Part shown: piece by piece, positions 1 through 64,000 of the stretch
Numbering within the stretch: the first letter of the stretch is position 1
Layout of the letters: each line of letters opens with the position of its first letter
Assembly: GCA_012178725.1 (NCBI GenBank)
Contig: GCA_012178725.1_3030.1
Strand: one strand, 5' to 3'
Source of the DNA: a phage
Length of the DNA stretch: 64,000 nt
Translations under genes and position numbers: made by a program
Notes under the pieces: model-generated
Database searches by the model: none
The model's input: only the letters and a program-made list of their open reading frames with translations
What the model was told of the DNA's origin: nothing

Positions 1-1
1 A

Positions 2-3000
2 ATGGCCGAGATTAAAAGAAAGTTCAGAGCAGAAGATGGTCTGGACGCAGGTGGCGATAAAATAATCAACGTAGCTTTAGCTGATCGTGCCGTAGGAACT
101 GACGGTGTTAACGTTGATTACTTAATTCAAGAAAACACAGTTCAACAATACGATCCAACTCGTGGATATTTAAAAGATTTTGTAATCATTTATGATAACC
201 GCTTTTGGGCTGCTATAAATGATATTCCAAAACCAGCAGGAGCTTTTAATAGCGTACGCTGGAGAGCGTTACGTACTGATGCAAACTGGACAACTGTTTC
301 ATCAGGACCTTATCAATTAAAATCGGGTGAATCAATTTCAGTTGATACTGCAGCTGGTAATGACATTACATTTACTTTACCATCTACCCCAATTGACGGT
401 GATACTATCGTTCTCCAAGATATTGGAGGAAAACCTGGAGTTAATCAAGTTTTAATTACAGCTCCGGTACAAAGCATTGTAAATTTTAGAGGTCAGCAAG
501 TACGTTCAGTACTAATGACTCATCCAAAATCACAGATAGTTTTAATTTTTAGTAATCGTCTGTGGCAAATGTATGTCGCTGATTATAGTAGAGAAGCTGT
601 AGTTGTAACGCCTGCGAGTCTCTATCAGGCGCAATCAAACGATTTTATCGTACGTAGATTTACTTCTGCTTCAGCAATTAATATTAAACTTCCAAGATTT
701 GCCAATCATGGCGATATTATTAATTTCGTTGATTTGGATAAATTAAATCCTCTTTATCACACAATTGTTACTACATATGATGAAACAACTTCAGTACAAG
801 AAGTTGGAACTCATTCCATTGAAGGTCGTACATCGATTGACGGTTTCTTGATGTTTGATGATAATGACAAATTGTGGAGATTGTTTGACGGGGATAGTAA
901 AGCACGTTTACGCATTATAACAACTAATTCTAATATTCGTCCAAATGAAGAAGTCATGGTATTTGGCGCGAATAATGGAACAACCCAAACAATTGAACTT
1001 CAGCTTCCGACTGATATTTCTGTTGGTGATACTGTCAAAATTTCCATGAATTACATGAGAAAAGGACAAACAGTTAAAATCAAAGCTGCCGGTGAAGATA
1101 AAATTGCTTCTTCAGTTCAATTGCTGCAATTTCCAAAACGTTCAGAATACCCACCTGAAACTAAATGGGTGACTGTTCAAGAATTAGTTTTTAATGGCGA
1201 AACCAATTATGTTCCAGTTTTACAGCTTGCTTATATCGAAGATTCCGATGGAAAATATTGGGTTGTACAGCAAAACGTTCCAACTGTAGAAAGAGTAGAC
1301 TCTTTAAATAATTCTACTAGAGCAAGATTAGGCGTAATTGCTTTAGCTACACAGGCTCAAGCTAATGCTGATCTAGAAAATTCTCCACAAAAAGAACTGG
1401 CAATTACTCCAGAAACGTTAGCTAATCGTACTGCTACAGAAACTCGTAGAGGTATTGCAAGAATAGCAACAACTGCGCAAGTAAACCAGGATACCACATT
1501 CTCTTTTGCAGATGACCTTATCATCACTCCTAAAAAGTTGAATGAAAGAACTGCTACAGAAACTCGTAGGGGTGTCGCTGAAATTGCTACGCAGCAAGAA
1601 ACTAATACAGGAACCGATGATACTACAATCATCACTCCTAAAAAGCTTCAAGCTCGCCAAGGTTCTGAATCATTATCTGGTATTGTAACCTTTGTATCTA
1701 CTGCAGGAGCTACTCCAGCTTCTAGCCGTGAATTAAATGGTACGAATGTTTATAATAAAAACACTAATAATTTAGTTGTTTCACCTAAAGCTTTGGATCA
1801 GTATAAAGCTACTCCAACACAGCAAGGTGCAGTAATTTTAGCAGTTGAAAGTGAAGTAATTGCTGGACAAAGTCAGGAAGGATGGGCAAATGTGGTTGTA
1901 ACGCCAGAAACGTTACATAAAAAGACATCAACTGATGGAAGAATTGGTTTAATTGAAATTGCTACGCAAAGTGAAGTTAACACAGGAACTGATTATACTC
2001 GTGCAGTCACTCCTAAAACTTTAAATGACCGTAGAGCAACTGAAAGTTTAAGTGGTATAGCTGAAATTGCTACGCAAGTTGAATTCGACGCAGGCGTCGA
2101 CGATACTCGTATCTCTACACCATTAAAAATTAAAACTAGATTTAATAGTACTGATCGTACTTCTGTTGTTGCTCTATCTGGATTAGTTGAATCAGGAACT
2201 CTCTGGGACCATTATACCCTTAATATTCTTGAAGCAAATGAGACACAACGTGGTACACTTCGTGTAGCTACACAGGTCGAAGCTGCTGCAGGAACATTAG
2301 ATAATGTTTTAATAACTCCTAAAAAGCTTTTAGGTACTAAATCTACTGAAGCGCAAGAAGGTGTTATTAAAGTTGCAACTCAGTCTGAAACTGTGACTGG
2401 AACGTCAACAAATACTGCTGTATCTCCAAAAAATTTAAAATGGATTGTGCAGAGTGAACCTACTTGGGCAGCAACTACTCTGATAAGAGGTTTTGTTAAA
2501 ACTTCATCTGGTTCAATTACGTTCGTTGGTAATGATACAGTAGGTTCAACACAGCCATTAGAATCATATGAGAAAAATGGTTATGCAGTATCACCATATG
2601 AATTAAACCGTGTATTAGCAAATTATTTGCCGTTAAAAGCAAAAGCTGCTGATACAAATTTATTGGATGGTCTAGATTCATCTCAGTTCATTCGTAGGGA
2701 TATTGCGCAGACAGTTAATGGTTCACTAACCTTAACCCAACAAACGAATCTGAGTGCCCCTCTTGTATCATCTAGTACTGCTACGTTCGGTGGATCAGTT
2801 TCAGCAAATAGTACATTAACTATTTCTAATACTGGAACAGCAACTCGATTGATTTTTGAGAAAGGACCTCAAACTGGAACAAACCCAGCCCAAACGATGA
2901 CTGTTAGAGTGTGGGGAAATCAATTTAGTGGGGAATTAGATACAACACGTTCTACCGTATTTGAAGTTAGTGATGAAACATCTAGTCATTTTTATTCTCA

Positions 3001-3871
3001 GCGCAATAAAGCCGGAAATATAACATTTAATATCAACGGTACAGTAACACCGATAAATGTTAATGCTTCAGGAACATTGAATGCAAATGGCGTAGCAACA
3101 TTTGGTAATTCAGTCACTGCAACTGGTGAAATTATTTCTCGAAGCGCAAATGCTTTCCGTGCTATTAACGGAAATTATGGTTTCATTGTTCGCAACGATG
3201 GATCAGTAACGAATTTTATGCTTACTGCATCGGGTGATCAGACTGGTGGATTCAATGGATTACGTCCTTTAGCTATCAATAATGCATCTGGTCAAGTAAC
3301 AATTGGCGAAAGTTTAATTATTGCCAAAGGTGCTACTATAAATTCAGGCGGTTTGACTGTTAACTCGAGAATTCGTTCTCAGGGTACTAAAACATCTGAT
3401 TTATATACCCGTGCACCAACATCTGAAACTGTAGGATTCTGGTCAATTGATATTAACGATTCAGCCACTTATAACCAGTTCCCGGGTTATTTTAAAATGG
3501 TTGAAAAAACTAATGAAGTGACTGGACTTCCATACTTAGAACGTGGCGAAGAAGTTAAATCTCCTGGTACACTGACTCAGTTTGGTAACACACTTGATTC
3601 GCTTTACCAAGATTGGATTACTTATCCAACGACACCAGAAGCGCGTACTACTCGCTGGACACGTACATGGCAGAAAACCAAAAGCTCTTGGTCAAGTTTT
3701 GTTCAGGTATTTGACGGAGGTAACCCTCCTCAACCATCTGATATCGGTGCTTTACCATCTGATAATGCTACAATGGGGAATCTTACTATTCGTGATTTCT
3801 TACGAATTGGTAATGTTCGCATTATTCCTGACCCAGTGAATAAAACTGTTAAATTTGAATGGGTTGAATAA
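2..3871 (+). CDS. 34: Long tail fiber proximal subunit gp34
   Basis: 1289-aa ORF starting MAEIKRKFRAEDGLDAGG; length and sequence match T4 gp34 as recalled; followed by 35-36-37-38. Confidence 0.95.
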   Translation: MAEIKRKFRAEDGLDAGGDKIINVALADRAVGTDGVNVDYLIQENTVQQYDPTRGYLKDFVIIYDNRFWAAINDIPKPAGAFNSVRWRALRTDANWTTVSSGPYQLKSGESISVDTAAGNDITFTLPSTPIDGDTIVLQDIGGKPGVNQVLITAPVQSIVNFRGQQVRSVLMTHPKSQIVLIFSNRLWQMYVADYSREAVVVTPASLYQAQSNDFIVRRFTSASAINIKLPRFANHGDIINFVDLDKLNPLYHTIVTTYDETTSVQEVGTHSIEGRTSIDGFLMFDDNDKLWRLFDGDSKARLRIITTNSNIRPNEEVMVFGANNGTTQTIELQLPTDISVGDTVKISMNYMRKGQTVKIKAAGEDKIASSVQLLQFPKRSEYPPETKWVTVQELVFNGETNYVPVLQLAYIEDSDGKYWVVQQNVPTVERVDSLNNSTRARLGVIALATQAQANADLENSPQKELAITPETLANRTATETRRGIARIATTAQVNQDTTFSFADDLIITPKKLNERTATETRRGVAEIATQQETNTGTDDTTIITPKKLQARQGSESLSGIVTFVSTAGATPASSRELNGTNVYNKNTNNLVVSPKALDQYKATPTQQGAVILAVESEVIAGQSQEGWANVVVTPETLHKKTSTDGRIGLIEIATQSEVNTGTDYTRAVTPKTLNDRRATESLSGIAEIATQVEFDAGVDDTRISTPLKIKTRFNSTDRTSVVALSGLVESGTLWDHYTLNILEANETQRGTLRVATQVEAAAGTLDNVLITPKKLLGTKSTEAQEGVIKVATQSETVTGTSTNTAVSPKNLKWIVQSEPTWAATTLIRGFVKTSSGSITFVGNDTVGSTQPLESYEKNGYAVSPYELNRVLANYLPLKAKAADTNLLDGLDSSQFIRRDIAQTVNGSLTLTQQTNLSAPLVSSSTATFGGSVSANSTLTISNTGTATRLIFEKGPQTGTNPAQTMTVRVWGNQFSGELDTTRSTVFEVSDETSSHFYSQRNKAGNITFNINGTVTPINVNASGTLNANGVATFGNSVTATGEIISRSANAFRAINGNYGFIVRNDGSVTNFMLTASGDQTGGFNGLRPLAINNASGQVTIGESLIIAKGATINSGGLTVNSRIRSQGTKTSDLYTRAPTSETVGFWSIDINDSATYNQFPGYFKMVEKTNEVTGLPYLERGEEVKSPGTLTQFGNTLDSLYQDWITYPTTPEARTTRWTRTWQKTKSSWSSFVQVFDGGNPPQPSDIGALPSDNATMGNLTIRDFLRIGNVRIIPDPVNKTVKFEWVE
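1380..2460 (+). repeat. Tandem ~40-aa coding repeats in the gp34 shaft (TPxxL..RxATExxxG..IATQ motif, at least 6 copies)
   Basis: Motif RTATETRRG(I/V)A(R/E)IAT and ITPKKL recur in the translation; the repeats also generate the spurious antisense ORFs at 1357-1660. Confidence 0.8.
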
Positions 3872-3879
3872 GAGGTATT

Positions 3880-4995
3880 ATGGAAAAATTTATGGCAGAG
3901 TTTGGACAAGGATATGTCCAAACGCCATTTTTATCGGAAAGCAATTCAGTAAGATACAAAATAAGCATAGCGGGTTCTTGCCCGCTTTCTACAGCAGGAC
4001 CATACGTTAAATTTCAGGATAATCCTATCGGAAATCAAACATTTAGCGCAGGCCTTCATTTAAGAGTTTTTGACCCTTCCACCGGAGCATTAGTTGATAG
4101 TAAGTCATATGCTTTTTCGACTTCAAATGATACTACATCAGCTGCTTTTGTTAGTTTCATGAATTCTTTGACGAATAATCGAATTGTCGCTATATTAACT
4201 AGTGGAAAGGTTAATTTTCCTCCTGAAGTAGTATCTTGGCTAAGAACCGCCGGAACGTCTGCTTTTCCATCTGATTCTGTATTGTCAAGATTCGACGTAT
4301 CATATGCTGCTTTTTATACTTCTTCTAAAAGAGCTATTGCATTAGAGCATGTTAAATTAAGTAATAGAAAAAGCACAGATGATTATCAAACTATTTTAGA
4401 TGTTGTATTTGACAGTTTAGAAGACGTCGGAGCTACCGGGTTTCCAAGAAGAACGTATGAAAGTGTTGAGCAATTCATGTCGGCGGTTGGTGGAACTAAT
4501 AACGAAATTGCGCGTCTACCAACTTCAGCTGCTATAAGTAAATTATCTGATTATAATTTAATTCCTGGTGATGTTCTTTATCTTAAAGCACAGTTATATG
4601 CTGATGCTGATTTACTTGCTCTTGGAACTACAAATATATCTATCCGTTTTTATAATGCATCAAATGGATATATTTCTTCAACACAAGCTGAATTTACTGG
4701 GCAAGCTGGGTCATGGGAATTAAAGGAAGATTATGTAGTTGTTCCAGAAAACGCAGTAGGATTTACGATATATGCACAAAGAACTGCACAGGCTGGTCAA
4801 GGCGGCATGAGAAATTTAAGCTTTTCTGAAGTATCAAGAAATGGCGGAATTTCAAAACCTGCAGAATTTGGCGTCAATGGTATTCGAGTTAATTATGTCT
4901 GTGAATCCGCTTCACCTCCGGATATAATGGTACTTCCTACACAAGCATCGTCTAAAACTGGTAAAGTGTTTGGACAAGAATTTAGAGAAGTTTAA
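3880..4995 (+). CDS. 35: Long tail fiber hinge connector gp35
   Basis: 371-aa ORF 8 nt after gene 34; sequence matches T4 gp35 as recalled. Confidence 0.93.
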   Translation: MEKFMAEFGQGYVQTPFLSESNSVRYKISIAGSCPLSTAGPYVKFQDNPIGNQTFSAGLHLRVFDPSTGALVDSKSYAFSTSNDTTSAAFVSFMNSLTNNRIVAILTSGKVNFPPEVVSWLRTAGTSAFPSDSVLSRFDVSYAAFYTSSKRAIALEHVKLSNRKSTDDYQTILDVVFDSLEDVGATGFPRRTYESVEQFMSAVGGTNNEIARLPTSAAISKLSDYNLIPGDVLYLKAQLYADADLLALGTTNISIRFYNASNGYISSTQAEFTGQAGSWELKEDYVVVPENAVGFTIYAQRTAQAGQGGMRNLSFSEVSRNGGISKPAEFGVNGIRVNYVCESASPPDIMVLPTQASSKTGKVFGQEFREV

Positions 4996-5000
4996 ATTGA

Positions 5001-5027
5001 GGGAGCCTTCGGGTTCCCTTTTTCTTT
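5001..5027 (+). terminator. Intrinsic terminator after gene 35 (UUCG-loop hairpin plus T-run)
   Basis: gggagcc-ttcg-ggttccc followed by ttttttcttt, 6 nt after the gene 35 stop. Confidence 0.7.
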
Positions 5028-5034
5028 ATAAATA
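5027..5034 (+). promoter_or_regulatory. T4-type late promoter (TATAAATA) for genes 36-37-38
   Basis: Exact TATAAATA about 24 nt upstream of the gene 36 ATG. Confidence 0.7.
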
Positions 5035-5057
5035 CTATTAAAATAAAGGGGCATACA

Positions 5058-5735
5058 ATGGCTGATTTAAAAGTAGGTTCAACAACTGGAGGCTCTGTCA
5101 TTTGGCATCAAGGAAATTTTCCATTGAATCCAGCCGGTGACGATGTACTCTATAAATCATTTAAAATATATACAGAATATAATAAACCACAAGCAACTGA
5201 TAACGATTTCGTTTCTAAAGCATCAGGTGGCACATATTTAAACAAAGTATCATTTAATGCAGGTGTACAAATCCCGTTTTCTAAAGACGGCGTAATTCAA
5301 ACAGGGAACATTAATGGTATTTTTCCTGGAGTTGATGATGGGGCCGATTTTACAGCAAACAACCTAGATATCGTTTCTTGGTATGGTGTTGGATTTAAAT
5401 CTTCATTAGGTAATTCAGGATATACGATATCCATTAATACTCGTACAGGCACAATTAATACTAAAGGCGGTGTTTACGCCTCTGGACAAGTTCGTTCAGA
5501 CATGGCTGCACCTGTTGCGGTTAACGATCTTACTCGTAAAGATTATGTTGATGGAGCAATAAATATTGTTACAGCAAACGCAAACTCTAGGGTATTACGC
5601 TCTGGAGACACTATGACAGGAAATTTAACTGCGCCAAACCTTTTTTCACAGAATCCTGCATCTCAACCCTCACATGTTCCACGATTTGACCAAATTGTTA
5701 TTAAGGATTCTGTTCAAGATTTCGGCTATTATTAA
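5058..5735 (+). CDS. 36: Long tail fiber distal connector gp36
   Basis: 225-aa ORF; N- and C-terminal sequence matches T4 gp36 as recalled. Confidence 0.93.
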   Translation: MADLKVGSTTGGSVIWHQGNFPLNPAGDDVLYKSFKIYTEYNKPQATDNDFVSKASGGTYLNKVSFNAGVQIPFSKDGVIQTGNINGIFPGVDDGADFTANNLDIVSWYGVGFKSSLGNSGYTISINTRTGTINTKGGVYASGQVRSDMAAPVAVNDLTRKDYVDGAINIVTANANSRVLRSGDTMTGNLTAPNLFSQNPASQPSHVPRFDQIVIKDSVQDFGYY

Positions 5736-5743
5736 GAGGACTT

Positions 5744-8700
5744 ATGGCTACTTTAAAACAAATACAATTTAAAAGAAGCAAAACTGCAGGAGCACGTCCT
5801 GCCGCTTCAGTATTAGCCGAAGGTGAATTGGCTATAAACTTAAAAGACCGTGTACTTTTTACTAAAGATGACCAAGGAAATATTATTGATCTGGGTTTTG
5901 CTAAAGGCGGTAGTATTGACGGGAATGTTATTCATACAGGCAATTATAACCAAACTGGCGATTATACTTTAAATGGCGTCTTCACTCAGACTGGTAATTT
6001 TAATTTAACTGGTATTGCTCGAGTAACTCGCGATATTATTGCCGCTGGGCAGATTATGACTGAAGGCGGAGAACTTATTACAAAAAGTTCAGGTACAGCG
6101 CATGTTCGTTTTTTCGATGGCAATAGTCGCGAACGTGGAATCATTTATGCCCCGGCTAATGACGGTTTAACTACACAAGTACTTAATATCAGGGTTCAAG
6201 ACTATGCCGCTGGCAGCGAAAGCACTTATGCATTTTCAGGCAGTGGCCTATTTACTTCACCTGAAGTATCAGCATGGAAATCTATTTCGTCTCCACAAAT
6301 TCTGACCAACAAAGTCATTACTAATAATAAATCTACGGGTGATTATGACATCTATTCGATGGCAGACAATGTTCCATTGTCTGAAAGCACTACTGCTATT
6401 AATCATCTTCGTGTCATGCGTAATGCCGTTGGTTCTGGTATTTTCCATGAAGTTAAAGATAATGATGGAATAACTTGGTATGCAGGTGATGGACTTGACA
6501 CCTATCTTTGGTCATTTACTTGGAGCGGCGGAATTAAATCAAGTCACTCAATTTCTATTGGTTTAACATCTGGTAGTAAAGATTATTCAATATTAGGACC
6601 ATCTAGTATTGCTTTAGGAGATAATGATACTGGATTTAAATGGCATCAAGATGGATATTATTTTAGCGTTAATAATGGAACAAAAACGTTTTTATTTAGT
6701 CCTAGCGAAACAACTAGCCTAAGAAAATTTGTAGCTGGATATTCTACTAACGGAACCGATTTAACTACTCCTCCAACTGAAAATTATGCTCTTGCTACTG
6801 TCGTGACATATCACGATAATAACGCGTTTGGAGATGGTCAGACTCTTTTAGGATATTATCAAGGCGGTAACTATCATCACTATTTCCGCGGCAAGGGTAC
6901 TACAAACATTAATACTCACGGCGGTTTGTTAGTTACTCCTGGTAATATTGACGTTATTGGTGGTTCTGTTAATATTGATGGTAGAAATAATGCTTCTACA
7001 CTGTTGTTTAGAGGTAACACAACTGGTAGTAGTTCAGTTGATAATATGACAATTTCCGTTTGGGGCAATACGTTTACTAATCCTAGTGAAGGCACCCGTA
7101 AAAATGTCATGGAAATTTCTGACGCAACTAGCTGGATGAGTTATATTCAAAGACTTACTACTGGTGAAGTAGAAATGAACGTTAACGGTTCATTTGAATC
7201 ATCCGGTGTTACTGCTGGAAATAGAGGAGTTCACACAACAGGCGAAATTTCATCTGGAGCAGTGAATGCTCTTCGCATTTGGAATGCAGATTATGGAGCT
7301 ATTTTTAGACGTTCAGAAGGTAGTCTTCATATTATTCCAACTGCTTATGGTGAAGGCAAAAATGGTGATATCGGTCCACTTCGTCCATTTAGTATTGCTT
7401 TGGATACTGGTAAGGTTGTTATTCCAGATTTAGAATCAAGTTATAACACGTTTGCTGCAAATGGCTACATTAAATTTGCTGGTCATGGCGCTGGCGCTGG
7501 TGGTTATGATATTCAGTATTCACAAGCTGCTCCTATTTTCCAAGAAATTGATGACGACGCTGTAAGCAAATATTATCCTATTGTTAAACAGAAGTTTCTA
7601 AACGGTAAATCCGTTTGGTCTTTAGGTACTGAAATTAATTCGGGTACATTCGTTATTCATCATCTGAAAGAAGATGGATCGCAGGGCCATACATCTCGTT
7701 TTAATCAAGACGGTACTGTTAACTTCCCGGATAACGTTCAGGTCGGCGGCGGTGAAGCTACTATTGCTCGTAATGGTAACATCTGGTCTGATATCTGGAA
7801 AACGTTTACTTCAGCAGGCGACGTAACTAATATTCGCGATGCTATTGCTACTCGCGTTGCCAAAGAAGGCGACACGATGACCGGCACTCTTTGGATTAAT
7901 AAAGATGCCGCTGGAATAGTTCTTAATCCTCCTTTGACCAGTGATTCATCATTTATTCGTTCTGATACGGCCGGGGCCAATAATTGGTATATTGGTAAAG
8001 GCGGTGCCGACAATGGTCTAGGTTTTTACAGTTACATTACACAAGGCGGTGTATACATAACAAATACCGGTGAAATATCGCTTTCTCCTCAAGGACAAGG
8101 AACATTTAATTTTAATAGAGACCGCCTTTATATAAATGCTAGTCAATGGGTTGCACATAAATCTGGCGCTTGGGGCGACCAATGGGGCTTAGAAGCTCCT
8201 GTATTTGTGGATTTTGGTAGTGTCAGTAATGACTGCTATTATCCTATTATTAAAGGAAAATCTGGTATTACTAACGAAGGATATTTTTCCGGCGTAGATT
8301 TTGGTATGCGACGCATTACTAATACATGGGCACAAGGTATTATTCGTGTAGGTAATCAGGAAAACGGTTCAGACCCACAAGCCATCTATGAATTCCACAG
8401 TAACGGTACTTTTTATGCCCCTAGCCTACTTAAGAGCAACAGAGTATCAGCAGGTGGCGGTGACCCTGTATGGGCCGGGCCATGTATTGTTCTTGGCGAT
8501 AATGACACAGGTCTAGTTTGGGAAGCAGATGGTATTTTCAACGCATATGCAAACGGCCAAGGTGTATTCAGTTTTAGAGCTGGTCTCGCACAAACATTCG
8601 GTAACGTAGCGTTAAACGTTAACGCAGGTATGTATGTTCGTGATAACATTGATGTTAACGACGTTTATATCCGTTCTGATATTCGTTGTAAGTCAGAAAT

Positions 8701-8995
8701 TAAGCTTATTAAGAACGCTCAAGAGAAATCTAAACTCTTAGGCGGCTATACTTATCTGCTTAAAAACTCTGTTACAGACGAAGTTAAACCATCTGCAGGT
8801 TTAATTGCTCAGGAAGTTCAAGAAGTATTGCCTGAACTTGTTTCTGAAGATAAAGAGACCGGACTGCTTCGTTTGAACTATAACGGTATTATCGGTTTAA
8901 ATACTGCTACAATCAACGAGCATACAGATGAAATCAAGGAATTGAAATCTGAAATTGCCGAATTGAAAGCATTAATTAAATCATTGATAAAATAA
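5744..8995 (+). CDS. 37: Long tail fiber distal subunit gp37 with C-terminal intramolecular chaperone domain
   Basis: 1083-aa ORF in the gene 37 position; last ~106 aa carry an SDxRxK autocleavage motif and a coiled-coil tail. Confidence 0.93.
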   Translation: MATLKQIQFKRSKTAGARPAASVLAEGELAINLKDRVLFTKDDQGNIIDLGFAKGGSIDGNVIHTGNYNQTGDYTLNGVFTQTGNFNLTGIARVTRDIIAAGQIMTEGGELITKSSGTAHVRFFDGNSRERGIIYAPANDGLTTQVLNIRVQDYAAGSESTYAFSGSGLFTSPEVSAWKSISSPQILTNKVITNNKSTGDYDIYSMADNVPLSESTTAINHLRVMRNAVGSGIFHEVKDNDGITWYAGDGLDTYLWSFTWSGGIKSSHSISIGLTSGSKDYSILGPSSIALGDNDTGFKWHQDGYYFSVNNGTKTFLFSPSETTSLRKFVAGYSTNGTDLTTPPTENYALATVVTYHDNNAFGDGQTLLGYYQGGNYHHYFRGKGTTNINTHGGLLVTPGNIDVIGGSVNIDGRNNASTLLFRGNTTGSSSVDNMTISVWGNTFTNPSEGTRKNVMEISDATSWMSYIQRLTTGEVEMNVNGSFESSGVTAGNRGVHTTGEISSGAVNALRIWNADYGAIFRRSEGSLHIIPTAYGEGKNGDIGPLRPFSIALDTGKVVIPDLESSYNTFAANGYIKFAGHGAGAGGYDIQYSQAAPIFQEIDDDAVSKYYPIVKQKFLNGKSVWSLGTEINSGTFVIHHLKEDGSQGHTSRFNQDGTVNFPDNVQVGGGEATIARNGNIWSDIWKTFTSAGDVTNIRDAIATRVAKEGDTMTGTLWINKDAAGIVLNPPLTSDSSFIRSDTAGANNWYIGKGGADNGLGFYSYITQGGVYITNTGEISLSPQGQGTFNFNRDRLYINASQWVAHKSGAWGDQWGLEAPVFVDFGSVSNDCYYPIIKGKSGITNEGYFSGVDFGMRRITNTWAQGIIRVGNQENGSDPQAIYEFHSNGTFYAPSLLKSNRVSAGGGDPVWAGPCIVLGDNDTGLVWEADGIFNAYANGQGVFSFRAGLAQTFGNVALNVNAGMYVRDNIDVNDVYIRSDIRCKSEIKLIKNAQEKSKLLGGYTYLLKNSVTDEVKPSAGLIAQEVQEVLPELVSEDKETGLLRLNYNGIIGLNTATINEHTDEIKELKSEIAELKALIKSLIK

Positions 8996-9000
8996 TAAAA

Positions 9001-9014
9001 GGGCCTTCGGGCCC
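9001..9014 (+). promoter_or_regulatory. GC hairpin with UUCG loop between genes 37 and 38
   Basis: gggcc-ttcg-ggccc directly followed by the GGAGG ribosome-binding site and ATG of gene 38. Confidence 0.5.
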
Positions 9015-9025
9015 TGGAGGTTTTT

Positions 9026-9805
9026 ATGGCAGTAGTAGGAATTCCTGGTTGGATTGGGACTTCAGCCGTCGCTGAAACAGGCCAGCGCTGGATGTCAGCG
9101 GCCTCTAGAGAATTGCGTCTAGGGAACCCATCTTGGATGTCACAATTCGCTGGACGCTCAAGAGAAATTATTCACACGCTTGGAGCAGACCATAACTTCA
9201 ATGGTCAATGGTTTCGTGACCGTTGTTTTGAAGCCGGCGGTGCTCCTATAGTGTTTAATATCACAGGCAACTTAGTATCATATTCTAAAGACGTTCCTTT
9301 ATTCTTCATGTATGGTGATACTCCTAACGAATATGTTACTTTGAATATTCATGGTGGTGTTCATATGTGGGGCCGAGGTGGTAATGGTAGCGTAAATGGA
9401 AGCCCAGGCACTAATGGTGGCGACGTAATCCAAAATGATATTGGTGGACGACTTCGTATTTGGAACTATGGCGTTATTGCATCAGGCGGCGGCGGTGGTG
9501 GTGCAGTGTCATTACAGAATAGCTGGGCACCAAATGCTACAGCAGGTGGCGGTGGTGGTAGACCGTTTGGCATCGGCGGAGGCGGCGTTAATTGGCCGGG
9601 TGGTAATGCTAGTTATGACGCGCCTGGCGGTGCCGGTTACACTTCCCAATTCGGCGGAGGCAATGGCGGTGATGCTGGAGGTCGGGGTGGAGATGGATGG
9701 GGTAATCACTTATCTAGATCCGGCGGTGGTGCTCCAGGTAGAGCGGTATTCGGTTCTTCACCATCATGGGGTGCAACAGGCACGATCTACGGTTCCTGGA
9801 TTTAA
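9026..9805 (+). CDS. 38: Tail fiber adhesin gp38, T2-type with glycine-rich motifs
   Basis: 259-aa ORF with several poly-Gly runs ([20 protein letters not shown]); T4 gp38 is a shorter chaperone without these. Confidence 0.85.
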
Positions 9806-9824
9806 ATGGTAATACCTCTCAGCA

Positions 9825-9832
9825 TATAAATA
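9825..9832 (+). promoter_or_regulatory. T4-type late promoter (TATAAATA) for holin gene t
   Basis: Exact TATAAATA about 19 nt upstream of the t ATG, followed by AAAGGAGGG. Confidence 0.7.
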
Positions 9833-9850
9833 TCCTTAAAAGGAGGGTCT

Positions 9851-10507
9851 ATGGCAGCACCTAGAATATCATTTTCGCCCTCTGATATTCTATTTGGTGT
9901 TCTAGATCGCTTGTTCAAAGATAACGCTACCGGGAAAGTTCTTGCTTCCCGGGTAGCTGTCGTAATTCTTTTATTTATGATGGCGATTGTTTGGTATAGG
10001 GGAGATAGTTTCTTTGAGTACTATAAGCAATCAAAGTATGAAACATACAGTGAAATTATTGAAAAGGAAAGAAATGCACGCTTTGAATCTGTCGCCCTGG
10101 AACAACTCCAGATAGTTCACATATCATCTGAGGCAGACTTTAGTGCGGTGTATTCTTTCCGCCCTAAAAACTTAAACTATTTTGTTGATATTATAGCATA
10201 CGAAGGAAGATTACCTTCAACAATAACTGAAAAATCACTTGGAGGATATCCTGTTGATAAAACTATGGATGAATATGCAGTTCATTTAAATGGACGTCAT
10301 TATTATTCTGACTCAAAATTTGCTTTTTTACCAACTAAAAAGCCTACTCCCGAAATAAACTACATGTACAGTTGTCCATATTTTAATTTGGATAATATCT
10401 ATGCTGGAACAATAACCATGTACTGGTATAGAAATGATCATATAAGTAATGACCGCCTTGAATCAATATGTGCTCAGGCGGCCAGAATATTAGGAAGGGC
10501 TAAATAA
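9851..10507 (+). CDS. t: Holin
   Basis: 218-aa ORF matching T4 holin T in length and sequence as recalled; hydrophobic segment near N-terminus. Confidence 0.93.
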   Translation: MAAPRISFSPSDILFGVLDRLFKDNATGKVLASRVAVVILLFMMAIVWYRGDSFFEYYKQSKYETYSEIIEKERNARFESVALEQLQIVHISSEADFSAVYSFRPKNLNYFVDIIAYEGRLPSTITEKSLGGYPVDKTMDEYAVHLNGRHYYSDSKFAFLPTKKPTPEINYMYSCPYFNLDNIYAGTITMYWYRNDHISNDRLESICAQAARILGRAK

Positions 10508-10780
10508 TTATTTGTTTGTATACATTTCTAAATATCTATATACACCCTCAAAACCCTCGTTGAATTCGTCGATGAGGGTTTTCTTATCTTCTTGAGTTAA
10601 TTCAGAAACAATTTTACGGAATGAATTCTGATTTAATTTTCTACCTTCATGCGTTACTCCAATCTCATTCAGAAATGCAATAAAATTAGCACGATTCTCA
10701 ACAATATCTTCTCTGGAAAATTTAATCAAAATAGACGCAACAGTAATAATTTCACGAACTGTATCAATGTTTTTATTCAT
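10508..10780 (-). CDS. asiA: Anti-sigma70 protein AsiA
   Basis: 90-aa ORF MNKNIDTVREIITVASILIKF..., matches T4 AsiA as recalled. Confidence 0.93.
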   Translation of the reverse strand: MNKNIDTVREIITVASILIKFSREDIVENRANFIAFLNEIGVTHEGRKLNQNSFRKIVSELTQEDKKTLIDEFNEGFEGVYRYLEMYTNK

Positions 10781-10792
10781 TAACTATACCAC

Positions 10793-10945
10793 TCAATTAG
10801 TTGACTTTGTTATAATATCATCAGACGCTTGATTTGTAAACTGGTCTGTGTTATTTTCTTCAAAAATTTTTTCTGCGAATTCCTTGAACGACTCACGTTC
10901 CTGAGCTACATTGTGCTCGATTACCTTTTCAAGATTATGACTCAT
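10793..10945 (-). CDS. Small ORF (50 aa) in the asiA.1 position
   Basis: Hand-called; its ATG overlaps the arn stop (ATGA); too short for the ORF track. Confidence 0.35.
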   Translation of the reverse strand: MSHNLEKVIEHNVAQERESFKEFAEKIFEENNTDQFTNQASDDIITKSTN

Positions 10946-11220
10946 TCGAAATAATCTTCAATTTCGTAATCATGGACATAAATCATTATAGTTTTTAATA
11001 CATCATCAATACTTTTTCCTGGAGCTGGAATTACGTAAAAATATCCTGCTTTTGAGAGGTCTTTATAAGTTCCAACCAAGAAATCATTATTCTCGAGATG
11101 TAATTCTTCAACTAATTCATTAACAATTGAATGGTATAAATTTGGTAGAAACTTATATAGCTTTTCTAGAGTATCAATTTTGATTGTGTATTGAACCACG
11201 GACTGAGAATCAATAATCAT
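10942..11220 (-). CDS. arn: Arn, anti-restriction (McrBC inhibitor)
   Basis: 92-aa acidic ORF between asiA and motA; size and position as T4 Arn. Confidence 0.8.
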   Translation of the reverse strand: MIIDSQSVVQYTIKIDTLEKLYKFLPNLYHSIVNELVEELHLENNDFLVGTYKDLSKAGYFYVIPAPGKSIDDVLKTIMIYVHDYEIEDYFE

Positions 11221-11303
11221 AGACCTTCCCCTTATGTTTCTGTTTGCGATTAGATTCTTTAAACGCTTTCTTCTTATCCTTATGAACAGAAGCTTTATTA
11301 AAA

Positions 11304-11522
11304 TTATGTTTTGCGACTAAATTGTTCATAGTGCTGAATTACCTCTCTTAAGCATTTACATGTGAATGAAAACTTTTTAGCTACACCACATTCAAATATA
11401 TGTTCTCTTAAATCACGTGTATCGGTATATCCCATCTCAACAATAAAATGCCGTATTAGATTTTTATCTTTATCATTGAGAGAATTAAAATAATCAGATT
11501 TTGAATTAATTTCCCTGGCCAA
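11304..11522 (-). CDS. Hypothetical protein (72 aa), arn.x region
   Basis: ORF in operon orientation; no recognisable motif. Confidence 0.55.
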   Translation of the reverse strand: MAREINSKSDYFNSLNDKDKNLIRHFIVEMGYTDTRDLREHIFECGVAKKFSFTCKCLREVIQHYEQFSRKT

Positions 11523-11802
11523 ATTGAATCACCTTCAGTTGACGTTTTAGCTCTTTTATCATCTCTTCGTTCATCGCAATATAAAGATCGCGTAAAGCAG
11601 GTTTTAGCATTCCATTTACTGGAGAACTAAATGGGCACACATAATCTTTTCCTACAAGCTTTTTAGTTAATTCCATATCACAGAACTGAAATGCCGGTTC
11701 ATTGGCATAAATTCCCCAATTAGTTGACATCATTTTATTGGCATATTCCAACGCCTGGATTTGATTCATAATTCCATCAATTTGAAACTTTTTAATATTC
11801 AT
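11506..11802 (-). CDS. Hypothetical protein (98 aa), arn.x region
   Basis: ORF overlapping its neighbours, typical T4 packing. Confidence 0.55.
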   Translation of the reverse strand: MNIKKFQIDGIMNQIQALEYANKMMSTNWGIYANEPAFQFCDMELTKKLVGKDYVCPFSSPVNGMLKPALRDLYIAMNEEMIKELKRQLKVIQFGQGN

Positions 11803-12263
11803 TAGTAAAGGTCCTCAGAGTAAAGTTCTTTTTCACTACCACCACGTTCAATACGTACTTGTCCAGCGTAAGTTGCAATAATCATTGCTTCTTCACGTGT
11901 CCAATAATTACTATATTGGTCAATAAATCCTTGGTCATCATCGCAAACTTGCTGAGTAACTAATTGAGGTTTAACTACATCTAAAACTTCTGCCATATCT
12001 TTAGAATAATGACGAGCACCTGGAATAATAAGAGTTCGTCCATCTTTTAATTTAAAACGATTGGCTGCGCAAACAATCCGTCGTTGATACTTTTGGTTTT
12101 CATCCCAATATGCAGTCTGCCAACAGATTTCAGGAACTTCTTTCAGAATATCTTCTTCTGTGCATTTATAACCATGCGCTTTAAATTTTTCAACAAGACT
12201 TTCTGGAGTCTCACGAGATAAAGGAACATTCAGCATTTTTAAACGATTAATAAATGGGTTCAT
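11802..12263 (-). CDS. Hypothetical protein (153 aa), arn.x region
   Basis: ORF with overlapping start/stop junctions. Confidence 0.6.
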
Positions 12264-12589
12264 TTAAACCATCCTTTAATACGCTGCCACAAAGTTTTCT
12301 GTTGAGCTTTGTTAACACCAATTGAACGAATAACTGGTTGAGATTCCTGGAATTCTTTATAATCAGCAAGGTAAATTTCGTAAGCTGCATCCGTAAATGA
12401 ACTTATCGCTGCCATAAAATTATTGCGAATACCTACTGGAGCATCTTTACTTTCACGAATAATCATGTATTTACCAGTCTTAATCTTTACGATAGTTCCA
12501 AGATAAGCTCCATGGTACCAGATGTCCCATCCCTCTTGAGTGGGTTCTGCGCAACGACGAAGTTCATTGACAATTTCTAACTTGTTCAT
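12260..12589 (-). CDS. Hypothetical protein (109 aa), arn.x region
   Basis: ATGA overlap with upstream gene. Confidence 0.6.
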
Positions 12590-12599
12590 TATTTATTCC

Positions 12600-13235
12600 T
12601 CACAGTTCAGATGCTACAGTGATTACAGCTTCAATGTTTTCTGCCGAGCGTTTAATGTCAAGATACACATTACCGTTTTTAGCGATTTTACATGACATTC
12701 CGATGTCAGTAAATTTCTGAATATGATGTTCCATCATTTTGTATCCAAAAATTCGCATATTTCCATTATTGTTAATTTCAAAATTACGAATTCCGTGAGT
12801 ACGTTTTTCTAAAATAGCGAGATAGTTACTGCGATAAGTTTCAACCTTTTTAAGAACAAATCCATTTTCATCTAAAAGTTTTAACATGAGGTCTTTATCT
12901 TCTTCCATATCAGAAGTAATTTCACGAGCTTTACGAGTTGCTCGTTTTTTCAGTAGTTCCGGAGCATTTTCCTGTGCATATAAAGTTGCTGCGTTTGAAA
13001 TAATATCCTGAGCTTCACCTGTAATGATTAATCCATCACCAGATTTCTCCACCAGGCCTTTTTTAATCAATACCCCAATATTACTATTAACTACTGCGTT
13101 ACCTAAATCTGGATGTACCTCACGAACTTCTACAGCTGTAATGAAATCTTTCTTAGCAATGGTAATTAAAATCGCAGCAGTTTTTTCATTCAGAACATCG
13201 TTAGAAGCTTTGATGATATAAGTTACTTTAGACAT
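12600..13235 (-). CDS. motA: Middle-promoter transcription activator MotA
   Basis: 211-aa ORF; length and sequence as T4 MotA. Confidence 0.93.
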   Translation of the reverse strand: MSKVTYIIKASNDVLNEKTAAILITIAKKDFITAVEVREVHPDLGNAVVNSNIGVLIKKGLVEKSGDGLIITGEAQDIISNAATLYAQENAPELLKKRATRKAREITSDMEEDKDLMLKLLDENGFVLKKVETYRSNYLAILEKRTHGIRNFEINNNGNMRIFGYKMMEHHIQKFTDIGMSCKIAKNGNVYLDIKRSAENIEAVITVASEL

Positions 13236-13276
13236 TTTCTAATCTCCGTAATTCTGTATCAGTAGTTGATAGTTGT

Positions 13277-13306
13277 ATAGTACCACAGTATGCTTTGGTT
13301 GTAAAC
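13277..13306 (-). promoter_or_regulatory. Early promoter (GTTTAC-N18-TACTAT) upstream of motA
   Basis: Reverse strand reads GTTTACaaccaaagcatactgtggTACTAT with an A/T-rich upstream tract. Confidence 0.6.
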
Positions 13307-13321
13307 CGTTTTGTGAAAAAA

Positions 13322-13357
13322 TTTTTAAAATAAAAAAGGGAGAGCCTCGGCTCTCCC
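13322..13357 (-). terminator. Intrinsic terminator after gene 52/motA.1
   Basis: gggagagc/gctctccc stem, then TTTTTTATTTT on the - strand. Confidence 0.65.
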
Positions 13358-13362
13358 TAAAA

Positions 13363-13512
13363 TTACTGCATGACTGTGATAACTGTCATGATAACACGTT
13401 GAATTCCGAACGCAAGAAGACCTCCTGCTATGGCTGGAACAACGCCTAAACCCGCCAGTAAAATGCTACCAGATACTAATGCAGCGCTTGTAATACCAAT
13501 GAATGGACTCAT
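13363..13512 (-). CDS. Small hydrophobic ORF (49 aa) in the motA.1 position
   Basis: Hand-called MSPFIGITSAALVSGSILLAGLGVVPAIAGG...; ATGA overlap with the gene 52 stop. Confidence 0.4.
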   Translation of the reverse strand: MSPFIGITSAALVSGSILLAGLGVVPAIAGGLLAFGIQRVIMTVITVMQ

Positions 13513-14837
13513 TTGATTTCCTCTAAATCTTTGGTGTATTCGGTAACTACATCAGTAGTTTTCCAATATTCGTTTTCTTCTTTTTTAGCTTTAGCTTCTT
13601 CAGCAAGTTTCTTTGCTTCATCGGAAGTCATATGAAAAATATTCATTCCAACTAGTTTATCAACATAAGAAGAATACATATCGATTTTCGAAAGTTCTTC
13701 GGTCAGTTCTTTACGAGTTTTACCCTGTACAACAATTTCACCTGAAATTACTTTCTTAATGAAATGTGCCTTGGCAAAGGCTAAACGAAAAGCTGACTCA
13801 GTTTCTTTGATTTTGTTATCAATTCGTTTTTGGACATAAGTTTTACGAACTTCAACAAAGTCTTTAATTAAATCAACTACGTTATCGTAAACTTGTAGTT
13901 TTCCTTTCTCATTAATAACCGTAATATTCTGAGAACGACGCTCAATCAACCCGAAGTCTTTCATAATTTTTGCGTGGCGTTCTTCTTCATTATCGCTCAA
14001 AGAATATTCTTTACGGAATTTAACTTTGAATCCAAAACCGTGCTCACCGCAAGCATCATCCCATGTAATGAAGCCTTTATCTTCAAGTGGGTCTAAAATT
14101 TTACTCACATAAGTTTCACGATCATACTTATACGGAATCTCAGTGATATGCATTTGAGTTCGTGAAGTAAACTTATATGTTCCACGAATTTCATATTGCC
14201 CATCAATTTCAACGACTTCACCACGAAATTCTGGGAATTCTACCTTCGGTTTAGTTACTTTCTTTCCTTGAAGAGCTTGCAGTACAGCTTTCTTAACAGA
14301 AGAAACACTATGAGGAAGAATGTAAGTTGCATAACCAGTTGCAATACCGGAAACACCATTAAGAAGAACAGTAGGAATAATAGGCAAATAGAAAGCAGGC
14401 GGAATGTGTTCTTTATCTTGATGTACCGGAGCATATTCAGTATCTTTATATACGTTATAGAAATTTTTACTTACACGAGCAAAAATATAACGACTTGCTG
14501 CTGCTTTTTGGACGGTACGAGAACCAAAGTTTCCTTGACCATCTAACAGAGGAAAGTTATTATTCCAAGTGTTAGCCATCAAAGCACCTGCGTCTTGCGC
14601 AGAGTTTTCACCATGATGATATCCAAGGTCCGCTACACCGCCTGCGATAGAAGCGAGTTTGTGAAACTTATCTTTATTTCCTCGTGCCAAATCAAGAGCT
14701 CGAGCAATAACAAATCGTTGAACTGGCTTAAATCCATCAATCATATTTGGAATGGCACGATTTTCAACCGTGTACATAGCATAAGCCAATGCTTCATTAT
14801 CAATGATACTTTTTAAATCGCGATTATTCAGTTGCAT
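13509..14837 (-). CDS. 52: DNA topoisomerase II medium subunit gp52
   Basis: 442-aa ORF matching T4 gp52 (GyrA-like) in length and sequence as recalled. Confidence 0.95.
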   Translation of the reverse strand: MQLNNRDLKSIIDNEALAYAMYTVENRAIPNMIDGFKPVQRFVIARALDLARGNKDKFHKLASIAGGVADLGYHHGENSAQDAGALMANTWNNNFPLLDGQGNFGSRTVQKAAASRYIFARVSKNFYNVYKDTEYAPVHQDKEHIPPAFYLPIIPTVLLNGVSGIATGYATYILPHSVSSVKKAVLQALQGKKVTKPKVEFPEFRGEVVEIDGQYEIRGTYKFTSRTQMHITEIPYKYDRETYVSKILDPLEDKGFITWDDACGEHGFGFKVKFRKEYSLSDNEEERHAKIMKDFGLIERRSQNITVINEKGKLQVYDNVVDLIKDFVEVRKTYVQKRIDNKIKETESAFRLAFAKAHFIKKVISGEIVVQGKTRKELTEELSKIDMYSSYVDKLVGMNIFHMTSDEAKKLAEEAKAKKEENEYWKTTDVVTEYTKDLEEIK

Positions 14838-14841
14838 AAAT

Positions 14842-14982
14842 TTACCATACTAGTGAATGTAGTGCCATAATAACATCAGAAATGAAAAGCACGACTTGAA
14901 TTAATCCGAACATTACTCCATAATATAGTGCTACTAATAAAGTAGCAAGGGCTAATGAATAGCCCAAGATTTTCTTAATCAT
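14842..14982 (-). CDS. Small membrane ORF (46 aa) in the 52.1 position
   Basis: Hand-called MIKKILGYSLALATLLVALYYGVMFGLIQ...; start overlaps the ac stop. Confidence 0.4.
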   Translation of the reverse strand: MIKKILGYSLALATLLVALYYGVMFGLIQVVLFISDVIMALHSLVW

Positions 14983-15133
14983 TAGTAGATAACAACACAA
15001 ATGTTAAATATGCACACATACCCTGGGCTAAAGCTTGCGAAAACACGCTGCTGGCATCAATACAGATAGTTAAAACACATGCTACTATCCAACAAATAAA
15101 TGAAATAACTCCTAATAATTTTGCAATATTCAT
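14975..15133 (-). CDS. ac: Small membrane protein in the ac position (52 aa)
   Basis: Hand-called MNIAKLLGVISFICWIVACVLTIC...; GAGGAAA ribosome-binding site; size and position as T4 ac. Confidence 0.5.
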   Translation of the reverse strand: MNIAKLLGVISFICWIVACVLTICIDASSVFSQALAQGMCAYLTFVLLSTND

Positions 15134-15140
15134 ATTTTCC

Positions 15141-15221
15141 TCACTGGCGTCCGAAGACGCCTTTAGTTTTAAGATTATTACGATAGAACTGCATCACATG
15201 TTCGTTATGGAAATTACTCAT
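15141..15221 (-). CDS. stp: Stp-position 26-aa peptide
   Basis: Hand-called [26 protein letters not shown]; ATG overlaps the ndd stop (TAATG); T4 Stp is 26 aa in this position. Confidence 0.6.
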
Positions 15222-15679
15222 TAATATGCCTGCAAAACAAATTTAAAGTTATCAGCCAACATACGGTTCATTTCTTCAAGTGTTTGATACTCAGAATGAT
15301 GATTACGAGTAAACGCCAAAGCTAACTGACCTTTACCAAATCCTGTCGTCAGAGGTTTCATCTTAGAAGCAGGCAGATAAAATACTGTGTATGGAACATT
15401 GTTATTTGCAATAGTACGTGCAAGCTGAGACCGACGTTGACGAATATGACTTAGAACTGCACTGAATCCTTGCTTAGAACGCTGATTACCTACATAAAAT
15501 CGTGCAGACACACATGGATTACTAAATGGACGACCATCTAATTTACTTACTAAAAAGTAAAATCCAGGTTTAGATAAAATGTCTTTATGCGGAGTTCCCA
15601 AAAACCATTCACCGCCCTTGATTGTGCCAATAACAGTTGCGCCTGCATTATTCAGATCAGTAACAGTCATGTATTTCAT
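15221..15679 (-). CDS. ndd: Nucleoid disruption protein Ndd
   Basis: ORF-track frame trimmed to the [13 protein letters not shown] start (152 aa, GAGGAAA ribosome-binding site); matches T4 Ndd. Confidence 0.9.
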
Positions 15680-15739
15680 ATTAATTTCCTCTAAATTATT
15701 TTCTACTCCAAGGCCGCATGAATACACGCGGCCATTAAA

Positions 15740-15955
15740 TTAATCGTCGCAGTCGACGCTCAATTCCCAAAACTCTTCTACGGTATAAGTTTCAATATCA
15801 TTTTCAATACAGAAACGTTCATTACTATTGTTTGCTAAAGTAGCGTTAACTGTCATTTTCTCGCTGGTACTCTTAAGAGGTGAAATACGAATTAACTGAT
15901 CACCGTTATCTAAACAAAAAATTTCACCAACTTTTACATCTTTAAAACTTTTCAT
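15740..15955 (-). CDS. Hypothetical protein (71 aa), ndd.x region
   Basis: ORF in operon orientation. Confidence 0.55.
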   Translation of the reverse strand: MKSFKDVKVGEIFCLDNGDQLIRISPLKSTSEKMTVNATLANNSNERFCIENDIETYTVEEFWELSVDCDD

Positions 15956-15963
15956 AATTCACC

Positions 15964-16074
15964 TCAAGGAGTATAAAATCCGAATGCAGTTGTTGACCAT
16001 CCCATCCAGTATGGGAAATTTGCACCAATGTAAAACATAAGAATATAAAACCAACCGCTCAGCAAATTCATCAT
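15964..16074 (-). CDS. Hydrophobic micropeptide (36 aa)
   Basis: Hand-called MMNLLSGWFYILMFYIGANFPYWMGW...; ATGA overlap with upstream stop. Confidence 0.35.
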   Translation of the reverse strand: MMNLLSGWFYILMFYIGANFPYWMGWSTTAFGFYTP

Positions 16075-16268
16075 TTTACACCGTTCCAAATTGTTTCAAC
16101 CACGGATTTTAAGCCATTTTGATGAATGTCCATTCCAACTACCGCCATCAAATAGATTCCAACTACAACTGAACCTAAGGCAAAAATCAGCATGAAAATG
16201 AATAAAGCCGGAAAAATATTATCGAAAAACCATTCAATAAATGTAAAAGCACTGCGTTTACGCTTCAT
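16071..16268 (-). CDS. Small membrane protein (65 aa)
   Basis: ORF-track frame trimmed to MKRKRSAFTF start, which has a GAGGA ribosome-binding site; one predicted membrane helix. Confidence 0.5.
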   Translation of the reverse strand: MKRKRSAFTFIEWFFDNIFPALFIFMLIFALGSVVVGIYLMAVVGMDIHQNGLKSVVETIWNGVK

Positions 16269-16275
16269 ATTTTCC

Positions 16276-16389
16276 TCACATAAATCCAAAGTAAACGTTT
16301 AATACATCAATCATTAAAACGATTGGGAATATACTCAAAACAACTAAAATTATAATTATATTCCATATAGCTTTAATAATCTTTTTCAT
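16276..16389 (-). CDS. Hydrophobic micropeptide (37 aa)
   Basis: MKKIIKAIWNIIIILVVLSIFPIV...; GGAGGA 7 nt upstream; the track's 82-aa version begins at a TTG inside the promoter. Confidence 0.45.
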   Translation of the reverse strand: MKKIIKAIWNIIIILVVLSIFPIVLMIDVLNVYFGFM

Positions 16390-16417
16390 TTTGTGTTCCT
16401 CCGTGGTTGATAGGGTA

Positions 16418-16447
16418 ATAATACCACAGAGGAACAGTCTTGTAAAC
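16418..16447 (-). promoter_or_regulatory. Early promoter (GTTTAC-N18-TATTAT)
   Basis: Canonical T4 early promoter architecture directly upstream of the 37-aa ORF. Confidence 0.6.
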
Positions 16448-16696
16448 AACTTTTTTAAAAATATTCGTAATAAATGTGAATACCAATCACTACTGCCGAA
16501 ACTTGCGCAACCCACCACGCACAAGCAATAAGTACAGAATTAAAAATTTTCATAATAACCTCATCACAAAAGTAAATGTTAAACAAATTACTGGAATACT
16601 AATTAACCAAACAAAACACCACCACAATGAACTCATAGTTCAATCTCAGCGATTTTCATTTTATTCTCCAAATCTGTATCAGTATTTGATAGTTGT

Positions 16697-16726
16697 ATAG
16701 TACCACGGTCCTTGTGGTATGTAAAC
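16697..16726 (-). promoter_or_regulatory. Early promoter (GTTTAC-N18-TACTAT) downstream of denB
   Basis: Same architecture and conserved leader CAACTATCAAATACTGATACAGA. Confidence 0.6.
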
Positions 16727-16741
16727 CATTTTGTGAAATTT

Positions 16742-17299
16742 TTAAATGGAAAGATACCATCCATTGTAGTTGCTTTTTCTTACAACCTTACGAAGGTCTT
16801 CTCTATCACCGATGAACTTCGGAGTGTACTGGATGACACCTGGATGAATTTCTTTAGTGTTGAATATAATTATACAGTCCGCGACCTGGTGATTTAGAAT
16901 GGGCCCTAGATTTATTCCAGAACCATATGGATACTCTCCGCTGCATCCTGTTGTTACAGAAATCCAACGTGAGTCAGTTTGATGTGTCTTAACTTCTACA
17001 CGGAGCCCGCAATATTTTGGATGTGCTAAAACATCCCATGCATATGTGTACGGATCATTGACATCTTCTTGGCCTTTATTGACATATCCGCTTAGCCAAT
17101 CTGCTACAAAAAACTCTGCGTACACAGCGATACGGCATCTTTCGATAACTTCTGTCTTATCCTGATTTGGGTTTTGTTTTAAAGAGTATCTTGCAGTATC
17201 AGCAATTTTGACCTTCATTTCACCAGTCAAGTCACTGTTCGATAGGGTAAATGTCGGAATCTGAAATAGTCTCTGTAGCCCCGGATTCGTTTTCTGCAT
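16742..17299 (-). CDS. denB: Endonuclease IV DenB
   Basis: 185-aa ORF in the denB position next to rIIB; size as T4 DenB. Confidence 0.85.
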   Translation of the reverse strand: MQKTNPGLQRLFQIPTFTLSNSDLTGEMKVKIADTARYSLKQNPNQDKTEVIERCRIAVYAEFFVADWLSGYVNKGQEDVNDPYTYAWDVLAHPKYCGLRVEVKTHQTDSRWISVTTGCSGEYPYGSGINLGPILNHQVADCIIIFNTKEIHPGVIQYTPKFIGDREDLRKVVRKSNYNGWYLSI

Positions 17300-17344
17300 T
17301 TAAACTTTCCTTTATGTCGGAATCACTGATATTCATATAATAAA

Positions 17345-17369
17345 TCATAAAACAAAAGGGCCGAAGCCC
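17345..17369 (-). terminator. Intrinsic terminator (GGGCUUCGGCCC plus U-run)
   Basis: On the - strand gggcttcggccc followed by TTTTGTTTTAT, between denB.1 and denB. Confidence 0.65.
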
Positions 17370-17374
17370 TTATT

Positions 17375-17569
17375 TTATTTGAATTGTGCAATTCTTTTCT
17401 CTAGACATTCAGCATAAGATTTCATTGAGATGAACTGTGAAAGCAGCAGTTCTTGCTCAACTGCACTAACCGTTAGAAACTTTGTGCTTTCTAAAAATTT
17501 GCTCAGTGCATTAATTTTGAGCATTAATTGATCGTATTCTTCTTTTACTCGTGCTTGATAACCTAACAT
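17375..17569 (-). CDS. Hypothetical protein (64 aa), denB.1 position
   Basis: ORF with AAGGAAA ribosome-binding site. Confidence 0.55.
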   Translation of the reverse strand: MLGYQARVKEEYDQLMLKINALSKFLESTKFLTVSAVEQELLLSQFISMKSYAECLEKRIAQFK

Positions 17570-17585
17570 AATTTTCCTTAGTTAA

Positions 17586-17597
17586 GGGCCGAAGCCC
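17586..17597 (-). promoter_or_regulatory. Intercistronic CUUCGG hairpin at the rIIB 3' end
   Basis: gggccgaagccc overlapping the rIIB stop; no U-run on the transcribed strand. Confidence 0.4.
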
Positions 17598-18536
17598 TTA
17601 TTTAAATTGTTCAGTAACGTCTTCAACTACTTCATATTGGCAGGTACGCATTTTAGCATCATTGTAATCAATCGGAATTGATACTACATCACGTGGATGT
17701 ACTTTAACTTTTACAACTCGGCTGGTTGAACTGCCAAAGTGACGAATATAAGATTTAGAACACACATGCAGACCACGAGAACAAGTTTGTGTATCATCGT
17801 CATTCACACGAGTACGCGGCATTTTAACTACTTTACCAGGACTGTTATCAAAGGTATTTGAGTGACAGTCAAAGTAATTGCTGCGAACTACTTTCCAAGC
17901 ATAGAAGTAACCATCTTCTGTAATTTCAATATCGTTTGCTACCAAGAAATCAAAAAGTCGAGATACCGCTTTCTGGCTTGGGTTTTCCAGCAGATTTTCC
18001 AAGAACGGAAAATAAAATTCAAAGTTTTCGCCTTTTTCCATCGAATCAAGAATACGATCAACCAAACCAGACCGCAATTCAATATTTTGATAGAATAAGC
18101 TTCCACCTTCAATTCGAACATCACCGGAAATATATTTTTCAACAGCGCGACGAACATTAATTTTTTGTGCCGCTTCTTCCAACTTATCCGCTACAAGCAG
18201 ATTAAGAATTTCCTGGAAGTTTGAATGAGTATTAGGAGTTGCGTTATAAGTTACACCGTCAACAGTAATTGAAATGAATTTTTTAGATGCATTCCAAATA
18301 ATGTCAGATTTAGCAACTGGAGCAATAACTGCATCGCTATTAACTTTAACTGTAATATCACCACTAATAGTAACTTTAGGGCGTTTAGCTTCTTCAGCAT
18401 TTTTCAAAACACGACGGATTGTGTCAACCGATACACCTTGCCAATCAGCCAATTCCTGTTGAGTGTAATTACCACTTGAATACAGTTTAACAATTTCAGC
18501 TTGTTCGTTTTTGGTCAGGCATTTAATATTGTACAT
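17598..18536 (-). CDS. rIIB: rIIB protein
   Basis: 312-aa ORF, length and synteny as T4 rIIB. Confidence 0.95.
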   Translation of the reverse strand: MYNIKCLTKNEQAEIVKLYSSGNYTQQELADWQGVSVDTIRRVLKNAEEAKRPKVTISGDITVKVNSDAVIAPVAKSDIIWNASKKFISITVDGVTYNATPNTHSNFQEILNLLVADKLEEAAQKINVRRAVEKYISGDVRIEGGSLFYQNIELRSGLVDRILDSMEKGENFEFYFPFLENLLENPSQKAVSRLFDFLVANDIEITEDGYFYAWKVVRSNYFDCHSNTFDNSPGKVVKMPRTRVNDDDTQTCSRGLHVCSKSYIRHFGSSTSRVVKVKVHPRDVVSIPIDYNDAKMRTCQYEVVEDVTEQFK

Positions 18537-18547
18537 AATTTTCCTTA

Positions 18548-20725
18548 TTAGGCCGCAAGGGCCTTCATAGTTTTAGCGATTTGGGAAACTTCATCATCAC
18601 TTAAAGAGTTGCGATAACCGATGAAGTCGGAAACAATACGGAATTTCTTGGTAAACTCAGCAACCATTTTATCACTGTTTTTTGAAGCATTATTTGATAA
18701 TACATCAAAAAGATTAGTTACTGTCCAGATGTCATGACCGATGGTATCTTTTCCACCATTAAAATATACACCGCGCAATGAACTAACTATATTAGCGAGT
18801 CGTGTATATTCTTCAGAAACTTCATCTGTACTGAAGTACTTCATCATAAAATCTAGTTCAGGATACTTGATAATTTTATCAATATATCGTTGAGCTGAAC
18901 TTGAATAACCTACGTACTTATCATAATCTACATCATCAAAAGCATCTACATATAAATCACGCAAAGCTTCAAAAATACATTGGCACTGACCGAGTTCTTT
19001 TACCTTTTTCTGTAAAAGCGGACGAATAACATAAAATTCATTAATGCCAATAAGATTAGCCATACGAATCAAAATATTCATAGATGGATGACAAAGAGAT
19101 GTAGTACCATCCATAGAGAAAATATCAGAACGATGCATATACGCTACATAACCAGTAATTTCATCTGCTTCTGATGTGAGCGTAAATAGTTCCTCTTTTT
19201 CCCATCGCCCATCTTTAATTTCAAATTTAAATGCTGTAGCAGCTTTAGGACGAGGAGCTTTACTTTTAACTACCTTTGGAATATAGCTTTTAACTAAAGC
19301 TTCAATTTCTGACAAATAATGAATGTTAACTTCATCACTTTCAAACATCGCCATAATATCAGGAAGTAAATCAATCTGCGATTCTACTTCCGGATTAATA
19401 AACAGAAGACGCTCATTGTGATGAATATTCAAAGTGTTATTAAATTCACTATCATCTAACGCGTGTGCTAATCCACGGACAATATTAACACGATTTTTAA
19501 TATTATCAATAACGATATTAATTTTTGTTGCATTAATACCAAACAGACGATAACTTGATGCAACGGCTGAAGTTTCATGACTTTGCTTAATGCGCTTCAG
19601 TCGAGGGTCAAGATTTACTTCATACACAACTCCTGCATTACATAACTTACTATCAGGTTCAAACATGCTTTGCATCTTCTTATATGACAGATTTTTAGTC
19701 GTAAATTTGACTGAATTACTAATCATATAATCTCGAGCAGAATATCCCATCTTCATCAATTCACGATATGTGTGACGAGGAGATGTAGATTCTTTAAATC
19801 GTTTTACATCTTCATTAAATGCTTTCTCACTGAGTTCTTTAACTCGTTCAATAATATTTTTACGAGTGCGATCATCCAGTGAAAGAGCCTCGCGAGATGG
19901 AGCAATATCAAGTGAACCCATTGGAAACTTAATGTAATTCACTTCATTGCGAATGCTTAGCCAGTTACGGTCTCTAATAACACCATCGATAGGATAAACA
20001 ATACCGCCATAGATAGCATACAATCCGCCGCGATCAGGCCAGTATCTTTCTGGATTTACACCGTAATAGTCATCAAAATCTGGAAAATAATCAATTTCGC
20101 GGTCAAGACCATTAATGATAGCCAAATCTTTGAATGGTCGCATGATATAAGAAACTTCATAAGCAAAGTTTCTAAAGTCTTTTTCTTCAACTGGAACTAC
20201 AATTTCAATACCAGTTTTATCATCTGGACCCATTTCTTTTACGAATGTAGGTTTAATCTGTGGACCATCACCATCCATATAAGCTACATAACCACGAATT
20301 TCACCTTTATGATACGAAGTAATACTAAATGTATCAGTATAACTAAACGGAGATTTAGAACCTAAACCAAATCCGCCAATGAAATCGTTAGATTCAGCCT
20401 TAGATGAACTGAAGTATGAATTATACAACCCAGGAGAATTATCATCACCTTGAATATCAAAATCACTCATACCCGGACCAAAATCTCGACAAACAAATCG
20501 TGGGTCTAAACGTCCAGGAATTTGTATGATAAATTTTTCAGGATTTCCATTAAGTGCATGAGCATCAATCATGTTAGTAATCAATTCACGGACTACTGCG
20601 CGAATCTTGTTTGTATACAAATCAGATGATAGAATTTTAAATACTTTAGGATTTGCTGCGATGCTAAATGCTTTTGATTTAGAACCATTACCAAGAATTG
20701 TTTCTTTTTCAGTGGTGATAATCAT
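18548..20725 (-). CDS. rIIA: rIIA protein
   Basis: 725-aa ORF, length, sequence and synteny as T4 rIIA. Confidence 0.95.
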
Positions 20726-20735
20726 AATTTCCTCA

Positions 20736-20939
20736 TTAATTCATATTACGTTTAATAACTTCGGCAACTTCTAGTAGTTCATCTTTAGTTGCAGTGTCGG
20801 ATTGAATTTTATCTCTAATATCTTTAAAGCGGTTTTTAAATTCTTCGGCTTCTCCCATATCGAAAAAGCGTTGAATGATTCTATATTCTCGATGAACTGC
20901 TTTATCAAAAAGTTCTAAATTTACTTTATATGATTTCAT
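20736..20939 (-). CDS. Hypothetical protein (67 aa), rIIA.1 position
   Basis: ORF immediately upstream of rIIA. Confidence 0.6.
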
Positions 20940-20964
20940 TTCAATATCCTCATTTGCCCAATTA

Positions 20965-20994
20965 ATTATACCACATCCTTGTGGTAAAGTAAAC
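20965..20994 (-). promoter_or_regulatory. Early promoter (GTTTAC-N18-TATAAT) upstream of rIIA.1/rIIA
   Basis: Reverse strand reads GTTTACtttaccacaaggatgtggTATAAT; the -35 overlaps the gene 39 stop. Confidence 0.65.
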
Positions 20995-22811
20995 TACTGG
21001 CTCATCCATTCTTTACGAAGGTCAGCATTATCTCCCATGAGCATTTCAAAAAGCTCTTTCCAGTTCTCAGGAAGTTTAACAACATCATATACTGGATTTT
21101 GAATCATCTCACGATATTCAGATTTTTCCAAAGAGCCAAGTCCTTTAATATAACGGATGCTATGTTTAGGTAGAGCATCTTTGGCACTCTCATATTCAGC
21201 GACTGTATAAAACCATTCTTGTTTTTTACCGACCTGAGCGATGATTACAGGAGTTTTGACAAAGCGAATTCGTCCTTGCTCAAACAGTTCTGGCCAATTA
21301 CTAAAAAATCCAAGAAGAGAAGGATAAATGCTTCCTAGACCATCATGGTCAGCATCAGTCATAATAGCAATATTATGATAATTCAAGTTTTCAGCTTTTT
21401 CACCAAGAACTAGACCAGTGATTGCGCAAATATCAAACAGTTCTTTGTTTTTAAGCATATCTGCATAAGACATACCCCAGCTATTAAGAACTTTACCACG
21501 CAATGGATAACCACCGTGAAGTTCTTTATCACGAACATCAATAAGATATCCGATAGCAGAATCACCCTCAGTCAAGAAAAGAGTAGTGTCAGCATCTTTA
21601 CCGCAAAGATTCGCTTTGATATGTTTATGAACCTTAGCTTTAGAAGCCTTTTTAGCTGCTTTAGTTTCTGCTGCTTTTTCTGCCGCCAATTTACGAGCCA
21701 AAGCAGCTTCAATAATCGGCATTAGAATTGCTTCATTATTTAGAATAGCACGTGAAATCTTTTTAGCATCAAGTTGAATATGACTACGGATTTCACCAAA
21801 TGGAGAAGTCAAACGCTCTTTAGTTTGAGAATCAAATCGCATGTTTTTCATATCACGAACAAACATAACGATAGTCAAACATTCTTTGACACGCGCTTTG
21901 GTTACATCAATTTTGAACTTACGTTTGATTTGTGGAATAAGGTCTTCACAAATATCATCCATAACACAGTCAATGTGATGGCCACCATTCTTAGTATGAA
22001 TGTTATTCACATAAGTTAATTGACGAAAACCATCCGGTGAACGACCAACTGCAATAGAACAATTTTCTTGTTCTTGAACGATAGCATGCTCATCATATTG
22101 GCGTGCATATTTCTTAAAATTACCCTGAACCTTTTTACCATTAAAGGTAAATTGAATATCAGGATAAACAACAGCAAGTGTCTGGAGACGATCTAGTGTA
22201 ATGTCAAGATAAACTTGGGACAGCTCATTAGTTTCAAATGACATAAAATCAGGAATGAAAGTAACACGAGTTCCTTTCCATTTTCCTGGAATAGTTTCCC
22301 ATGATTTATTTTCCATGCCATTTGAACAACGAACTACAATATTATTTTGACCATCGCCAGTTTCACCAACAAACATCACAGAAAAAATGTTAGTTAAACT
22401 AGAACCAACACCGTTCATACCGCCGGTGACGCGTTCTTTATCATCACCGAAGTTACCACCTGCTTTTGGAATAGTCCATGCAGCAACAGGACCAGGAATT
22501 TCTTCACCGGTAGGTGTTTTAACCATCGCTTGTGGAATACCGCGACCGTTATCTTCAACTGTTACTTGATTGTTTTTAATAGTAACGTTAATTTTATTTG
22601 CGAATTTAAACTTAGTACGAATACCTTCATCTACTGAGTTATCGATAATTTCATCAATAAGCTTAACAAGACCAGGTACATACTGAACACTTTCCCATTT
22701 ACCAAACAGAAAGCGCTCATGCATTTCATTAGCAGAAGAACCAATGTACATGCCGCTACGCTTTTTGATATGTTCAATATCGCTCAGAATTTTAATTTCA
22801 TTCTTAATCAT
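20994..22811 (-). CDS. 39: DNA topoisomerase II large subunit gp39, uninterrupted
   Basis: 605-aa ORF from MIKNEIKIL (the track's first M is a GTG one codon upstream) with GyrB ATPase and Toprim regions in one frame. Confidence 0.93.
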   Translation of the reverse strand: MIKNEIKILSDIEHIKKRSGMYIGSSANEMHERFLFGKWESVQYVPGLVKLIDEIIDNSVDEGIRTKFKFANKINVTIKNNQVTVEDNGRGIPQAMVKTPTGEEIPGPVAAWTIPKAGGNFGDDKERVTGGMNGVGSSLTNIFSVMFVGETGDGQNNIVVRCSNGMENKSWETIPGKWKGTRVTFIPDFMSFETNELSQVYLDITLDRLQTLAVVYPDIQFTFNGKKVQGNFKKYARQYDEHAIVQEQENCSIAVGRSPDGFRQLTYVNNIHTKNGGHHIDCVMDDICEDLIPQIKRKFKIDVTKARVKECLTIVMFVRDMKNMRFDSQTKERLTSPFGEIRSHIQLDAKKISRAILNNEAILMPIIEAALARKLAAEKAAETKAAKKASKAKVHKHIKANLCGKDADTTLFLTEGDSAIGYLIDVRDKELHGGYPLRGKVLNSWGMSYADMLKNKELFDICAITGLVLGEKAENLNYHNIAIMTDADHDGLGSIYPSLLGFFSNWPELFEQGRIRFVKTPVIIAQVGKKQEWFYTVAEYESAKDALPKHSIRYIKGLGSLEKSEYREMIQNPVYDVVKLPENWKELFEMLMGDNADLRKEWMSQ

Positions 22812-22838
22812 CACTTATCCTCGTTTGGTTTCGGGAAT

Positions 22839-22866
22839 ATTATACTCCGGTAATCATAAAGCTAAA
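22839..22866 (-). promoter_or_regulatory. Middle promoter (MotA box GCTTTA plus -10 TATAAT) upstream of gene 39
   Basis: Reverse strand reads tttaGCTTTAtgattaccggagTATAAT, 12-nt spacing typical of MotA-dependent promoters. Confidence 0.55.
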
Positions 22867-22880
22867 GGCCCGAAGGCCTT
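22867..22880 (-). terminator. CUUCGG hairpin (possible terminator) after the lipoprotein gene
   Basis: aggcccgaaggcct; downstream sequence only moderately U-rich. Confidence 0.45.
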
Positions 22881-23153
22881 TTATTTAAAACGGATAGTCG
22901 AATCCTTGAAGAATAGACCAGAACATACGGTTCCTTCTACTTTCTGCCCGGTAGGTCCAATAGCGCGAAATCCAGTATGTTGGAAATCATTTTCAGAGCA
23001 ACCGAACCAATTGTATCCAGTGATTTCAATATTAGTAAAACCGCTTGATGACAAAATTTTGGTTGCATTATCAGCATCAGTACATCCTGCTAAAGACACT
23101 GCTAATACTAATGCTGCGATAGAACGATTAATATATTTCATAATTTCACTCAA
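22881..23153 (-). CDS. Predicted lipoprotein (90 aa)
   Basis: Signal peptide with lipobox LAGC; alternative start at MKYINR. Confidence 0.6.
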   Translation of the reverse strand: MSEIMKYINRSIAALVLAVSLAGCTDADNATKILSSSGFTNIEITGYNWFGCSENDFQHTGFRAIGPTGQKVEGTVCSGLFFKDSTIRFK

Positions 23154-23517
23154 ATTTAATGGCTTGAAGAAGACTAATAATTCTCAAGCGACTTCTTTCA
23201 TCTTTAACTGTAAAAGAAAGAGGGTCACCAGATTTCATAGTGATGGTGCATCCAAAATCAAAATCTTCTGTAACTTCTTCGAAGAAGTCAAATTCTTCAT
23301 CATAAATTAGAACATTACTCTGAAAGCTGTGAAGAATTTTTCCATCATTTCCAGATGCTGTACTAATCATTGTAACATTATGACCTTTCATATCTTCAAC
23401 GATAAATTCGCTTGTAGATATTACTGCATTAATAGAACCGTTCCTATGAATAGCAGAAAATAGATATTTCTTTTCTTCACCTTCGCGAACACGATATTTC
23501 TTACCGATTTTAAACAT
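23146..23517 (-). CDS. Hypothetical protein (123 aa)
   Basis: ORF in operon orientation. Confidence 0.55.
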   Translation of the reverse strand: MFKIGKKYRVREGEEKKYLFSAIHRNGSINAVISTSEFIVEDMKGHNVTMISTASGNDGKILHSFQSNVLIYDEEFDFFEEVTEDFDFGCTITMKSGDPLSFTVKDERSRLRIISLLQAIKFE

Positions 23518-23519
23518 AA

Positions 23520-23696
23520 TTACCCTTTAAGTAAGTCGTAAAATCCACCATTCACATGCTTAGGAGCAGAAGGCCGACGAGTAGACAAACGATGACATTT
23601 AGGGCAAACATCATTTTCTCGTTCAGAAATCTTTTTAATTTTTTCATATTCATGCCCGCAATCTTCGGATTGGCATTTATAATCATACATTGGCAT
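23520..23696 (-). CDS. Zinc-ribbon protein (58 aa)
   Basis: Hand-called MPMYDYKCQSEDCGHEYEKIKKISERENDVCPKCHRL...; two CxxC pairs; below ORF-track cutoff. Confidence 0.4.
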   Translation of the reverse strand: MPMYDYKCQSEDCGHEYEKIKKISERENDVCPKCHRLSTRRPSAPKHVNGGFYDLLKG

Positions 23697-23698
23697 AA

Positions 23699-24124
23699 TT
23701 ATTCCTTAAAGTGTGCTTTCAACATCTGATACAAGGACCATGCCTGTTCATTATTTTCAATAGTAACTTTCATGACCGGGAATTCTGTGAAATCTTCTAT
23801 TTGTTCTTGCTCTTTCTCTTCCTGCTCTTGCTCTTCAGCTGCCTGGTATGGATTTTCAACTTCATCAAAGAACCCAGCTTCGCTAGTAGAAAGCCAGATA
23901 AAGTTTTCGTCAAGGATATCACCATGTGTTGCATATCCAACTGTGCCAGTAGATGTCACAATTTTAGTAGGACGACCAAGATGGTCAACATCTAAAATTT
24001 TAAAAGGATGCATACCTAAACGGCGCGCATAGATTCCGTTATCAGTATGATCTTTAATAAAATTTTCTTGAGCTTGTTTATTTTTAAATTGATACCATTT
24101 ATTAACTTCAAATTTAATAGCCAT
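23699..24124 (-). CDS. Hypothetical acidic protein (141 aa), goF position
   Basis: Size and position as T4 goF; sequence identity not verified. Confidence 0.55.
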
Positions 24125-24339
24125 TAATAAGTTTCCTTCCAGTAAGTTGTGCCATCTTCAGTAATTTCACGAAATACACCGTAAATTGGTTGTTTATCAC
24201 CAACCTTTTCATACACATAAACCGAAGTCAAGTGAGTAAACTTAACGGTATGTTCTTTTTGAACTACTACCAAATCTGGATCGAATAGTACATCTTCAAA
24301 TTCGTCATTAGTGCAATTCTGAACAATTTTACGTTTCAT
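24124..24339 (-). CDS. Hypothetical protein (71 aa), cef position
   Basis: Size and position as T4 cef; not verified. Confidence 0.5.
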
Positions 24340-24352
24340 TACAATTTCCTCA

Positions 24353-24634
24353 TTAATTGAACAGTGGAGCGATGCGTTTCAGAAGAGTAGCAGCACCTTT
24401 AGCGAATTTTACATCATGAAAAACAGTTTCTTCTTCCGTTACAACACGAGCTTTAATGTTTTCACAATCCCAATTTTTGCGAACAATCTTCAAAAGCTGC
24501 AGTAAATCTTTACATTCAGCAATATCGATAACACATCCACGAGAATCTTCCATTATCGCACGATAACCGTAAGCCATACCATAATCATTGAAAGATTGCT
24601 CGATGATAATTAAATTTTCCATTTTATTCTCCAA
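24353..24634 (-). CDS. Hypothetical protein (93 aa)
   Basis: ORF downstream of a promoter-like element. Confidence 0.55.
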   Translation of the reverse strand: MENKMENLIIIEQSFNDYGMAYGYRAIMEDSRGCVIDIAECKDLLQLLKIVRKNWDCENIKARVVTEEETVFHDVKFAKGAATLLKRIAPLFN

Positions 24635-24719
24635 GTTGTTTTCTGTATCAGTAGTTGATATTGATATAGTACCATAATCAACTACTGATGTATATAGTTT
24701 TATGAAAAAATTTTAAACT

Positions 24720-25211
24720 TTATGCATAGCGAGCTTTGCTATAGTGTTTAATCCAACTTTCAGGAATGACTTTGTATGTTCCTAAAAATACCGCGTTGTA
24801 TAACTTAACGCCATCTTCTACCCATTGATCAGTAATGTATGCACACATAGCGCGAGTACGGTTAACAACACCTTCCTCACCTTCAGTAAATTCAAACTCA
24901 TAAGGAGCAACGAACTTAATAGCCTGACCGAGTTTCCACTTAAAGTCTACACCTACATGCGAAGTATCAATCGTTTCAATTCCTTTAGCGGGAACAGCTT
25001 TCAAAAACGCAGGCTCAAGAAATTTCCATCGAACATAACCAAACTGAGGTTTAGACATTCCATCTTTAGGAATGATACGCACTTTTACTTCAGAATCTTC
25101 ATCTTTAACACCATGTTTAAGCTGAATGCTTACGACTTCAACCAATTTTCCTGCTGCTTTAGAACGGGATTTATCAGATACACGAGCAATTTCACCGATA
25201 TTAATATTCAT
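24720..25211 (-). CDS. motB: MotB-like DNA-binding protein
   Basis: 163-aa ORF in the motB position upstream of dexA. Confidence 0.75.
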   Translation of the reverse strand: MNINIGEIARVSDKSRSKAAGKLVEVVSIQLKHGVKDEDSEVKVRIIPKDGMSKPQFGYVRWKFLEPAFLKAVPAKGIETIDTSHVGVDFKWKLGQAIKFVAPYEFEFTEGEEGVVNRTRAMCAYITDQWVEDGVKLYNAVFLGTYKVIPESWIKHYSKARYA

Positions 25212-25255
25212 AATTATCTCTCACTTGTTAAAAAGATTTTATACTCCGCAGGACC

Positions 25256-25285
25256 ATTATACTCTGGTCCCAAGAGTTTGTAAAC
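25256..25285 (-). promoter_or_regulatory. Early promoter (GTTTAC-N18-TATAAT) upstream of motB
   Basis: Reverse strand reads GTTTACaaactcttgggaccagagTATAAT. Confidence 0.6.
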
Positions 25286-25785
25286 TAGCTTACACGAACA
25301 TTAATCACTGCGCTGCGAGGAACTACAGAGTACTCTCCAGCATGAACTACGTTCAGAAGTTCAACACCATCTTCAATCCACTGATCAGTTACCCAACCGC
25401 CAATCGGATTCGCGAATGGACGACGAATATAAACTGCCTTACACAACAAATCAGTCGGGTCTTCAATTTTTTCAACTGGTGTTACATACATAGAAACTAA
25501 ATCCATATCAATATGGGATTTTTCTTGTTCTTCTTTTTCAATTTCTGTCAATAAATTGAAATCTTCTTCATAGATGATGAATGATGATACCCTTCCATAA
25601 TAGTTTCTAATTTCCATGTACACTGTACCAATGAGAATTCCGCTATTAACACTAATAACAGTAAAAGGATATCCGCCAGTTGTACCAAGAAGTTCCCAAA
25701 ACTTGCTATCAGTCGTATTCGACATTGTCTGGAAATCAATTTCAGATGGTTTTTTCATTTGATACGTAGTATTAATTTTAATCAT
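25285..25785 (-). CDS. MotB paralog (166 aa)
   Basis: C-terminus GGWVTDQWIEDGVELLNVVHAGEYSVVPRS aligns with the MotB C-terminus YITDQWVEDGVKLYNAVFLGTYKVIPES. Confidence 0.6.
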   Translation of the reverse strand: MIKINTTYQMKKPSEIDFQTMSNTTDSKFWELLGTTGGYPFTVISVNSGILIGTVYMEIRNYYGRVSSFIIYEEDFNLLTEIEKEEQEKSHIDMDLVSMYVTPVEKIEDPTDLLCKAVYIRRPFANPIGGWVTDQWIEDGVELLNVVHAGEYSVVPRSAVINVRVS

Positions 25786-25794
25786 AATTTTCCT

Positions 25795-26307
25795 TTAATC
25801 TAAGGTAATAAAGCCTTTTAATTCGGCATGCGATTTGCGAAACATTACTTGATGCCCACCAATGATAACTTGATCATCTGGCACTTCATAAATCGCAATG
25901 TACATTCCACGATCTTTTAAGTCTTCACGCTCTTCTCGAGTAAACCATCTCATTATATCATATTCACTAGCGAAAGCAAAATGATATAATGCAATAAACC
26001 ACAATGGAATATAATTTTCAATTCGTGAATAATCTTTATTCCATTTAGTTTTAATAGCATCATTAGCATTTTCAACTAATAACTTATCATCGTGCGGAAT
26101 AGGAATACTTTCATGACTTTCATAATTATCGCTATGATGATGAAATGACGATGAATTAATACCGCAAAATTTTAGCCAAGTTCGAGTTTTCATAGAATCA
26201 AATCCACGATAAGGAGTTGATTGAACACATAACTCTTGCCTAATTTTCATTATACCACTATCATCATTTAATGCGCTAAACGATGATTCAACACGATAAA
26301 TTTTCAT
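25795..26307 (-). CDS. Hypothetical protein (170 aa)
   Basis: ORF-track frame trimmed to MKIYRVESSF, which has a GAGGA ribosome-binding site; the longer start lies upstream of the promoter. Confidence 0.55.
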   Translation of the reverse strand: MKIYRVESSFSALNDDSGIMKIRQELCVQSTPYRGFDSMKTRTWLKFCGINSSSFHHHSDNYESHESIPIPHDDKLLVENANDAIKTKWNKDYSRIENYIPLWFIALYHFAFASEYDIMRWFTREEREDLKDRGMYIAIYEVPDDQVIIGGHQVMFRKSHAELKGFITLD

Positions 26308-26334
26308 TTTATTATCCTCAGTAGCTATGGTGTT

Positions 26335-26364
26335 ATAATACCACAACTGACCGAGGAAGTAAAC
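26335..26364 (-). promoter_or_regulatory. Early promoter (GTTTAC-N18-TATTAT) downstream of dexA
   Basis: Reverse strand reads GTTTACttcctcggtcagttgtggTATTAT. Confidence 0.6.
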
Positions 26365-26370
26365 AACTTT

Positions 26371-27054
26371 TTATCGTTTAGTTGGAAGAGATAGAGGATC
26401 GCATTCTTCCTCTGATGGAGCGTCTTCTAGACCCATAGCGTATCGCAAAGCATACTTCATCATCAGGATGTCTTTCGCACAGTCATGAATAGAATCATGT
26501 GCAACGAATCCATCTAAAGTTCCCTTTGGAAGAGGACATGTGGTCATATCACGAACAAGCAGAAGTGCTTCAATTCTGGTACGAATATCACGCTGATTCC
26601 AGAATTTACACGGTTCTAACTTAAATGTGTCAAGCTCATTCTCAGAAACACCATTAAGACGTTGAATATCACGAATGAGATCGACTAAAATTGGAAAATC
26701 AAACGACATTCCACGGCACCAGCCTTGAGATTTCCAAGGATCGATATTATGCGCATTGATGTAATCATTAAATTTTGCAATACCATCGATAGTGCTTACA
26801 TCTTCATCTGATGGTGCAATATTTTTTCTAGCTTCAGGTGATTGATTTTTCCACCATTCGATAGTGCTTTTAGTAAAAAGACGATGTCCTTTTTGGCTTT
26901 TTAAATCAAATTTGATTTTAATGCCGCGTGAAACTAATTCATCAAATGTTTCAACAACTTCCGGGTTAGGGTCAAAAGCAATTACAGCCAAATCAATAAC
27001 AGCTGCTTTTTCACCACTTCCCATCGTTTCAAAATCTATAATAAAATCAAACAT
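26371..27054 (-). CDS. dexA: Exonuclease A DexA
   Basis: 227-aa ORF with DEDD-type exonuclease N-terminus; length as T4 DexA. Confidence 0.9.
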   Translation of the reverse strand: MFDFIIDFETMGSGEKAAVIDLAVIAFDPNPEVVETFDELVSRGIKIKFDLKSQKGHRLFTKSTIEWWKNQSPEARKNIAPSDEDVSTIDGIAKFNDYINAHNIDPWKSQGWCRGMSFDFPILVDLIRDIQRLNGVSENELDTFKLEPCKFWNQRDIRTRIEALLLVRDMTTCPLPKGTLDGFVAHDSIHDCAKDILMMKYALRYAMGLEDAPSEEECDPLSLPTKR

Positions 27055-27311
27055 TAAATTTTCCTTGCTAAATCGCGAATTTGACCTACAGTATAGTCTT
27101 GAATATAAACTTTATTGATAGGCTCATCAATAAATTTTGCCATAGATTCAATGTCTTTTTGTATTTCTTCAAGACTGTATACTATCTTTAAAGCTTTTTC
27201 GCGAATAGTAATATTTTCAGGACCCTGATTTTCTTTAATGACAGCTTTAACATTTGCCATAAGAGATTTAAATTGGTACCAACTTAATTCAATCATTAAT
27301 AATCGCCTCAT
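27054..27311 (-). CDS. Hypothetical protein (85 aa), dexA.1 position
   Basis: ORF overlapping the dexA start. Confidence 0.6.
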   Translation of the reverse strand: MRRLLMIELSWYQFKSLMANVKAVIKENQGPENITIREKALKIVYSLEEIQKDIESMAKFIDEPINKVYIQDYTVGQIRDLARKI

Positions 27312-27549
27312 AAAGATAGCTAATTTCGCCTAAAACATAATCATTAATTGTAACAGTTTTCACTTCACCGCAAAAGAATTCTAACGCAATTAAATCTCGT
27401 TCAATTTCTTCTAATTGAAGCATCAACTTATTAGATTCAATTTTTACAGTTTCACGATTTTTACCATGAGCAATTTCATAAATTTCGCTAATTTTATCCT
27501 GAAGAAAATAAAACTGATCTTTAGTTATTTCCACGAATAGCTTCCTCAA
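27289..27549 (-). CDS. Hypothetical protein (86 aa), dexA.2 position
   Basis: ORF in operon orientation. Confidence 0.55.
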   Translation of the reverse strand: MRKLFVEITKDQFYFLQDKISEIYEIAHGKNRETVKIESNKLMLQLEEIERDLIALEFFCGEVKTVTINDYVLGEISYLYEAIIND

Positions 27550-27588
27550 ATTTAATCAATAATTTACAGACACTTTCATCTAGTGTAA

Positions 27589-27780
27589 TTACCGTATCTG
27601 TATTACTGTGATATGATTGTTTTCAATTCGTTTAATTGCTAATATAGTATCACTTATAAGATAAAGCTTATGAAGGAGCTCAGCTCCTGTTACCATAACA
27701 TTAAGATTATCTTGCTTATTAGTATGCTTCCTTATACCATCTATTAGACGATTTAAATATTTTGAATTGATGTTAATCAT
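27589..27780 (-). CDS. Hypothetical protein (63 aa)
   Basis: Short ORF between dda and dexA.2. Confidence 0.4.
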   Translation of the reverse strand: MININSKYLNRLIDGIRKHTNKQDNLNVMVTGAELLHKLYLISDTILAIKRIENNHITVIQIR

Positions 27781-27786
27781 ATATCC

Positions 27787-29106
27787 TCACACATAAAACA
27801 CATCATAACGACCACGAGTGACACCAACATAAAGAAGCTGCTGAGCTAATTCAGCATCTGCATAATGAATACAAGGCGTATAAATGAAAGCACGGTCTAC
27901 AGACATACCCTGCGCTTTATGGAATGTTGATGCAGGAAGTGCTTTCACTTTACTAAACTGTGATTTAGCATCCCAAAAATCGCTCCACGGAGCTTTTCCG
28001 CCTTTGTTCCAATTTTTATAAGTTTCTGCTGTTTTACCTAAAAATAGGTTAAACTTATACAATTCTTCATCAGATGAAATTATTTTAATCTTTTCACGAT
28101 AATATTCATCATCGCCATAAGTTTCTACTGTTAAATCCCAATGACGAATTAAGTATTCCCCAGAAACACCACGAGCTTTAACAAACGTTGATGTATACTC
28201 TGCTTCTATAATACGAACTAATTGTCCGTTATTAAAAATAATTTCTGACACAGGCTTTCCATCAATTTTATATGTTTTAATTAATGGTTCCTGCATTACA
28301 ATAATTTCACCGACAATAAAATCTTTATCAGTTTCAAAAATCTTTTTACGAATGATGTTATTTAACTTGTCAACAGATTTATTCGTAAATGCCATTACGC
28401 GATTTTCAAACAAATCATCTAGTGATTTTACGATTGAAAAATAATTTACCATAAAATCGCGTAAAGCAGTATCACCAGTAAATCCACGTACTCCATGCCC
28501 GTCAACAACTTTGTCATAAATCCACTTACCGTTGCGAACGTCAGTAGCTACATCAATAATAGGAGCATTACTGCGTTTAACTTCAGTGAGTTCACACTGA
28601 TAAAAATCTTTATGTGTAAAGAATGGACTGATATAAGCAGTATTTTCTCCTGGGTCAACAGGTCTAATTTGCTTATTATCACCTATTCCAATTATAGTAC
28701 ACCACGGCGGGATAGTTGAAAGCAGAATTTTAAATAGCTTTCTATCATACATTGACACTTCATCGCAGATTAATACCCTGCATTTAGCTAAATCTGGTAC
28801 TTCCTTCTGCTCAAAAAGAACGTTTTCTTCATATGTTACTGGGTTAATTTTAAGAATACTATGAATAGTACTTGCTTCTTTCCCTGATAGTTTTGAAAGA
28901 ATCTTTTTAGCTGCATGAGTAGGAGCTGCTAAAATAATACCAGTTTCACCCGTAGATATTAAAGCTTCAATGATGAATTTGGTAAGAGTAGTCTTACCGG
29001 TGCCAGCAGGTCCATTAATAGTTACATGATGTTTCTTTTCTTTAATAGCCTTCATAACAATGTTAAAGGCATTTTTCTGGCCTTCGGTCAAATCATCAAA
29101 TGTCAT
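27787..29106 (-). CDS. dda: DNA helicase Dda
   Basis: 439-aa ORF with Walker A GPAGTGKTT; length as T4 Dda. Confidence 0.95.
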   Translation of the reverse strand: MTFDDLTEGQKNAFNIVMKAIKEKKHHVTINGPAGTGKTTLTKFIIEALISTGETGIILAAPTHAAKKILSKLSGKEASTIHSILKINPVTYEENVLFEQKEVPDLAKCRVLICDEVSMYDRKLFKILLSTIPPWCTIIGIGDNKQIRPVDPGENTAYISPFFTHKDFYQCELTEVKRSNAPIIDVATDVRNGKWIYDKVVDGHGVRGFTGDTALRDFMVNYFSIVKSLDDLFENRVMAFTNKSVDKLNNIIRKKIFETDKDFIVGEIIVMQEPLIKTYKIDGKPVSEIIFNNGQLVRIIEAEYTSTFVKARGVSGEYLIRHWDLTVETYGDDEYYREKIKIISSDEELYKFNLFLGKTAETYKNWNKGGKAPWSDFWDAKSQFSKVKALPASTFHKAQGMSVDRAFIYTPCIHYADAELAQQLLYVGVTRGRYDVFYV

Positions 29107-29414
29107 CGTAAATTCCCTGCAATTGGTATACTAACAATACGCCCAGTATCTAAAATTCGCTGATATAATCTTTGTGTGTCTACGTCAGGCTTAACATGTT
29201 TAACTTCTATTTTATTAAACCAAAACTTACGTGGAGTCTCAACTAATCTTGGAATTCCCTTACCTAAAGCTAGTCGATACTGTTCTTTAAGAGTAGTAAA
29301 TACTTTATCAGCAATCTTCCATTCAAAAAATACAGCAGGACGATGTTCATCAAGCGGAACTGGCGCCGTAAATCCGTCTTTGTCTCGGTAAACTATCGCA
29401 TATACATAAACCAT
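29103..29414 (-). CDS. Hypothetical protein (103 aa), dda.1 position
   Basis: ATGA overlap with dda. Confidence 0.6.
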   Translation of the reverse strand: MVYVYAIVYRDKDGFTAPVPLDEHRPAVFFEWKIADKVFTTLKEQYRLALGKGIPRLVETPRKFWFNKIEVKHVKPDVDTQRLYQRILDTGRIVSIPIAGNLR

Positions 29415-29415
29415 A

Positions 29416-30162
29416 TTATCCTCGGATAAGTTTAAAAATTGAACAATTTAGCGGGTATCCTCTTTTCAGTTTAAGTTTATCAATAAAAGACAAGTTTTGA
29501 TACCGCTCTACACCTTGAATAATTTTATCACACATATCATATTGCATTTCTGCTTCTGACAACTTTTTCACAATTTTCCAATCCGAGCCTTTAAGAAGAA
29601 CGTTCAGTTTAACAACTTCAGCGCCTTCTGCTATGCGAGAACCATCAATACGAGCTTTAAGTGCTATAATCCTTAGCTTAATGTCAGAGGTCTGTTTTGA
29701 TTTAGAAAGCTGAGAAATGTGTTCAATTCGATTTTCACGTTTTTTCTGTATAGCTTTAATTTGATTATAAGTCTTTTTGATTTTAGCCCATTTCTTTTCA
29801 TCTAAATTTAGTTTATGAACTTTTTTCGCAGATGAACGACCAATTCGCAAAGCAAATAAATCCCGTTTTTCAATTAACTCCTCTAAAGTATAATCAGAAC
29901 GAAATGTATTATACTTTTTCTTTACTGCAATAACATTCCCTTTAATGTATCCAACGTTATTATCAAAACGTTCTAATGATAATTTCTCTCCTTCAATACG
30001 ATTATCAAAAGGTTCTCCCGAGTAAGCACAAACTTTTTGATCTAAAATGTTCTTAATGTAATTGAAGTCTAAGTTAAAATCTTTAGAACGTCTTTTTGCA
30101 GATGCCTGAGTATGCTCTAAACGACGTTTAATTTTACGAATTTGGTTATTAGACAGCTTCAT
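29416..30162 (-). CDS. srd: Srd-position protein (248 aa)
   Basis: Basic ORF between dda.1 and modA as in T4; identity by synteny and size only. Confidence 0.6.
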   Translation of the reverse strand: MKLSNNQIRKIKRRLEHTQASAKRRSKDFNLDFNYIKNILDQKVCAYSGEPFDNRIEGEKLSLERFDNNVGYIKGNVIAVKKKYNTFRSDYTLEELIEKRDLFALRIGRSSAKKVHKLNLDEKKWAKIKKTYNQIKAIQKKRENRIEHISQLSKSKQTSDIKLRIIALKARIDGSRIAEGAEVVKLNVLLKGSDWKIVKKLSEAEMQYDMCDKIIQGVERYQNLSFIDKLKLKRGYPLNCSIFKLIRG

Positions 30163-30198
30163 ATTTTTCTCACATCTTACGGACGGTTAACTACTTAT

Positions 30199-30228
30199 AC
30201 TATAACATTTTTACTTCAGCTTGTAAAC
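30199..30228 (-). promoter_or_regulatory. Early promoter (GTTTAC-N18-TATAGT) upstream of srd
   Basis: Reverse strand reads GTTTACaagctgaagtaaaaatgtTATAGT. Confidence 0.55.
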
Positions 30229-30285
30229 AACTTTATGTAAAAATGCTTTAAAAATTTCATGGTATAATGAATCTAAGTCCTTCCA

Positions 30286-30888
30286 TTATAGATTAAATCC
30301 TTCAAAATCAAGAGTATAGATAGTGTATGTTGAATACTTTTTGTACTCATATCTATCTGCAATTCTAAATACACTTCCAGCTGGTATCATTACTTCTTGT
30401 TCATCTGAAACTAATTCCATATTACGATAACGATGGCTATCCGGAAACTTAAAGTTTGGATTGTATTCTTTACAGCGCAGAGCTTTTATAGCATACTCCT
30501 GGAAATTGAATACCATAGGAGCTTTGAATTCAAAAATAACTTGTGTGTTATACTCTAAACCAGAAGCAAAATGTAGAGCTATATTTTTATCATATGAAGC
30601 TGATACGACTTTATCAAATGTAATAATATCAATTCCTTGATTTAACACCTGCTTAGTCTCAGCTGGAACACCTCTCCAAAGAGGTTTATCGTTTGGAACC
30701 AAACGAGATTTGATTATTTCATTTAACCAAGTATGGTCATCTGGCTTATTAGTAATACAATGAATTAAAAGTTCAATTTCAGATAAATTAAACCCTTCAG
30801 AAAGTAATTCTTCACGAATAGAAGCACGCACCGATGCATCCATTGATTTTATTTTAAAATCTTTTAGTTGCATTACTGAGTATTTCAT
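30286..30888 (-). CDS. modA: ADP-ribosyltransferase ModA
   Basis: 200-aa ORF with R-S-E motifs (LWRG, SAS, EQEVMIPAGS); length as T4 ModA. Confidence 0.88.
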   Translation of the reverse strand: MKYSVMQLKDFKIKSMDASVRASIREELLSEGFNLSEIELLIHCITNKPDDHTWLNEIIKSRLVPNDKPLWRGVPAETKQVLNQGIDIITFDKVVSASYDKNIALHFASGLEYNTQVIFEFKAPMVFNFQEYAIKALRCKEYNPNFKFPDSHRYRNMELVSDEQEVMIPAGSVFRIADRYEYKKYSTYTIYTLDFEGFNL

Positions 30889-31508
30889 TCAACTACCTCA
30901 ATATCATAAACTTTAAATGTTCCAAATGAATCGTGTAATTTTTCTTTTGAAATAGAAGTTATTCTATACTTTCCAATTGGAATCATCCATTCTTGTTCAC
31001 GCACAATCATCATTAAGTTATCAGTACGCTCTGAATCTAATCCATCAGTATCTTCATACGTGTACTTAAACTCAGTATTAGGAGAAGAAAGTATAATATC
31101 GCTGATATGGTCAGAATAATTAAAAGCTTTATTAGTTTTTAAGCGAAGTATTATTTTAGTAAAATATTCAGCATAAGAAAAAGAACATGCTGTGAGCAAA
31201 CTAGTAGTAAATGAATCTACTCTATTCGTTGAAAACACTTCTCCAACTTGTAAATCTTTAATAAGTTCTTCTGTTGATTTTGATATACCACGATATAGCT
31301 GATAAGGAGATTTAGTTAAATGCTTTTTAATGATTTTATTCAACTGCCTATGAAGAGCTTCATTCTTTTTGGCTTCCATACATTGCCAAAGAATTGACTG
31401 TTCAAAGTCAGTAAATTTTTCACAGACCTTTTTATACATATCATATTGAAAATCAACGCTTTCAGCTTTTATAGATAACTGTTCAACATCTGCAAGATTA
31501 ATAATCAT
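30885..31508 (-). CDS. modB: ADP-ribosyltransferase ModB
   Basis: 207-aa ORF with LYRG and EQEWMIPIG motifs; ATGA overlap with modA. Confidence 0.88.
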   Translation of the reverse strand: MIINLADVEQLSIKAESVDFQYDMYKKVCEKFTDFEQSILWQCMEAKKNEALHRQLNKIIKKHLTKSPYQLYRGISKSTEELIKDLQVGEVFSTNRVDSFTTSLLTACSFSYAEYFTKIILRLKTNKAFNYSDHISDIILSSPNTEFKYTYEDTDGLDSERTDNLMMIVREQEWMIPIGKYRITSISKEKLHDSFGTFKVYDIEVVE

Positions 31509-31534
31509 GATAGCCTCCGTATACTTCAGAAGCT

Positions 31535-31564
31535 ATCATATCATTGTTAGAAAGGAAAGTAAAC
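31535..31564 (-). promoter_or_regulatory. Early promoter (GTTTAC-N18-TATGAT) upstream of modB
   Basis: Reverse strand reads GTTTACtttcctttctaacaatgaTATGAT. Confidence 0.55.
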
Positions 31565-31575
31565 AACTTTTTGAA

Positions 31576-31758
31576 TTATTTTGCCCAGGGAGCCCAAGGC
31601 GGAGGGTCAAGATGGTATGAAGCTAGTTCTTCTAGAAGAGCATCTGGGGCTTCAATTCCATAATTCTGTAATACTATACGGTACTCTTTCTTATAATCAC
31701 TAGAATCATTCTGGATATTCGTAGAATGATTATCTTCTAACATCTCAAATAAATCCAT
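31576..31758 (-). CDS. Hypothetical protein (60 aa)
   Basis: Short acidic ORF. Confidence 0.45.
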   Translation of the reverse strand: MDLFEMLEDNHSTNIQNDSSDYKKEYRIVLQNYGIEAPDALLEELASYHLDPPPWAPWAK

Positions 31759-31766
31759 ATTAATTC

Positions 31767-32237
31767 CTAGCGATAAAAACCAAAGTGACGATTAGCTTCA
31801 ACAATCTTTCTTTCTTCTTCAGACATTCTCCAGCGTAGTCCAACATCAAAATGAGCCCAGACCATCCTAACAAATGCATTTATATCTTTAATATCTTCAA
31901 TAATGAATGTTTTACTTTTAAAAGGTTGACTCGCTAATTTAACTTTATCGTCTTCAAACATGTCAAAAAGACCATATTCATGAGCTCTTTTATAGCCTTT
32001 AATAGTTAAAGCTTCAGAAGAAGAAAATGGTGAATCTGTATTCTGCAAAATATCTTCAGTATGCTTTATAATTAGAATAACATTTTCTGGATATTTTCTT
32101 TCTTTTATATCTTTAATTAAAATATCCGGATTTTCTGCTAAAGGAATAATTAACGAGCATTTTTTATCAAGTGTATTTACTGATTTACCTTCTTTAGACA
32201 TAAATTCTATTGAATAATGTTTTGCTACTTCAATCAT
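31767..32237 (-). CDS. Hypothetical protein (156 aa), mrh region
   Basis: ORF in operon orientation. Confidence 0.55.
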
Positions 32238-32394
32238 GTGATTTCCTTTTGCCTACTAATGGACCATCAGGAATTTTGTTTTCCTGGATATATTTCTCAT
32301 TTTCTTCCATCATTTTACTGCCAATTTTAAGAAGCAAATCCAAGGCTTCATTTGCTTTAGCCTTTGCCTCTTCTAACGTCATATCTTTGGTCAT
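32230..32394 (-). CDS. Small ORF (54 aa)
   Basis: Hand-called [25 protein letters not shown]...; ATGA overlap with upstream stop. Confidence 0.35.
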
Positions 32395-32594
32395 GATTTA
32401 TCACCATAGATGTCTCTCATCAATTTAAGCGCTGAGCGTTCTAATTTCTTTTCTTTCTCAGCACTAATCATTGATTTCATCCATTCTTCTGACTCGTTCT
32501 GCATTTCTTTATTTGCCTGTTCAACCCAACCATCATCAATATACATTGAGTTTGGTCTATTGAACCATTCAAGAATCTTCTTGAGAGCTTTCAT
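32391..32594 (-). CDS. Hypothetical protein (67 aa)
   Basis: ORF in operon orientation. Confidence 0.5.
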
Positions 32595-33063
32595 TTATTT
32601 TACCTAAAACAATAGTAGGAGCATCGTCAAATTTATGAATTTTTAGCAAATTTGGATTTAACTTATTCCATAAAGAGGTAATAAAATATGATAGCGCACT
32701 TTCGTCCGTAATTATAAATTTATTTCCTTTATCTATTTTCCAATCATATATTGAATCATATGAATAGAAGGATAACGGTTTATTATAATATGCTTCACTA
32801 ACATCAATATAGTTAGATTTAGTAAATGCTTGAATTGCCATAAATGGAGAATTTTGTACAGTTTCAATAATTCCGATCTTTTTAAGTTTTATTTCAACAT
32901 CTTCTGGAATTGGCATTGAAATAAAATCTTCTACTAGATACATATTATTGTCATATCTTTTATCAATCATTACTGCTACGGTAATTGGAACATCCTTAAC
33001 AAACGCCATACTAATACTATTGATAGACATTTCAAACAAAATTGCTTCCATAATTTTCCTCAA
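32569..33063 (-). CDS. Hypothetical protein (164 aa), mrh position
   Basis: Size and position similar to T4 mrh; not verified. Confidence 0.55.
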
Positions 33064-33401
33064 TCACAAGATGTAGATGAACAACTAGAATCACAAGAAC
33101 TTCCACATGAATCGCCCGCCCATACATGAATAGGAACATTAGTATCATATGAATCAGAACTAGACTGTGTTTTCTGTGTGTTAGATGATGTAGTAGGTAC
33201 TGACCAGCGCCAAGGATTTTTATAATATTCTTGGGCTTCTTCATAAGTCATAGTAACTGCTTCTACTGTTCCATCTCCCATATAAACATACTCAACTACA
33301 GTTAAAGGAAGATAGTCATTTGAAATAGGAACTACACCTTCTCCCGGAGTTGTAGAGAAAAAATCTGTAAAGAAATTTTTAAACCAATTAAAGATAAACA
33401 T
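33060..33401 (-). CDS. Hypothetical protein (113 aa) with Cys/Ser-rich C-terminal tail
   Basis: C-terminus [20 protein letters not shown]. Confidence 0.55.
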
Positions 33402-33607
33402 TACAAAAAGCCTCTTTTGAATTCGACTTGCTTCTTACCATAATCATACCGAATCTCTGCATTAAATTCGACAGAACCATCTGCGTACATCATAAATGAA
33501 TGCACAACAACTTCTGTAGACCATGGCTGTAGTTCATATTTCTTCATTACATGCCGTGAAATGATAATATCTAAATCTTCATTTGGTTTAATCCAACGAT
33601 TTAACAT
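33401..33607 (-). CDS. Hypothetical protein (68 aa)
   Basis: First gene after an early promoter. Confidence 0.5.
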   Translation of the reverse strand: MLNRWIKPNEDLDIIISRHVMKKYELQPWSTEVVVHSFMMYADGSVEFNAEIRYDYGKKQVEFKRGFL

Positions 33608-33633
33608 AGCGCTCTCCTCTATAAGATAATTTT

Positions 33634-33663
33634 ATTATACCATACTCATTTTGGAAAGTAAAC
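33634..33663 (-). promoter_or_regulatory. Early promoter (GTTTAC-N18-TATAAT)
   Basis: Reverse strand reads GTTTACtttccaaaatgagtatggTATAAT. Confidence 0.6.
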
Positions 33664-33698
33664 CATTTAAATGAAAAAAGGACTCCCGAAGGAGTCCT
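33664..33698 (-). terminator. Intrinsic terminator after soc
   Basis: aggactcc-UUCG-ggagtcct then TTTTTTCATTT on the - strand. Confidence 0.65.
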
Positions 33699-33703
33699 TA
33701 AAT

Positions 33704-33949
33704 TTATTCACCAGTTACTTTCCACAAATCTTCATTTGCAGCAATCCATTCAGTACGTTGATTTTCTTCATATACTGTAGAATATGCTGCTTTTTCTGAA
33801 GGGAATGTCTGGTAATGTGCACCAGAAATTTTGTGAACGTCAGAATAAAGAGGGAAAGCTACAGAAATTTCCTTTCCTTCAATTTTCTTATTTCCATCTA
33901 ATTTCTGCTCAAATGTTTTGATATTAACATAACCGCGAGTACTAGCCAT
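33704..33949 (-). CDS. soc: Small outer capsid protein Soc
   Basis: 81-aa ORF MASTRGYVNIKTFEQKLDGNKK..., matches T4 Soc. Confidence 0.93.
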   Translation of the reverse strand: MASTRGYVNIKTFEQKLDGNKKIEGKEISVAFPLYSDVHKISGAHYQTFPSEKAAYSTVYEENQRTEWIAANEDLWKVTGE

Positions 33950-33979
33950 GTAATTCTCCTTTTATTTAAATTACATGAT

Positions 33980-33987
33980 TATTTATA
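33980..33987 (-). promoter_or_regulatory. Late promoter (TATAAATA) for soc
   Basis: Exact TATAAATA on the - strand about 30 nt upstream of the soc ATG. Confidence 0.7.
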
Positions 33988-34032
33988 ATAAATTCTCGCG
34001 GCTTTTAAGTCGTCGTTTATTTAAACGAGCTA

Positions 34033-34551
34033 TTAATAGCCTCGGTCTTGACGAGCGAAATTTTCAGCATTTTTCAGATAATAAAGTTTAAATATTTCTT
34101 CAGCTGACATTCCAAGAGCAATAAATTTATTCATGAAAAAGTGAAATTGGTCAATCAGTTCAAATTTAATTTCAAGCTGATCTTCAGGAGATAAGTCTTG
34201 AATTTTCTTGGATTGCATTTCAGAATAACGTTTCTTCCAAGGTTTCCATACGGCAGAAGCTTCTTTTTCACCATTACTCATACCACCAAGAGAAGTATAT
34301 AGCTCGCGAGTTTCATCTGCGATATAATCGTCTTGGTTTCGCAACCAAGCAAGAACTTCTCCTGCAGTTTCAAGTGAATCAGGATGACGATTTGTTTCTG
34401 GTTTATCATTAGCCAAACGAATCTGTAAATGCCGCTGCATATCAAGCATAACCTGCAGTGGGTCAATATTGTGCATAATATTCTCAGCATATGCACGAGT
34501 TGCTTTATCAACACCTTCGATCAAATGAGCGCATTCATTAAAGTGAGCCAT
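34033..34551 (-). CDS. 56: dCTPase/dUTPase gp56
   Basis: ORF-track frame trimmed to MAHFNECAHLIEGVD (172 aa, AGGAAA ribosome-binding site); matches T4 gp56. Confidence 0.9.
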   Translation of the reverse strand: MAHFNECAHLIEGVDKATRAYAENIMHNIDPLQVMLDMQRHLQIRLANDKPETNRHPDSLETAGEVLAWLRNQDDYIADETRELYTSLGGMSNGEKEASAVWKPWKKRYSEMQSKKIQDLSPEDQLEIKFELIDQFHFFMNKFIALGMSAEEIFKLYYLKNAENFARQDRGY

Positions 34552-34622
34552 TATTTTTCCTTTCAATTCATGGGTTAGTAGATTAATTATACAATAAATA
34601 TATAAAGCAATAAGGAGGACAT

Positions 34623-34823
34623 ATGGTACAAAAATTAATGGCACTTGTTAATGCCATAAAAGGTAATAAAAAACGTATAGCTTTTACTATTTCTGCTATG
34701 GTAGGAATTTTACTCTGGAACTTTATTCTATCACCTGTTGCAATTGCACATGGTATTAATATTCCAGTAGTTACTCTTGATACATTTGTAGATTTAGCAT
34801 TTGCTTTAGTTGGGTTGATTTAA
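34623..34823 (+). CDS. Small membrane protein (66 aa), divergent orientation
   Basis: AAGGAGG ribosome-binding site 5 nt before ATG; two hydrophobic segments; stop overlaps the gene 61 stop (TTAA). Confidence 0.55.
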   Translation: MVQKLMALVNAIKGNKKRIAFTISAMVGILLWNFILSPVAIAHGINIPVVTLDTFVDLAFALVGLI

Positions 34824-35848
34824 ATCTTAGCATATTTAGATAGCCGCATTTTAGCCATCAACCCCTGGGCAATATTATTTTTCATATATTCCATAATTTG
34901 TTCAGGGGTTGCACCTTCCTTTCTAATCATATCATTAACATCTTTTGATTTCCAGGGAGATTTATCCCAAAACATAACCCTTTCTCCTGCATCAACTAAT
35001 TTAGTCATTCGCTTAATAGTGTCAGGATGACGAGGTTCATTATCTAAAACCCACACTCGTCTATCTTTAAATGGAACAACTTCTAGGTCTAATTGACCAC
35101 CCGTAATAGCTATACCATTTTCAATAAAAAGTGAATCTATAGGTCCTTCTAGAACATATACATCACCATCTTTAACTCGTTCGACTCCATAGATTTTTGT
35201 TGCTTCAGGATAAGCTTTGATGGTGATATATTTTTGGGGAGCATCTTTCTTTAATGCACGTCCTTGAAAAGACTCAGCTTTTCCATTAGCATTATAAATT
35301 GGAATAACAAGACGAGGCTCAGGTATTTCCTTTTTATATGTTCCCGGTGCTATACTATTAACTAATTTAGGCCATTCGGTTGTAAACCAAAGATATTTCC
35401 ATTTATCCTTTGGAATACAACGAGCTTTTACATATTTTATAATTGGATGGTCTTCCGCCAATTTATCTAATCTAACACATGACAGAAGAGATTTAATTAT
35501 TTTCTTCTCAGGTTGTTTAGGAAGTTCTTTAGGTTTTTCTACTGGACGACTTTTACCTTTTTCTTTTCTTATTTCAAAGATATACTCACGATATAAATCG
35601 GGTTCAAACTCCTTTAAATATATTCCGATTGGCGCATGATAGTTACAGTTATAACAATGAATATTTCCTTCATTATTATCGCCATAATACCATCCACGAG
35701 CTTTATTCTGGTCGGTTTTTGAATCTCCACAAACAGGGCATCTAAACCGTAATTTAAAAGTTGAACTATTATTTACTTGTGTGAATTTAGGTAAATGAGC
35801 TAATGCACGGTATGCAAACTCATTATCAATCCAAGGTATTGATGACAT
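34820..35848 (-). CDS. 61: DNA primase gp61
   Basis: 342-aa ORF with zinc ribbon (CPVC...CYNC) and Toprim region; length as T4 gp61. Confidence 0.95.
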   Translation of the reverse strand: MSSIPWIDNEFAYRALAHLPKFTQVNNSSTFKLRFRCPVCGDSKTDQNKARGWYYGDNNEGNIHCYNCNYHAPIGIYLKEFEPDLYREYIFEIRKEKGKSRPVEKPKELPKQPEKKIIKSLLSCVRLDKLAEDHPIIKYVKARCIPKDKWKYLWFTTEWPKLVNSIAPGTYKKEIPEPRLVIPIYNANGKAESFQGRALKKDAPQKYITIKAYPEATKIYGVERVKDGDVYVLEGPIDSLFIENGIAITGGQLDLEVVPFKDRRVWVLDNEPRHPDTIKRMTKLVDAGERVMFWDKSPWKSKDVNDMIRKEGATPEQIMEYMKNNIAQGLMAKMRLSKYAKI

Positions 35849-35850
35849 TT

Positions 35851-36015
35851 TTACTCTTCTTTTTCTTTAGATTCCTCTTTTTTCTTTTTAGGAATCTGTT
35901 CAGGACCTTTATTTACTACAGCGCCTGATGTTGTTCCAGTAGAGATATTTTCAGGATTACCACCTGAATCTCCAGCGACCATATCTTCTTTGATAAATTC
36001 TTTATATGTTTTCAT
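35851..36015 (-). CDS. Small ORF (54 aa), 61.1 position
   Basis: Hand-called MKTYKEFIKEDMVAGDSGGNPENIS...; start inside a 49-bp repeat. Confidence 0.4.
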   Translation of the reverse strand: MKTYKEFIKEDMVAGDSGGNPENISTGTTSGAVVNKGPEQIPKKKKEESKEKEE

Positions 36016-36061
36016 ATTAACCTCTATTCATAAAAGCATTAAAAATTTGGTCATCAATAGA
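36013..36061 (-). repeat. Direct repeat copy 1 (49 bp): gene tail, stop and next ATG
   Basis: catattaaCctctattcataaaagcattaaaaatttggtcatcaataga; 48/49 identical to 36371-36419. Confidence 0.85.
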
Positions 36062-36373
36062 TGGTGCAGTAATATTTTCTGCATCATTTAGCAAATCATT
36101 AATTTCATCAAATAGCATAACACATGTACCTTTATTTCCTGTAATTGTTACTGCGCAATTACGAACGTTTTCTTTATTAAATTTTAGGTTAATATTTTCG
36201 TAATGAAAATCCTTTAATGCTGAATATATTTTTAAAATAAAATTGTCTTTTACTACAATAAACCCAACCTCACTATTAAAACGTGGTTCATGGAAACTGT
36301 AATAAACCTTTTCATCTATAAAATCGTATGAAATTTTTTCCATTTTTAAATATGAAAATTCAGAACTATACAT
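36017..36373 (-). CDS. Hypothetical protein (118 aa), paralog A
   Basis: Ends SIDDQIFNAFMNRG, the same tail as the neighbouring 208-aa protein. Confidence 0.55.
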   Translation of the reverse strand: MYSSEFSYLKMEKISYDFIDEKVYYSFHEPRFNSEVGFIVVKDNFILKIYSALKDFHYENINLKFNKENVRNCAVTITGNKGTCVMLFDEINDLLNDAENITAPSIDDQIFNAFMNRG

Positions 36374-36419
36374 ATTAATCTCTATTCATAAAAGCATTAA
36401 AAATTTGGTCATCAATAGA
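36371..36419 (-). repeat. Direct repeat copy 2 (49 bp)
   Basis: See copy 1. Confidence 0.85.
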
Positions 36420-37001
36420 AACATTTACTTTAGACTGTTTTTCAGATGGCAATTCATATCCACATATTACAATTTTATGATCAATATCAAAATACACAGA
36501 AGCAATATGATTAATGATATTTTCAGTGAAGTCTAAATCGACATCAATATCTTTTTGACCAAAGCCCAAAGGATAAATAATGCGAGTAATTCGATTATCT
36601 TTAACAAAGATTCCACCGACATACTCTGTACTGCGTTTAAAGTCTACACGCCGACGAAATGAAAAATATTCAGGCTCTTTATGAGCTCGGCTCATAGGAC
36701 ACAACGAATAACTAGAATAAGAGATGTCAAATCCTACGCCTTCGATATGAGCCAAAGTGTCATGATTAAACCAATTATAATCGTACGCCAAATCCATTAG
36801 ATTATAATATGTAAAAGGCACCGGATTAACATCATTAGTCACAAGCATGTAATTAGCAACTGCTATAATTTCATTGTTTTTAACGAATACAAACCGTGAT
36901 TGATGCGAATGACCTGGACCCGCGTTTTCACGATTAATGATATAACACTGGGCACCTTTATATTTGTATGTATCTTTGCACTTGTGCATTTGATAGAGCA
37001 T
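36375..37001 (-). CDS. Hypothetical protein (208 aa), paralog B
   Basis: Ends SIDDQIFNAFMNRD; 61.2 position. Confidence 0.6.
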   Translation of the reverse strand: MLYQMHKCKDTYKYKGAQCYIINRENAGPGHSHQSRFVFVKNNEIIAVANYMLVTNDVNPVPFTYYNLMDLAYDYNWFNHDTLAHIEGVGFDISYSSYSLCPMSRAHKEPEYFSFRRRVDFKRSTEYVGGIFVKDNRITRIIYPLGFGQKDIDVDLDFTENIINHIASVYFDIDHKIVICGYELPSEKQSKVNVSIDDQIFNAFMNRD

Positions 37002-37294
37002 TATTCACCTACCACTTCAGCGATGATATTTTTGTTATTAAAGTTTTTATCGCAATACAGAACATAATTATACTGCATTACACCACCAGACTTAAGCTGT
37101 TTTTGCACTTCAGCTTTCATTTCAGGACGATCGCGCTTAACGATATTCATAATATCTGCTTCAATTTGAGTTTCAACCTCAGTCTGATCAGCAGTCATAG
37201 ACCATTCGCACAAATCTTTATCATAACCTGCCATAGCAGGCTGAGCAGCACAAGAAGCTAAAGCAAAAATTGTAGCAAAAATAAATTTTTTCAT
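37001..37294 (-). CDS. sp: Spackle periplasmic protein
   Basis: 97-aa ORF with signal peptide MKKFIFATIFALASCAAQPAMA; size and position as T4 sp. Confidence 0.85.
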   Translation of the reverse strand: MKKFIFATIFALASCAAQPAMAGYDKDLCEWSMTADQTEVETQIEADIMNIVKRDRPEMKAEVQKQLKSGGVMQYNYVLYCDKNFNNKNIIAEVVGE

Positions 37295-37322
37295 GATAAT
37301 CTCCTCAGTAGTTTATGTTTAT

Positions 37323-37352
37323 ATAGTATCTCAATTTCCAACAAAAGTAAAC
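37323..37352 (-). promoter_or_regulatory. Early promoter (GTTTAC-N18-TACTAT) upstream of sp
   Basis: Reverse strand reads GTTTACttttgttggaaattgagaTACTAT. Confidence 0.55.
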
Positions 37353-37354
37353 AG

Positions 37355-37654
37355 CTATTTTAAAACTTCTGCGTAATCACATGTTACAAACTGTTTCTCT
37401 AGCTTAACGATCTTACGAAAGTATCTTTTACATTGACGAATCTGTCGCTTAGTAGGGCGCACAGCAAACTTAATAAATTCCACTCGACCAAATGGAGGGC
37501 TTTCTTCTGATGGAATATCTAACACCAATTCCCACGTATCTGCAATAAGTGCTTTGAATTGCGTATTTTTCCTGACGTTATACGGAGTAGGTTTAAATAA
37601 AACAATATGCATATTATCCTCGGCAATCCACTTCACATACTTTCTTGTCATCAA
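37355..37654 (-). CDS. Hypothetical protein (99 aa), 61.4 position
   Basis: Basic ORF. Confidence 0.55.
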   Translation of the reverse strand: MMTRKYVKWIAEDNMHIVLFKPTPYNVRKNTQFKALIADTWELVLDIPSEESPPFGRVEFIKFAVRPTKRQIRQCKRYFRKIVKLEKQFVTCDYAEVLK

Positions 37655-37796
37655 TGAAAGCTTTAACTAATGCTTTATTAACTTCAGCATACTGAGTAGT
37701 AGCCCATTGAACGTCATCTTTCATCATTGTGATTTCTTTAGTAAACATGCTTTCATTCTTAAACCATCCCATAAAAACTACCTTTACCAATTCCAT
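37614..37796 (-). CDS. dmd: Dmd-position 60-aa protein (antitoxin against RnlA/LsoA)
   Basis: 60-aa ORF immediately downstream of gene 41, as T4 dmd; identity by synteny and size. Confidence 0.7.
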   Translation of the reverse strand: MELVKVVFMGWFKNESMFTKEITMMKDDVQWATTQYAEVNKALVKAFIDDKKVCEVDCRG

Positions 37797-37825
37797 AACA
37801 ATCTCCTCATTTAACCAACAAGACT

Positions 37826-37855
37826 ACTATACCATAGTCTCGTCAGCTTGTAAAC
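37826..37855 (-). promoter_or_regulatory. Early promoter (GTTTAC-N18-TATAGT) upstream of dmd
   Basis: Reverse strand reads GTTTACaagctgacgagactatggTATAGT; the -35 overlaps the gene 41 stop. Confidence 0.55.
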
Positions 37856-39282
37856 TAAAATTTTAATTCATTCGCCAAAGCATCTAACTGAGCTCGAGTG
37901 GATTCATTTCTTTGATAGCGATTCTGCTCAGCCTGAATCTGTTGTGAACCTGCTACTTCGTTCACTTCAGTTGGAGTAGAATCTTGTTCAATTTCTACCC
38001 ATTTCTGATTTCCCTTTTGAACACCCATCAAAAACTTATTCCACTTATTCTTATCGCCATATCGTGATTTGATTTGCTTAATGAGTTGTTGTTCAGCAGC
38101 TGCTAGCTCCTCGGTTTCAATGACCGCAAGCATAAAATCGGCTGTTGCTGGAAGACCGGCAGATTCTGCAATATCGCTCATGTTAACATCAGAAGAGTCC
38201 CAAGCTTGTTTACCGACCTGTGCTGCAGTCCAAAGAACAGTTTCGGTTTCAACAGCCAGAGCACGCAATTCCTCTGCAATAGCTTTAACAGTTGTGTAAC
38301 TATTTTCTGAATAAACTCGGATGCGACAAGATTTACAAATACCCAGATAATCTACAATAATGATTGTTGGAACAAAATTCTTCTTGAGCTTCAATTCATT
38401 CAAGAGAGACCTGAATGTATTAGCGTCTGCTCCACCAGTAGGATACTGTTTAACGATTAAACGACCAAGAGTAGATTTCTCACGCCATTTTTCCATTTTT
38501 CCTTTATACTCAGCGTAAGAAATATGCCCATCATCAATGTCATCAAGAGAAACATCAAGCATATTAGCATCAATACGCTTAGCACAGACTTCTTCTGCCA
38601 TTTCCATGGAAATGTAAAGAACATTATGTCCGAGCTGCAAATAATCTGCTGCCAATGAACACAGACCTAATGACTTACCAACGTTAACGCCAGCCATTAA
38701 AACGTTCAGTGTTCCAGTCTCAGCTCCGCCTTTAGTAATTTTATTTAGAATTCTGAGTTTAAATGGAACTTTACGAGCTTTATTCATATAAGATAGCCAG
38801 CGTGCTTCGTAGTCATCCATCCAATCATGACCAACGTAGCTATCAAATGAAATTGATAATGCTTGGCGCATGATGTCAGGAATAGCACCAACATCCGGCA
38901 TTTTCTTATTTCGTTTTTCCGGAGGAAGCTCAGCATTAGTTTGAATTTCGATTATTTTAGACGTAGCATTAAACATCGCCCTTTGCTGAACATATTTTTC
39001 TGTTTCTTTTACTAACCAGCTGTGGTCTTCTGGAGAATCAGCCAGTTTTGAAATAAGTGTTTTTACACCAGAATATTCTGTTTCAGTAAATGAACTATTT
39101 TCTAATGCAACATTTAACGCATTAATAGATGGAACGCTATGGTACTCATTAACATGAGATTTAATTAATTTGAATGTATTTTTAGCTGGACCACTTTCAA
39201 AATATTCTGAATCCATATATGGCCAAACTTTTGAAAAATAAGCTTGATCAAATATAAGATGAGAAAGAATAATTTCTACCAC
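37855..39282 (-). CDS. 41: Replicative DNA helicase gp41
   Basis: 475-aa ORF, DnaB-like; length as T4 gp41. Confidence 0.95.
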   Translation of the reverse strand: MVEIILSHLIFDQAYFSKVWPYMDSEYFESGPAKNTFKLIKSHVNEYHSVPSINALNVALENSSFTETEYSGVKTLISKLADSPEDHSWLVKETEKYVQQRAMFNATSKIIEIQTNAELPPEKRNKKMPDVGAIPDIMRQALSISFDSYVGHDWMDDYEARWLSYMNKARKVPFKLRILNKITKGGAETGTLNVLMAGVNVGKSLGLCSLAADYLQLGHNVLYISMEMAEEVCAKRIDANMLDVSLDDIDDGHISYAEYKGKMEKWREKSTLGRLIVKQYPTGGADANTFRSLLNELKLKKNFVPTIIIVDYLGICKSCRIRVYSENSYTTVKAIAEELRALAVETETVLWTAAQVGKQAWDSSDVNMSDIAESAGLPATADFMLAVIETEELAAAEQQLIKQIKSRYGDKNKWNKFLMGVQKGNQKWVEIEQDSTPTEVNEVAGSQQIQAEQNRYQRNESTRAQLDALANELKF

Positions 39283-39291
39283 ACTTACTCC

Positions 39292-39654
39292 TTAAAAGAA
39301 TTTAAATTTTTTCTTTGACCTTTTATTAAATGCATCTTGCAGTTGCATTGTAATACATTTTTCTACATGAGGAGCTAACTCAGCTTTTCTTTCTTGGTCA
39401 AGAACAGCAAAGTCCATTACGACTTTTCCATCAACCCAATCTAATTTTGTCACATACACAATGTGTGTAGAACCATCTTCTAGTTTAATGACAATCTCCT
39501 GGATAACATTTTCCATGGCAGATTTAATTATCTTAAGAGATTCATTAAAAAGACGTTCTTTTCTTTCTTCTTCCCCCTCCGAAGAGGGGGATTCATCGAT
39601 AATTTCTAGATCTAAATCTAAATCATCTTTATTCATTAAATTCTTCCATATCAC
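39292..39654 (-). CDS. 40: gp40-position protein
   Basis: 120-aa ORF between uvsX and 41; contains an in-frame UUCG hairpin (ccccctccgaagaggggg). Confidence 0.6.
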   Translation of the reverse strand: MIWKNLMNKDDLDLDLEIIDESPSSEGEEERKERLFNESLKIIKSAMENVIQEIVIKLEDGSTHIVYVTKLDWVDGKVVMDFAVLDQERKAELAPHVEKCITMQLQDAFNKRSKKKFKFF

Positions 39655-40810
39655 TTAACTGTTCGAGGTCAGTTTCTAAATCAGCAGCTGATTTACTTTT
39701 ACTTTCTGGAGATTTAAATTTTTCAACCTTTGAGTTAATCAATTCATCAACTTCAGCTTCAACAATTTCATTACTATCAATAGCACCTAACTGATAAGCA
39801 CGTTTAATAGCATCTCGGAATGGTTGATGCTTAAATAAAGGACCCCAGAATGTAGTGCAGTTGGTATCTTTTGCACGCCAAGATTTTTCTTCGCGAATCA
39901 TCTCGCCGGTTTCTTCGTCAAGAAATTCACGAGCATACCAACCATTCTTAGGTTTTACTACAAATCCTAATTCTAGAGCCATATCTAACAATCCAGAATA
40001 AGGATCGATACCACCGTCAAATTTAACATCAATAAAGAATTTACTTTTTTCTTTAACGGTACGAGATTTTTCTACATTTAGAACAAATTGATACCCTTGA
40101 AGATCAGAACCATCTTTAATCTGACGCTTACCGATAATGAATACGGTATCAGCCGAATACATTACGCCTGTACCACCTGTCATCACGGTTTTACTAAACA
40201 TTTCAATTGTTTCAATTGTATGGTTAACCGCAACACATGGAATATTTTTAATGCTAAAGTAAGGAGTAACAATACGGAATAATGACTTCAGTGATTTAGC
40301 ACGAGTCATATCTGCCACAGATTTTTCATTCAAGGCATCTTCCGTTTCTTTCTTAGAAGCCATATTACCAATTGAGTCGATGAATACTATAACCTTTTCA
40401 CCACGCTCAATAGCTTCAAGCTGATTCACCATATCAATTTTCAGCTGTTCAACTGATTGAATTGGCGTATGAATTACACGTTCCGGGTCAACTCCCATGG
40501 ATCGCAAATAAGCTGGAGTAATACCAAATTCGCTATCATAGAATAGACAAACTGCGTCAGGATATTTGTTCAAATATGCCGCAACCATAGTCAAAGACAT
40601 ATTTGATTTAAAGTGTTTAGAAGGCCCTGCGAAAATAGTTAAACCAGACTGCATACCGCCATCAATCGCACCAGAAATAGCAATATTAAGCATTGGGATT
40701 TTTGTACGGATTACATCCTTTTCATTAAAGAATTTAGATGTAGTCAGTTCAGCAGTCATTTTAGAAGTGGAAGCTTTAATCAAACGGGATTTTAAATCTG
40801 CAATAGACAT
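39629..40810 (-). CDS. uvsX: Recombinase UvsX (RecA-like)
   Basis: 393-aa ORF with Walker A GPSKHFKS; matches T4 UvsX. Confidence 0.95.
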   Translation of the reverse strand: MSIADLKSRLIKASTSKMTAELTTSKFFNEKDVIRTKIPMLNIAISGAIDGGMQSGLTIFAGPSKHFKSNMSLTMVAAYLNKYPDAVCLFYDSEFGITPAYLRSMGVDPERVIHTPIQSVEQLKIDMVNQLEAIERGEKVIVFIDSIGNMASKKETEDALNEKSVADMTRAKSLKSLFRIVTPYFSIKNIPCVAVNHTIETIEMFSKTVMTGGTGVMYSADTVFIIGKRQIKDGSDLQGYQFVLNVEKSRTVKEKSKFFIDVKFDGGIDPYSGLLDMALELGFVVKPKNGWYAREFLDEETGEMIREEKSWRAKDTNCTTFWGPLFKHQPFRDAIKRAYQLGAIDSNEIVEAEVDELINSKVEKFKSPESKSKSAADLETDLEQLSDMEEFNE

Positions 40811-40887
40811 TCATTTTTTCCATAGGCATCATTATATTTTCCTCACTGGTTAAAGATAGAGTAATTATAACACAATAAATTTAGGCA

Positions 40888-41736
40888 TTAATCAACTGCT
40901 ATTGGATGAATAGCATTAAACTTATGAAATGCTTCTGATTTTTCTTTACGAGAAACACACATGCGAAGAACCTTTAATGGCTCGTCTTCTTCACCCAACG
41001 ATTTTCGTTTTTCAATATTAGAAGTTTTCCAACGAGCTTGCTCTGGAAACTCTCTATTGATTTGCTCAAGCGCTCTATTATGTTTAGAATTACTACGAAT
41101 TGAACTGCACCCGCCAGGAGCTTGTGCTTTTCCAGATACAACCAGATATTTGAACAAGGCCAAATGCGGATAACCTTGATTAATTAAATTGAGAAATGCA
41201 TACATATCTTCGCATAAATCAATTTTTCCATACCCAATTTGTTCTGTCGTAAGTTTTCCGAGATCATACCATGTATTCGTGAATCCATATGAATTTTCAC
41301 GATAATTACCCCAAGATGAAGTAATTTTAAAAATAGGTAGACGAGCATGGCCATGATAATACCCACAATCCATGGCATCCTCAACATATTGAATCAATTC
41401 ATAGAACTGTTCACGAGTCAATTGATTGACTTTATCCACACAACGACGATCATCTCTTTTTCGCATTGAACTCATACGAATAGTAGTATCATCGTCAATC
41501 ATCCAGATTCGTTGACCTGCATACATATCAGTAATTGCTTTACGAGTACCAGCAATTCCATTTACATCATCAGGAATAGTTATAATTTTAGCTCTAGACC
41601 CATAGGCATCATAATAAGCTTTTTCTTCGTGTTCACGCACTACAATATGGGGTTCATAATCAGTCGGAAACATATCAAGGGCAGAAACTGCCCCAACACG
41701 CTGATAACTTGGAATTACGAATTGAATCATTTCCAC
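40888..41736 (-). CDS. Glycosyltransferase at the beta-gt locus (not T4 beta-gt)
   Basis: 282-aa ORF with DxD-like motif (WMIDDDTT); T4 beta-gt is 351 aa and unrelated in sequence. Confidence 0.6.
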   Translation of the reverse strand: MEMIQFVIPSYQRVGAVSALDMFPTDYEPHIVVREHEEKAYYDAYGSRAKIITIPDDVNGIAGTRKAITDMYAGQRIWMIDDDTTIRMSSMRKRDDRRCVDKVNQLTREQFYELIQYVEDAMDCGYYHGHARLPIFKITSSWGNYRENSYGFTNTWYDLGKLTTEQIGYGKIDLCEDMYAFLNLINQGYPHLALFKYLVVSGKAQAPGGCSSIRSNSKHNRALEQINREFPEQARWKTSNIEKRKSLGEEDEPLKVLRMCVSRKEKSEAFHKFNAIHPIAVD

Positions 41737-42467
41737 TCACCGTTATAATCTTTTTTCACAATATGAGTTTCGCCAGTATTCCACCAATGATCAACCAAGT
41801 AAAAATGACGAGAATATACATGAAGACTTCCAACATTCCATATAATAGAACCTGCTTTATACTGACGAGTTGAATCGCCTGCATTCAAATCAGATACTAA
41901 TTTATCTAATACGTATTTTTGCCATGCATAATCATTACGGAATCCGAAGACCACGTCATTTGAGCGCATGTTAACAACCGCATTGATTTTCTTGTCACGA
42001 ATCAGATACTGTACGGTATTCGTACACATGAAATCTGACATGCCATCTTTATTGTAGTCAAATTGCATGGATGGACGAGTATAAATCATGATACCACGTC
42101 GAGAATCAGGATTTTGACCAAGTTCAGCTAAACACATATCATATTGAGCATAGTTATCTTCTGACCAGATAGCCCAACCATAATTCGAGTTAATTTCACC
42201 TTTAGAAGATGCTACTTGTTGCCAAATCTTCGGTGTTTCACCCGGAATATCTTTAACGAACAAGCTCTTAGATTTATACCATTCAAGTTCACGCTGAATG
42301 TATTCATCATTAAGAGCGCCAAAAATAAACGGTTCATCTGCTATAAATGATGCGCCAATAATTTCAATAGTTTTAACGCCAGTTTTATCAACTACGAAAT
42401 CTTTTTCTTTTAATGCAAGCCCCAAATGAAGACGGATTTCTTCAACTGTCATAGAGTCACTAATCAT
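41727..42467 (-). CDS. 42: dCMP hydroxymethylase gp42
   Basis: 246-aa ORF; thymidylate-synthase-like; length as T4 gp42. Confidence 0.93.
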   Translation of the reverse strand: MISDSMTVEEIRLHLGLALKEKDFVVDKTGVKTIEIIGASFIADEPFIFGALNDEYIQRELEWYKSKSLFVKDIPGETPKIWQQVASSKGEINSNYGWAIWSEDNYAQYDMCLAELGQNPDSRRGIMIYTRPSMQFDYNKDGMSDFMCTNTVQYLIRDKKINAVVNMRSNDVVFGFRNDYAWQKYVLDKLVSDLNAGDSTRQYKAGSIIWNVGSLHVYSRHFYLVDHWWNTGETHIVKKDYNGEWK

Positions 42468-42620
42468 TTAAACCTCAATTGATACATTCATATTTAACTT
42501 GTAACAGTAATAAACCCCAACCTAAAATAATAGTTGGAATCATAAGAGGAACCGTTACACTATAGTATATACTTATTATAACCATCAAGATTAAAAGCAA
42601 CACTGCTATAATTTTGCTTT

Positions 42621-42872
42621 TCATTCTTTCTCTCTGATGATAATTACCTGATTTGGATGTGCAGACTTTTTGGTTTCACCCGCAATTGACCAAATGAATG
42701 TAATAAACCAACCAATAATTGACCAATTAAACAGTAAAGATGTGAAAAAGATTCCTACTGTCGATTTTGACCCACGCATCAAGGCGATAAACCATGGAAG
42801 CATGTATATAATAATAGCCAACACACCTGAAACTAAAACCATAAAAATTGAACCTGCTACTAAAGTTTCCAT
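42621..42872 (-). CDS. imm: Superinfection immunity protein Imm
   Basis: 83-aa ORF with two membrane helices; size and position as T4 Imm. Confidence 0.75.
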   Translation of the reverse strand: METLVAGSIFMVLVSGVLAIIIYMLPWFIALMRGSKSTVGIFFTSLLFNWSIIGWFITFIWSIAGETKKSAHPNQVIIIREKE

Positions 42873-42879
42873 GTTTTCC

Positions 42880-43260
42880 TCACTTAGTCAAATTTTTTAC
42901 ACATGAATTATAAGAATTCACTACATACTCCATCGGAGCATTTTTACCAGTACGCCATTGGTAATTATTAGCCCAATTAGCCCAAAGCTCGGCGCAGTAG
43001 TTTTCAATTTTTTCTTCGCGTGTAATTACATCCGAATTACGATATGCTTGAGCAGATTCATCTGGACGAATAGCTTCGTCAAAATTCGCCTGCATTTGTT
43101 CGACTGTTTGCTTTGGAGCTTCTTTATAACACTTGACATTAGGATTATAAAACTTGCTTGAACAGTTTACAATTTTTCCTGCATCAGACTGATTTACTAC
43201 CGGTCCTTGATCTACACAACCAGTAAGACCTAATGCAATAACCAAAATAGTGATTTTCAT
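42880..43260 (-). CDS. Predicted lipoprotein (126 aa)
   Basis: Signal peptide with lipobox LTGC. Confidence 0.55.
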   Translation of the reverse strand: MKITILVIALGLTGCVDQGPVVNQSDAGKIVNCSSKFYNPNVKCYKEAPKQTVEQMQANFDEAIRPDESAQAYRNSDVITREEKIENYCAELWANWANNYQWRTGKNAPMEYVVNSYNSCVKNLTK

Positions 43261-43272
43261 AATAATTTCCTC

Positions 43273-43524
43273 TTAAAACTTAACAAATAACTTTAAAGCA
43301 TCTTCAGTTTTAATTCCTTTTCTTACACCCATAACAGAAATTGGCTGTGACTGAAATTTTCCTTTACCATTATAAATTTCTAATCCAGTCACCATTCCAT
43401 TTTGTTCTATAATACCGTAAGTGTTACCTTCATTTTCAAATTCTTTAACTTTAAAAAGTTTATTCGCTTTTTCTGCGTTAACAACTTTTAAATTTTGAAT
43501 AAAATTAGTTTGAATATTTTTCAT
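43273..43524 (-). CDS. Hypothetical protein (83 aa)
   Basis: First gene after a duplicated promoter-leader cassette. Confidence 0.55.
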   Translation of the reverse strand: MKNIQTNFIQNLKVVNAEKANKLFKVKEFENEGNTYGIIEQNGMVTGLEIYNGKGKFQSQPISVMGVRKGIKTEDALKLFVKF

Positions 43525-43582
43525 TTTGTGTTCCTCCGTAGTTGATAGTTGTATAGTACCACAGAGGAACGGTCTTGTAAAC
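43524..43582 (-). repeat. Promoter-leader cassette copy 2
   Basis: About 55 bp nearly identical to 16389-16447, including -35, -10, ribosome-binding site and ATG. Confidence 0.75.
43552..43581 (-). promoter_or_regulatory. Early promoter (GTTTAC-N18-TACTAT)
   Basis: Reverse strand reads GTTTACaagaccgttcctctgtggTACTAT. Confidence 0.6.
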
Positions 43583-43654
43583 AGTTTTGTGAAAAAATTT
43601 TTAATGAATCCAAAAGGTCCAGAATCATCTGTTTTTCATAAGTATAGATTTATA

Positions 43655-43686
43655 TTACTTGTATGAAAAAGGGACCCGGAGGTCCC
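43655..43686 (-). terminator. Intrinsic terminator after gene 43
   Basis: gggacc-UCCG-ggtccc then TTTTTCATAC on the - strand. Confidence 0.65.
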
Positions 43687-43699
43687 CAGATTTATTCTA

Positions 43700-46396
43700 T
43701 CAGCCAAACAGGAAGTCTAACGAAGCTTTTTCTTCATAGTCCATACCAGCCGATTCACACATACCCGCAAGCGGTTTAACAAACGATTTTTGGAACAAAG
43801 TTGAGTAGTCAATCCAAGACAGTACGTCAGAACGAATTTCTTTTGGAAGTTCTGTGCCCGACGGCCAAGCAATACACTTGTCACCAAATGGATTTCCTTC
43901 ACGTAATGGAAGAACCATTACCTTATTTCCATCCAAAATTGGAGCTACACCTAAACCGCTAACAGCTCGACGATAAGTTAGCACACCACGAATATGGAAC
44001 GGGCATTTAAATCCTGGCCAACCTTTATCATCATATTTCGCTATATCGTTCGCAGTTTTTACTTCAGCAATAACTTTATAGTCAAGTTGACGATATTCTT
44101 TCTCGAAGTTCTTGTAATATTCTTGGACAGACTCTTCACCTTCCTGAAGAATACGACGAATACTTTCTTCAAGAGCTTCTTGGACCGCTTTAGGCGTTGA
44201 ACTTTGCTGAGTTTCCATACCCATGATTTTTAGATGCGGTTCAGCAAATCGCTTATCTTCCATATCATAAACATTCAGAGCATAACGCTTTTTCGCTTTC
44301 CAAAATCCACCAACGCCCTTTGAACCAAGCGGAGGGCAAGAAATAGCTTCACGGTCCATATGCATCAGATGCTCGCGGTTATTCATATAATCACATAACT
44401 CACGATATGCAACATCAATCATAGGTTCCATCTTTTTCTTACCGAACTGATTCATAAATTCAACTAAATCGTTCTGCTCTTTGAATCGGTCAAGACCAAC
44501 TTTTTCAATAACTTTATCTACACAAACATATACCGAATCAGTATCACCTGCTGCAATGAAATCTTCACCATTAGTTCCGCATACTTTATTCAGATATTCA
44601 TTAATTTTACGAGCAATCCACTGAATACCGACTTGGCCAAAAATTGTGATAGCAGTAGCATTTCGCAAATCATAGTAACGGAAATGAATATTACCAAGAG
44701 CACCATAAAGACTGTTAATGAGAATTTTACGGTTCAGCTGATTTGTGTTAGCAAGTGTAGCAGCTTTTTCACATTCCTCAATCAGACTATTGAGAACAGA
44801 TTCAGTATAATTCGATAGCTCATTTAAGAAATCATCACTGAACTTAACATATCGTTCAACTTCTGGTTTAGTTGAACAGGACCCTGCGCCTTTCATAATA
44901 ATCTTTTTAATAGCTTCGGCATTCATTTCTTCAGCGAACATTTTCTTTTTCCAATCTTTACGCTGGAAAAATACTTTAGCGATTTCCTTTGGAATGATAC
45001 CTTCTTGATGCTTATCATACATCCATCCATTCGGAGAACAAGAATATTCATCACTTGGTTTAGGAGCTGTTCCTGCGATATATTCATGAATTGGATGAAC
45101 TTTAAACTGTCCACGAATAGTCTCAGGACTAATGTTAACCTGACGAATAATGCTCGGATACAGAGACGTCAAGTCAAAACTCATAATATATCGACGAGCA
45201 ATTGGTTTAGGTTCAAACACAAATGCACCCGGAAAACTCTGTTTAACGTGCGAACCTTGTTGAGGAATAACCTTATGTTCACCTTTCAATGAGTTAAAAA
45301 TAATAGCATCCCAAGTTTTAATAGGACTCATTACACCAGAAAAAGGCATTTTAGCGTAATAAGACATACTTAAAACTAGATCGATAAACCCGCGAATTTT
45401 ATCAATTGCTTGAACTGATTCTACGTCAATGATGTTATAACTAATGTATCGTTGATGATTAGTCTCACGAAGTTTATTAATAGGACCGTCGTATGGTAAT
45501 TTACCTTTTTTGGTTTCATGTTGAGCAACTGATTCCAAAGAGAATGACGGCAAATTAGTAAAAGCGAATTTCTTGTACAAATCTAAATAATCAAGAATAG
45601 ATACGCCATCAATAGAATAAATTTCTTTGCTACCGTACATATTTTGAATTAGTTTAGATTTTACTCGACCGATTGGAGAGAAACGTTTCATACTGCGTTC
45701 GCCCAGAATCATTTTAACACGATTCATGATATACGGAACGTCAAATCCCTCAATATTCCAACCAGTAAAAATAGCAGGTCGTTTCTGTTCCCAGAGATTG
45801 ATATATTCCATGAGCATATCACGCTCATTATCGAATGGCATATAAATTACTCGGTCAAGAATTTCTTGAGGAACTTCATCACCACCTTCACAGTCAAGCT
45901 TAGCAGCTAACTTTGCATCCCATTTTGATACTGAACCGTACATTGAATTCAAAAGGTCGAAAACATAAAAACGATCGTCAATTGAATCGTAATGAGTGAT
46001 AGCATCAATTTCATATTCAGCTTTCATTGGGTCAGGAAATTTATCACCAGTAACCTCAATGTCACAGTTAGCTACACGAACAAATTTTCGGTCATAAACA
46101 ATTTCTGAACCATATGTATCACTGATATAAGCGAGTTTAAAATCGTTCATACCGAGAGCTTCAAGACCGATGTCTTCCATTCGCTTCATCCAATCTCGAG
46201 CATCTTTCATTGATGGAAATTTTTGAGGAGCACAGTTTTTACCATAGATGTCTTTGTATTTTGACTCTTCCTTACAATGCCTAAACATAGTCGGAAGATA
46301 TTCTACTTCACGGGTACGTTCCTTTCCATTTTCATCAATATAACGTTCAACAATGTTATTTCCGACTGTTTCAATAGAGATATAAAATTCTTTCAT
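43700..46396 (-). CDS. 43: DNA polymerase gp43
   Basis: 898-aa ORF with family B polymerase motifs (DTDS, YGDTDS-like); length as T4 gp43. Confidence 0.97.
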   Translation of the reverse strand: MKEFYISIETVGNNIVERYIDENGKERTREVEYLPTMFRHCKEESKYKDIYGKNCAPQKFPSMKDARDWMKRMEDIGLEALGMNDFKLAYISDTYGSEIVYDRKFVRVANCDIEVTGDKFPDPMKAEYEIDAITHYDSIDDRFYVFDLLNSMYGSVSKWDAKLAAKLDCEGGDEVPQEILDRVIYMPFDNERDMLMEYINLWEQKRPAIFTGWNIEGFDVPYIMNRVKMILGERSMKRFSPIGRVKSKLIQNMYGSKEIYSIDGVSILDYLDLYKKFAFTNLPSFSLESVAQHETKKGKLPYDGPINKLRETNHQRYISYNIIDVESVQAIDKIRGFIDLVLSMSYYAKMPFSGVMSPIKTWDAIIFNSLKGEHKVIPQQGSHVKQSFPGAFVFEPKPIARRYIMSFDLTSLYPSIIRQVNISPETIRGQFKVHPIHEYIAGTAPKPSDEYSCSPNGWMYDKHQEGIIPKEIAKVFFQRKDWKKKMFAEEMNAEAIKKIIMKGAGSCSTKPEVERYVKFSDDFLNELSNYTESVLNSLIEECEKAATLANTNQLNRKILINSLYGALGNIHFRYYDLRNATAITIFGQVGIQWIARKINEYLNKVCGTNGEDFIAAGDTDSVYVCVDKVIEKVGLDRFKEQNDLVEFMNQFGKKKMEPMIDVAYRELCDYMNNREHLMHMDREAISCPPLGSKGVGGFWKAKKRYALNVYDMEDKRFAEPHLKIMGMETQQSSTPKAVQEALEESIRRILQEGEESVQEYYKNFEKEYRQLDYKVIAEVKTANDIAKYDDKGWPGFKCPFHIRGVLTYRRAVSGLGVAPILDGNKVMVLPLREGNPFGDKCIAWPSGTELPKEIRSDVLSWIDYSTLFQKSFVKPLAGMCESAGMDYEEKASLDFLFG

Positions 46397-46404
46397 AGAT
46401 ATTC

Positions 46405-46435
46405 CTTAGTTTATAGCCCGAGTTATTAGGCTCTT
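46405..46435 (-). promoter_or_regulatory. Putative gp43 translational operator hairpin next to the ribosome-binding site
   Basis: Leader GAGCCUAAUAACUCGGGCUAUAAACUAAGGAAUAUCU-AUG; hairpin immediately 5' of AAGGAA. Confidence 0.4.
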
Positions 46436-46444
46436 GATATATTA

Positions 46445-46470
46445 TACTCCAAATAAGGGGCCGAAGCCCC
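46445..46470 (-). terminator. GGGGCUUCGGCCCC hairpin after regA (terminator-like), with TATAAT just downstream
   Basis: Hairpin followed by UUAUUUGGAGUAUAAU on the - strand. Confidence 0.55.
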
Positions 46471-46474
46471 TTGC

Positions 46475-46843
46475 TTAATTACCAATCGTATATTTAGGAA
46501 CGAGTTTCCATTCATGTTTTTGTTTAAAAGAAATAACTCGGAAGTTATTAGTTAAATCTTTCATAAAAGTTCTTTGACCAGGAACGATTTCAATCAGTCC
46601 CCAATCTTCTAACAACCATGCAATCGAATCACGACGAACTTCATCTTCTTCTGTCATTTCAACTTGGCGACCATCCATACGAAGCATTTCTTTAAAATGA
46701 ACGATATAGTATAGTCCTTTTTTCTGAAGAATATGACAGGACTGATACAGAACTTTATCTTTATTATTAGCAATTCCCATACGAGTCAAAGTTTCTTTTA
46801 CTTTCAGAAAATCTTCAGGTTTTTTAAGAGTAATTTCAATCAT
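46475..46843 (-). CDS. regA: Translational repressor RegA
   Basis: 122-aa ORF matching T4 RegA as recalled. Confidence 0.93.
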   Translation of the reverse strand: MIEITLKKPEDFLKVKETLTRMGIANNKDKVLYQSCHILQKKGLYYIVHFKEMLRMDGRQVEMTEEDEVRRDSIAWLLEDWGLIEIVPGQRTFMKDLTNNFRVISFKQKHEWKLVPKYTIGN

Positions 46844-46844
46844 T

Positions 46845-47408
46845 TTACCATTCCAATGCTAGTTTTTTGAGTTGTTTCTGTTCTTTTACGTTCTTAGTCA
46901 CTTCTTTCAAAAAATCATCCGTGACTAAACCTTTTAGTTCTTTTAATACTAAAGGAAGTTTTCCATTTTTAGTAAGAATTGATTTATAGTTAATTGCATC
47001 ATTTGTATTAACTTGATACCGTTTAGCAAGTAACTTAATAATCAATACTTCGGTGGAATCTTCAACCAGTTTTGCCCATTTACCATATCTTTTACCACGA
47101 GGAACTGCAGCCATTAGATAATTAAAATGAGCTTCATCACTTAAGCCTGATCCAATTAAATTCATAGCATATACAGCTGGCATGCACTCTGGAAATTGTG
47201 ATAATGCATTTTCGACCATGAATTTTGAATAATCTTTTTGAGCAATAGAGCATTTAGTTTTATTATTGATAGCTCCAATTATTTCAAAAAATTCATTTTC
47301 AGCTTTTTCTTTAAAAGAATCAGCAGCGGATTGGACAGCTGTCCAATCTTTTGAATACCAAGCAACTTGATGCTCGTTTAATTGAATATCATCTTCAAAT
47401 AAGCTCAT
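46845..47408 (-). CDS. 62: Clamp loader small subunit gp62
   Basis: ORF-track frame trimmed to [14 protein letters not shown] (187 aa), start overlapping the gene 44 stop. Confidence 0.9.
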
Positions 47409-47409
47409 A

Positions 47410-48369
47410 TCACTTCCACTGCATTTCACATGCTAATTGAATGAAAAGATAAGCTAAATGTAATTCAGTGTTAGCTGCAATACCATGATACTGATTATTT
47501 TCGCCGACAATTTCGTACATACGAATAATACTCTGTGGAGTTACACGTGAATAGATTTCTTCGGCAAGTTTACCCACGAACCACGAATAATCGGCTGCAT
47601 ATTTTGGTGCTAAAGCTCTGAGTTGTTTAACATCTTTATTTTTGAGAGACTCAAGAACATCATCAATAGCACCACGATCGTTAGTAACCAGTGATAAAAT
47701 ACCAGCATCCAAAACACCTTTAGATGAATAACTATCGAGCTCGCCAATAGTTTTACGAAAATCAGGAAAATTCTTTTTAACCAAAGCTGCTACAACTTTC
47801 ATATCAGCTATAGCAATTCCTTCATGCTTACAGATTTCAGTCAATCGACGAATCATCTGCTTCATCATTTCAATTTTATCTTCATCGGTCGGTTGACCGA
47901 ATGTAATAACTCGGCAGCGTGACTGGAGAGGTTTAATAATACCATCAATATTGTTAGCAGTAATAATAATACTACAGTTTGAACTATAAGCTTCCATAAA
48001 GGAACGAAGATGTCGCTGAGACTCTGCTAACCCTGAGCGGTCAAATTCATCAATAACGATTACTTTTTGACGACCATCAAATGAAGCTGCGCTGGCAAAA
48101 TTAGTCAAAGGACCACGAACGAAATCAATTTTACAATCTGATCCATTCACAAACATCATATCAGCATTTACATCATGACACAATGCTTTTGCTACAGTTG
48201 TTTTACCTGTTCCTGGAGAAGGAGAATGAAGAATAATATGTGGAATCTTACCTTTACTTGTAATAGATTTAAAGGTTTCTTTATCAAAGGCGGGAAGAAT
48301 ACATTCATCGATAGTAGATGGACGATATTTCTGTTCAAGAATGTGTTCTTTTTCATTTACGGTAATCAT
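47410..48369 (-). CDS. 44: Clamp loader large subunit gp44
   Basis: ORF-track frame trimmed to [17 protein letters not shown] (319 aa, GAGGAA ribosome-binding site); AAA+ Walker A GTGKTT. Confidence 0.93.
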
Positions 48370-48401
48370 AATTTCCTCATTCAAGTTTTAGTGTAAATTA
48401 T

Positions 48402-48419
48402 AAAGGGCCGAAGCCCTTT
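48402..48419 (-). promoter_or_regulatory. Intercistronic CUUCGG hairpin between genes 45 and 44
   Basis: taaagggccgaagcccttta; identical 20-mer also at 53981-54000. Confidence 0.45.
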
Positions 48420-48420
48420 A

Positions 48421-49107
48421 TTAAAAATCGTGGGTAGAATCAGCTTCAAGAGCTACTACATAATTCGCGTGTTCACCTTCAAATTTAGCAGCACCTTGTT
48501 TACCTTTTGCCCAGAGCAGAAGTTTATAATTTCCTGGTTGCATTTTCATATTTGCCATATTGATAATGAAATTAAATGTATTTTCACCATCATAATCACC
48601 AAGAGTCAAAGAATATTTAACACGGGTCAAAGCAGAATCTTCTACTTTATTAAAACCGTTAATTACGATTTTACCTTCTTTTACTGTGATAGCAATTGTA
48701 TCAATCTGCAGACCACGAGATACACGCAACAGTTGTTGAAGGTCTTCAGCTTTAATTTCAGTAACAACAGATGCTACCGGGAATGGAATCGGTTTATTAG
48801 GAGCAACTACTGTACTCGGATCGGCTGCTGGCCAAAAAATTGTTGAGCGGGCATCAGCAATTTTAATATTTCCATCTTCTGACTGGGAAATTTCTGCATC
48901 ATCATTAACTAGAGACAGAATACCGAGAAAACCGTTCAAATCGTAAATCGCTACATCAAAATCAATAACGTCAGAAATATTTGCTTCCGCATAAGTTGTA
49001 CCATTAACTGCACGAGTCATAATAAATTGACCTGATTTAAGCATAATACCGGAGTTAATAGTAGCGAAATTTTTAAGCAGAGCAGTAGTATCTTTAGACA
49101 GTTTCAT
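48421..49107 (-). CDS. 45: Sliding clamp gp45
   Basis: 228-aa ORF; length as T4 gp45. Confidence 0.93.
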   Translation of the reverse strand: MKLSKDTTALLKNFATINSGIMLKSGQFIMTRAVNGTTYAEANISDVIDFDVAIYDLNGFLGILSLVNDDAEISQSEDGNIKIADARSTIFWPAADPSTVVAPNKPIPFPVASVVTEIKAEDLQQLLRVSRGLQIDTIAITVKEGKIVINGFNKVEDSALTRVKYSLTLGDYDGENTFNFIINMANMKMQPGNYKLLLWAKGKQGAAKFEGEHANYVVALEADSTHDF

Positions 49108-49162
49108 GTAATTTCCTTCAATTCAAATGAGATTTAATTTTATAACTAATTTAATAAAGCAA

Positions 49163-49552
49163 TTAACGATTAAAATCAGCCGCAATTGTTTCAGCGACAA
49201 TTTGAGCAGCAACAATTAGACGTTCATCTGCATTACCGCAATAATCATCTTCAAGGCGTTCACCACATGAAGTCATAATAAATTTAGCACCGGCGTTTAG
49301 GGATTCTGTAGTATGTTTGCGCATTAGTTCAATCCATTTATTACTTACTTCACGATCGATAGCTTCATAATACGCATGACGAGCAGGTGCAGATTTAATT
49401 TTGTTCTGAATAACTTCCATTGCGTTATCAGAAAGAGACAAAACCCATGCTCGACGAATTTTATTTTGATTTTGTGGATTTGATTCAGAACGCACGTGTT
49501 TTGGCTGAATATCTTTTACATCAACAGTATAATTCACAGTAATTTTAGTCAT
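49163..49552 (-). CDS. rpbA: RNA polymerase binding protein RpbA
   Basis: 129-aa ORF between 46 and 45 as in T4. Confidence 0.8.
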
Positions 49553-49561
49553 AATACACCT

Positions 49562-49750
49562 TTAATCATAATAATCAGTAACAGTCCAAGCTTCATTTCT
49601 ATTGGACATTATTTTTGTATATTCTGCTTTAAATGCATTCTTAAGCATAGATTCAGTAACTATATGCTCTTCATTAGAAAAATTATTTCTCAGAATATAT
49701 CGTTTTATTTCAGGAATAGTTAATAGATGCTGTCCAGTTGAATATTCCAT
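49562..49750 (-). CDS. Hypothetical protein (62 aa), 45.2 position
   Basis: Short ORF downstream of gene 46. Confidence 0.5.
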   Translation of the reverse strand: MEYSTGQHLLTIPEIKRYILRNNFSNEEHIVTESMLKNAFKAEYTKIMSNRNEAWTVTDYYD

Positions 49751-49805
49751 GTTTTTCCTCCATAGAGATTATACTCTAATAAATTAAAGCATAATCTCTT
49801 ATAAA

Positions 49806-51488
49806 TTAAACCATTACAGTAAATCGACCAACTTTCTTCATTTGAAGATGCTGACCATATTCTTGCGGGTCATGGTCTTTATGTGAAATTATAAAAACAT
49901 TAGTGTTTTTCATTGAATTTATAATATTAGCTACACCTTTAATACCTTCGGCATCAAATGACCCATCAAACACTTCATCGAGTATTAATGTACTAATACT
50001 AACACCAGATACAATAGAAGCAATATCACGCCAAGTAAATAAAAGAGCAATATCAATTCGTGCTTTTTCACCTTCACTAAATGAAGCATAACTAAAATCT
50101 TCACGACCACGGGATTTAATTGTCTCATTAAATTCTTCATCTAATGTAAACACATAATCCGCTTCCATTATTTTAAGATAATGGTTAATCTGCTTATTAA
50201 ATAATGGAATGTACTTTTTAATAATAGCACCTTTAATACCAGAATCTTTGAGCATATCAGTCAAAATTCCTCTGTGGTATTTTTCCATTACTAAATTAGT
50301 TTTTGTCTTAACAATTTTATCAAGTTCTTCTTGAAGCAGTGCTATTTCATCAGCATGGTCAATAAACTCAGAAGATGCTTTTTCTATAGCCGCTTTAACC
50401 TTTTTAGCTTTATCTACCGTCGTGATTAGAGATTGCTTTTTATTGCGAATATCATTTGCCAACGACTGTTGGGTTTTAATATTATCTCGGTATTCATCAA
50501 CAAGAACTTTTAAATTATCACGGTGTGTTGAAAGCTGTTCAAACGAATGCGTACATTCAGAAACTTTATCTTTAATTTTAGAAACAACTTTATCACCGGA
50601 ACTTAATTGTGACAAGCAGGTTGGACATAATCCACCTTCGTGATACATATTAATGACTTTATTATACGAGTCAATTTTTGATTTAATTAAAACTGCTTCT
50701 TGACCGATTTTATTAAATGCATCAGTCGGGTCTTCATCTAAAACAATATTAACTAATCTTTCATTAGCTTCTTCTATTTCCGATTTTAGCGTTCTAGCTT
50801 CTTTTGCCAAATCATCATACATATTTTGAAGACGAGTAAGGTTGTCACCCGTTAATTTTTTCTGGCGTTCAACGTTATCATTATATATTTTAATTTGTTG
50901 GATAATACTATCTTTTTTAACATCAAGCACTTGGTTTTGTGAATTTAATTCACGTATTAGTGCTTTATTAAGCTTATCCATTTCAGCTAATGTTCCTACC
51001 TCAAGCAGGTCTTCCACAAGCTTTCTTCGCGCAGGGGTCGACAAACCCATGAAAGGGGTATACCCTGCTGTACCAAGGACAACAATCTGCTTGAAACTGG
51101 CATATGACATTCCGATAAGCTGTTCAAATTCTGCTTGGAAATCTTTACTGCTGGCAGATTCATTAAGACGTGTACCGTTAACGGTGATTTCGAAAACGTT
51201 CGGTTTTTGTCCTCTTTTGATATAGTACTTTTTCTCATCATATTCCATCCACAGTTCAACTAAAAGTTCTTTCTTATTTGTGCTGTTTATTAATTGACCT
51301 TTCTTTACATCACGAAATGGCTTACCAAAAAGCCCAAATGTGATGGCTTCTAACATAGTAGACTTACCACCGCCATTTCGGCCAGTAATAAGAGTTTTTT
51401 GAACCTTATCTAATTGAATGTCAACTCCATTTTGACCAACTGACATTATATTTTTATATTTTACTCTATTAAGTTTAAATGATTTCAT
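49806..51488 (-). CDS. 46: Recombination nuclease subunit gp46 (SbcC/Rad50-like)
   Basis: 560-aa ORF with Walker A GRNGGGKST and coiled coil; length as T4 gp46. Confidence 0.93.
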   Translation of the reverse strand: MKSFKLNRVKYKNIMSVGQNGVDIQLDKVQKTLITGRNGGGKSTMLEAITFGLFGKPFRDVKKGQLINSTNKKELLVELWMEYDEKKYYIKRGQKPNVFEITVNGTRLNESASSKDFQAEFEQLIGMSYASFKQIVVLGTAGYTPFMGLSTPARRKLVEDLLEVGTLAEMDKLNKALIRELNSQNQVLDVKKDSIIQQIKIYNDNVERQKKLTGDNLTRLQNMYDDLAKEARTLKSEIEEANERLVNIVLDEDPTDAFNKIGQEAVLIKSKIDSYNKVINMYHEGGLCPTCLSQLSSGDKVVSKIKDKVSECTHSFEQLSTHRDNLKVLVDEYRDNIKTQQSLANDIRNKKQSLITTVDKAKKVKAAIEKASSEFIDHADEIALLQEELDKIVKTKTNLVMEKYHRGILTDMLKDSGIKGAIIKKYIPLFNKQINHYLKIMEADYVFTLDEEFNETIKSRGREDFSYASFSEGEKARIDIALLFTWRDIASIVSGVSISTLILDEVFDGSFDAEGIKGVANIINSMKNTNVFIISHKDHDPQEYGQHLQMKKVGRFTVMV

Positions 51489-51503
51489 TTTGTATCCAAT
51501 TGT

Positions 51504-52358
51504 TCACAATGAAGAAAATTCTTTAACTAAAGCCTGTAATGAAGCCTCTATTGGATATCCATTCTTAACTAACATTTTCCTAAACATTACATGTTTAGGA
51601 CGATTATATGATATCCACAATTCATACAATTTATCTTTATTATCCCAATGATAGCCTTTTCGTCGAGATGCTATATGAGCTTTTCTAATCTCCGGATTTT
51701 TCCAACTAGCAGCTACTGAATTTGATATAGCTATTTTATATTCAGGTTTTGATAAAGCAGCACGAACAGCCTTTTGGTGTTTAATTTTATTTTCTTCGTT
51801 ATTAAACCATTCCCTTGAAGCCATTGAAATTTTTTGTTTTGTTTTAAAATTATTTAATCTTTCTTTATTATCTTTCCTATTTTTTGCTACTGAAAAATAT
51901 TTTAATGCCCTTTCTCTAGCAGCATTTCTATTTTGCGGATTTGAATAATACTGTTGAAGCCTTTTTGATATTGTGTCACTTACATCTTGTTTTATAAAAC
52001 TATATTCAGCAGCTATTAAATCAACTTCGGCTAAAGATAAATTTTTATATGTTTTTCCTGACATCATTCTATTTAAAGCATTTAGCATTTTTCCATTTTT
52101 ACCTTTTGCTAATAAGAAGTGTGCTTTAAAATGATTAAAATGACTTAAATTAACTAAATTCCATGTAGATTTTAAATATTCAGGAAATATTGATTTAGGA
52201 AGCACGTGGTGTGCTTCCGTTTTACCTGGAGTTTTAACAGTTGAATTCACAGAAATAAAATTAATGTAAGACTTGGCGTCTTCTTCACTCAACGCTAATT
52301 TTTCAACTAATTCCTTTATTAAAAATTCATCATTAATGTCAAGTTTAAAATTCTTCAC
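51504..52358 (-). CDS. Free-standing HNH homing endonuclease with C-terminal basic repeats
   Basis: 284-aa ORF with EAHHVLPKS...WNLVNLSHFNHFKAH HNH-like motif; GTG start overlapping upstream stop (GTGA). Confidence 0.7.
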   Translation of the reverse strand: MKNFKLDINDEFLIKELVEKLALSEEDAKSYINFISVNSTVKTPGKTEAHHVLPKSIFPEYLKSTWNLVNLSHFNHFKAHFLLAKGKNGKMLNALNRMMSGKTYKNLSLAEVDLIAAEYSFIKQDVSDTISKRLQQYYSNPQNRNAARERALKYFSVAKNRKDNKERLNNFKTKQKISMASREWFNNEENKIKHQKAVRAALSKPEYKIAISNSVAASWKNPEIRKAHIASRRKGYHWDNKDKLYELWISYNRPKHVMFRKMLVKNGYPIEASLQALVKEFSSL

Positions 52359-52570
52359 AAAAGATTCCTTTTAATGTATCTTTTAGACCATTCTATCATA
52401 TCATCATAATCTAAAAAGTATTCATCAAATTCAGCCATGCAAACAACACCTTGTGCTGCTTTTGATGTGATATAAATTATTCCAACATATCTAGAATCTT
52501 CTTCGGTGTAATCAATATTTGCTATGAATTCATCGTTAATGTCAAATGTCGAAAACTTCACAGTATGCAT
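52355..52570 (-). CDS. Hypothetical protein (71 aa from ATG)
   Basis: ORF-track frame trimmed to MHTVKFSTFDINDEF; N-terminus homologous to the HNH ORF N-terminus. Confidence 0.45.
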   Translation of the reverse strand: MHTVKFSTFDINDEFIANIDYTEEDSRYVGIIYITSKAAQGVVCMAEFDEYFLDYDDMIEWSKRYIKRNLL

Positions 52571-52805
52571 CCTTAATACAAGATACAGCCATATCTCGCA
52601 ATGATTTAGGTGTGTCATTATCTAAAATGTTGAAGTTAAAGGATACAGCCCAGTCAGTGCAGACCGTAACCTTTTTAATACAATTATCTTCAACCTCTAG
52701 CGGTTCAAACCAATATTCAATAATTTCTTTATGACCAATATCATCTTTTACTTCGCATTCAAAATGCTGACTCATCATAACATTTTTAAATTCATCAAAA
52801 GTCAT
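52542..52805 (-). CDS. Hypothetical protein (87 aa)
   Basis: ORF whose start overlaps the gene 47 stop. Confidence 0.5.
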   Translation of the reverse strand: MTFDEFKNVMMSQHFECEVKDDIGHKEIIEYWFEPLEVEDNCIKKVTVCTDWAVSFNFNILDNDTPKSLRDMAVSCIKDAYCEVFDI

Positions 52806-53821
52806 TGTGTTGCCTCTACATATAGCTGATTTGCATATTGAATAAGTGCTTCACGATCAGAATCAGTGATGTCTGGAATTGCATTAATATACTCTTCCAT
52901 TAATGTCTGAAGCGATTGAACTTCAACTTCTTCACTGTCATCTGACTCGACAGAGTTATCAATCTTTGACACAACTCGTAATGAATGCACAACTTTTTCT
53001 AGTTCAGATTCGAACTTCGTTAGATTTTTGTCTACTTCAGTTACTATAACACGTACTGATAGATTTGTAAAATCTTTATAGTCAATTTTTCCCTTAAATG
53101 GATATTGAATTCGACGATGCCAGGTAGTGTTGTTTGGAATAAATTCCATTCGTTCTGTTTCTGTATCAAACATCCAGAACCCGCGAGGGTCATTCTCGTC
53201 ACCTGCAGTTAGTGTCCATGGTGTCCCAATATATCTGACGTTAGCAGCCTCAGAGATAGTATGGAAGTGACCAGACCACACCTCTTTATAAGTCTTAAGG
53301 AAATCAGGTTCAAGACCGTGAGATTTCATTCCTTTATAAAAATAAAATCCATTCAGTTCCCAGTGACCAACGCAAAAAGAAGCAGATGAAGTTTTGATGT
53401 GTTCAAGAATTTCACCAGTATTTTCTTCACACATCCAAGGAATTAAATCAATCAAACATCCGTCAAAATCTACTGTAGTAGGCTTATCATATACTTTAAC
53501 ATTAGGATATTTAGCCAAAAGCTCAGTAGAAGCATTTGGAGTTAAAGTATTTTTAAAGTGCATATCATGGTTTCCTACAACAGTATGCAGGGTAATACCA
53601 GCATCATCAAGCATTTGAACTATTTCACGGGCGAATTCCATAGTTTTATGTGTGATTGCTTTTCGCACATCAAAAATATCGCCGTATTGAATCCATGTAG
53701 TAATTCCATTTTTCTTAGAATATTCTATTGCCTGTTTAATTCCATCCAACTGAATGGATTGAACCCACTCATCATCGGCTTTAACACCTAAATGCCAATC
53801 ACCTAAATTTAAAATTTTCAT
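52802..53821 (-). CDS. 47: Recombination nuclease subunit gp47 (Mre11-like)
   Basis: 339-aa ORF with phosphoesterase motifs (GDWH, GNHD); length as T4 gp47. Confidence 0.93.
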   Translation of the reverse strand: MKILNLGDWHLGVKADDEWVQSIQLDGIKQAIEYSKKNGITTWIQYGDIFDVRKAITHKTMEFAREIVQMLDDAGITLHTVVGNHDMHFKNTLTPNASTELLAKYPNVKVYDKPTTVDFDGCLIDLIPWMCEENTGEILEHIKTSSASFCVGHWELNGFYFYKGMKSHGLEPDFLKTYKEVWSGHFHTISEAANVRYIGTPWTLTAGDENDPRGFWMFDTETERMEFIPNNTTWHRRIQYPFKGKIDYKDFTNLSVRVIVTEVDKNLTKFESELEKVVHSLRVVSKIDNSVESDDSEEVEVQSLQTLMEEYINAIPDITDSDREALIQYANQLYVEATQ

Positions 53822-53981
53822 ATATCAAGAACCGTCATTGAAATGCAAAATAAAATTATTGAAATAAATCCATCTGGAGTGCTAAAGAACCCAATCCAAC
53901 ATGCTCTAGTGAATAGATAAAATGCGAGAAAAAGTATCACATATCCAAGAAATATCATTATATCAAACTCCGTATAAAGCT

Positions 53982-53999
53982 AAAGGGCCGAAGCCCTTT
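53982..53999 (-). promoter_or_regulatory. CUUCGG hairpin at the alpha-gt 3' end, followed by TATAAT
   Basis: taaagggccgaagcccttta overlapping the alpha-gt stop; same 20-mer as at 48401. Confidence 0.5.
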
Positions 54000-55200
54000 A
54001 TTTTGTAATAATGTCAAACTGTTCTTTAAAGCAGAAGCTTGAATCTTGATGCTGATACAAAAATTCATAAGCTTTTTCGCGTTCGCGGTCATAAAGAGTT
54101 CGATCAGATGACAGTTCTTTAATACGTTCAAATGTTGATTCCATGTCATTTTCATCAAACCAAATGATACCGCTATCATGCGAGGTCAAAGGAGTATTAT
54201 CAACACGGAATTTTAAATTTTCGCCAGTAGATTTCCAAAATACCGGAATTGTTCCACATGCACCAAGCTCGAGATGAGTATATTCTAAAGAACGTTGTAG
54301 ATATTTTTTATCCAACTTACTCAACTGATAACCAAAACCGGATTTACTCATACGTTCAAGCATTTCGCTATTTACATAACGGTCAAGAATTTGCGTTGGC
54401 AAATTAGGAGCAATTTTAATTTGGTCTACTTGATGAAGACGATAATACTCGTATGGAATTCCTTTTTCTTTAATAGGAATGAACGCTGGAGAACGTTCCA
54501 GACCTTCCATAATAGTACTTAGTCCTGCAGGTTTAAGATGTTTTTCATGAAAATCAAACATCTGATAAAAACCTTTCCATGTAGTCGTACGACCAATCCA
54601 ACGGTTGATATTCATGTTAATTTCAGAAACATCTTTCCAGTAGGTTGATCGAACCTTCGCAATATCCATCGGAGGTTGAAAGTTATATACTGTCGGTGCT
54701 TCTTCAATATCATCAAACAGAGAAACTGTTTCAGGATACCATTCTTTCATCAGAACTTTATTAAAATCACCATTATCAGAATGGCTAAAAATAACATCAG
54801 CTCGACGAACAGTTTCTTCTAATCCCAAATTTCGGCGCAAAGAAAGAGAAGAATGGTCATGTTGATAAACTACAACACGAACAGAAGGTTTAATGTTATC
54901 AATAATTTTTTTATAGTTATTAATAGTGTCTTCTTCAACCGAAGTAGCAGGAACTGAATTGATAATTAGAATATCACAATCATTTACCAGCTTAAGTGTT
55001 TTATCATATTCTTTTGCCAATAAAACCGGAATTGAAAATGATTTATAATCATGCGCGCAATTACGAGTAAATGATTTATCTTTAGCATAAACCAAAGTTA
55101 CTTCATGACCATTCTTAATAAACCAATCACGTTGCTCAAGAGAAAATTTAGTTACACCACAACCTTCAAGACCTCGAGCCATAAAAATACATACTTTCAT
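53998..55200 (-). CDS. agt: DNA alpha-glucosyltransferase
   Basis: 400-aa ORF MKVCIFMARGLEGCGVTKFSLEQRDWF...; matches T4 alpha-gt. Confidence 0.95.
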   Translation of the reverse strand: MKVCIFMARGLEGCGVTKFSLEQRDWFIKNGHEVTLVYAKDKSFTRNCAHDYKSFSIPVLLAKEYDKTLKLVNDCDILIINSVPATSVEEDTINNYKKIIDNIKPSVRVVVYQHDHSSLSLRRNLGLEETVRRADVIFSHSDNGDFNKVLMKEWYPETVSLFDDIEEAPTVYNFQPPMDIAKVRSTYWKDVSEINMNINRWIGRTTTWKGFYQMFDFHEKHLKPAGLSTIMEGLERSPAFIPIKEKGIPYEYYRLHQVDQIKIAPNLPTQILDRYVNSEMLERMSKSGFGYQLSKLDKKYLQRSLEYTHLELGACGTIPVFWKSTGENLKFRVDNTPLTSHDSGIIWFDENDMESTFERIKELSSDRTLYDREREKAYEFLYQHQDSSFCFKEQFDIITK

Positions 55201-55224
55201 TTAATATCCTCTTTGTTTTGGTTT

Positions 55225-55270
55225 ATTTTACCAAAAATTTATAAAGCAATATAGGAGCCGAAGCTCCTAT
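55225..55270 (-). promoter_or_regulatory. UUCG hairpin plus putative MotA-box middle promoter upstream of alpha-gt
   Basis: Reverse strand reads ataggagcUUCGgctcctat then attGCTTTAtaaatttttggTAAAAT. Confidence 0.4.
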
Positions 55271-55443
55271 CCACATAATACGCCATACAGAGGCTCGTTA
55301 GAACTTTTAAATTTTATGCGCTTATATTTTATAGTTCCTTCTGCTTTAGCTTTATCATGAGACTCTTTAAAGCGTCTCATCATTTCCTCTTTAGAGGAAC
55401 GAATTTTATTATAATCTATTTCAGAAGTCTGGGTGTTCATCTT

Positions 55444-55650
55444 TCATAACTGCCACCATTTTTTGACTTGATAAGAATCAACCCACACTTTCATATTAGG
55501 GTCTGCTCTTACAATAGGAGGATTAACTTCTTTAATTGAACTATCATGGTATTCTTTTTCAGAAATTTTCACACAAAGATGACCATTCAAAGATTCAGTA
55601 AATCCTGCATTAATTTTAAGACGCTTGAATTTTACGTGTGTAAGCATCAA
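55444..55650 (-). CDS. Hypothetical protein (68 aa)
   Basis: ORF between alpha-gt and 55. Confidence 0.45.
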   Translation of the reverse strand: MMLTHVKFKRLKINAGFTESLNGHLCVKISEKEYHDSSIKEVNPPIVRADPNMKVWVDSYQVKKWWQL

Positions 55651-55933
55651 TCATATCCTCAATTTGCGATCTAGTAGTCTTCCAAAGAATACTGATGAGT
55701 TCATCGTTATATGGCTGTTTTAGAATATCCCGACTTTTCTTGATAGCATATTCGTATTGAGCAAAATTATTATTTTCAGCTGCAATCTGAGCGTGCTTAT
55801 AAAGACGATTCAGTTCGCGTTTGTTTTTAGACAATAACTTATTTGCTTTTCTTTCTGCTTCAAGACGGTTCTTTTCTTCAATAGAAGAAATAAGCTTTTC
55901 CACTTCATCATTAATTTCGGGTTTATCAGTCAT
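55616..55933 (-). CDS. Hypothetical protein (105 aa)
   Basis: ORF in operon orientation. Confidence 0.5.
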   Translation of the reverse strand: MTDKPEINDEVEKLISSIEEKNRLEAERKANKLLSKNKRELNRLYKHAQIAAENNNFAQYEYAIKKSRDILKQPYNDELISILWKTTRSQIEDMIDAYTRKIQAS

Positions 55934-55934
55934 A

Positions 55935-56153
55935 TTATTTCTCTAATATAAAATAAAAATCATCATCTGTTAAATGATACCGATAGTTTAATTCTACACC
56001 ATTAGATTTAAAAGCGGTATCATACGGATTTTCTGGATCAATATCAATGTCAAGAGCTAAAACTTCCCTGAGATACATTTTAAGTAAATAGGGAATAGCT
56101 TCAACTTCAGGTATTTCTTCCAAGAATCCGGAGAGGTTAATCGTTAGCCTCAT
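55935..56153 (-). CDS. Hypothetical protein (72 aa)
   Basis: Start overlaps the gene 55 3' end. Confidence 0.5.
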
Positions 56154-56694
56154 ATAAAAAATCCAAACTAGGAGAATCGTCTACAACACTTTTCTTTTCA
56201 GCCCCCGGTGTTCTATAGGTTGATTCTTCGTAATGCGTCATTTTATCGTAGATGTCTTGAATAAAAGTTTCATCTACTAACGCAACCATATCGTCGTCAC
56301 GACTGTCATAGACATTGTGAACGAAGTAACTATATTTCTTTGCAACTTCCTTACGTTCTTTTTTAATACGCTGGACGAATGCATTAAAACAAGCTTGAGT
56401 TATATATGCATGTGGGTTTTTATATTTCGTTTCATCAAAATTATGAAGCCCCTTAATAGAAGCTTCTATACCATCTGCAATCATTTCTTGTTTCCAAGAC
56501 TGGGTGTATCCTGAAAAGTTGAAACGTTTAGATAAGCCTTCTGCAATAAGCATAATGGCTAATCCGATAGTATCATTTTGACGAACTACTTTATTTGGGT
56601 CTTTATTATTTGCTAATTCTGTTTTCCAATCAATAATAGCTTGTAAAAGCTCTTTATTGTTTACGTAATTATATTTAGGCTTAGTTTCTGACAT
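56137..56694 (-). CDS. 55: Late-transcription sigma factor gp55
   Basis: ORF-track frame trimmed to [17 protein letters not shown] (185 aa, GAGGTGAAA ribosome-binding site); matches T4 gp55. Confidence 0.93.
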
Positions 56695-56772
56695 TTTCAC
56701 CTCTTAGCTCAATTCATAGATCTATTATATCATAATATTTGAAGATCTATCTTAAAGCATAGAGGATATCAG

Positions 56773-57042
56773 TTATCTAAGTAAACAGTATGCTTGGAAT
56801 ACTTTCTCCATCATCTTTTTAAATTCATGAATATCTATATAATGACTAGTTAGATCAGCATGATATAAAAAGTCTAAAAACTTTTCATGTGTACTAACAT
56901 ATTCACTTTCATTTAATTCAGAAACATGGCTTTCCCAATATCCAACACCAGTCTTATTTGGGAAAAATGAAATTTTCATGTATTGGTCAACATAGAAAAT
57001 GCCATAATTTTCAATAGTAATAGAAATATTAATAAATTTCAT
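56773..57042 (-). CDS. Hypothetical protein (89 aa)
   Basis: ORF. Confidence 0.5.
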   Translation of the reverse strand: MKFINISITIENYGIFYVDQYMKISFFPNKTGVGYWESHVSELNESEYVSTHEKFLDFLYHADLTSHYIDIHEFKKMMEKVFQAYCLLR

Positions 57043-57260
57043 ACATTCATCAACTTAGCCGCTTCAAGAGCTGCATCTAGTGAATCAAATTGGTCAACGT
57101 ATTCAATCAATTCACCATAATTGGCATATAACCACCATTGGCTAAATTCATACTCAAGGATGAATCCGTTTCCTTCAATTTGAGTTAAACCAATGCCATT
57201 TGTATTTACTTCATATCCAGCAAGACGCAAATCGTTAATAAGAGCTTCGTTCATATTCAT
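57039..57260 (-). CDS. Hypothetical protein (73 aa)
   Basis: ATGA overlap with neighbour. Confidence 0.5.
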   Translation of the reverse strand: MNMNEALINDLRLAGYEVNTNGIGLTQIEGNGFILEYEFSQWWLYANYGELIEYVDQFDSLDAALEAAKLMNV

Positions 57261-57583
57261 ACCTTAGCAATTTTCAGGTCAGCAAATTTTTTCTTGCGTT
57301 GATTTTTCATACGACGAATAGTTTTATCGGAAATTTCATGCTTTTGATAAGCTTTAGATTCTACGCCAAAAGCTTTAACATCAAATTCCGACAAGATATA
57401 TTGAACCAGCAATTCACGGACAGTATTACGTCCAATTTTCTGATCATTCTGTTTCATCGTCTGATGAAGCTCTTTTTCCCATTTATCCAAAATTTGAGGA
57501 GTTACAATATCGCCTTTTTCTAGCAAAGAAACTACTTTATCATATGCGTAAGAATTGATGGCGTTTTTAATTTGAATAGTCAT
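57257..57583 (-). CDS. Hypothetical protein (108 aa)
   Basis: ORF. Confidence 0.55.
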   Translation of the reverse strand: MTIQIKNAINSYAYDKVVSLLEKGDIVTPQILDKWEKELHQTMKQNDQKIGRNTVRELLVQYILSEFDVKAFGVESKAYQKHEISDKTIRRMKNQRKKKFADLKIAKV

Positions 57584-57604
57584 ACATTATCCTCAATTGC
57601 GTTA

Positions 57605-57635
57605 AAATTTTATTATCCAAAAAGGGCCGAAGCCC
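57605..57635 (-). terminator. Intrinsic terminator (GGGCUUCGGCCC plus U5)
   Basis: gggccgaagccc followed by TTTTTGGATAAT on the - strand. Confidence 0.6.
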
Positions 57636-57836
57636 TTAGCTAAACTTTTTGGCACCCTTCCAGCCTTCATACATCATTGCGGCTGATATTAATATTGCTC
57701 CTGAGCAACTTGAATATTTGTGATTCCAAAACCAGTTTAGAAAAACTTCGTCATCAATACCTTGTGCTATCATATTTTCAAAGAACTGACGACGAGCTTC
57801 GGCAATTCGCTGCGATAATTTAGATTCAGGATTCAT
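57636..57836 (-). CDS. Hypothetical protein (66 aa)
   Basis: ORF. Confidence 0.5.
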   Translation of the reverse strand: MNPESKLSQRIAEARRQFFENMIAQGIDDEVFLNWFWNHKYSSCSGAILISAAMMYEGWKGAKKFS

Positions 57837-57968
57837 TTAAATTTTCCAATTACCATTTTCATCAATAAATTTAATCCAGTCATTTACTGACCACTTAGTT
57901 GTATCGCCTTTTGGAGTAACATTTAAAGTGTATAACCCCTGCTTAAAAAGCATTCGTTTAATATTCAT
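57837..57968 (-). CDS. Small ORF (43 aa)
   Basis: ORF-track frame trimmed to MNIKRMLFKQ, which has a GAGGAAAA ribosome-binding site. Confidence 0.35.
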   Translation of the reverse strand: MNIKRMLFKQGLYTLNVTPKGDTTKWSVNDWIKFIDENGNWKI

Positions 57969-57975
57969 ATTTTCC

Positions 57976-58269
57976 TCAGCTGTAACGATAACATTCGTTT
58001 GATTTGCGCTTAGCAACTCGTTGAGATGTATTATAATCAAAATCATCGTCAATGTAAACTGATTTTTTCAACTTTCTTACTTCACCACGCAGTTGACGAT
58101 TCAATTCATTCTTAACCTCTGAATCAACACCTCGCATACGTCGCCATTTATCTGAACGAAAAATGTTTTCAACCATATCTTTATGACTTACCCCATCAGG
58201 AGCTTTACGCTTTCCGAAATAGTCATAATCACGAACTTTCAAGTCTTTACGACGATACGTTTTACCCAT
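57976..58269 (-). CDS. Highly basic protein (97 aa)
   Basis: ORF-track frame trimmed to MGKTYRRKDLKVRDYDYFGKRK; Lys/Arg-rich. Confidence 0.5.
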   Translation of the reverse strand: MGKTYRRKDLKVRDYDYFGKRKAPDGVSHKDMVENIFRSDKWRRMRGVDSEVKNELNRQLRGEVRKLKKSVYIDDDFDYNTSQRVAKRKSNECYRYS

Positions 58270-58444
58270 GGAGTTTAATTTCCTTAGCAACTGAACTAAA
58301 TACAGCACGATCACAAATCATGTGTTTATGTAACTTAAGTATAAGATAATAAACATCATAACCATTTACGTAAGTAACACGAACAACATTACCATTAATA
58401 AAATAATATTGTCCCTTTTTAATTTCTTTATCAACCACAACCAT
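58262..58444 (-). CDS. Hypothetical protein (60 aa)
   Basis: ORF just downstream of an early promoter. Confidence 0.4.
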   Translation of the reverse strand: MVVVDKEIKKGQYYFINGNVVRVTYVNGYDVYYLILKLHKHMICDRAVFSSVAKEIKLHG

Positions 58445-58474
58445 ATCAAATCCTCAAAGGCAATTCATATGTTA

Positions 58475-58504
58475 ATAATACCACGGTTTGAACTTGTTGT
58501 AAAC
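58475..58504 (-). promoter_or_regulatory. Early promoter (GTTTAC-N18-TATTAT)
   Basis: Reverse strand reads GTTTACaacaagttcaaaccgtggTATTAT. Confidence 0.6.
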
Positions 58505-58564
58505 AACTTTGTGAAAAATATTTTAGGGAATGATAAGAAGGGAACGATAGCTTAGAATGGTAAT

Positions 58565-58597
58565 ATACAGAATGTAAGAAAGAAAGGCCCAGAGGGC
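58565..58597 (-). terminator. Intrinsic terminator after the nrdH-like gene
   Basis: GC stem ggccc/gggcc then TTTCTTTCTTAC on the - strand. Confidence 0.55.
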
Positions 58598-58602
58598 CCA
58601 TC

Positions 58603-58926
58603 TTAGTCTTCTATGATATCTCTATCATATCCAAGTGAAATGAGAGTTTCTTTGAAGTGTTTAATGTTCTTTTGTCTGGAATCATTAATGAAAATGACTG
58701 GATAACGAATGTTAAGAGATGTGAATCCAGCGCGTTTAGCAAGAGATACAATCAGTTGACGATCATACTCAATCTTACCATTATTAGTAAGAACTTTATA
58801 AAAAGTAAAAGGAACATTGAGCTCCTTTAGAAGTTTTGTAACTGATTGACATCCAGGACAACGACCTACTTCATCTGGAATTCCATAGACTTCAATCTTA
58901 TTCTTTAAGTTCGAGTTTTGTTCCAC
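58603..58926 (-). CDS. NrdH/glutaredoxin-like redoxin, putative GTG start
   Basis: ORF-track frame with VYGIPDEVGRCPGCQS redox motif; ATG-initiated version has an implausible hydrophobic N-extension. Confidence 0.5.
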   Translation of the reverse strand: MEQNSNLKNKIEVYGIPDEVGRCPGCQSVTKLLKELNVPFTFYKVLTNNGKIEYDRQLIVSLAKRAGFTSLNIRYPVIFINDSRQKNIKHFKETLISLGYDRDIIED

Positions 58927-59209
58927 GAGAAATAATTCCTTGGTAAGCCCAATAAGGAGGATTAACAGAATCCTCACCAGAGTTTTCTTCAGGAAAATAA
59001 ACCTGGATAACGAAGCCGGATTCATCAAAGGTAAAATAAACCGTAGGCAGTTCACCTAACAAATCGGCACGAGCGTTGATTTCTTCGAGGTCTTGTTCAC
59101 GTCCAGCCCAGAAGCTTGGGTTCAGACTACATTCATAGAAATAATAGTCATTACCGAACATATCAAAACCATTCCAACTCTCTACTACATACCGCTCAAA
59201 ACTAATCAT
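58898..59209 (-). CDS. Hypothetical protein (103 aa)
   Basis: ORF. Confidence 0.5.
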   Translation of the reverse strand: MISFERYVVESWNGFDMFGNDYYFYECSLNPSFWAGREQDLEEINARADLLGELPTVYFTFDESGFVIQVYFPEENSGEDSVNPPYWAYQGIISRGTKLELKE

Positions 59210-59211
59210 AA

Positions 59212-59427
59212 TTAATCCTTTTTATCAAGAACCGCATTCAGCTTGTTAGTAATTTTATCCAGACGCTCATTGAACTCACTAGAAGATAAGCCCTTTTCTG
59301 GAGAAATTAAACTAATCACGAAAAATATAGCAATAAAAGGAATAAGGAAAATAGCTCCAACTGCCATAAACAGAAAGAATGTTACAGTTGTAAGAAAATC
59401 AGCTAAACCTTTACGAAATTTATACAT
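59212..59427 (-). CDS. Small membrane protein (71 aa)
   Basis: One strongly hydrophobic helix. Confidence 0.5.
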   Translation of the reverse strand: MYKFRKGLADFLTTVTFFLFMAVGAIFLIPFIAIFFVISLISPEKGLSSSEFNERLDKITNKLNAVLDKKD

Positions 59428-59542
59428 ATTTTACCCTTAATTGATTAACCAAGCATTGATAAGCACTAAACTATATTGCGAATAAAATTCTGGACCAAAA
59501 TGAAAAATCATATCATTTATAGTGTCCATAATATAATTCAAT

Positions 59543-60013
59543 TTAATCATGTTTCCACACCCCATCGGTATTTGACCAAAGTCGCTGATTATCTGATCCT
59601 CGCCACAGCTTTTTAGTCGGAAGATTTTTCTCATACTTCCCATCAATAATAACATCAACATATTTAAGCATTTCTAGTTGTTTAATATCTTCAAACTTAT
59701 ATCCTGTCCACAACCAAATGCTTTTATTGGGATAAAGATTTTTTACTGTTTGAACCACAGAGTGAATCACGTCTCTGTTATCAGGATAAAGAGGGTCACC
59801 TCCGGTTATAGTTAATCCTTCTATATAATCATTATTCAAACATTCAATCAATTGTTCTAGTGTTTCACCAGTAAATGGAATACCATTTCTAGCATTCCAT
59901 GTTGATTTATTATAACACCCTTCGCATTTATGCAAACAACCTGTAACGAAAAGAACGACCCTGCATCCAGGGCCATTCACAAAATCACAGGGATAAAATC
60001 TATCGTAATTCAT
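59543..60013 (-). CDS. nrdG: Anaerobic ribonucleotide reductase activase NrdG
   Basis: 156-aa ORF with radical-SAM cluster motif CLHKCEGC; length as T4 NrdG. Confidence 0.93.
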   Translation of the reverse strand: MNYDRFYPCDFVNGPGCRVVLFVTGCLHKCEGCYNKSTWNARNGIPFTGETLEQLIECLNNDYIEGLTITGGDPLYPDNRDVIHSVVQTVKNLYPNKSIWLWTGYKFEDIKQLEMLKYVDVIIDGKYEKNLPTKKLWRGSDNQRLWSNTDGVWKHD

Positions 60014-61827
60014 TGGTGTTTAACCCTATGCATGATTTCTTTATTTTTACCGAGATTAAATCCGCGTTCGTTCGGATTTCCCAAATAACCACATGTTCTT
60101 CTTATTGTGTTCATCTTTTTAGGATCAGTTTCTCCACAAATAGAACAAACAAATCCGTTTTCAGTAGGAGTCATTTCATGGGTACTTCCACATGTAAAAC
60201 ATTTATCTACTGGCATATTAACACCAAAATAATCTAAATGTTGTGCAGCATAATCCCATACGGCCTCAAGACCCTTTAAGTTATTTTTCATATCAGGAAG
60301 TTCAACATAAGAAATGTGACCACCTGTCGCAATGAAATGATATGGCGCTTCACGAGAAATCTTTTCAAACGGAGTAATATTTTCTTCTACTGAAACGTGG
60401 AAACTGTTAGTGTACCAGCCTTTATCGGTAACATCTTTTACACTTCCATATTTTTCTGTATCAAGTTTACAGAAGCGATAACAAAGGTTTTCAGCAGGAG
60501 TAGAATACAAACTAAAAGCAAACCCAGTTCTTTCAGTCCACTGTTTAAGACGAGCATTCATTTTAGTTAAAATTTCTCGTCCAATATCACGACCTACAAG
60601 AATATTCAATTCGTGAATACCAATGTATCCTAGAGACACTGAACTTCTGCCATTTTTAAATAACTCAATTATATCGTCATCAGGTTTAAGACGAACCCCG
60701 AATGCACCTTCTTGGTAAAGAATAGGAGCAACAGTTGCTTTAACTCCTTTTAAGGAACTAATTCTACACATCAAAGCTTCAAAACACAAATCCATTCGCT
60801 CATTGAACAATTCGATAAATTTCTGTTCATTGAACTGTGTTCCAATATAAGAATCTAATGCGATACGAGGAAGATTCAGTGTTACAACACCAAGATTATT
60901 ACGTCCATCAAGAATTTCATTACCAGTCGAATCTTTCCATACGCTCAAGAAACTACGGCAACCCATCGGAGAAACAGGAACAGATGAACCAGTGATAGCT
61001 TTATTGTTCTTAGCTGAAATAATATCAGGATACATCCTTTTGCTTGCGCACTCTAGAGCAAGCTGTTTAATATCATAGTTTGGATCGTCTTTATAAAGAT
61101 TAACACCTTCTTCAACAAACATAACAAGCTTAGGGAAAATAGGAGTTATCCCATCACGACCAAGACCTTTAATACGATTTTTCAGAATTGCTTTCTGAAT
61201 CATTCGTTCAGTCCAGTCAGTTCCCGTACCAAATGTAATTGTTACAAAAGGTGTTTGCCCGTTTGAACTAAAGAGAGTATTTACTTCATATTCATAAGCT
61301 TGGAATGCATCGTATACGTCTTTTTCTGTTTTAGATTGAGCATAATTCAGTGCATCGGCGATTTGCCATTTTTCTGCATCCTCAATATGTTTTGCATAGG
61401 TGCGTTTAACATAAGGAGAAAGTACTTTATCTACATTAGCAAAAGTCGTTCCGCCATATTGATGGGAAGCAACCTGTGCAGTAATTTGTGCCATAATTGC
61501 AGTAGCAACGCCAATTGATTTAGGAGTTTCAATCTGTGCATTACCAAGCTTAAATCCGTTCTCAAGCATTCCTTTTAAATCTACTAAACAGCAATTAGTA
61601 AATGGAAGAGCAGGGGAATAATCAATATCATGGAAATGAATAATTCCGCTTTCATGCGCTTTCATAATAAAAGACGGGACCATATTTTTGGCAATGTGTT
61701 TAGACACAATACCAGCCATAAGGTCCCGTTGAGTTGGAAAAACACGAGAATCTTTATTAGCATTCTCGTTTAAAAGGTCTTTATTAGTTTTATGAATCAA
61801 TCCTTCAATTTCTTTTTCAATTGTCAT
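60010..61827 (-). CDS. nrdD: Anaerobic ribonucleotide reductase NrdD, uninterrupted
   Basis: 605-aa continuous ORF with C-terminal glycyl-radical motif RRTCGYLG and CxxC zinc site. Confidence 0.95.
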   Translation of the reverse strand: MTIEKEIEGLIHKTNKDLLNENANKDSRVFPTQRDLMAGIVSKHIAKNMVPSFIMKAHESGIIHFHDIDYSPALPFTNCCLVDLKGMLENGFKLGNAQIETPKSIGVATAIMAQITAQVASHQYGGTTFANVDKVLSPYVKRTYAKHIEDAEKWQIADALNYAQSKTEKDVYDAFQAYEYEVNTLFSSNGQTPFVTITFGTGTDWTERMIQKAILKNRIKGLGRDGITPIFPKLVMFVEEGVNLYKDDPNYDIKQLALECASKRMYPDIISAKNNKAITGSSVPVSPMGCRSFLSVWKDSTGNEILDGRNNLGVVTLNLPRIALDSYIGTQFNEQKFIELFNERMDLCFEALMCRISSLKGVKATVAPILYQEGAFGVRLKPDDDIIELFKNGRSSVSLGYIGIHELNILVGRDIGREILTKMNARLKQWTERTGFAFSLYSTPAENLCYRFCKLDTEKYGSVKDVTDKGWYTNSFHVSVEENITPFEKISREAPYHFIATGGHISYVELPDMKNNLKGLEAVWDYAAQHLDYFGVNMPVDKCFTCGSTHEMTPTENGFVCSICGETDPKKMNTIRRTCGYLGNPNERGFNLGKNKEIMHRVKHQ

Positions 61828-62297
61828 TTTAAACTCTTTCTAAGCTGCTTCTTAAATGAAGCTATTAACTGTGTTTTGGTGTCAGATTCATTATATTCAA
61901 ATCCTCTTTGAAGCATCTCGGCCATCATTTCCTCTTTTCCTAAACGAGAAAATTCCTTTGATTTATCTCCAACAAAGTTAGGGTGAATATTATTTTGGGT
62001 GTAATCGGATTTTAAATAAGTAAGTAAATTTTCTAACCATTCAAGATAATCAACACCTTGTCCCTTTAAGCCAGAACGATTAAATTTGTGCTTCATTTGA
62101 CCTTCTGCGGCATTGCAGAGATTACAAAGCAATCCACGTACCTTTCCTGCTTTTGGTCCATTTAATTCATGGTCATGATCGAGGTGATTAGCTTGAACAT
62201 CAGGATTTAGTTCTCGTTGGCAAATTAAGCATTTACCGTTTTGTGCATCATAAAATTTCTGTTTTTCTTCTTTATATAATTTGCCAGTCAATAACAT
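61824..62297 (-). CDS. 49: Endonuclease VII gp49
   Basis: 157-aa ORF with zinc-binding cysteines; length as T4 gp49. Confidence 0.93.
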   Translation of the reverse strand: MLLTGKLYKEEKQKFYDAQNGKCLICQRELNPDVQANHLDHDHELNGPKAGKVRGLLCNLCNAAEGQMKHKFNRSGLKGQGVDYLEWLENLLTYLKSDYTQNNIHPNFVGDKSKEFSRLGKEEMMAEMLQRGFEYNESDTKTQLIASFKKQLRKSLK

Positions 62298-62337
62298 AAT
62301 AAACCCTTACCTTAAATAGATAAGGGTATTTATTATT

Positions 62338-62514
62338 TCAAGTATTGTAAAACATTCGATGCAATCGCTTATATTGTCGAATCATCTTTTTAGTAGGACG
62401 AGAATAAGTTCCTATACAAGTGGTCATATTAGGGTCAGTAGGACTTCCTTTAATAAAAAGTTTCCAAACCTTACCACCATTTAACTTTTCAGTATAAATT
62501 AATTCGGTTTTCAT
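62338..62514 (-). CDS. Small basic ORF (58 aa)
   Basis: Hand-called MKTELIYTEKLNGGKVWKLFIKGSPTDPNM...; TAATG overlap with upstream stop. Confidence 0.35.
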   Translation of the reverse strand: MKTELIYTEKLNGGKVWKLFIKGSPTDPNMTTCIGTYSRPTKKMIRQYKRLHRMFYNT

Positions 62515-62978
62515 TAAAATGCTCGGTCAGAAAAAGAAATTTGAGTTTCAAGCCATTCAATATATTCTGCCGCGGCTTGCATTAAATTTCCTTCATAATC
62601 ATCAATATCTTTTTTCAACGCCGATTTAGATAATGCGTATGAAATGCGTTCACCCTGAAATCCAGCTTTAGGTTTATGAAGAACTTGATCAATTCGTTCT
62701 ACAACTTCTTCAATTTCGCCATTTTCTGCGGATTCAGTATTCCACAAGCACCAATACGTAATTGGCTTATCATAGATGTTAATAATCTTTCCATCAGAAA
62801 GTTCAATTTCAATAATTCCAGTATCAGGTTCTATGTCATCTTCACATTCTTTTGCAAGTTCACGAACTTTAAAGACAGTACCTGCACTAAGTTCCGGCCA
62901 GTAATTACACAACCCTTTATCAACACGATTAATTCTAAACCACTTATCTACTGCAATCATGTCCCATCTCCATATCAA
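62514..62978 (-). CDS. Hypothetical protein (154 aa), pin-region
   Basis: ORF between 49 and nrdC. Confidence 0.55.
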   Translation of the reverse strand: MIWRWDMIAVDKWFRINRVDKGLCNYWPELSAGTVFKVRELAKECEDDIEPDTGIIEIELSDGKIINIYDKPITYWCLWNTESAENGEIEEVVERIDQVLHKPKAGFQGERISYALSKSALKKDIDDYEGNLMQAAAEYIEWLETQISFSDRAF

Positions 62979-63083
62979 TTAAGTCATTTATTGTTGGTTC
63001 ATTATATACTGTTTCTTCATCAGTGTAAACCGGTTCTTCCGGCTCTGGCTCTACAGTTTCCCATCTAGCCGCCCACCAAGGTT

Positions 63084-63404
63084 TTATAGCGTAATCCATT
63101 CTCGTACTATCTGAGTTACTACACGTTCACGGGGCTCGACTAGTTCAACAGTCGGAACTGCATAATACCAGTCAGAATGATAAGAACCTGACCGAGATTC
63201 ATTTACCGCTACATGTACATTATGTTTTGGACTAAAGTAAACACACTGACGATATTGGCATTTACCATCTTGCACCCAGTCTTCTATTTCGATAGGTTTA
63301 AGATAGTCGGAAAAATCGAAATCATAGTTTTCCGAAAATGCATCATGGTCTTCGATGATTTCGCTCAGAACTGCATCAACATCTAATTTATTTTCAATAG
63401 TCAT
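63084..63404 (-). CDS. Hypothetical protein (106 aa)
   Basis: ORF. Confidence 0.5.
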   Translation of the reverse strand: MTIENKLDVDAVLSEIIEDHDAFSENYDFDFSDYLKPIEIEDWVQDGKCQYRQCVYFSPKHNVHVAVNESRSGSYHSDWYYAVPTVELVEPRERVVTQIVREWITL

Positions 63405-63414
63405 TTTTCACCAA

Positions 63415-63624
63415 TTAATTTCGCAATTTATTAAGTTCTTCATAATCAATCCAGGATTCTAATCCTGATGGCAAATCAGATTCAATTTCCCAAAGAAGTT
63501 CTTCAATTTTATGAAGACGATCTAGTTCTTCAGCAGGAATAGTAACCATTGACGGAGCTCTTGCTACATTAATATCGTAAATCATATTTACCCCAGTTTG
63601 ACCATACAATCGCCGTATTTCCAC
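63415..63624 (-). CDS. Hypothetical protein (69 aa)
   Basis: ORF. Confidence 0.5.
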   Translation of the reverse strand: MEIRRLYGQTGVNMIYDINVARAPSMVTIPAEELDRLHKIEELLWEIESDLPSGLESWIDYEELNKLRN

Positions 63625-63803
63625 TTAGAAATAGACTTTTCACCGTTAGAATAATAAACTTCGAGTTTAGCACGATTATTTTTAATTTGAATAACCTTGG
63701 CTGTCATCAAAGTTCCATACCCATAATAAACTGCAACTTCATCACCTACATATACAGCGCTTCCGCGGTAATCGTGAATATAGTCAGTTCCTTCGAGCAT
63801 CAT
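63588..63803 (-). CDS. Hypothetical protein (71 aa)
   Basis: ORF. Confidence 0.5.
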   Translation of the reverse strand: MMLEGTDYIHDYRGSAVYVGDEVAVYYGYGTLMTAKVIQIKNNRAKLEVYYSNGEKSISKWKYGDCMVKLG

Positions 63804-64000
63804 TTAAAATATTCTCGCAGTTGGTCAAATCCACCAATATGACTTCCATCAGGAGCAAATACCTGAGGCATTGTCAAGCCGATTTGAGTATCACGACCTA
63901 GTTTAGTCAGAAGCTCAGCGATTTTCTCATCATCAAAAACACCTTTTTCCGGCATAATGTTGATAAATTCAAACGGCTGTTTCTTCACGGTCAAAAGACG
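63800..64000 (-). CDS. nrdC: Glutaredoxin/thioredoxin NrdC, 5'-truncated by window end
   Basis: C-terminal 64 aa TVKKQPFEFINIMPEKGVFDDEKIAELL...DQLREYFK match the T4 NrdC C-terminus; start lies beyond position 64000. Confidence 0.85.
   Translation of the reverse strand, partial: RLLTVKKQPFEFINIMPEKGVFDDEKIAELLTKLGRDTQIGLTMPQVFAPDGSHIGGFDQLREYFK

Follow-up and report, generated by a model that had tools for sequence, protein, structure and literature searches.

The closest described counterpart of the locus is the ndd.2–ndd.6 block of phage T4, which occupies the equivalent site on the early strand, flanked by denB and ndd.1, and lies behind the same promoters. All six annotated ndd.2–ndd.6 genes of T4 were classed as early by RNA-seq (PMC9697503, Table S2), while proteomics detected no ndd.2–ndd.6 protein (Class_P = NA) and detected the ndd.1 protein as early (PMC9697503). 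The saΔ9 deletion, which removes the whole block, is viable and yields about 50% as much phage as the wild type (PMC6071114), and in a CRISPRi-ART knock-down every gene was scored as 'Not Fit', with no fitness cost in the laboratory host of K-12/B background (PMC11879866). No function was assigned to any ndd.2–ndd.6 gene in the literature searched. A second point of comparison is the promoter-early stem-loop (PeSL) cassette, in which repeated early promoter/leader modules flank small variable ORFs (Arbiol 2010; Comeau 2014, PMC4122927), and for which T4 ndd.4/.5 versus ORF268/269 of phage PST has been given as an example of exchange (Comeau 2014, PMC4122927).

The window, the whole 64,000-nucleotide stretch of contig GCA_012178725.1_3030.1 that was analysed, belongs to a T4-like phage (Tequatrovirus) and is 95% identical to T4 and 99.9% identical to phage Maryam. 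The first-pass annotation had described a string of overlapping micro-ORFs between ndd and denB, and five such ORFs together with an ORF of eight codons were found there on the minus strand. By position and similarity the five correspond to T4 ndd.6, ndd.5, ndd.4, ndd.2a/ndd.3 and ndd.2, which are already known and represent no new entity. The T4 reference genome (NC_000866) annotates all of ndd.2–ndd.6 at the syntenic place (T4p270-T4p275), and its products share 92-100% amino acid identity with the window peptides. The flagged stretch holds five conserved, early-type phage genes for tiny predicted membrane-helix proteins, and the gene order from denB through ndd.6…ndd.2 to ndd.1 and ndd on the minus (early, counter-clockwise) strand matches that of T4.

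Downstream of denB (16742-17299, minus), the eight-codon ORF encoding MKIAEIEL (16633-16659, with the Shine-Dalgarno sequence GGAG at 16666-16669) is followed on the same strand by ndd.6 (16550-16636; 28 aa, MSSLWWCFVWLISIPVICLTFTFVMRLL; phrog_8851, E-value 1.6e-17), ndd.5 (16455-16553; 32 aa, MKIFNSVLIACAWWVAQVSAVVIGIHIYYEYF; phrog_5011, 9.2e-26; Shine-Dalgarno GAGG) and ndd.4 (16276-16389; 37 aa, MKKIIKAIWNIIIILVVLSIFPIVLMIDVLNVYFGFM; phrog_3098, 2.4e-20; Shine-Dalgarno GGAGG). These are followed by a single 65-aa gene covering ndd.2a/ndd.3 (16071-16268, minus; DUF7248; phrog_2401, 3.4e-30; Shine-Dalgarno GAGGA) and by ndd.2 (15964-16074, minus; 36 aa, MMNLLSGWFYILMFYIGANFPYWMGWSTTAFGFYTP; phrog_4135, 1.7e-24; weak Shine-Dalgarno). 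The next genes on the minus strand are ndd.1 (15740-15955; 71 aa; phrog_2183), which encodes a soluble, acidic protein and is included as context only, and ndd (15221-15679). The window peptides match Pfam DUF7248 and PF26889 and PHROGs 4135, 2401, 3098, 5011 and 8851 over their full length and far above threshold; these families catalogue sequences and assign no function, and the labels that they carry in PHROG and GenBank ('outer membrane protein', 'periplasmic protein', 'naphthalene 1,2-dioxygenase') are propagated predictions without support. Two further candidates of 28 and 32 aa had been proposed in the interval, which proved to be two of the five ORFs counted twice. The statement that most of the ORFs fall below ORF-caller thresholds was too strong, as four of the five were called in the nearest database record, where ndd.6 alone was missed, and all are annotated in the T4 reference. 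Genes resembling ndd.6 are often left without annotation in database records.

Two gene models differ from the T4 reference. The reference splits ndd.2a and ndd.3, whereas one 65-aa ORF is present here, in every re-sequenced T4 and in about 465 other records, and this comparison identifies the split as a one-base sequencing error, a G missing after ATGAA. T4 ndd.4 is annotated five codons longer from an upstream ATG that is absent from the window (CCACGG versus CTATGG).

Both early promoters proposed for the string were located, and a strict T4-early pattern matched each of them. Promoter P1 (16697..16725, minus) carries TTTACA, a 17-nt spacer and TACTAT with TG upstream of the -10 (9/12 consensus), and P2 (16418..16446, minus) carries TTTACA, a 17-nt spacer and TATTAT, again with TG upstream of the -10 (10/12 consensus). 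The stricter pattern occurred eight times in the window, always on the minus strand, where shuffled sequences were expected to give 0.22; P1 and P2 are among the eight. Alignment showed that these are the same promoters as in T4, and P1 was kept in all Tequatrovirus loci examined. Copies at 13286-13253 and 43583-43525 matched the leaders of P1 and P2 with 88-97% identity, and P2 together with its leader was 88% identical over 59 nt to the early promoter/leader at 43583-43525. These repeated modules resemble PeSL cassettes. In contrast to those cassettes, no convincing stem-loop was found beside either promoter (the folds upstream of P1 and P2 had z=-1.86 and z=-0.34). The claim of early expression agreed with the T4-type early promoters upstream and with the 'early' class of the T4 transcripts.

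The P1 unit would comprise the eight-codon leader, ndd.6 and ndd.5, and the P2 unit would comprise ndd.4, the 65-aa DUF7248 gene (ndd.2a/3), ndd.2 and, as its last gene, ndd.1. A scan of the minus strand from 15760 to 17355 gave no terminator-like site. A candidate terminator after ndd.1 (15745-15758) was rejected as it folded no better than shuffles (z=-0.56) and lies inside the coding end of ndd.1, and an Rfam search returned two sub-threshold chance matches only. Taken as a whole, the explanation that we consider on balance probable is a T4-type denB-ndd hyperplastic interval with two short early transcription units.

The ORFs had been described as chained by ATGA and TAATG overlaps. Three ATGA stop/start overlaps were indeed found, at the junctions of the eight-codon ORF with ndd.6, of ndd.6 with ndd.5 and of ndd.2a/3 with ndd.2, but the window contains no TAATG overlap, which is present in those relatives where ndd.2 begins a codon further on. 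The other junctions are gaps, those between ndd.4 and ndd.2a/3 and between ndd.2 and ndd.1 being of 7 and 8 nt with the stop codon in or beside the next Shine-Dalgarno sequence, while ndd.5 and ndd.4 are separated by 65 nt with P2 inside. The two ORFs without a good Shine-Dalgarno sequence are ndd.6, which has no strong one of its own and whose start overlaps the stop of the eight-codon ORF, and ndd.2, and the ATG of both overlaps an upstream stop as ATGA. This arrangement would fit termination-reinitiation coupling.

The eight-codon ORF had been listed as a hydrophobic micropeptide candidate. Comparison with relatives instead identifies MKIAEIEL as the last eight codons, and so the remnant, of an 87-aa RB69ORF270c-like gene (phrog_2390 by PHROG match) that is deleted here and in T4, as loci that keep the gene end in ...NEMKIAEIEL* and have an identical ATGA junction to ndd.6. 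The remnant probably serves as a coupling leader for ndd.6, with the coupling preserved after the deletion. The junction that created it coincides with the start codons, where a short ATGAAA repeat occurs, and is not in the promoter, a further difference from PeSL cassettes. The 68-aa and 87-aa soluble genes beside P1 show modular presence and absence across relatives.

The five-gene interval is nearly fixed in Tequatrovirus, with 492 of 599 matching records covering at least 80% of it, and ndd.6 had matches of at least 80% amino acid identity in 494 phage records (tblastn). Dhakavirus and Gaprivervirus carry homologues of ndd.4, ndd.6 and the 65-aa gene: in JS98, VR26 and P479 the ndd.6 and ndd.4 homologues were 44-48% and 61-67% identical, respectively, and VR26 has a 68-aa homologue of the 65-aa gene with 41% identity. 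A divergent contig, L023, carries homologues of ndd.2 (z=9.6), ndd.4 (z=18.8) and DUF7248, and the ndd.6-like match in the most divergent contig was weak. Among the loci examined ndd.5 was confined to Tequatrovirus, and on these comparisons four of the five families, not including ndd.5, persist in other T4-like genera. A word-indexed search with the 65-aa protein returned eight clusters, all T4-like, and an exhaustive search of 1.84 billion representatives returned eight hits, of which P0010, P0007 and P0011 alone seem to be true relatives; P0009, P0012 and P0015, which are very large proteins, seem to match through hydrophobic composition and were rejected. PHROG, Pfam and protein-cluster searches found no sequence similarity of the families outside the T4-like phages. 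Paralogy among the five peptides was also rejected, as control alignments scored no better than shuffles.

Small membrane proteins of T4 such as Imm, Sp, RI and Ac are single-pass or very small hydrophobic proteins that are early and non-essential, and single-pass or very small hydrophobic proteins also include the bacterial regulators AcrZ, MgrB, KdpF and CydX and the type I toxins TisB, Hok and Ibs. Such proteins exert their effects either on larger membrane proteins that they bind or on the membrane itself, which they perturb. We know of no toxicity, target or phenotype for the ndd micro-genes, and the likeness to these proteins concerns a possible mode of action only and carries no claim of membership.

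The peptides had been described as single-helix and hydrophobic, which is clear for four of the five. By the best 19-residue Kyte-Doolittle window, ndd.6, ndd.5, ndd.4 and the 65-aa protein reached 2.2-3.1, with an unambiguous transmembrane segment and charge flanks consistent with single-pass topology, while ndd.2 was borderline at 1.17, under the usual transmembrane threshold and with no charges. The peptides are therefore likely to be inner-membrane single-pass proteins, and for ndd.2 the prediction is evenly balanced. The positive-inside rule predicts an N-in/C-out orientation for ndd.4, ndd.5 and the 65-aa protein, and an inside C-terminus for ndd.6.

The 65-aa protein has a KRKR N-terminus, a predicted transmembrane helix that spans roughly residues 18-45, and a 15-residue C-terminal tail, NGLKSVVETIWNGVK, which is invariant and would face the periplasm in the N-in/C-out orientation. 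It matches DUF7248 (PF23906) with 71.9 bits (curated gathering cut-off 27), residues 6-63 aligning to model positions 4-57 of 58, and its AF2 model is all-helical, with one long helix at residues 19-64 and a mean pLDDT of 78.5. In ndd.4 a cluster of N-terminal Lys residues precedes a predicted transmembrane helix with a conserved Pro, and its homologues are assigned to the precomputed Pfam family PF26889 Phage_T4_Y16N. The single helix of ndd.5 carries a stripe of small residues (A12/A16/A20/G24). The LIAC sequence at residues 8-11 of ndd.5 resembles a lipobox; a lipoprotein appears unlikely, since only ten residues precede the Cys, seemingly too short for a signal peptide. There are no charged and 12 aromatic residues in ndd.2.

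Conservation across T4-like phages had been suggested as a check on the reading frames, and the frames were found to be conserved. The refuting case named in the first-pass annotation, frames not conserved and translation signal lacking, therefore did not hold. All five were open in 18-19 Tequatrovirus loci, the sole exception being a nonsense codon in the 65-aa gene of T2. The pN/pS ratios, derived from related sequences with small counts, were 0.16 for ndd.2, 0.08 for the 65-aa gene, 0.54 for ndd.4 (resting on eight variable sites only), 0.12 for ndd.5, 0.13 for ndd.6 and 0.09 for ndd.1. Pooled variable sites were distributed 22/8/47 over codon positions 1/2/3 (chi-square p=2.5e-7), including 9 of 13 at position 3 in ndd.5 and 15 of 24 in ndd.2. 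The other two frames of the coding strand had pN/pS of roughly 0.3 to >2 and were mostly closed by stops. In phage Sf25, ndd.4 and DUF7248 are fused. This fusion and the T2 nonsense codon, whether they arose in nature or in the laboratory, suggest that selection on single members can be weak.

A regulatory or recombination spacer with AT-rich ORFs open by chance, or with real genes on the plus strand, would account for the promoter/leader cassettes that repeat elsewhere in the genome, for the antisense ORFs 16192-16302 and 16091-16195 that are open in most relatives, and for the lack of any peptide found by mass spectrometry in T4. That lack is expected of 3-7 kDa hydrophobic peptides, but with it the case for their translation is an indirect one. 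The antisense frame that shares third codon positions had pN/pS of 0.13-0.29, which is a mirror effect; this frame contains three to four stops in every gene except ndd.6. Plus-strand genes were rejected, as relatives do not keep the 74-aa and 46-aa ORFs intact and, among the antisense frames, only this stop-containing one has low pN/pS. The peptides are moreover 41-67% identical across genera in which the DNA outside ndd.4 no longer aligns. Judged on these sequence comparisons, the spacer explanation is contradicted by the open frames, the low pN/pS of the annotated minus-strand frames and the excess of third-position changes, and it is barely credible. The same patterns identify the five micro-ORFs as protein-coding genes under purifying selection, and they are very probably translated.

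The peptides would insert as single helices into the host inner membrane in the first minutes of infection, where each would act as an independent accessory factor, binding a host membrane protein or perturbing lipid metabolism through helix-helix contacts. The phage could do without them in laboratory hosts but would profit from them on some natural ones. The chance that their role is modulation of the host envelope, rather than something else, is in our judgement about even. Coupling by ATGA overlaps exactly of ndd.6 with ndd.5 and of DUF7248 with ndd.2 would alternatively point to hetero-oligomeric pairs or a single complex whose stoichiometry is set by the coupling, as would the AxxxAxxxAxxxG stripe of ndd.5, typical of tight helix packing, and the co-occurrence of the five genes in nearly all Tequatroviruses. 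However, JS98 and VR26 carry ndd.6-like genes without ndd.5, VR26 has DUF7248 without ndd.2, and in L023 the ndd.2-like gene is coupled to an ORF270c-like gene instead. A partnership of this kind seems highly improbable.

A role in anti-defence or superinfection exclusion, in which each small membrane protein would block an abortive-infection system associated with the membrane or keep the DNA of a competing phage out, would explain why the peptides matter on some hosts only. The early region is hyperplastic and variable in content, it adjoins the host-interaction genes stp, ndd, denB and rIIB, cassettes are exchanged at the same spot between T4 (ndd.4/.5) and PST (ORF268/269) (PMC4122927), and the lack of a knock-down effect in K-12/B is as expected for host-specific accessory genes. 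Near-fixation of the interval is nevertheless unlike the typical fast turnover of anti-defence cargo, and the variable parts are the neighbouring soluble 68-aa and 87-aa genes. No link to a defence system emerged from experiment or sequence: PHROG and Pfam gave no match with an annotated anti-defence or exclusion function, nor did the literature searched for these genes. The host-takeover or anti-defence role suggested in the first-pass annotation was thus a guess, and we regard an anti-defence or exclusion role as unlikely. That annotation had also called early membrane micropeptides largely uncharacterized, which is right in that these genes have no assigned function (PMC6071114); they were not overlooked, as their annotation dates from the T4 genome and they have PHROG and Pfam families.

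It is quite unlikely, although a published phenotype maps to a deletion that covers the ndd.2–ndd.6 genes, that at least one of the microproteins reprograms host phospholipid synthesis, for example by binding an inner-membrane lipid-synthesis enzyme, so as to give the continued synthesis and the specific stimulation of phosphatidylglycerol seen after infection. According to PMC6071114, phospholipid synthesis is hardly stimulated any more in the saΔ9 deletion (52.1, ac, stp, ndd, ndd.1-ndd.6, denB), and the stimulation specific to phosphatidylglycerol is lost in rIIΔDD2, a deletion that overlaps it in part. Its authors also note that membrane proteins are predicted for several genes in this region, none of them known to act on lipid synthesis. 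Early peptides predicted to insert into the membrane would fit an effect that has been ascribed to a protein synthesised within 5 min. Yet the phenotype maps only to a multi-gene deletion in strains with further mutations, saΔ9 removes denB, ndd, ac and 52.1 just as it removes the micro-genes, and the accessible part of that report does not state the end-points of rIIΔDD2 relative to ndd.6–ndd.2. PHROG, Pfam and exhaustive protein searches found no resemblance of any peptide to a lipid enzyme or known regulator. There is little chance that ndd.2–ndd.6, or a subset in the overlap of saΔ9 and rIIΔDD2, are the long-sought T4 factors that sustain phospholipid synthesis and switch it to phosphatidylglycerol, with lipid-synthesis enzymes of the inner membrane as their direct targets.

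Small early genes with no assigned function number more than 100 in T4 and its relatives, and these five are typical in being tiny, hydrophobic, conserved, dispensable in the laboratory and absent from one T4 proteome study. The practical gains are a clean gene model, in which a single 65-aa DUF7248 gene replaces ndd.2a and ndd.3, and an explanation for the eight-codon ORF. A role for these genes would help to explain how T-even phages remodel the host envelope, and it could resolve the effect on phospholipid synthesis that was first reported in 1968-69 and maps to a deletion containing them.

The five micro-ORFs lie on the minus strand between denB (16742-17299, stop at 16742) and ndd.1 (15740-15955), which is followed by ndd (15221-15679) and stp (15141-15221, 26 aa), all on the minus strand. 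In a database nucleotide comparison, 15200-17300 matched 524 phage records, with Escherichia phage vB_EcoM_Maryam the best match (99.9%) and T4 at about 95%. The T4 reference record already lists ndd.6, ndd.5, ndd.4, ndd.3, ndd.2a and ndd.2 between denB and ndd.1, so the finding is a re-discovery of annotated T4 genes and the set is a known object rather than a new one. The stp gene was intact, with a product identical to T4 Stp, yet is unannotated in the nearest GenBank record. T4 Stp activates the PrrC anticodon nuclease of the host. Two further small hydrophobic ORFs, listed at 52 aa each, lie just downstream of stp (14842-15133, minus strand) and correspond by position to T4 ac and 52.1, so the run of membrane micro-genes continues beyond the flagged interval as far as gene 52.

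The T4-type early promoter P1 (16725-16697) precedes a GGAG Shine-Dalgarno sequence (16669-16666) serving an 8-codon ORF, MKIAEIEL (16659-16633), the TGA of which overlaps the ATG of ndd.6 (16636-16550, 28 aa). The ndd.6 TGA overlaps the ATG of ndd.5 (16553-16455, 32 aa), which has GAGG 5 nt upstream. A 65-nt gap then contains a second T4-type early promoter, P2 (16446-16418), followed by GGAGG and ndd.4 (16389-16276, 37 aa), the stop of which falls within the GAGGA of the 65-aa gene ndd.2a/3 (16268-16071). The latter overlaps ndd.2 (16074-15964, 36 aa), the stop of which adjoins the GAGGTG of ndd.1. The ATGA stop-start overlaps described in the first-pass annotation were present at the 8-codon ORF/ndd.6, ndd.6/ndd.5 and ndd.2a/3/ndd.2 junctions. 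The only ORFs without a good Shine-Dalgarno sequence were ndd.6 and ndd.2, exactly those with an ATG overlapping the upstream stop.

The two claimed early promoters, P1 and P2, both matched a strict pattern derived from the T4 early consensus (TTTAC-N13-17-TGGTAnnWT) and were also found by a generic sigma-70 scan, each with a TG-extended -10. The strict pattern occurred 8 times in the 64-kb window versus 0.22 in shuffled sequence, always on the minus strand (starts at 58503, 43581, 33662, 26363, 20993, 16725, 16446 and 13305) and with a Shine-Dalgarno sequence and ATG downstream. A near-identical transcribed leader (ACAACTATCAACTAC...GGAGG) is common to several of these matches, and the leader sequences that follow P1 and P2 were 88-97% identical to other copies within the window. 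Promoter-leader repeats of this kind have been proposed as mediators of cassette shuffling. Because of the shared leader, ndd.6 and ndd.4 are listed in CRISPRi-ART guide tables as off-targets of guides against the imm.1 and nrdC.8 start regions (PMC11879866). Transcripts of ndd.2,.2a,.3,.4,.5 and.6 were all classed as early by T4 RNA-seq (PMC9697503, Table S2).

Comparison of the window with 21 related loci indicated that the chain is real in substance, the five frames being intact in 18-19 Tequatrovirus loci. The sole exception was in T2 (PV958097; locus L013, 1071-1205), where the 65-aa gene, a member of Pfam DUF7248, is broken by a nonsense codon at position 45. The Nei-Gojobori pN/pS was low in the annotated frame of ndd.2 (0.16), ndd.2a/3 (0.08), ndd.5 (0.12) and ndd.6 (0.13), as in the control genes denB (0.04) and ndd (0.10), while the value for ndd.4 (0.54) rested on 8 variable sites only. 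Variable sites pooled over genes were distributed 22/8/47 over codon positions 1/2/3 (p=2.5e-7). The other two coding-strand frames gave values of roughly 0.3 to >2 and were mostly closed by stops. The antisense frame sharing third codon positions also had low pN/pS (0.13-0.29), but in all except one of the five genes it is broken by 3-4 stops; the low values are a mirror effect of the shared positions. Plus-strand ORFs were rejected as genes, being not conserved or accounted for by that effect, and pairwise alignment rejected the five peptides as mutual paralogues. The ndd.6 peptide was found at >=80% amino-acid identity in 494 records; neither PQ799574, the nearest record, nor OZ209023 has its gene called. 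Another disruption of the DUF7248 gene occurs in Shigella phage Sf25, where gp120 joins the N-terminal half of ndd.4 in frame to the C-terminal half of DUF7248.

The 65-aa gene is split in the T4 reference (NC_000866; locus L004, 3049-3129 and 2933-3055, corresponding to window 16071-16268). Its start there reads ATGAA-CGT versus ATGAAGCGT in every other sequence, and the form with one G missing after ATGAA was confined to X75802, AF158101 and NC_000866. Five independent T4 re-sequencings (T4T (HM137666), KJ477684, KJ477685, OZ209023 and OZ209057) have the extra G, as do about 465 further records from Tequatrovirus. Without it, ndd.3 is an out-of-frame reading and ndd.2a the C-terminal 40 residues of the DUF7248 gene from an internal Met; both names are thus sequencing-error artefacts. 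Many later records have copied ndd.2a in its truncated 123-nt form.

Most Tequatroviruses carry an 87-aa gene (RB69ORF270c-like, phrog_2390) between P1 and ndd.6, ending in ...NSNEMKIAEIEL* with the same ATGA junction as in the window, and some relatives have a 68-aa gene (phrog_4535) beside or in place of it. The slot (16633-16740) is modular, relatives (L002, L005, L010, L012, L013, L017) having the 87-aa gene, the 68-aa gene, both or neither. Having neither, T4 and the window retain no more of the 87-aa gene than its last eight codons. Relative to loci with that gene they lack 237 nt, a loss that joins leader, Shine-Dalgarno sequence and ATGAAA to its last codons, so that MKIAEIEL represents its final eight codons. 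A short ATGAAA repeat at the start codons marks the junction, and PP01 and T2 have the identical remnant downstream of the 68-aa gene. The 8-codon ORF is thus probably a deletion scar, which may persist because ribosomes still reach ndd.6 through it.

Beyond the genus, identity in JS98, VR26 and P479 was 61-67% for ndd.4 and 44-48% for ndd.6, and the ORF270c-like stop still overlaps the ndd.6-like start. The ndd.6-like ORFs (MSS..WC.IW...IP.IC...) of VR26 (L015, 2643-2726; TTG or GTG start), P479 (L016, 2692-2781; likewise) and the more divergent contig L023 (about 1263-1349) are unannotated, with TTG, GTG or ATG start codons that overlap the preceding gene's stop. VR26 has a 68-aa homologue of the 65-aa gene with the C-terminal motif NGLKSVV..IWNG.K. 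Between denB and ndd, L023 has ndd.4-like, ndd.2-like (z=9.6) and DUF7248 genes and a weaker ndd.6-like ORF (z=4.1) in shuffled order. At L023 1453-1885 stop/start coupling links an ORF270c-like gene (ending ...EIIEVEL*) to the ndd.2-like rather than the ndd.6-like gene, a re-assortment of soluble gene and downstream micro-gene partner. Among the loci compared, ndd.5 was found in Tequatrovirus only.

The description of the products as hydrophobic single-helix peptides held for four of them, with best 19-residue Kyte-Doolittle windows of 2.33 (ndd.6), 2.18 (ndd.5), 3.08 (ndd.4) and 2.71 (ndd.2a/3), and less well for ndd.2 (1.17), for which membrane insertion is less certain given no charged residues and 12/36 aromatics. 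By the well-established positive-inside rule, the N-termini of ndd.4 (MKKIIK) and the 65-aa protein (MKRKR) predict an N-in/C-out orientation, which would place the invariant 15-residue tail of the latter in the periplasm. AlphaFold2, given a 7-sequence alignment, modelled the 65-aa protein as helices 5-17 and 19-64 (mean pLDDT 78.5). As read from the sequences, ndd.4, ndd.6 and the 65-aa protein each keep a proline within the hydrophobic segment or at its edge, and ndd.5 has an A12/A16/A20/G24 stripe. The five genes fall in PHROG families 4135, 2401, 3098, 5011 and 8851, and ndd.4 homologues bear the precomputed label PF26889 Phage_T4_Y16N; no function is attached to any of their PHROG or Pfam families. 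Among the 5.8 billion and 1.84 billion proteins searched, no credible relative of the 65-aa protein turned up beyond the T4-like phages.

The literature holds no published function for any of ndd.2-ndd.6. Knock-down of each gene with dCas13d was scored 'Not Fit' (PMC11879866), and a deletion study describes saΔ9 (52.1 through denB) as viable with about half of wild-type phage production (PMC6071114); together these indicate that the ndd block is dispensable. The same study reports that post-infection stimulation of phospholipid synthesis was virtually abolished in saΔ9, and that the phosphatidylglycerol-specific stimulation was lost in the overlapping rIIΔDD2 (PMC6071114). This is the one phenotype mapping to the micro-gene region, and is a lead rather than an assignment since denB, ndd, ac and 52.1 lie in the same region and the strains carry other mutations. 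A link of ndd.2-ndd.6 to lipid synthesis is improbable, while being the most interesting specific possibility, and the host-takeover or anti-defense role suggested in the first-pass annotation is a reasonable guess. The denB-ndd interval is a known hyperplastic region with cassette exchange (PMC4122927); the five micro-genes are nearly fixed in the genus, and gain and loss are confined to the soluble neighbours. Our best guess is that ndd.2-ndd.6 encode early-expressed, translationally coupled, predicted single-pass inner-membrane accessory proteins that would act on the host envelope.

Follow-up and report, generated by a model that had tools for sequence, protein, structure and literature searches.

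The window, the whole 64,000-nt stretch of phage DNA that was analysed (GenBank assembly GCA_012178725.1), is Tequatrovirus (T4/T2-like phage) DNA, as judged from its match to related genomes. Its region around 16.4 kb carries rIIB-denB-ndd-ac and matches hundreds of T-even genomes at 95-99.9%, and by the same kind of match the region around 43.5 kb runs from gene 43 (DNA polymerase) through imm.1, imm and 42. At both regions the genes lie on the minus strand, where a short cassette reads from a promoter to an ATG. We refer to these two cassettes as copy A (16389-16447) and copy B (43524-43582), and to two partial copies in the window as C and D. The features are as follows:

16448..16470, minus strand: region upstream of copy A, read from the sequence; only partly similar to its counterpart at copy B
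16442..16447, minus strand: GTTTAC of copy A (-35 hexamer TTTACA at 16441-16446); consensus scan 10/12, 17-bp spacer, TG before the -10 box; the orthologue is a minus_35_signal in T4 X75802
16423..16435, minus strand: predicted hairpin 5' arm of copy A, GTTCCTCTGTGGT, in the promoter spacer (RNA fold, 13 bp)
16418..16423, minus strand: -10 box TATTAT of copy A, with TGn before it, within the predicted hairpin loop (scan and fold)
16395..16407, minus strand: predicted hairpin 3' arm of copy A, ACCACGGAGGAAC, containing the Shine-Dalgarno GGAGG at 16398-16402 (RNA fold)
16276..16389, minus strand: ndd.4, encoding a 37-aa predicted inner-membrane peptide behind copy A (ORF list; PP01/T4 annotation; phrog_3098)
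43577..43582, minus strand: GTTTAC of copy B (-35 hexamer TTTACA at 43576-43581); consensus scan 9/12, 17-bp spacer, TG
43558..43570, minus strand: predicted hairpin 5' arm of copy B, GTTCCTCTGTGGT (RNA fold)
43553..43558, minus strand: -10 box TACTAT of copy B, within the predicted hairpin loop (scan and fold)
43530..43542, minus strand: predicted hairpin 3' arm of copy B, ACTACGGAGGAAC, containing the Shine-Dalgarno GGAGG at 43533-43537 (RNA fold)
43273..43524, minus strand: orf83, an accessory 83-aa ORF behind copy B, followed by imm.1 (the same as RB51ncORF048c; phrog_18567)
43670..43687, minus strand: intrinsic-terminator-like hairpin with a T-run directly 3' of gene 43, about 90 nt upstream of copy B (terminator scan)
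13262-13319, minus strand: partial copy C, the motA early promoter; common upstream part, -35, TGn/-10 and CTATCAACTAC core, with a different spacer and leader
16686-16738, minus strand: partial copy D, an early promoter directly 3' of denB; the same core, with a second leader type, CTGATACAGATTTGGAGAATAAAATG
16633..16659, minus strand: mini-ORF of 8 codons behind copy D; it begins with the same 12 nt as T4 imm.1 and ends in a stop codon that overlaps the start of ndd.6

Copies A and B are identical at 52 of 59 positions (88.1%), and the ungapped block 16382-16448 versus 43517-43583 is identical at 60 of 67 (89.6%). A sequence-only reading of the window had proposed a repeat of about 55 bp at these two loci, 27 kb apart, and had set 80% identity as the level below which it should be given up; the alignment lies clearly above that level. 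Searched with a tolerance of 3 mismatches, each 26-nt half-pattern of the repeat has exactly two matches in the window and none in 100 dinucleotide-preserving shuffles. Because identity is well above 80% and the pattern is absent from the shuffles, we judge the repeat to be real. Each of the 7 mismatches between A and B either falls outside both hairpin arms or is a change from C-G to U-G, and 4 of the 7 form a single block right after the -10 box (TACCC versus ACAAC).

Both copies have the same layout: an A/T-rich upstream part, the -35 box, a 17-bp spacer, TGn and the -10 box, a leader of about 25 nt, GGAGG, ACACAAA and the ATG. The A/T-rich stretch immediately 5' of the -35 box is AATATTTTTAAAAAAGTT in copy A and AAAAATTTTTTCACAAAACT in copy B. 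The GTTTAC -35 box, -10 box, leader and ATG that had been claimed for the repeat are thus present at both loci (10/12 and 9/12 in the consensus scan), and the -35 box, 17-bp spacer, TGn and -10 box of the form TAnnnT mark both, by sequence, as early-type (sigma-70) promoters. The two ORFs behind them, of 37 and 83 aa, are both present and, as had been stated, are unrelated to each other. In T4 the orthologues of copies A and D are annotated as promoters with -35 and -10 signals (GenBank X75802), the second lying 280 bp upstream of the first. The T4 early promoters have been described as an 'uber' class with UP, -35, TGn and -10 elements (Hinton 2010, PMC2988021). The cassettes resemble this class in their GTTTAC, 17-bp spacer, TGn, -10 box, A/T-rich upstream part and extra conserved positions, but the definition of the class is silent on complementarity between spacer and leader, and on near-identity of given members over about 60 nt.

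The repeat belongs to a larger family. Two full copies in the window are borne out, whereas a total of two is not, since C and D are partial copies of the same element. A four-way alignment in the window shows that TTTTTCACAAAAnnGTTTACA ... TGGTAcTATacaaCTATCAAcTAC is common to A, B, C and D, while the spacer GTTCCTCTGTGG and the leader ACGGAGGAACACAAAATGAAAAA occur only in A and B among the four; C and D have a leader of the type CTGATACAGAwTT...GGAGA, unlike that of A and B. A scan of the whole T4 genome finds a third full copy 5' of nrdC.8 that is identical to copy B of the window at 64 of 64 positions, and an ndd.4 copy with four stem substitutions. The core also recurs in T4 at imm.1, nrdC.10, e.8, frd.3, motA and ndd.6; with ndd.4 and nrdC.8 among them, the related T4 sites number more than 8, and related genomes have 2-5 cassette-matching places each. 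The mini-ORF behind copy D looks like the relic of a copied imm.1-type cassette.

A and B also contain a predicted hairpin, which the sequence-only reading did not include: a stem that spans the promoter and covers the Shine-Dalgarno. The 5' arm in the spacer, GTTCCTCTGTGGT, is complementary to the 3' arm in the leader, ACYACGGAGGAAC. The predicted 13-bp stem has a folding energy of -23.3 kcal/mol in A and -19.4 kcal/mol in B (z = -4.7), a stability that none of 200 shuffles reaches, and the same predicted hairpin is common to A, B and the nrdC.8 copy (-19 to -23 kcal/mol). In the predicted fold all five bases of GGAGG are in the stem and the -10 box is in the loop. The RNA from the cassette's own promoter, predicted to start about 7 nt past the -10 box (near 16411 in copy A), does not contain the 5' arm, and no structure is predicted for it. 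The sense strand of these cassettes folds much better than the antisense strand (-20.9 versus -11.4 and -19.4 versus -12.4). It weighs against a function of the hairpin that the arms overlap elements under other constraints, namely the spacer, TGn and the Shine-Dalgarno.

We compared 31 cassettes from T4, PP01, the window, IMG/VR and metagenome contigs, together with 6 fetched orf83 loci. The arm-specific and degenerate scans contributed 10 viral and 15 metagenome loci only, so the sample of variants is small, and base pairs were counted over 15 distinct variants. A further IMG/VR scan with an 18-mer from the leader (GGAGGAACACAAAATGAA) returned 94 stretches, 4 of them overlapping the cassette-specific scan; it detects a generic Shine-Dalgarno plus start and was discarded. 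Across the 15 natural variants the stem is 97.9% paired. At each of the five variable pairs the change is a C-G/U-G or a G-C/G-U switch, double compensatory changes are absent among the 15 variants of the A/B/nrdC.8 family, and pairing is broken only by an A.C mismatch that one haplotype of the orf83 locus carries. The five one-sided changes count for little as evidence, since about 14 of 24 possible transitions keep pairing (about 0.07 by our own estimate). Taken alone, the A/B/nrdC.8 variants are no more than consistent with a conserved stem.

The same comparison reveals how the copies are related across loci. The usual ndd.4 cassette has the arm CTTCCG, the loop TACCC and the leader ACAG, and the usual nrdC.8 cassette has CCTCTG, ACAAC and ACAC at these positions. 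The nrdC.8 cassette of L107, however, equals the ndd.4 cassette of L116, and the ndd.4 cassettes of L106 and L119 equal the nrdC.8 cassettes of L103 and L117, which are of the usual nrdC.8 type. Each of the two loop types is found with each of the two leader types, and copy A of the window is itself a mosaic, with the arm and leader of the nrdC.8 type and the loop of the ndd.4 type. As read from these haplotypes, the copies appear to swap sequence patches between loci. In part the mosaics could have arisen when co-infecting phages recombined at one and the same locus, but in several cases haplotypes common to different loci speak against this.

The orf83 locus has two 5'-arm haplotypes. In RB51, RB27, UFV13, ECO07P2, ECO78 and ZCEC14 it carries the 5' arm of the T4 imm.1 promoter, GTTCTTCCATGG, with a mismatched stem predicted at -12.4 kcal/mol for RB51 and at -13.9 kcal/mol for the remaining five, while T2 and the window carry the ndd.4/nrdC.8 arm and a perfect stem of about -20 kcal/mol. 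Because most orf83-carrying phages have the A.C mismatch (-13.9 kcal/mol), a perfect stem is not required. The ORF itself is absent from the T4 genome and present in 31 phage records only, and this narrow distribution marks it as part of an accessory leader-plus-ORF module behind a resident promoter. In T4 the promoter between 43 and imm.1 is a chimera of a B-like 5' half and a D-type leader; the window and T4 diverge exactly after CTATCAACTAC and rejoin exactly at the imm.1 ATG. This alignment with T4 places a crossover in the shared core, at the edge of the orf83 insertion. The earlier suggestion that the cassettes are substrates for homologous recombination is thus backed by mosaics across loci and by an orf83 breakpoint at the end of the core, and not by large rearrangements.

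Cassettes of this kind are known in T4-type phages as promoter-early stem-loop (PeSL) cassettes, which have been linked to gene shuffling and mini-circles (Arbiol, Comeau, Kutateladze, Adamia, Krisch 2010, PMC2839356; Comeau, Arbiol, Krisch 2014, PMC4122927). For T4 and PST a promoter consensus TTTACW-N17-TAYWAT has been given, and T4-PST exchange has been shown at ndd.4/ndd.5 (PMC4122927). The points of resemblance are these: A and B have the A/T-rich region, early promoter, stem-loop, Shine-Dalgarno and ATG of a PeSL; the element is repeated among small variable or non-essential ORFs, with four related copies in the window; it stands at boundaries of ORF insertion, deletion or replacement, as at the left breakpoint of orf83 at the end of CTATCAACTAC; and the published crossovers lie between the -10 box and the Shine-Dalgarno/ATG. 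There are also differences. The stem-loops that the authors describe for T4 and PST lie just upstream of the promoter and were read as terminators or attenuators, whereas the stem of A and B spans the -10 box and the start site, with the ribosome site as its 3' arm; its position matches the PeSL subclass of RB49 and phi1 (PMC2839356) and not that of PST and T4 (PMC4122927). Moreover, A and B do not flank a single ORF but are separated by 27 kb. On balance we consider it probable that A and B are paralogous T-even early-gene regulatory cassettes of the PeSL class, which would undergo ectopic conversion and may mask the Shine-Dalgarno.

As a mechanism of exchange, we suggest that the T4 recombination system would use the 25-65 bp of common sequence for ectopic gene conversion and for transfer of leader-plus-ORF modules. 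A and B are direct repeats that flank the essential genes 39, 60, 41, 61, uvsX and 42, and a reciprocal crossover between them would produce a 27-kb deletion or duplication that includes these genes. Because essential genes lie between the repeats and 27 kb exceeds the terminal redundancy, such products would be inviable, and only conversion-type exchange would be expected to survive. The patchy haplotypes, seen without rearrangement in the loci compared, match this expectation.

As a mechanism of expression, a transcript arriving from upstream would fold into the 13-bp hairpin and bury GGAGG, because the sequence that separates the -35 and -10 boxes can pair with the Shine-Dalgarno region, while a transcript from the cassette's own promoter would start inside the loop, without the 5' arm, and leave the ribosome site free. 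Under this scheme ndd.4 and orf83 would be translated only off their own immediate-early promoters. The terminator scan predicts none in the 280 bp between promoter D and copy A, and copy A is likely to receive read-through from promoter D. At copy B the terminator on its 5' side means that little read-through may arrive, and the need for masking is less obvious there. A masking function at ndd.4 and orf83 is plausible on the predicted folds.

There is precedent for this logic in T4. For e, soc, 49 and I-TevI, long upstream transcripts fold into a helix that buries the Shine-Dalgarno or the AUG (Uzan and Miller 2010, PMC3014915), and a promoter within the structure yields a shorter, translatable RNA without the 5' strand (PMC3014915). 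The predicted geometry of A and B is alike, in that the Shine-Dalgarno would be paired in the long transcript and the internal promoter would drop the 5' arm. However, the internal promoter is late or middle in the known set, where it delays expression, and of the early type in A and B, and masking is proven by experiment for e and I-TevI but only predicted for A and B. We therefore regard the cassettes as an analogue in logic rather than a member of the e/soc/49/I-TevI set. No case of masking at an early promoter is listed in the T4 review (PMC3014915).

A quantitative comparison of T4 early promoters suggests that the arrangement extends beyond this subfamily. We chose 26 promoters by a regular expression (GTTTAC, a 16-19 nt spacer, TAYWAT, Shine-Dalgarno, ATG) and computed the duplex between spacers and post-(-10)/leader sequences. 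The mean energy is -11.2 kcal/mol for each promoter's own pair and -7.3 kcal/mol with the leaders of other promoters (permutation p < 5e-5), and the own leader ranks best in 11 of the 26. Long predicted stems that bury the ribosome site, with unrelated arms, are found at regB, denV, motB.2 (P8.1), nrdC.4, mobD.5 and e.8, and shorter stems that enclose only the -10 box at motB, ipI, 30.7, cd.2 and frd.1. At least 5 predicted pairs span the start site in 14 of the 26 promoters, and at least 3 Shine-Dalgarno bases are paired to pre-start bases in 9. Folding is stronger in the promoter regions than in random windows (p < 5e-5), and their sense strand folds better than the antisense (-12.6 versus -9.4 kcal/mol) by more than in random windows from the same regions (-9.6 versus -8.0 kcal/mol; p ~0.009 for the excess). 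The use of G-U pairs, together with the stronger fold of the sense strand, fits a structure of the sense-strand RNA better than a palindrome in the DNA. We do not claim covariation within the family; the argument rests on the cross-paralogue permutation test. By these predictions, masking of the ribosome site appears to be widespread at T4 early promoters (9/26).

The broadest reading of these data, which we offer tentatively, is that T-even early promoters lie systematically inside sense-strand hairpins, that small early ORFs would be translated only from the transcript of their own promoter and be silent on read-through, and that the arms and core would serve as portable homology for modules of promoter, leader and ORF. 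In that genome-wide reading ndd.4, orf83 and nrdC.8 would be the clearest example, and regB, denV, motB.2 (P8.1), nrdC.4 and others would be independent ones with unrelated arms. Masking at early promoters is only a moderately new angle here. Valerie and colleagues reportedly described, in 1986, potential stem-loops preceding ipIII, ipII, denV and orf61.9, and if so the novelty of the hairpins is lower still.

It is unlikely that the stem-loop instead acts at the level of RNA synthesis, as a terminator or attenuator of upstream transcription that insulates the downstream gene. Such a role would fit the stem-loops of RB49 and phi1 PeSLs, most of which sit in the spacer or reach into the -10 box (PMC2839356), and one of these stem-loops cut expression of a downstream lacZ as much as a strong terminator did (PMC2839356), but that drop is also expected from translational masking or RNA effects. 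Moreover, the stems of A and B run into ACAAAAUGAAAAA, which has no U-run, and the scan is silent at both hairpins, yet detects the real terminator after gene 43. The 3' arm also falls exactly on the Shine-Dalgarno in 9/26 T4 early promoters. An intrinsic terminator at the A/B hairpin was rejected for the lack of a U-run after the stem, which leaves a non-canonical attenuator as an unlikely alternative.

We hold it to be quite improbable that the similarity reflects just shared ancestry plus a strong promoter and ribosome-site consensus, with the inverted repeat incidental and the copies relics of old duplications that neither exchange sequence today nor use the hairpin. T4 early promoters all have an extended consensus beyond -35 and -10 (PMC2988021), the family has zero double compensatory changes, and most phages tolerate a mismatched stem at orf83, all of which favours this reading. 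However, the spacer and leader that A and B have in common are non-consensus and absent from C and D, cassette haplotypes cross loci between genomes, and all four loop-by-leader combinations occur. Other T4 promoters, furthermore, show the complementarity of own spacer and own leader again, in sequences unrelated to these (p < 5e-5), and the sense-strand-specific G-U pairing is above background. Finally, it is highly improbable that the inverted repeat acts as DNA (either as the operator to which a dimeric protein of phage or host binds, or by forming a cruciform that influences the opening of the promoter, possibly in early-promoter shut-off): the repeat does bracket the -10 box and the shut-off mechanism has been called not understood (PMC3014915, PMC2988021), but the arms differ completely from promoter to promoter, so that no single sequence-specific binder fits, and the G-U pairs of the stem would be G-T or A-C mismatches in DNA, with much worse antisense folds. 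A DNA palindrome or operator was rejected on the G-U content and the asymmetry of sense and antisense folds.

Returning to A and B as paralogous PeSL-class cassettes, it should be emphasized that gene shuffling in T4-type phages by way of repeated early-promoter cassettes has been published before, and that the finding is largely ordinary for this group. Since the PeSL papers include the ndd.4 locus, the recombination idea itself was already in print, and since the ndd.4 promoter is an annotated T4 feature, the repeat as first stated changes little. What is added is modest. New is the ndd.4/nrdC.8/orf83 subfamily, whose haplotypes document repeated ectopic conversion, as inferred from the mosaics, over tens of kilobases; this three-locus subfamily could serve as a natural assay of short-homology recombination in T-even phages. 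Also new are the clean breakpoint, at which an accessory ORF with its own leader is slotted behind a resident promoter, and the statistical evidence that many T4 early promoters lie within predicted sense-strand hairpins; in a third of these the ribosome site is covered. Should the hairpins be functional, the principle known from e, soc, 49 and I-TevI would extend to the immediate-early class and would explain why so many tiny early ORFs have a strong promoter of their own, and the hairpins would matter for the engineering of T4-like phages and for the interpretation of transcriptome and ribosome-profiling data.

The leaders of the two cassette types also differ in their likeness to the site of RegB, for which a consensus GG*AGRAYARAA in early-gene ribosome sites has been given and against which secondary structure is reported to protect (PMC3014915). 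The A/B leader carries GGAG within the Shine-Dalgarno of an early gene, as such sites do, and after GGAG its sequence GGAGGAACACA matches the consensus at 4 of 7 positions; this GGAG is predicted to be unpaired only in the transcript from the cassette's own promoter. Copy D and T4 imm.1 have the second leader type, GGAGAATAAAA, which matches at 7 of 7.

The hairpin predicted at the early cassettes pairs a 5' arm in the -35/-10 spacer with a 3' arm in the leader that includes the Shine-Dalgarno (SD) sequence. The same spacer-to-leader design, built from unrelated arm sequences, is predicted at other early promoters of T4 (positions in the T4 sequences L004/L006):

62797, regB
65413, denV
8218, motB.2 (P8.1)
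50973, nrdC.4
15288, mrh.2

Predicted hairpin energies at these promoters range from -12 to -24 kcal/mol, and SD bases are paired at regB, denV, motB.2 (P8.1) and nrdC.4; at mrh.2, only 1/4 SD bases is paired. At 4/5 promoters (regB, motB.2, nrdC.4 and mrh.2) folding strongly favours the sense over the antisense strand, and the denV promoter shows no sense-strand advantage (-18.0 sense, -18.9 antisense).

The promoter core itself carries more than one leader. At motA, ndd.6, imm.1, nrdC.10 and e.8 it is joined to a second type, CTGATACRGAwTT...GGAGAATAAAATG:

13233-13325 and 16633-16745 in the window, minus strand, second leader type
27036-27093, 55342-55397 and 70652-70709 in T4, second leader type

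We compared both types with the published RegB consensus, GGAGRAYARAA (PMC3014915): GGAGAATAAAA of the second type agrees at 7/7 positions at ndd.6, nrdC.10 and e.8, and the motA (GGAGATTAGAA) and T4 imm.1 (GGAGAATGAAA) leaders each agree at 6/7, whereas the leader of copies A (ndd.4) and B (orf83) reaches only 4/7. Leader length also differs: in the ndd.4 cassette of L106 (IMG/VR 2974742932), ACAGAAATG replaces ACAGAAAATG, so that a leader 1 nt shorter is combined with the full nrdC.8-type loop. The SD-ATG spacing is therefore variable within the cassette family.

Small reading frames accompany these cassettes (positions in the window):

16633-16659, minus strand, mini-ORF of 8 codons (MKIAEIEL) behind promoter D, the partial cassette copy ahead of ndd.6
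16071-16289, minus strand, 72-aa ORF with a TTG start, from the ORF list, directly after ndd.4
43273-43524, minus strand, accessory gene orf83 (phrog_18567)
43521-43628, minus strand (97-204 of L123), 35-aa CDS annotated in T2 record PV958097, spanning the promoter cassette in the interval from gene 43 to orf83

The mini-ORF opens with the same 12 nt as T4 imm.1 (ATGAAAATCGCT) and ends in a stop codon that overlaps the start of ndd.6 (ATGA). It appears to be what remains of a copied imm.1-type promoter cassette and could serve ndd.6 as a translational-coupling leader. The 72-aa ORF has an internal ATG opening MKRKRSAFTF..., and its T4 counterpart position holds the short ORFs ndd.3 and ndd.2a; as judged by this comparison, it is a further small-ORF replacement within the hyperplastic stretch around ndd.4.

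Only 31 phage records contain orf83, among them T2, RB27, RB51, UFV13 and PhiZZ30; T4 lacks it and has imm.1 directly after gene 43. The 35-aa CDS in the T2 record is probably an annotation-pipeline over-call.

What the first reader, a model, noticed from the sequence alone, without database searches (positions are those of the whole stretch)
20994..22811. Gene 39 is intact: no gene 60 split, mobA insertion or 50-nt bypass element
One 605-aa ORF encodes both the GyrB-like ATPase and the Toprim/C-terminal region that T4 splits between gene 39 and gene 60. rIIA.1 directly follows it. I found no GGA...GGA take-off/landing pair or intervening endonuclease ORF.
Basis: partly seen in the sequence, partly recalled or inferred. 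Interest (0 to 1): 0.45.

Follow-up and report, generated by a model that had tools for sequence, protein, structure and literature searches.

The report
Uninterrupted phage topoisomerase gene 39
This T4-like phage encodes the large subunit of its DNA topoisomerase II as one ordinary 605-codon gene, which is the usual state in T-even phages; the split gene with a ribosome-bypass insert seen in T4 itself is the exception.

Summary
Window 20994-22811 (- strand) is one 605-codon ORF whose only in-frame stop is the terminal one. It is collinear, with no indels, with gp39 of T2, T6 and RB18 (99.7-99.8% aa identity). Residues 1-473 match T4 gp39 1-473 (98.3%). Residues 472-605 match T4 gp60 27-160 (95.5%).

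T4's MobA/bypass cassette (T4 2794-3910) replaces just 64 nt of the window gene (21330-21393). The window holds no 50-nt gap, no take-off hairpin, no MobA ortholog and no cassette-derived C- or N-terminal extension. rIIA.1 follows after 54 nt, the same spacing as after T4 gene 60.

This is the majority arrangement. In the phage collection, 522 records carry the region contiguously and 41-43 carry the T4-type cassette. It is documented in the literature (PMC3014915; bioRxiv 10.1101/2022.08.31.505936). The near-identical T6 gp39 has solved structures (8ylu; PMC11461880).

The only added inference is about homing. The cassette's target stretch is identical to T2's over about 100 nt, and T2 is reported to be nicked and invaded by MobA. 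This phage is therefore predicted to be a susceptible recipient.

Verdict: real, correctly interpreted, already known and ordinary.

The parts
20994..22811 (-). Gene 39: DNA topoisomerase II large (GyrB-like) subunit, 605 aa, uninterrupted
   Evidence: ORF. It has 98.3% and 95.5% aa identity to T4 gp39 and gp60, and 99.7-99.8% to T2, T6 and RB18 gp39 with no indels. PHROG 543, E=1.6e-295. PDB 8ylu_C (T6 gp39) matches residues 1-605.
22365..22673 (-). GHKL ATPase domain core (aa 47-149; N-box EIIDNSVDE, G1 DNGRGIP, G2 GGMNGVGSS)
   Evidence: Pfam HATPase_c, E=1.9e-9; motif positions.
21660..22064 (-). Transducer (DNA_gyraseB) domain, aa 250-384
   Evidence: Pfam PF00204, E=1.5e-13.
21555..21575 (-). 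Toprim catalytic-Glu motif LTEGDSA (aa 413-419); encoded by gene 39 in T4
21339..21359 (-). Toprim acidic motif TDADHDG (aa 485-491); encoded by gene 60 in T4. Its last codon (GGT, 21339-21341) corresponds to T4's GGA take-off codon.
21330..21393 (-). Empty MobA-cassette site: the 64 nt that T4 replaces with its 1117-nt cassette (CTE, mobA, NTE/homR, 50-nt gap). The T4 gap would sit between window 21339 and 21338.
   Evidence: blastn breakpoints: window 21394 = T4 3911 and window 21329 = T4 2793. Only 76% identity over window 21340-21385 against the T4 homR. Identical to T2 across this stretch.
21000..21257 (-). TOPRIM_C / C-terminal region (aa 519-604) that docks on gp52
   Evidence: Pfam PF16898, E=4.1e-7. 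The role of the C-terminus comes from PMC11461880.
20736..20939 (-). rIIA.1, immediately downstream (54-nt spacer)
   Evidence: Pfam T4_RIIA1, E=1.4e-33.
18548..20725 (-). rIIA
   Evidence: 725-aa ORF; synteny with T4 and RB18 annotation.
22881..23153 (-). Gene 39.1 homolog, immediately upstream of gene 39
   Evidence: ORF; RB18 annotation; PHROG 902.
13512..14837 (-). Gene 52: Topo II medium (GyrA-like) subunit, partner of gp39
   Evidence: tblastn with T4 gp52: 99.8% identity over all 442 aa.

Best explanation
The window comes from a Tequatrovirus (T-even phage). Region 20994-22811 (-) is its gene 39 in the uninterrupted, 'parental' form found in T2, T6, RB18 and most relatives. One mRNA reading frame is translated conventionally into a 605-aa GyrB-like subunit containing the GHKL ATPase, transducer and Toprim domains. 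This subunit pairs with gp52 (13512-14837, -) to form an A2B2 type IIA topoisomerase. No recoding, subunit reassembly or homing-endonuclease cassette is involved. Because the MobA cassette has never been fixed here, the gene still carries the T2-type target sequence. It is therefore predicted to be nicked and converted if the phage co-infects with a phage carrying a functional MobA. Shown here: the ORF, the collinearity, the absence of every cassette part, the database frequencies and the identity of the target stretch to T2. Inferred: enzymatic activity (from 99.8% identity to the structurally and enzymatically characterised T6 gp39) and MobA susceptibility (from sequence identity to T2 plus published T2 experiments).
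For: There is a single ORF with no internal stop. Gapless alignments cover T4 gp39 1-473 and gp60 27-160. Length is equal (1818 nt) with no indels against T2, T6 and RB18, at 96.4-97.9% nt and 99.7-99.8% aa identity. The breakpoints against T4 leave a 64-nt parental segment, the same size as the 64-nt deletion the preprint shows for its example phage HY01. T4's 2794-3910 cassette is 1117 nt, and 1106 nt in T4T-type records, within the published 1097-1106 nt. The homR equivalent is 76% identical, within the published 67-81%. No 50-nt gap, MobA, CTE or NTE is present. The T4 take-off stem-loop (GGAUAGCC-UUCG-GGCUAUC) appears in the T4 fold but not in the window fold. The contiguous form is in 522 records and the cassette in 41-43. 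PDB T6 gp39 (8ylu) matches residues 1-605. The gp52 partner is present. Literature: a single gene 39 in other T4-related phages (PMC3014915); parental versus MobA-inserted genomes and T2 nicking (bioRxiv 10.1101/2022.08.31.505936); T6 two-subunit Topo II structures and activity (PMC11461880).
Against: None against the anatomy. Activity and MobA sensitivity were not measured for this phage. The primary paper on MobA nicking of T2 (Bonocora et al. 2011, PNAS 108:16351) could not be opened here, so it is cited only through the preprint's account.
Confidence: 0.97

Rival explanations
1. The gene is secondarily intact. An ancestor carried the MobA/bypass cassette and lost it, either by precise excision ('hit and run') or by recombination with an uninterrupted gene 39 from a co-infecting phage.
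For: Hit-and-run refusion is described for an Aeromonas phage clade. T-even genomes are mosaic, and identity to T4 varies from 73% to 98% along the window.
Against: The described hit-and-run cases keep CTE- and NTE-derived sequence in the fused ORF. Here tblastn finds no CTE or NTE (best E=0.41-5.8, all outside gene 39). The protein has no indel against T2, T6 or RB18. The 64-nt parental segment is identical to T2 and is not the cassette's divergent homR (76% identity). Replacement by recombination with a parental allele would leave no trace, so it cannot be excluded, but it would give the same present-day gene.
Confidence: 0.03
2. The ORF hides a cryptic recoding event or is a pseudogene, for example through a frameshift compensated elsewhere or a non-T4-type bypass element.
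For: None.
Against: There are no in-frame stops. Alignment to three independent full-length homologs is gapless, with only 1-2 aa differences. Full-length matches go to the PHROG 543 profile and the T6 structure. The only GGA+stop strings in the gene are out of frame.
Confidence: 0.005

Closest known systems
gp39 of phages T2, T6 and RB18 (Topo II large subunit, 605 aa; T6 structures 8ylu, 8yo1 and others)
   Same: Same length, no indels, 99.7-99.8% aa identity, and the same neighbours 39.1 and rIIA.1.
   Different: Only 1-2 amino-acid substitutions (for example T173 against D, Q526 against H) and 2-4% synonymous nucleotide divergence.
T4 gp39 + gp60 with the MobA / 50-nt translational bypass cassette
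   Same: The topoisomerase coding sequence is orthologous on both sides of the cassette (98.3% and 95.5% aa). Flanking genes and the 54-nt spacer before rIIA.1 are the same.
   Different: The window lacks the whole cassette: the 43-aa C-terminal extension of gp39, mobA/60.1, the gp60 N-terminal extension, the divergent homR copy, the GGA-UAG take-off, the take-off stem-loop and the 50-nt gap. Instead it keeps the 64-nt parental segment 21330-21393.
Bacterial GyrB/ParE and the N-terminal half of eukaryotic Topo II
   Same: Same GHKL-transducer-Toprim domain order. phmmer E-values are 1e-36 to 1e-60 against solved GyrB, ParE and Topo II-alpha/beta chains.
   Different: Much shorter and only distantly similar in sequence. 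It pairs with the phage gp52. The enzyme is described as relaxing DNA and lacks the GyrA-box and beta-pinwheel C-terminal domain (PMC11461880).
   Same: A single full-length ORF with no endonuclease and no bypass.
   Different: Those genes retain CTE- and NTE-derived insert sequence. The window gene has none.

Membership tests
Type IIA topoisomerase B-type subunit (T-even gp39, 'Topo2L') | N-terminal GHKL ATPase domain with N-box, G1 and G2 motifs | tested here: met
   Pfam HATPase_c, 38.4 bits against a cut-off of 26.4. Motifs EIIDNSVDE, DNGRGIP and GGMNGVGSS are present.
Type IIA topoisomerase B-type subunit (T-even gp39, 'Topo2L') | Transducer (DNA_gyraseB) domain | tested here: met
   PF00204, 51.1 bits against a cut-off of 27.
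Type IIA topoisomerase B-type subunit (T-even gp39, 'Topo2L') | Toprim domain with catalytic Glu and DxDxD acidic cluster in one chain | tested here: met
   LTEGDSA at aa 413 and TDADHDG at aa 485. TOPRIM_C scores 30.7 bits against a cut-off of 29. Full-length match to T6 gp39 structure 8ylu_C.
Type IIA topoisomerase B-type subunit (T-even gp39, 'Topo2L') | Cognate A-type partner subunit (gp52) encoded by the same genome | tested here: met
   tblastn with T4 gp52: 99.8% identity over 442 of 442 aa at 13512-14837 (-).
Type IIA topoisomerase B-type subunit (T-even gp39, 'Topo2L') | ATP-dependent DNA relaxation and cleavage activity | not testable with these tools
   Inferred from 99.8% identity to T6 gp39, whose enzyme was assayed (PMC11461880).
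MobA / gene 60 translational-bypass cassette | Topo2L ORF split into ORF1 (gene 39 plus about 44-aa CTE) and ORF2 (NTE plus gene 60) | tested here: not met
   Single ORF. No CTE or NTE by tblastn.
MobA / gene 60 translational-bypass cassette | HNH endonuclease gene mobA (intact or pseudogene) between the two ORFs | tested here: not met
   No insert at 21330-21393. The only MobA-like hit in the window is a 29%-identical paralog at 51504-52358, 30 kb away.
MobA / gene 60 translational-bypass cassette | 50-nt coding gap with matched GGA take-off and landing codons, a stop after take-off, and a take-off stem-loop | tested here: not met
   The homologous codons read GGT CTA GGA with no insert. The pattern search gives 0 hits at up to 3 mismatches. 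No take-off hairpin appears in the fold, whereas it does in the T4 control.
MobA homing target (T2-type recipient allele) | Sequence identity to the T2 gene 39 stretch that MobA nicks | tested here: met
   The window is identical to T2 from gene nt 1396 to about nt 1494, which covers the homR-equivalent and the gap insertion point. The position of the nick site comes from the preprint's account of Bonocora et al. 2011.
MobA homing target (T2-type recipient allele) | Actual nicking by MobA and acquisition of the cassette in mixed infection | not testable with these tools
   Requires an in vitro nicking assay or a phage cross.

The most novel reading that the evidence does not exclude
The most novel reading still open is that this intact gene 39 is a revertant. 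In that reading a MobA/bypass cassette once sat here and was replaced seamlessly by recombination with a parental allele, which would make the locus an example of cassette gain-loss cycling within Tequatrovirus. Nothing in the sequence points to this, and it would leave no diagnostic trace.
Probability: 0.03. Interest if true: 0.2.

Novelty: already known. Interest (0 to 1): 0.06.

Why it matters
It matters little in itself. An uninterrupted gene 39 is the default in T-even phages and has been known since T2 and T6 were compared with T4. Its practical uses are modest. It confirms that this phage makes a two-subunit (gp39 + gp52) topoisomerase II like T6, whose structure is solved. It also marks the phage as a naive recipient allele for the MobA/bypass homing cassette, usable as a 'parental' comparator or recipient in homing crosses.

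Tried and rejected
1. I searched the whole window for the T4 50-nt gap at up to 3 mismatches and found nothing.
2. I ran tblastn with full-length MobA (from T4T), the gp39 C-terminal extension and the gp60 N-terminal extension. Only a distant Mob paralog at 51504-52358 turned up, with nothing in or near gene 39. This rejects both a cassette and a hit-and-run scar.
3. I folded the window RNA around the would-be take-off site with T4 as a positive control. The T4 take-off stem-loop was recovered in T4. The window shows only unrelated weak hairpins (z = -2.1, not distinctive).
4. I looked for GGA followed by a stop inside the gene. There are two occurrences, both out of frame and irrelevant.
5. 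I tried to open Bonocora et al. 2011 by DOI, but it is not held, and its reference was not in the held part of PMC5009743. I relied on the Manning & Atkins preprint's account instead.
6. I did not use the large protein-database, structure-prediction or metagenome tools. Annotated genomes and solved structures already settled the question.

Full report
**What is there**

The window is AT-rich (about 35% GC), with almost all genes from about 10 kb onward on the - strand. It aligns along most of its length with phage T4, from gene 34 through rIIB/rIIA to nrdC, at 73-98% identity. A 2.5-kb query around the finding hits 576 phage records, nearly all Tequatrovirus. The best are BCH953P2, RB18, SHBML-50-1 and Sf21, at about 97.8%. 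The source is therefore a T-even phage.

At the stated coordinates there is one - strand ORF, 20994..22814. It gives 606 aa from a GTG, or 605 aa from the ATG at 22811, which yields the MIKNEIK N-terminus seen in T4, T2 and T6. The ATG is preceded by GAGGATAAGTG. The only in-frame stop is the terminal one.

**Identity of the gene**

Pfam finds HATPase_c (aa 47-149), DNA_gyraseB (aa 250-384) and TOPRIM_C (aa 519-604), all above their curated cut-offs. PHROG 543, 'DNA topoisomerase II large subunit', matches residues 1-605 at E=1.6e-295. The best solved structure is T6 gp39 (8ylu_C and five further entries), matched over residues 1-605. Next comes the artificial T4 gp39-gp60 fusion (8yo3_C).

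The protein has exactly the same length as gp39 of T2 (AP018813), T6 (AP018814) and RB18 (MH553563). There are no indels and only 1-2 amino-acid differences, at 96.4-97.9% nucleotide identity. The partner subunit gp52 lies at 13512-14837 (-) and is 99.8% identical to T4 gp52.

**Comparison with T4**

- Window residues 1-473 align without gaps to T4 gp39 1-473 (98.3%).
- Window residues 472-605 align without gaps to T4 gp60 27-160 (95.5%).
- At the DNA level, window 23000-21394 aligns with T4 5517-3911 (96.8%).
- Window 21329-20700 aligns with T4 2793-2164 (98.6%).
- Between these, 64 nt of the window (21330-21393) stand opposite 1117 nt of T4 (2794-3910).
- Within that stretch, 46 nt (window 21340-21385) align to the end of T4 gene 60's first coding segment at only 76%.

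These numbers agree with Manning & Atkins (bioRxiv 10.1101/2022.08.31.505936). They describe a 1097-1106-nt MobA element that deletes 55-75 nt of the parental gene (64 nt in their HY01 example). The element supplies its own 'homR' copy at 67-81% DNA identity. T4T-type records carry a 1106-nt version of the T4 segment.

At the T4 take-off position, T4 reads GAT GGA | TAG...(50 nt)...GGA | TTA GGT. The window reads GAT GGT CTA GGA AGC, that is D-G-L-G-S, contiguous and in frame. In window coordinates the gap would lie between 21339 and 21338.

**Absence of every cassette part**

- The 50-nt gap has no match anywhere in the window at up to 3 mismatches.
- tblastn with intact MobA (from T4T) finds only a 29%-identical paralog 30 kb away.
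- The cassette-encoded C-terminal extension of gp39 and N-terminal extension of gp60 find nothing significant.
- Folding the T4 RNA recovers the known take-off stem-loop with its UUCG loop. The homologous window RNA has no such structure.

**How it works**

The gene is translated conventionally into one polypeptide. That polypeptide carries both halves of the Toprim domain: the catalytic-Glu motif LTEGDSA (aa 413-419) and the acidic cluster TDADHDG (aa 485-491). T4 distributes these between gp39 and gp60.

By near-identity to T6 gp39, it should dimerise and assemble with a gp52 dimer into an A2B2 ATP-dependent type IIA topoisomerase. Its C-terminus hooks onto the gp52 WHD domain (PMC11461880). 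Enzymatic activity is inferred, not shown.

**One further inference**

MobA from T4 relatives was reported to nick T2 gene 39 within the region equivalent to homR and to drive transfer of the cassette into T2. The 50-nt insert about 20 nt downstream then protects against re-nicking. This is the work of Bonocora et al. 2011 as summarised in the preprint; the primary paper could not be opened.

The window is identical to T2 from gene nt 1396 to about nt 1494, which spans this target and the gap insertion point. The phage is therefore predicted to be a susceptible recipient allele. This is untested.

**How common, and is it new?**

In the phage collection, 522 records contain the rIIA.1-39-39.1 region as one contiguous match. 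Only 43 records match the T4 cassette, 41 of them over at least 80% of its length. These are T4 isolates, RB55/RB59, HY01/HY03, vB_EcoM_112 and a few others, and the count includes GenBank/RefSeq duplicates.

A 2010 review already states that in the other T4-related phages the subunit is encoded by a single ORF without the mobA-60.1 insertion or the gap (PMC3014915). The 2024 structural paper contrasts three-subunit T4 with two-subunit T2 and T6 enzymes (PMC11461880). The finding is real and correctly read, but it describes the ancestral, majority and well-documented state.

**Rivals**

Secondary loss of a former cassette cannot be strictly excluded if it happened by recombination with a parental allele. 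The known 'hit and run' signature, retained CTE/NTE sequence, is absent. The 64-nt segment is also the parental type, not the homR type. Cryptic recoding or pseudogenisation is excluded.

**Seen in passing**

Relative to T4 the window also lacks segF, segA, mobB, mobC and the I-TevII intron of nrdD. There is no dam gene between genes 56 and 61. It carries a free-standing Mob-family HNH endonuclease between genes 46 and 46.1. It has a different glucosyltransferase in place of b-gt. Its gene 56 and gene 37/38 regions are strongly diverged. All appear to be known T-even polymorphisms.

Noticed in passing
window 51504-52358 (-): A free-standing 284-aa HNH homing endonuclease of the Mob family (PHROG 655, E=7.8e-45; 29% identity to MobA, 32% to MobB) sits between gene 46 and 46.1, at a site that is empty in T4. 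The same 872-nt insert occurs at 95-100% identity in 71 phage records (Aplg8, CM8, PhiZZ23, PP01 and others), annotated 'homing endonuclease'. Pfam finds no domain in it.
   Followed up: partly
window 34591-34612 (junction between gene 56 and gene 61): The T4 dam (DNA adenine methyltransferase) gene, about 900 nt at T4 16826-17724, is absent here. tblastn with T4 Dam finds nothing in the 64-kb window. Several phages (vB_Eco_NR1, CrRp10, CM8, ESh18) share this dam-less junction at 99% identity.
   Followed up: partly
window 34033-34591 (-): Gene 56 (dCTPase) is only 73% nt and 70% aa identical to T4 gene 56, far below the 94-98% of neighbouring genes. The adjacent segF homing endonuclease of T4 is missing (T4 15610-16270 has no counterpart). 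This pattern is consistent with a SegF-free allele of its target gene.
   Followed up: no
window 40799-41744, 55191-55216, 59993-60013, 61289-61292: Other T4 mobile elements are also absent: segA (together with b-gt), mobB, mobC and the I-TevII-containing group I intron of nrdD. In this region the phage is poor in homing endonucleases compared with T4.
   Followed up: no
window 40888-41736 (-): A 282-aa ORF with a TET-associated glycosyltransferase domain (Pfam TAGT, E=1.2e-9) occupies the place of T4 beta-glucosyltransferase (b-gt). It may be the T2/T6-type second glucosyltransferase.
   Followed up: no
window 5911-9824 (+): The distal tail-fibre region (gene 37 C-terminal part and gene 38) has no nucleotide match to T4 and only 35% aa identity to gp37. 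T4 gp38 has no hit. GC rises to 0.44 at 8001-10000. This suggests a non-T4-type (T2-like adhesin?) receptor-binding module.
   Followed up: no
window 23146-23517 (-): A 123-aa ORF lies between 39.1 and 39.2 and is absent from T4. It is present in RB18 (ORF005) and T6 (PHROG 622, unknown function), with weak similarity to a goF-annotated PHROG (E=1.3e-6).
   Followed up: no

Follow-up and report, generated by a model that had tools for sequence, protein, structure and literature searches.

The near-palindrome that lies between motB and cef in this genome segment is most likely a promoter/stem-loop composite of the PeSL ('promoter-early stem-loop') type described in T4-type phages (Arbiol et al., 2010, PMC2839356; Comeau et al., 2014, PMC4122927), and one that is present in T4 itself. 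We consider it fairly probable that the arms of the inverted repeat pair into a hairpin stem and that this hairpin acts on read-through RNA, as a boundary for the transcript arriving from upstream. The anatomy of the element, its conservation, the covariation of its arms and the enrichment of such hairpins at early promoters were all observed, and they point to an action that would be exercised at the level of RNA.

Locus and gene order

The window, by which we mean the whole 64-kb stretch of DNA that was analyzed, is a segment of a Tequatrovirus genome; between 23500 and 26500 it is 98.2% identical to phage Maryam, 97.9% to AR1 and 97.7% to RB18. The genes near the repeat are on the minus strand and are given here from upstream to downstream:

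26371-27054, minus strand, dexA
25795-26346, minus strand, motB.2 (span taken from the ORF finder)
25285-25785, minus strand, motB.1
24720-25211, minus strand, motB, the gene upstream of the hairpin, with its stop codon at 24722-24720
24620-24632, minus strand, translation initiation region of the 89-aa ORF (GGAG at 24632-24629, ATG at 24622-24620), outside the hairpin
24353-24622, minus strand, small 89-aa ORF of unknown function (AR1_010 / T2_9; phrog_3720), the gene that the promoter serves first
24124-24339, minus strand, cef, next after the 89-aa ORF
23699-24124, minus strand, goF

The products of motB, motB.1 and motB.2 are annotated as transcription modifiers. The hairpin (24689-24647, minus strand) lies 30 nt past the motB stop codon (24722-24720), within the 97 nt that separate this codon from the ATG of the small ORF (24622). 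The motB stop, the hairpin, the SD sequence (24632-24629) and the ATG at 24622 follow one another in that order, which is the intergenic position typical of a PeSL.

The initial annotation had placed the repeat upstream of a 93-aa ORF. The ORF is real, but its 93-aa version begins at an upstream TTG, whereas the ATG at 24622, which GGAG precedes, is the likely start and gives 89 aa, the length at which the ORF is annotated in AR1 and T2. The ORF is present in these two phages, truncated in T4 and absent from the other genera, and its leader and first codons are held in common with the e.8 promoter. The only indel at the locus is a 208-bp deletion in T4, both endpoints of which fall inside the 89-aa ORF, at AAAATT microhomologies, and not at the hairpin.

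Anatomy of the promoter and the inverted repeat

In the published description, a PeSL is a composite of an intergenic A+T-rich stretch, a sigma-70-like early promoter and a stable stem-loop, followed by an SD sequence and an ATG (PMC2839356; PMC4122927). On the coding strand of the motB-cef gap we read, in order, TAA (the motB stop), AGTTTAAAATTTTTTCATAAAAC, TATACA, tcagtagttgattaTGG, TACTAT, atcaat, ATCAACTACTGAT, acagaaaacaactt, GGAG, aataaa and ATG, and the parts were assigned as follows:

24695-24719, minus strand, A+T-rich stretch AGTTTAAAATTTTTTCATAAAACTA between the motB stop and the -35, as in a PeSL (3 G/C in 25 bases)
24689-24694, minus strand, -35 hexamer TATACA, 17 nt upstream of TACTAT
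24677-24689, minus strand, 5' arm ATCAGTAGTTGAT, specific to the motB-cef promoter; it takes up 12 of the 17 spacer positions and shares the final base of the -35 hexamer
24674-24666, minus strand, extended -10 TGG-TACTAT (TGG at 24674-24672, TACTAT at 24671-24666)
24662-24674, minus strand, inner imperfect stem and 3-nt loop, UGGUA-CUA-UAUCA, which holds the extended -10
24647-24659, minus strand, 3' arm ATCAACTACTGAT, predicted +1 to +13, the initial transcribed leader common to the early-promoter family

PeSLs were subsequently described for the T4/PST pair as well, with the promoter consensus TTTACW-N17-TAYWAT, and TATACA matches the TTTACW part at five of six positions (PMC4122927). The same TATACA serves as the -35 in the Dhakavirus orthologues, and the A+T-rich stretch at 24695-24719 is UP-element-like and kept across the promoter family. 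A simple sigma-70 scan of the window did not list the motB-cef promoter, because only 8 of the 12 hexamer positions match. The TGn motif, the T4/PST consensus TTTACW-N17-TAYWAT and the homology to the family nevertheless point to a probable T4-type early promoter. By homology to the T4 early-promoter family, its start is expected at the A at 24659; this base, 7 nt past the -10, opens the 3' arm.

That family could be followed within the window and beyond it. Over 59-77 nt, the stretch 24613-24717 shares 76-80% identity with three other promoter copies of the window (first bases of the -10 at 13282, 16702 and 43558), each with an SD sequence and an ATG after it. With the e.8 promoter of T2L and RB69, the identity of this stretch is 81-86%. 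In the family alignments, the 3' arm is the shared leader (ATCAACTACTGATACAGA...) and the 5' arm falls in an otherwise variable spacer; the repeat is not merely the shared promoter leader, as one arm is the leader and the other its promoter-specific complement. With respect to the e.8 paralogue, the spacer and the -6 to -1 segment have both changed in ways that create pairing. The second arm had been described as missing from the other members of the family, and this is so for the copies at 13282 and 16702 and for e.8 of T2L and RB69, which have no complementary spacer, but not for the members with their -10 at 43558 and 16423, in which a spacer arm of their own pairs further downstream, across the SD sequence.

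The repeat itself was found on re-inspection to be larger than first described. Its perfect arms are 13 bp long (24647-24659 and 24677-24689), and inside them a 2x2 internal loop is followed by five more pairs that close a 3-nt loop, such that the whole element is a 43-nt near-palindrome of 18 pairs, 5 of them G-C. The 11-nt arms of the initial annotation do exist within it, at 24649-24659 and 24677-24687, one base away from the start at 24648 that had been given, and the stretch between them is 17 nt rather than 18. The claim that the repeat encloses a promoter -10 element held: TGG-TACTAT (24674-24666, minus strand) sits within the loop and the inner stem. A repeat search returned arms of 20 nt with 85% complementarity, 3 nt apart, and the folds agree with it.

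Fold prediction on both strands, a check proposed with the initial annotation, gave the hairpin on each. For the RNA of the coding (minus) strand, the predicted dG was -20.2 kcal/mol vs an average of -7.3 for shuffled sequences (z -5.9), none of the 200 shuffles being as good, the complement-strand RNA of the same hairpin reached -18.0 kcal/mol vs the -20.2 of the sense strand, and the two DNA strands gave -11.5 and -10.9 kcal/mol, with z near -5.5. This is the sole perfect inverted repeat of at least 13 bp with a loop of 3-40 nt in the 64-kb window; by chance, a dinucleotide shuffle is expected to yield about 0.11 k-mer hits of this kind, and the rarity of the 13-bp repeat, taken alone, is suggestive and not overwhelming. 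Between 24300 and 25300, on both strands, no Rfam covariance model matched at an E of 1 or below.

Conservation within Tequatrovirus and across genera

Comparison with the orthologous region of T4, the other check that had been proposed, revealed an identical 43-nt hairpin at 6582-6624 of AF158101, between motB and cef, and the hairpin is also identical in T2. Among Tequatrovirus phage records, a 49-nt core was identical in 475 of 498 full-length matches. Two variants were inspected: HY01 has G for A at -16, in the internal loop, and in ZCEC14 an inner G-C pair has become G.U. We also scanned IMG/VR and metagenomes with a pattern in which both arms were left free; the 14 contigs recovered, all of Tequatrovirus, had the 26 arm positions invariant, whereas polymorphisms were seen in the 17 nt that follow the stem and in the A/T run ahead of the -35. 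Since all 14 copies have identical arms, no covariation is observable within the genus, and since the genomes are 95-99% identical in this region anyway, the invariance in Tequatrovirus is weak evidence of constraint.

The comparison with other genera of the Tevenvirinae is more telling. The motB-cef intergenic regions were collected by means of Cef homologues from phages that include Dhakavirus (QL01), Mosigvirus (HX01), Kanagawavirus (Kosakonia phage 305), Winklervirus (CHI14), Gelderlandvirus (STP4-a) and Klebsiella phages. Their orthologous promoters share a pattern of GTTTAC or TATACA, 17 nt, TGaTACTAT and then ...ATCAAC...GAGG, and in nearly all cases a hairpin encloses the -10, with arms that vary from genus to genus: GGTAGGGTAGTG / TATTACCCTATC; GGTCTATG / TATAGACC; GGTGTAGG / CCTACACC; TTGGTGTAGGAG / CTCCTACACCAA; AGGGCTAT / ATAGCCCT against AGGGTTAT / ATAACCCT; and GGTAGGAGCATG / TATGTTCCTACC. 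Arms that change while their pairing is kept are the signature of a structure, not of a recognition sequence. The initial annotation was therefore right to single out the hairpin as a relevant feature, in that a hairpin around the -10 persists in other genera, where the arms are different and show compensatory changes.

An ungapped alignment of 16 distinct sequences, anchored on the -10, put numbers on this. The dyad falls between -12 and -11 in all 16; standard pairs occupy 79.3% of the cells vs 36-49% in registers slid by 1-3 columns and vs a shuffle mean of 69.0%; and changes on both sides were seen in 7 of 13 pairs (29 cells). The observed covariation score was reached by 0 of 500 shuffles, for a structure that was derived from the same sequences as those on which it was tested. 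We take the conservation across genera, as it appears in these alignments, to be the decisive evidence for the hairpin.

Tequatrovirus stands somewhat apart, with different arms and a dyad centered at -9, and it is only in this genus that an extra ORF with a family-type leader lies between the promoter and cef. It would appear that in Tequatrovirus the old 3' arm was lost and the pairing re-created. Among more distant relatives, the same locus of L044 carries a canonical terminator that overlaps the -35, in L045-L047 a hairpin surrounds the -10 of a MotA-box promoter, and L041-L043 have a hairpin and no recognizable promoter.

Hairpins at other early promoters of the window

Scanning the window for strong T4-type early promoters, we obtained 19 minus-strand candidates, the motB-cef element being included despite its score of 10.5. 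A hairpin was counted when it reached -16 kcal/mol or better, had at least 10 pairs and enclosed the -10. Six of the 19 promoters carried such a hairpin vs 1.1% of 3000 random 58-nt windows, an enrichment of about 30-fold (binomial tail 5e-8). The six are listed with their folding energies on the sense and complement strands:

43530-43570, minus strand, hairpin of a member of the same promoter family, whose spacer arm pairs with +8 to +20, including the SD sequence GGAGG (-19.4 / -12.4 kcal/mol)
37813-37848, minus strand, hairpin around a -10, with five G.U pairs (-18.6 / -5.9 kcal/mol)
26315-26357, minus strand, hairpin around the -10 of the motB.2 promoter, SD sequence in the 3' arm (-23.7 / -15.8 kcal/mol)
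25284-25256, minus strand, motB promoter TTTACA-17-TATAAT, whose own hairpin at 25277-25243 encloses the -10 (-16.8 / -13.0 kcal/mol)
24647-24689, minus strand, the motB-cef hairpin (-20.2 / -18.0 kcal/mol)
16394-16436, minus strand, hairpin around a -10, SD sequence in the 3' arm (-22.5 / -19.0 kcal/mol)

The arm sequences of the six are unrelated to each other. They contain G.U pairs, and the mRNA strand folds better than its complement in all six, the differences ranging from 2 to 13 kcal/mol; three of them (26315-26357, 43530-43570 and 16394-16436) have the SD sequence in the 3' arm. No U tract follows any of the six: the tails examined, of 7-10 nt, contain 0-4 U.

With these results at hand, we asked how well the hairpin could be explained as a functionless by-product, in which the spacer gained an inverted copy of the leader by an accident of replication or recombination, for example template switching between early-promoter copies, and kept it through the close kinship of the Tequatrovirus phages. 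One arm is, after all, simply the family leader, the Tequatrovirus copies are near-identical throughout the region such that their invariance carries little weight, and a 13-bp repeat in 64 kb is not astronomically unlikely at 0.11 hits per shuffle. We nevertheless regard such an origin as unlikely: at least six other genera have their own hairpin around the -10 with compensatory changes, the early promoters of the window are enriched about 30-fold in hairpins, the differences from the e.8 paralogue in the spacer and at -6 to -1 are of the kind that creates pairing, and the flanking leader varies while the 26 arm positions do not.

Proposed action on read-through RNA

A transcript initiated at the opening base of the 3' arm would lack the 5' arm, and thus the hairpin. 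In agreement with this, the promoter's own leader, which has the 3' arm only, was predicted to be unstructured (-3.9 kcal/mol, z +0.6), whereas in the fold of the read-through RNA the hairpin is the centroid structure. Strong promoters on the same strand lie upstream, before motB (25284-25256) and before motB.2, and our scan found no terminator-like site between them and the hairpin. The proposal in the initial annotation of a hairpin regulating this promoter is thus retained as to the hairpin, but its target is probably the read-through RNA, as the promoter's RNA does not contain the 5' arm.

We propose that the element would work as follows. The invariable bases of the promoter (TGn and -10) would be placed in the loop and the imperfect inner stem, and the arms would take the promoter positions that are free to vary, namely the 17-bp spacer and +1 to +13. 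Polymerases coming from the promoters of motB, motB.1 and motB.2 would transcribe both arms, and the 18-pair hairpin would form in read-through RNA only, marking the 3' boundary of the motB transcription unit; the downstream cistrons (the 89-aa ORF, cef and goF) would then rely mostly on their own promoter for expression. The boundary activity might consist of pausing or attenuation, of endonucleolytic processing, or of a block to 3' exonucleases that protects the upstream mRNA. A helix of 13 + 5 bp with an internal loop, as modeled here, falls within the size range open to RNase III. The placement of the hairpin over the promoter is an economical solution for a 97-nt gap.

Termination of the classical kind fits less well. 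The motB-cef hairpin resembles rho-independent terminators in being stable and in coming shortly after a stop codon, and the GenBank record ASO78A annotates it as a WebGeSTer rho-independent terminator. Unlike them, it has no U tract (0 of 10), its stem is A+U-rich and it overlaps an active-looking promoter. The 10 nt after the stem, ACAGAAAACA, contain no U, and only 5 of the 18 pairs are G-C; at such a hairpin, efficient intrinsic termination is not to be expected of E. coli RNA polymerase. The hairpin was also not among the sites of the terminator scan of the window, and on these three grounds, tail, stem and scan, we rejected a canonical intrinsic terminator. As hairpins without U tracts, these elements are inadequately described by the word 'terminator'.

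In the literature, we found no map of T4 5' or 3' ends that covers the motB-cef hairpin and no mention of the hairpin; the T4 GenBank record carries no promoter features.

RNA, DNA or protein as the partner of the repeat

As the 13-bp arms are perfect Watson-Crick matches and the preference for the sense strand is small, the motB-cef element by itself cannot separate an action at the RNA level from one at the DNA level. Extrusion of a cruciform or hairpin, under supercoiling or in a single-stranded state, would put the -10 in a single-stranded loop and might alter open-complex formation or promoter shut-off, or else the site might be a hotspot for recombination or endonuclease VII, in line with the shuffling that has been ascribed to PeSLs. 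The perfect arms and the folding of both DNA strands (-11.5 and -10.9 kcal/mol) would suit this. To nucleate melting, sigma-70 flips out the base next to -12/-11, and the dyad of the other genera lies between -12 and -11, right beside the flipped base. Moreover, the mechanism of early-promoter shut-off is still unexplained, and Arbiol et al. (PMC2839356) mapped the crossover of a PeSL mini-circle within the stem-loop and speculated on a protein that binds stem-loop DNA. However, all six hairpins of the window are stabler on the sense strand, the G.U pairs being A.C mismatches on the other one; the only indel of the locus, the T4 deletion of 208 bp, ends inside the ORF and not at the hairpin; and the fixed dyad is equally well explained by economy, because the motif TGnTAnnnT (-15 to -7) is itself centered at -11. 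The corresponding test of sense against antisense on the outer pairs of the cross-genus alignment was uninformative (6 G.U vs 10 A.C cells, mostly at helix ends). On balance, action through the DNA seems to us quite improbable, and we see only a slim chance for its more specific form, in which a DNA hairpin or cruciform presents the non-template bases of the -10 to sigma-70, or binds a structure-specific phage protein, and so contributes to the extraordinary strength of T-even early promoters or to their shut-off within minutes of infection.

If that form were true, the DNA-acting hairpin would be the sigma-70 counterpart of the hairpin promoters of coliphage N4. The promoters of the N4 virion RNA polymerase have a short inverted repeat about 12 bp upstream of the start, and the DNA hairpin that it forms is part of recognition. 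N4 employs its own single-subunit polymerase, together with E. coli SSB, on a template-strand hairpin, whereas the early promoters of T4 are read by the host sigma-70 holoenzyme on duplex DNA; between the N4 promoters and the motB-cef element there is resemblance only.

The initial annotation had also offered the repeat as a protein-binding operator, that is, a palindrome in which a dimeric phage or host protein would sit on two 13-bp half-sites, 30 bp apart center to center, and repress or activate the promoter. The half-sites are indeed perfectly symmetric and overlap the core promoter, the neighboring motB, motB.1 and motB.2 carry the annotation of transcription modifiers, and an explanation for early-promoter shut-off is wanting here as well. 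Even so, the window contains no second pair of half-sites, the arm being found elsewhere only as promoter leader; the other hairpin promoters have unrelated arms; and across genera the arms change and the pairing is kept. For helix-turn-helix operators, a half-site spacing of 30 bp is atypical, all the more so with 17 unrelated bp between the arms. Since neither the six hairpin promoters of the window nor the other genera have a shared half-site, we set the operator aside as very unlikely.

A translational gate, in which the read-through fold would hide the ribosome-binding site such that only promoter-proximal RNA is translated, has the architecture in its favor (a promoter in the 5' half of the hairpin and an own transcript without the 5' arm) and three sister elements that do place the SD sequence in the 3' arm, but at motB-cef it can be given almost no credit, the SD sequence being 14 nt downstream of the stem and the initiation region being predicted to fold identically whether or not the hairpin is present. 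Sequestration of the SD sequence was accordingly rejected for the motB-cef hairpin and holds for the three sister elements; with the SD sequence outside the helix, no translational effect is predicted.

The location of T4 oriA was considered too and rejected, as a review places oriA near soc, whereas the hairpin is at 6.6 kb of T4, between motB and cef.

Relation to known elements of T4-type phages

We return to the preferred reading, a PeSL-type hairpin acting on read-through RNA. In RB49 and phi1, the stem-loop of the PeSLs is most often between the promoter boxes or overlaps the -10, and one such stem-loop reduced a downstream lacZ about as much as rrnB T1 did; PeSLs were proposed to terminate or attenuate upstream transcription and, as repeated cassettes, to mediate gene shuffling (PMC2839356). 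The motB-cef element resembles them in its -35 and -10 set 17 nt apart, its A+T-rich stretch, its stem-loop and its intergenic position, and its promoter and leader are likewise a cassette repeated at several loci. By analogy, the role that we propose for the hairpin, a terminator or attenuator of upstream transcription, would also be the same. It differs from the figure legend for the PST/T4 PeSLs, where the stem-loops are just upstream of the promoter and have AGNA...TCNT stems, in that the motB-cef stem, with arms ATCAGTAGTTGAT / ATCAACTACTGAT, encloses the -10. PeSL copies have also been linked to indels and gene exchange by recombination; the T4 deletion at this locus does not lie at the hairpin. 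The motB-cef element is not named in the texts of PMC2839356 and PMC4122927.

A second comparison is with the T4 genes e, soc, 49 and I-TevI, in which hairpins with an internal late promoter hide the ribosome-binding site (reviewed in PMC3014915). As in these, the predicted +1 of the motB-cef promoter (24659) is inside the hairpin, and it is the long upstream RNA that folds and the proximal RNA that does not; unlike them, with their late promoter and their paired SD or AUG, the motB-cef promoter is early and its SD sequence lies outside the helix.

An early promoter inside a hairpin that is formed only by read-through RNA is a published, if little-tested, design. What may be new is the covariation across genera at one orthologous promoter, the fixed position of the dyad and the absence of terminator tails. 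About a third of the strong early promoters in the window carry a hairpin, and some of these hairpins hide the SD sequence and some do not; the motB-cef hairpin is a sound and fairly ordinary feature of T4-like phages. The site at 6582-6624 of T4 offers a concrete model for the insulation of tightly packed early cistrons, one that can be mutated, and it can also be used to ask whether such hairpins are linked to the unexplained shut-off of early promoters.

Genetic context of the motB-cef promoter

The early promoter of the motB-cef element, which carries a hairpin around its -10 box, is placed directly upstream of a short gene:

24353-24622, minus strand: 89-aa ORF (AR1_010 / T2_9, phrog_3720), directly behind the motB-cef promoter

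This ORF is complete in the phage of the window and in T2. In T4 (L002 601-770), a 208-bp deletion, the endpoints of which are AAAATT microhomologies, shrinks it to a remnant of 11 codons and shifts the frame as well; in the other Tevenvirinae genera, compared from the motB-cef promoter to cef, no ORF was found in between.

The promoter region (24613-24717) is 81-86% identical to the regions upstream of e.8 in T2L (L057) and RB69 (L058). Both promoters have the A+T-rich region in common over its whole length, along with leader, SD, and first codons (ATGGAAAAT / ATGGATAAT), and the differences are confined to the spacer and the -6..-1 segment; this pattern suggests that cassettes made of promoter, leader, and start codon move or are homogenised between loci.

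The SD of the 89-aa ORF, at 24629-24632, reads GGAG, as do SDs of sister early promoters in the window. In many early mRNAs, the T4 endoribonuclease RegB cuts at GGAG (PMC3014915). A RegB cut at the SD of the 89-aa ORF would leave the 3' end of the upstream RNA 14 nt past the motB-cef hairpin, which could act there as a protective 3' cap.

Stem-loops at this and other putative promoters

In phage vB_EcoM_ASO78A, the same motB-cef hairpin is annotated as a 'rho-independent terminator' with WebGeSTer as the source (MZ726795.1 5873-5923; L054 405-455), and no U tract follows its stem. Further overlaps of hairpins and promoters, or candidates for them, were found in the window:

~48380-48410, minus strand: canonical G+C-rich terminator hairpin AAAGGGCTTCGGCCCTTT, first base of the -10 at 48402
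25951-25991: perfect 11-bp inverted repeat with a 19-nt loop, within the motB.2 coding region
43530-43570, 16394-16436, and 26315-26357, all minus strand: early promoters with an SD-containing 3' arm pairing with the spacer arm (predicted fold)

The T tract of the AAAGGGCTTCGGCCCTTT terminator continues into a TATAAT -10 box, an overlap whose register is unlike that of the motB-cef element, and the repeat in motB.2 encloses, on the minus strand, the promoter-like TTTGCT-17-TGATATAAT, a candidate internal promoter with a hairpin of its own. For the three SD-pairing sister promoters (-19 to -24 kcal/mol), the folds predict that the ribosome-binding site should be masked in read-through RNA and open in promoter-proximal RNA, an early-promoter counterpart of the late-promoter hairpins of gene e, soc, 49, and I-TevI.

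Among the distant cef-containing phages, the IMG/VR contigs L041-L043 (~640-670) have a hairpin, GATAGGGTAATTTTGCCCTATC, immediately 5' of the cef SD, at which no -35/-10 was recognisable; it may be a stem-loop that survived promoter loss. In contigs L045-L047 (640-700), a MotA-box-like TTGCTT replaces the -35 of the cef promoter, which sits within a hairpin (CTGTATTA...TAATACAG) that adjoins the SD, an arrangement similar to the published PmSL variant.
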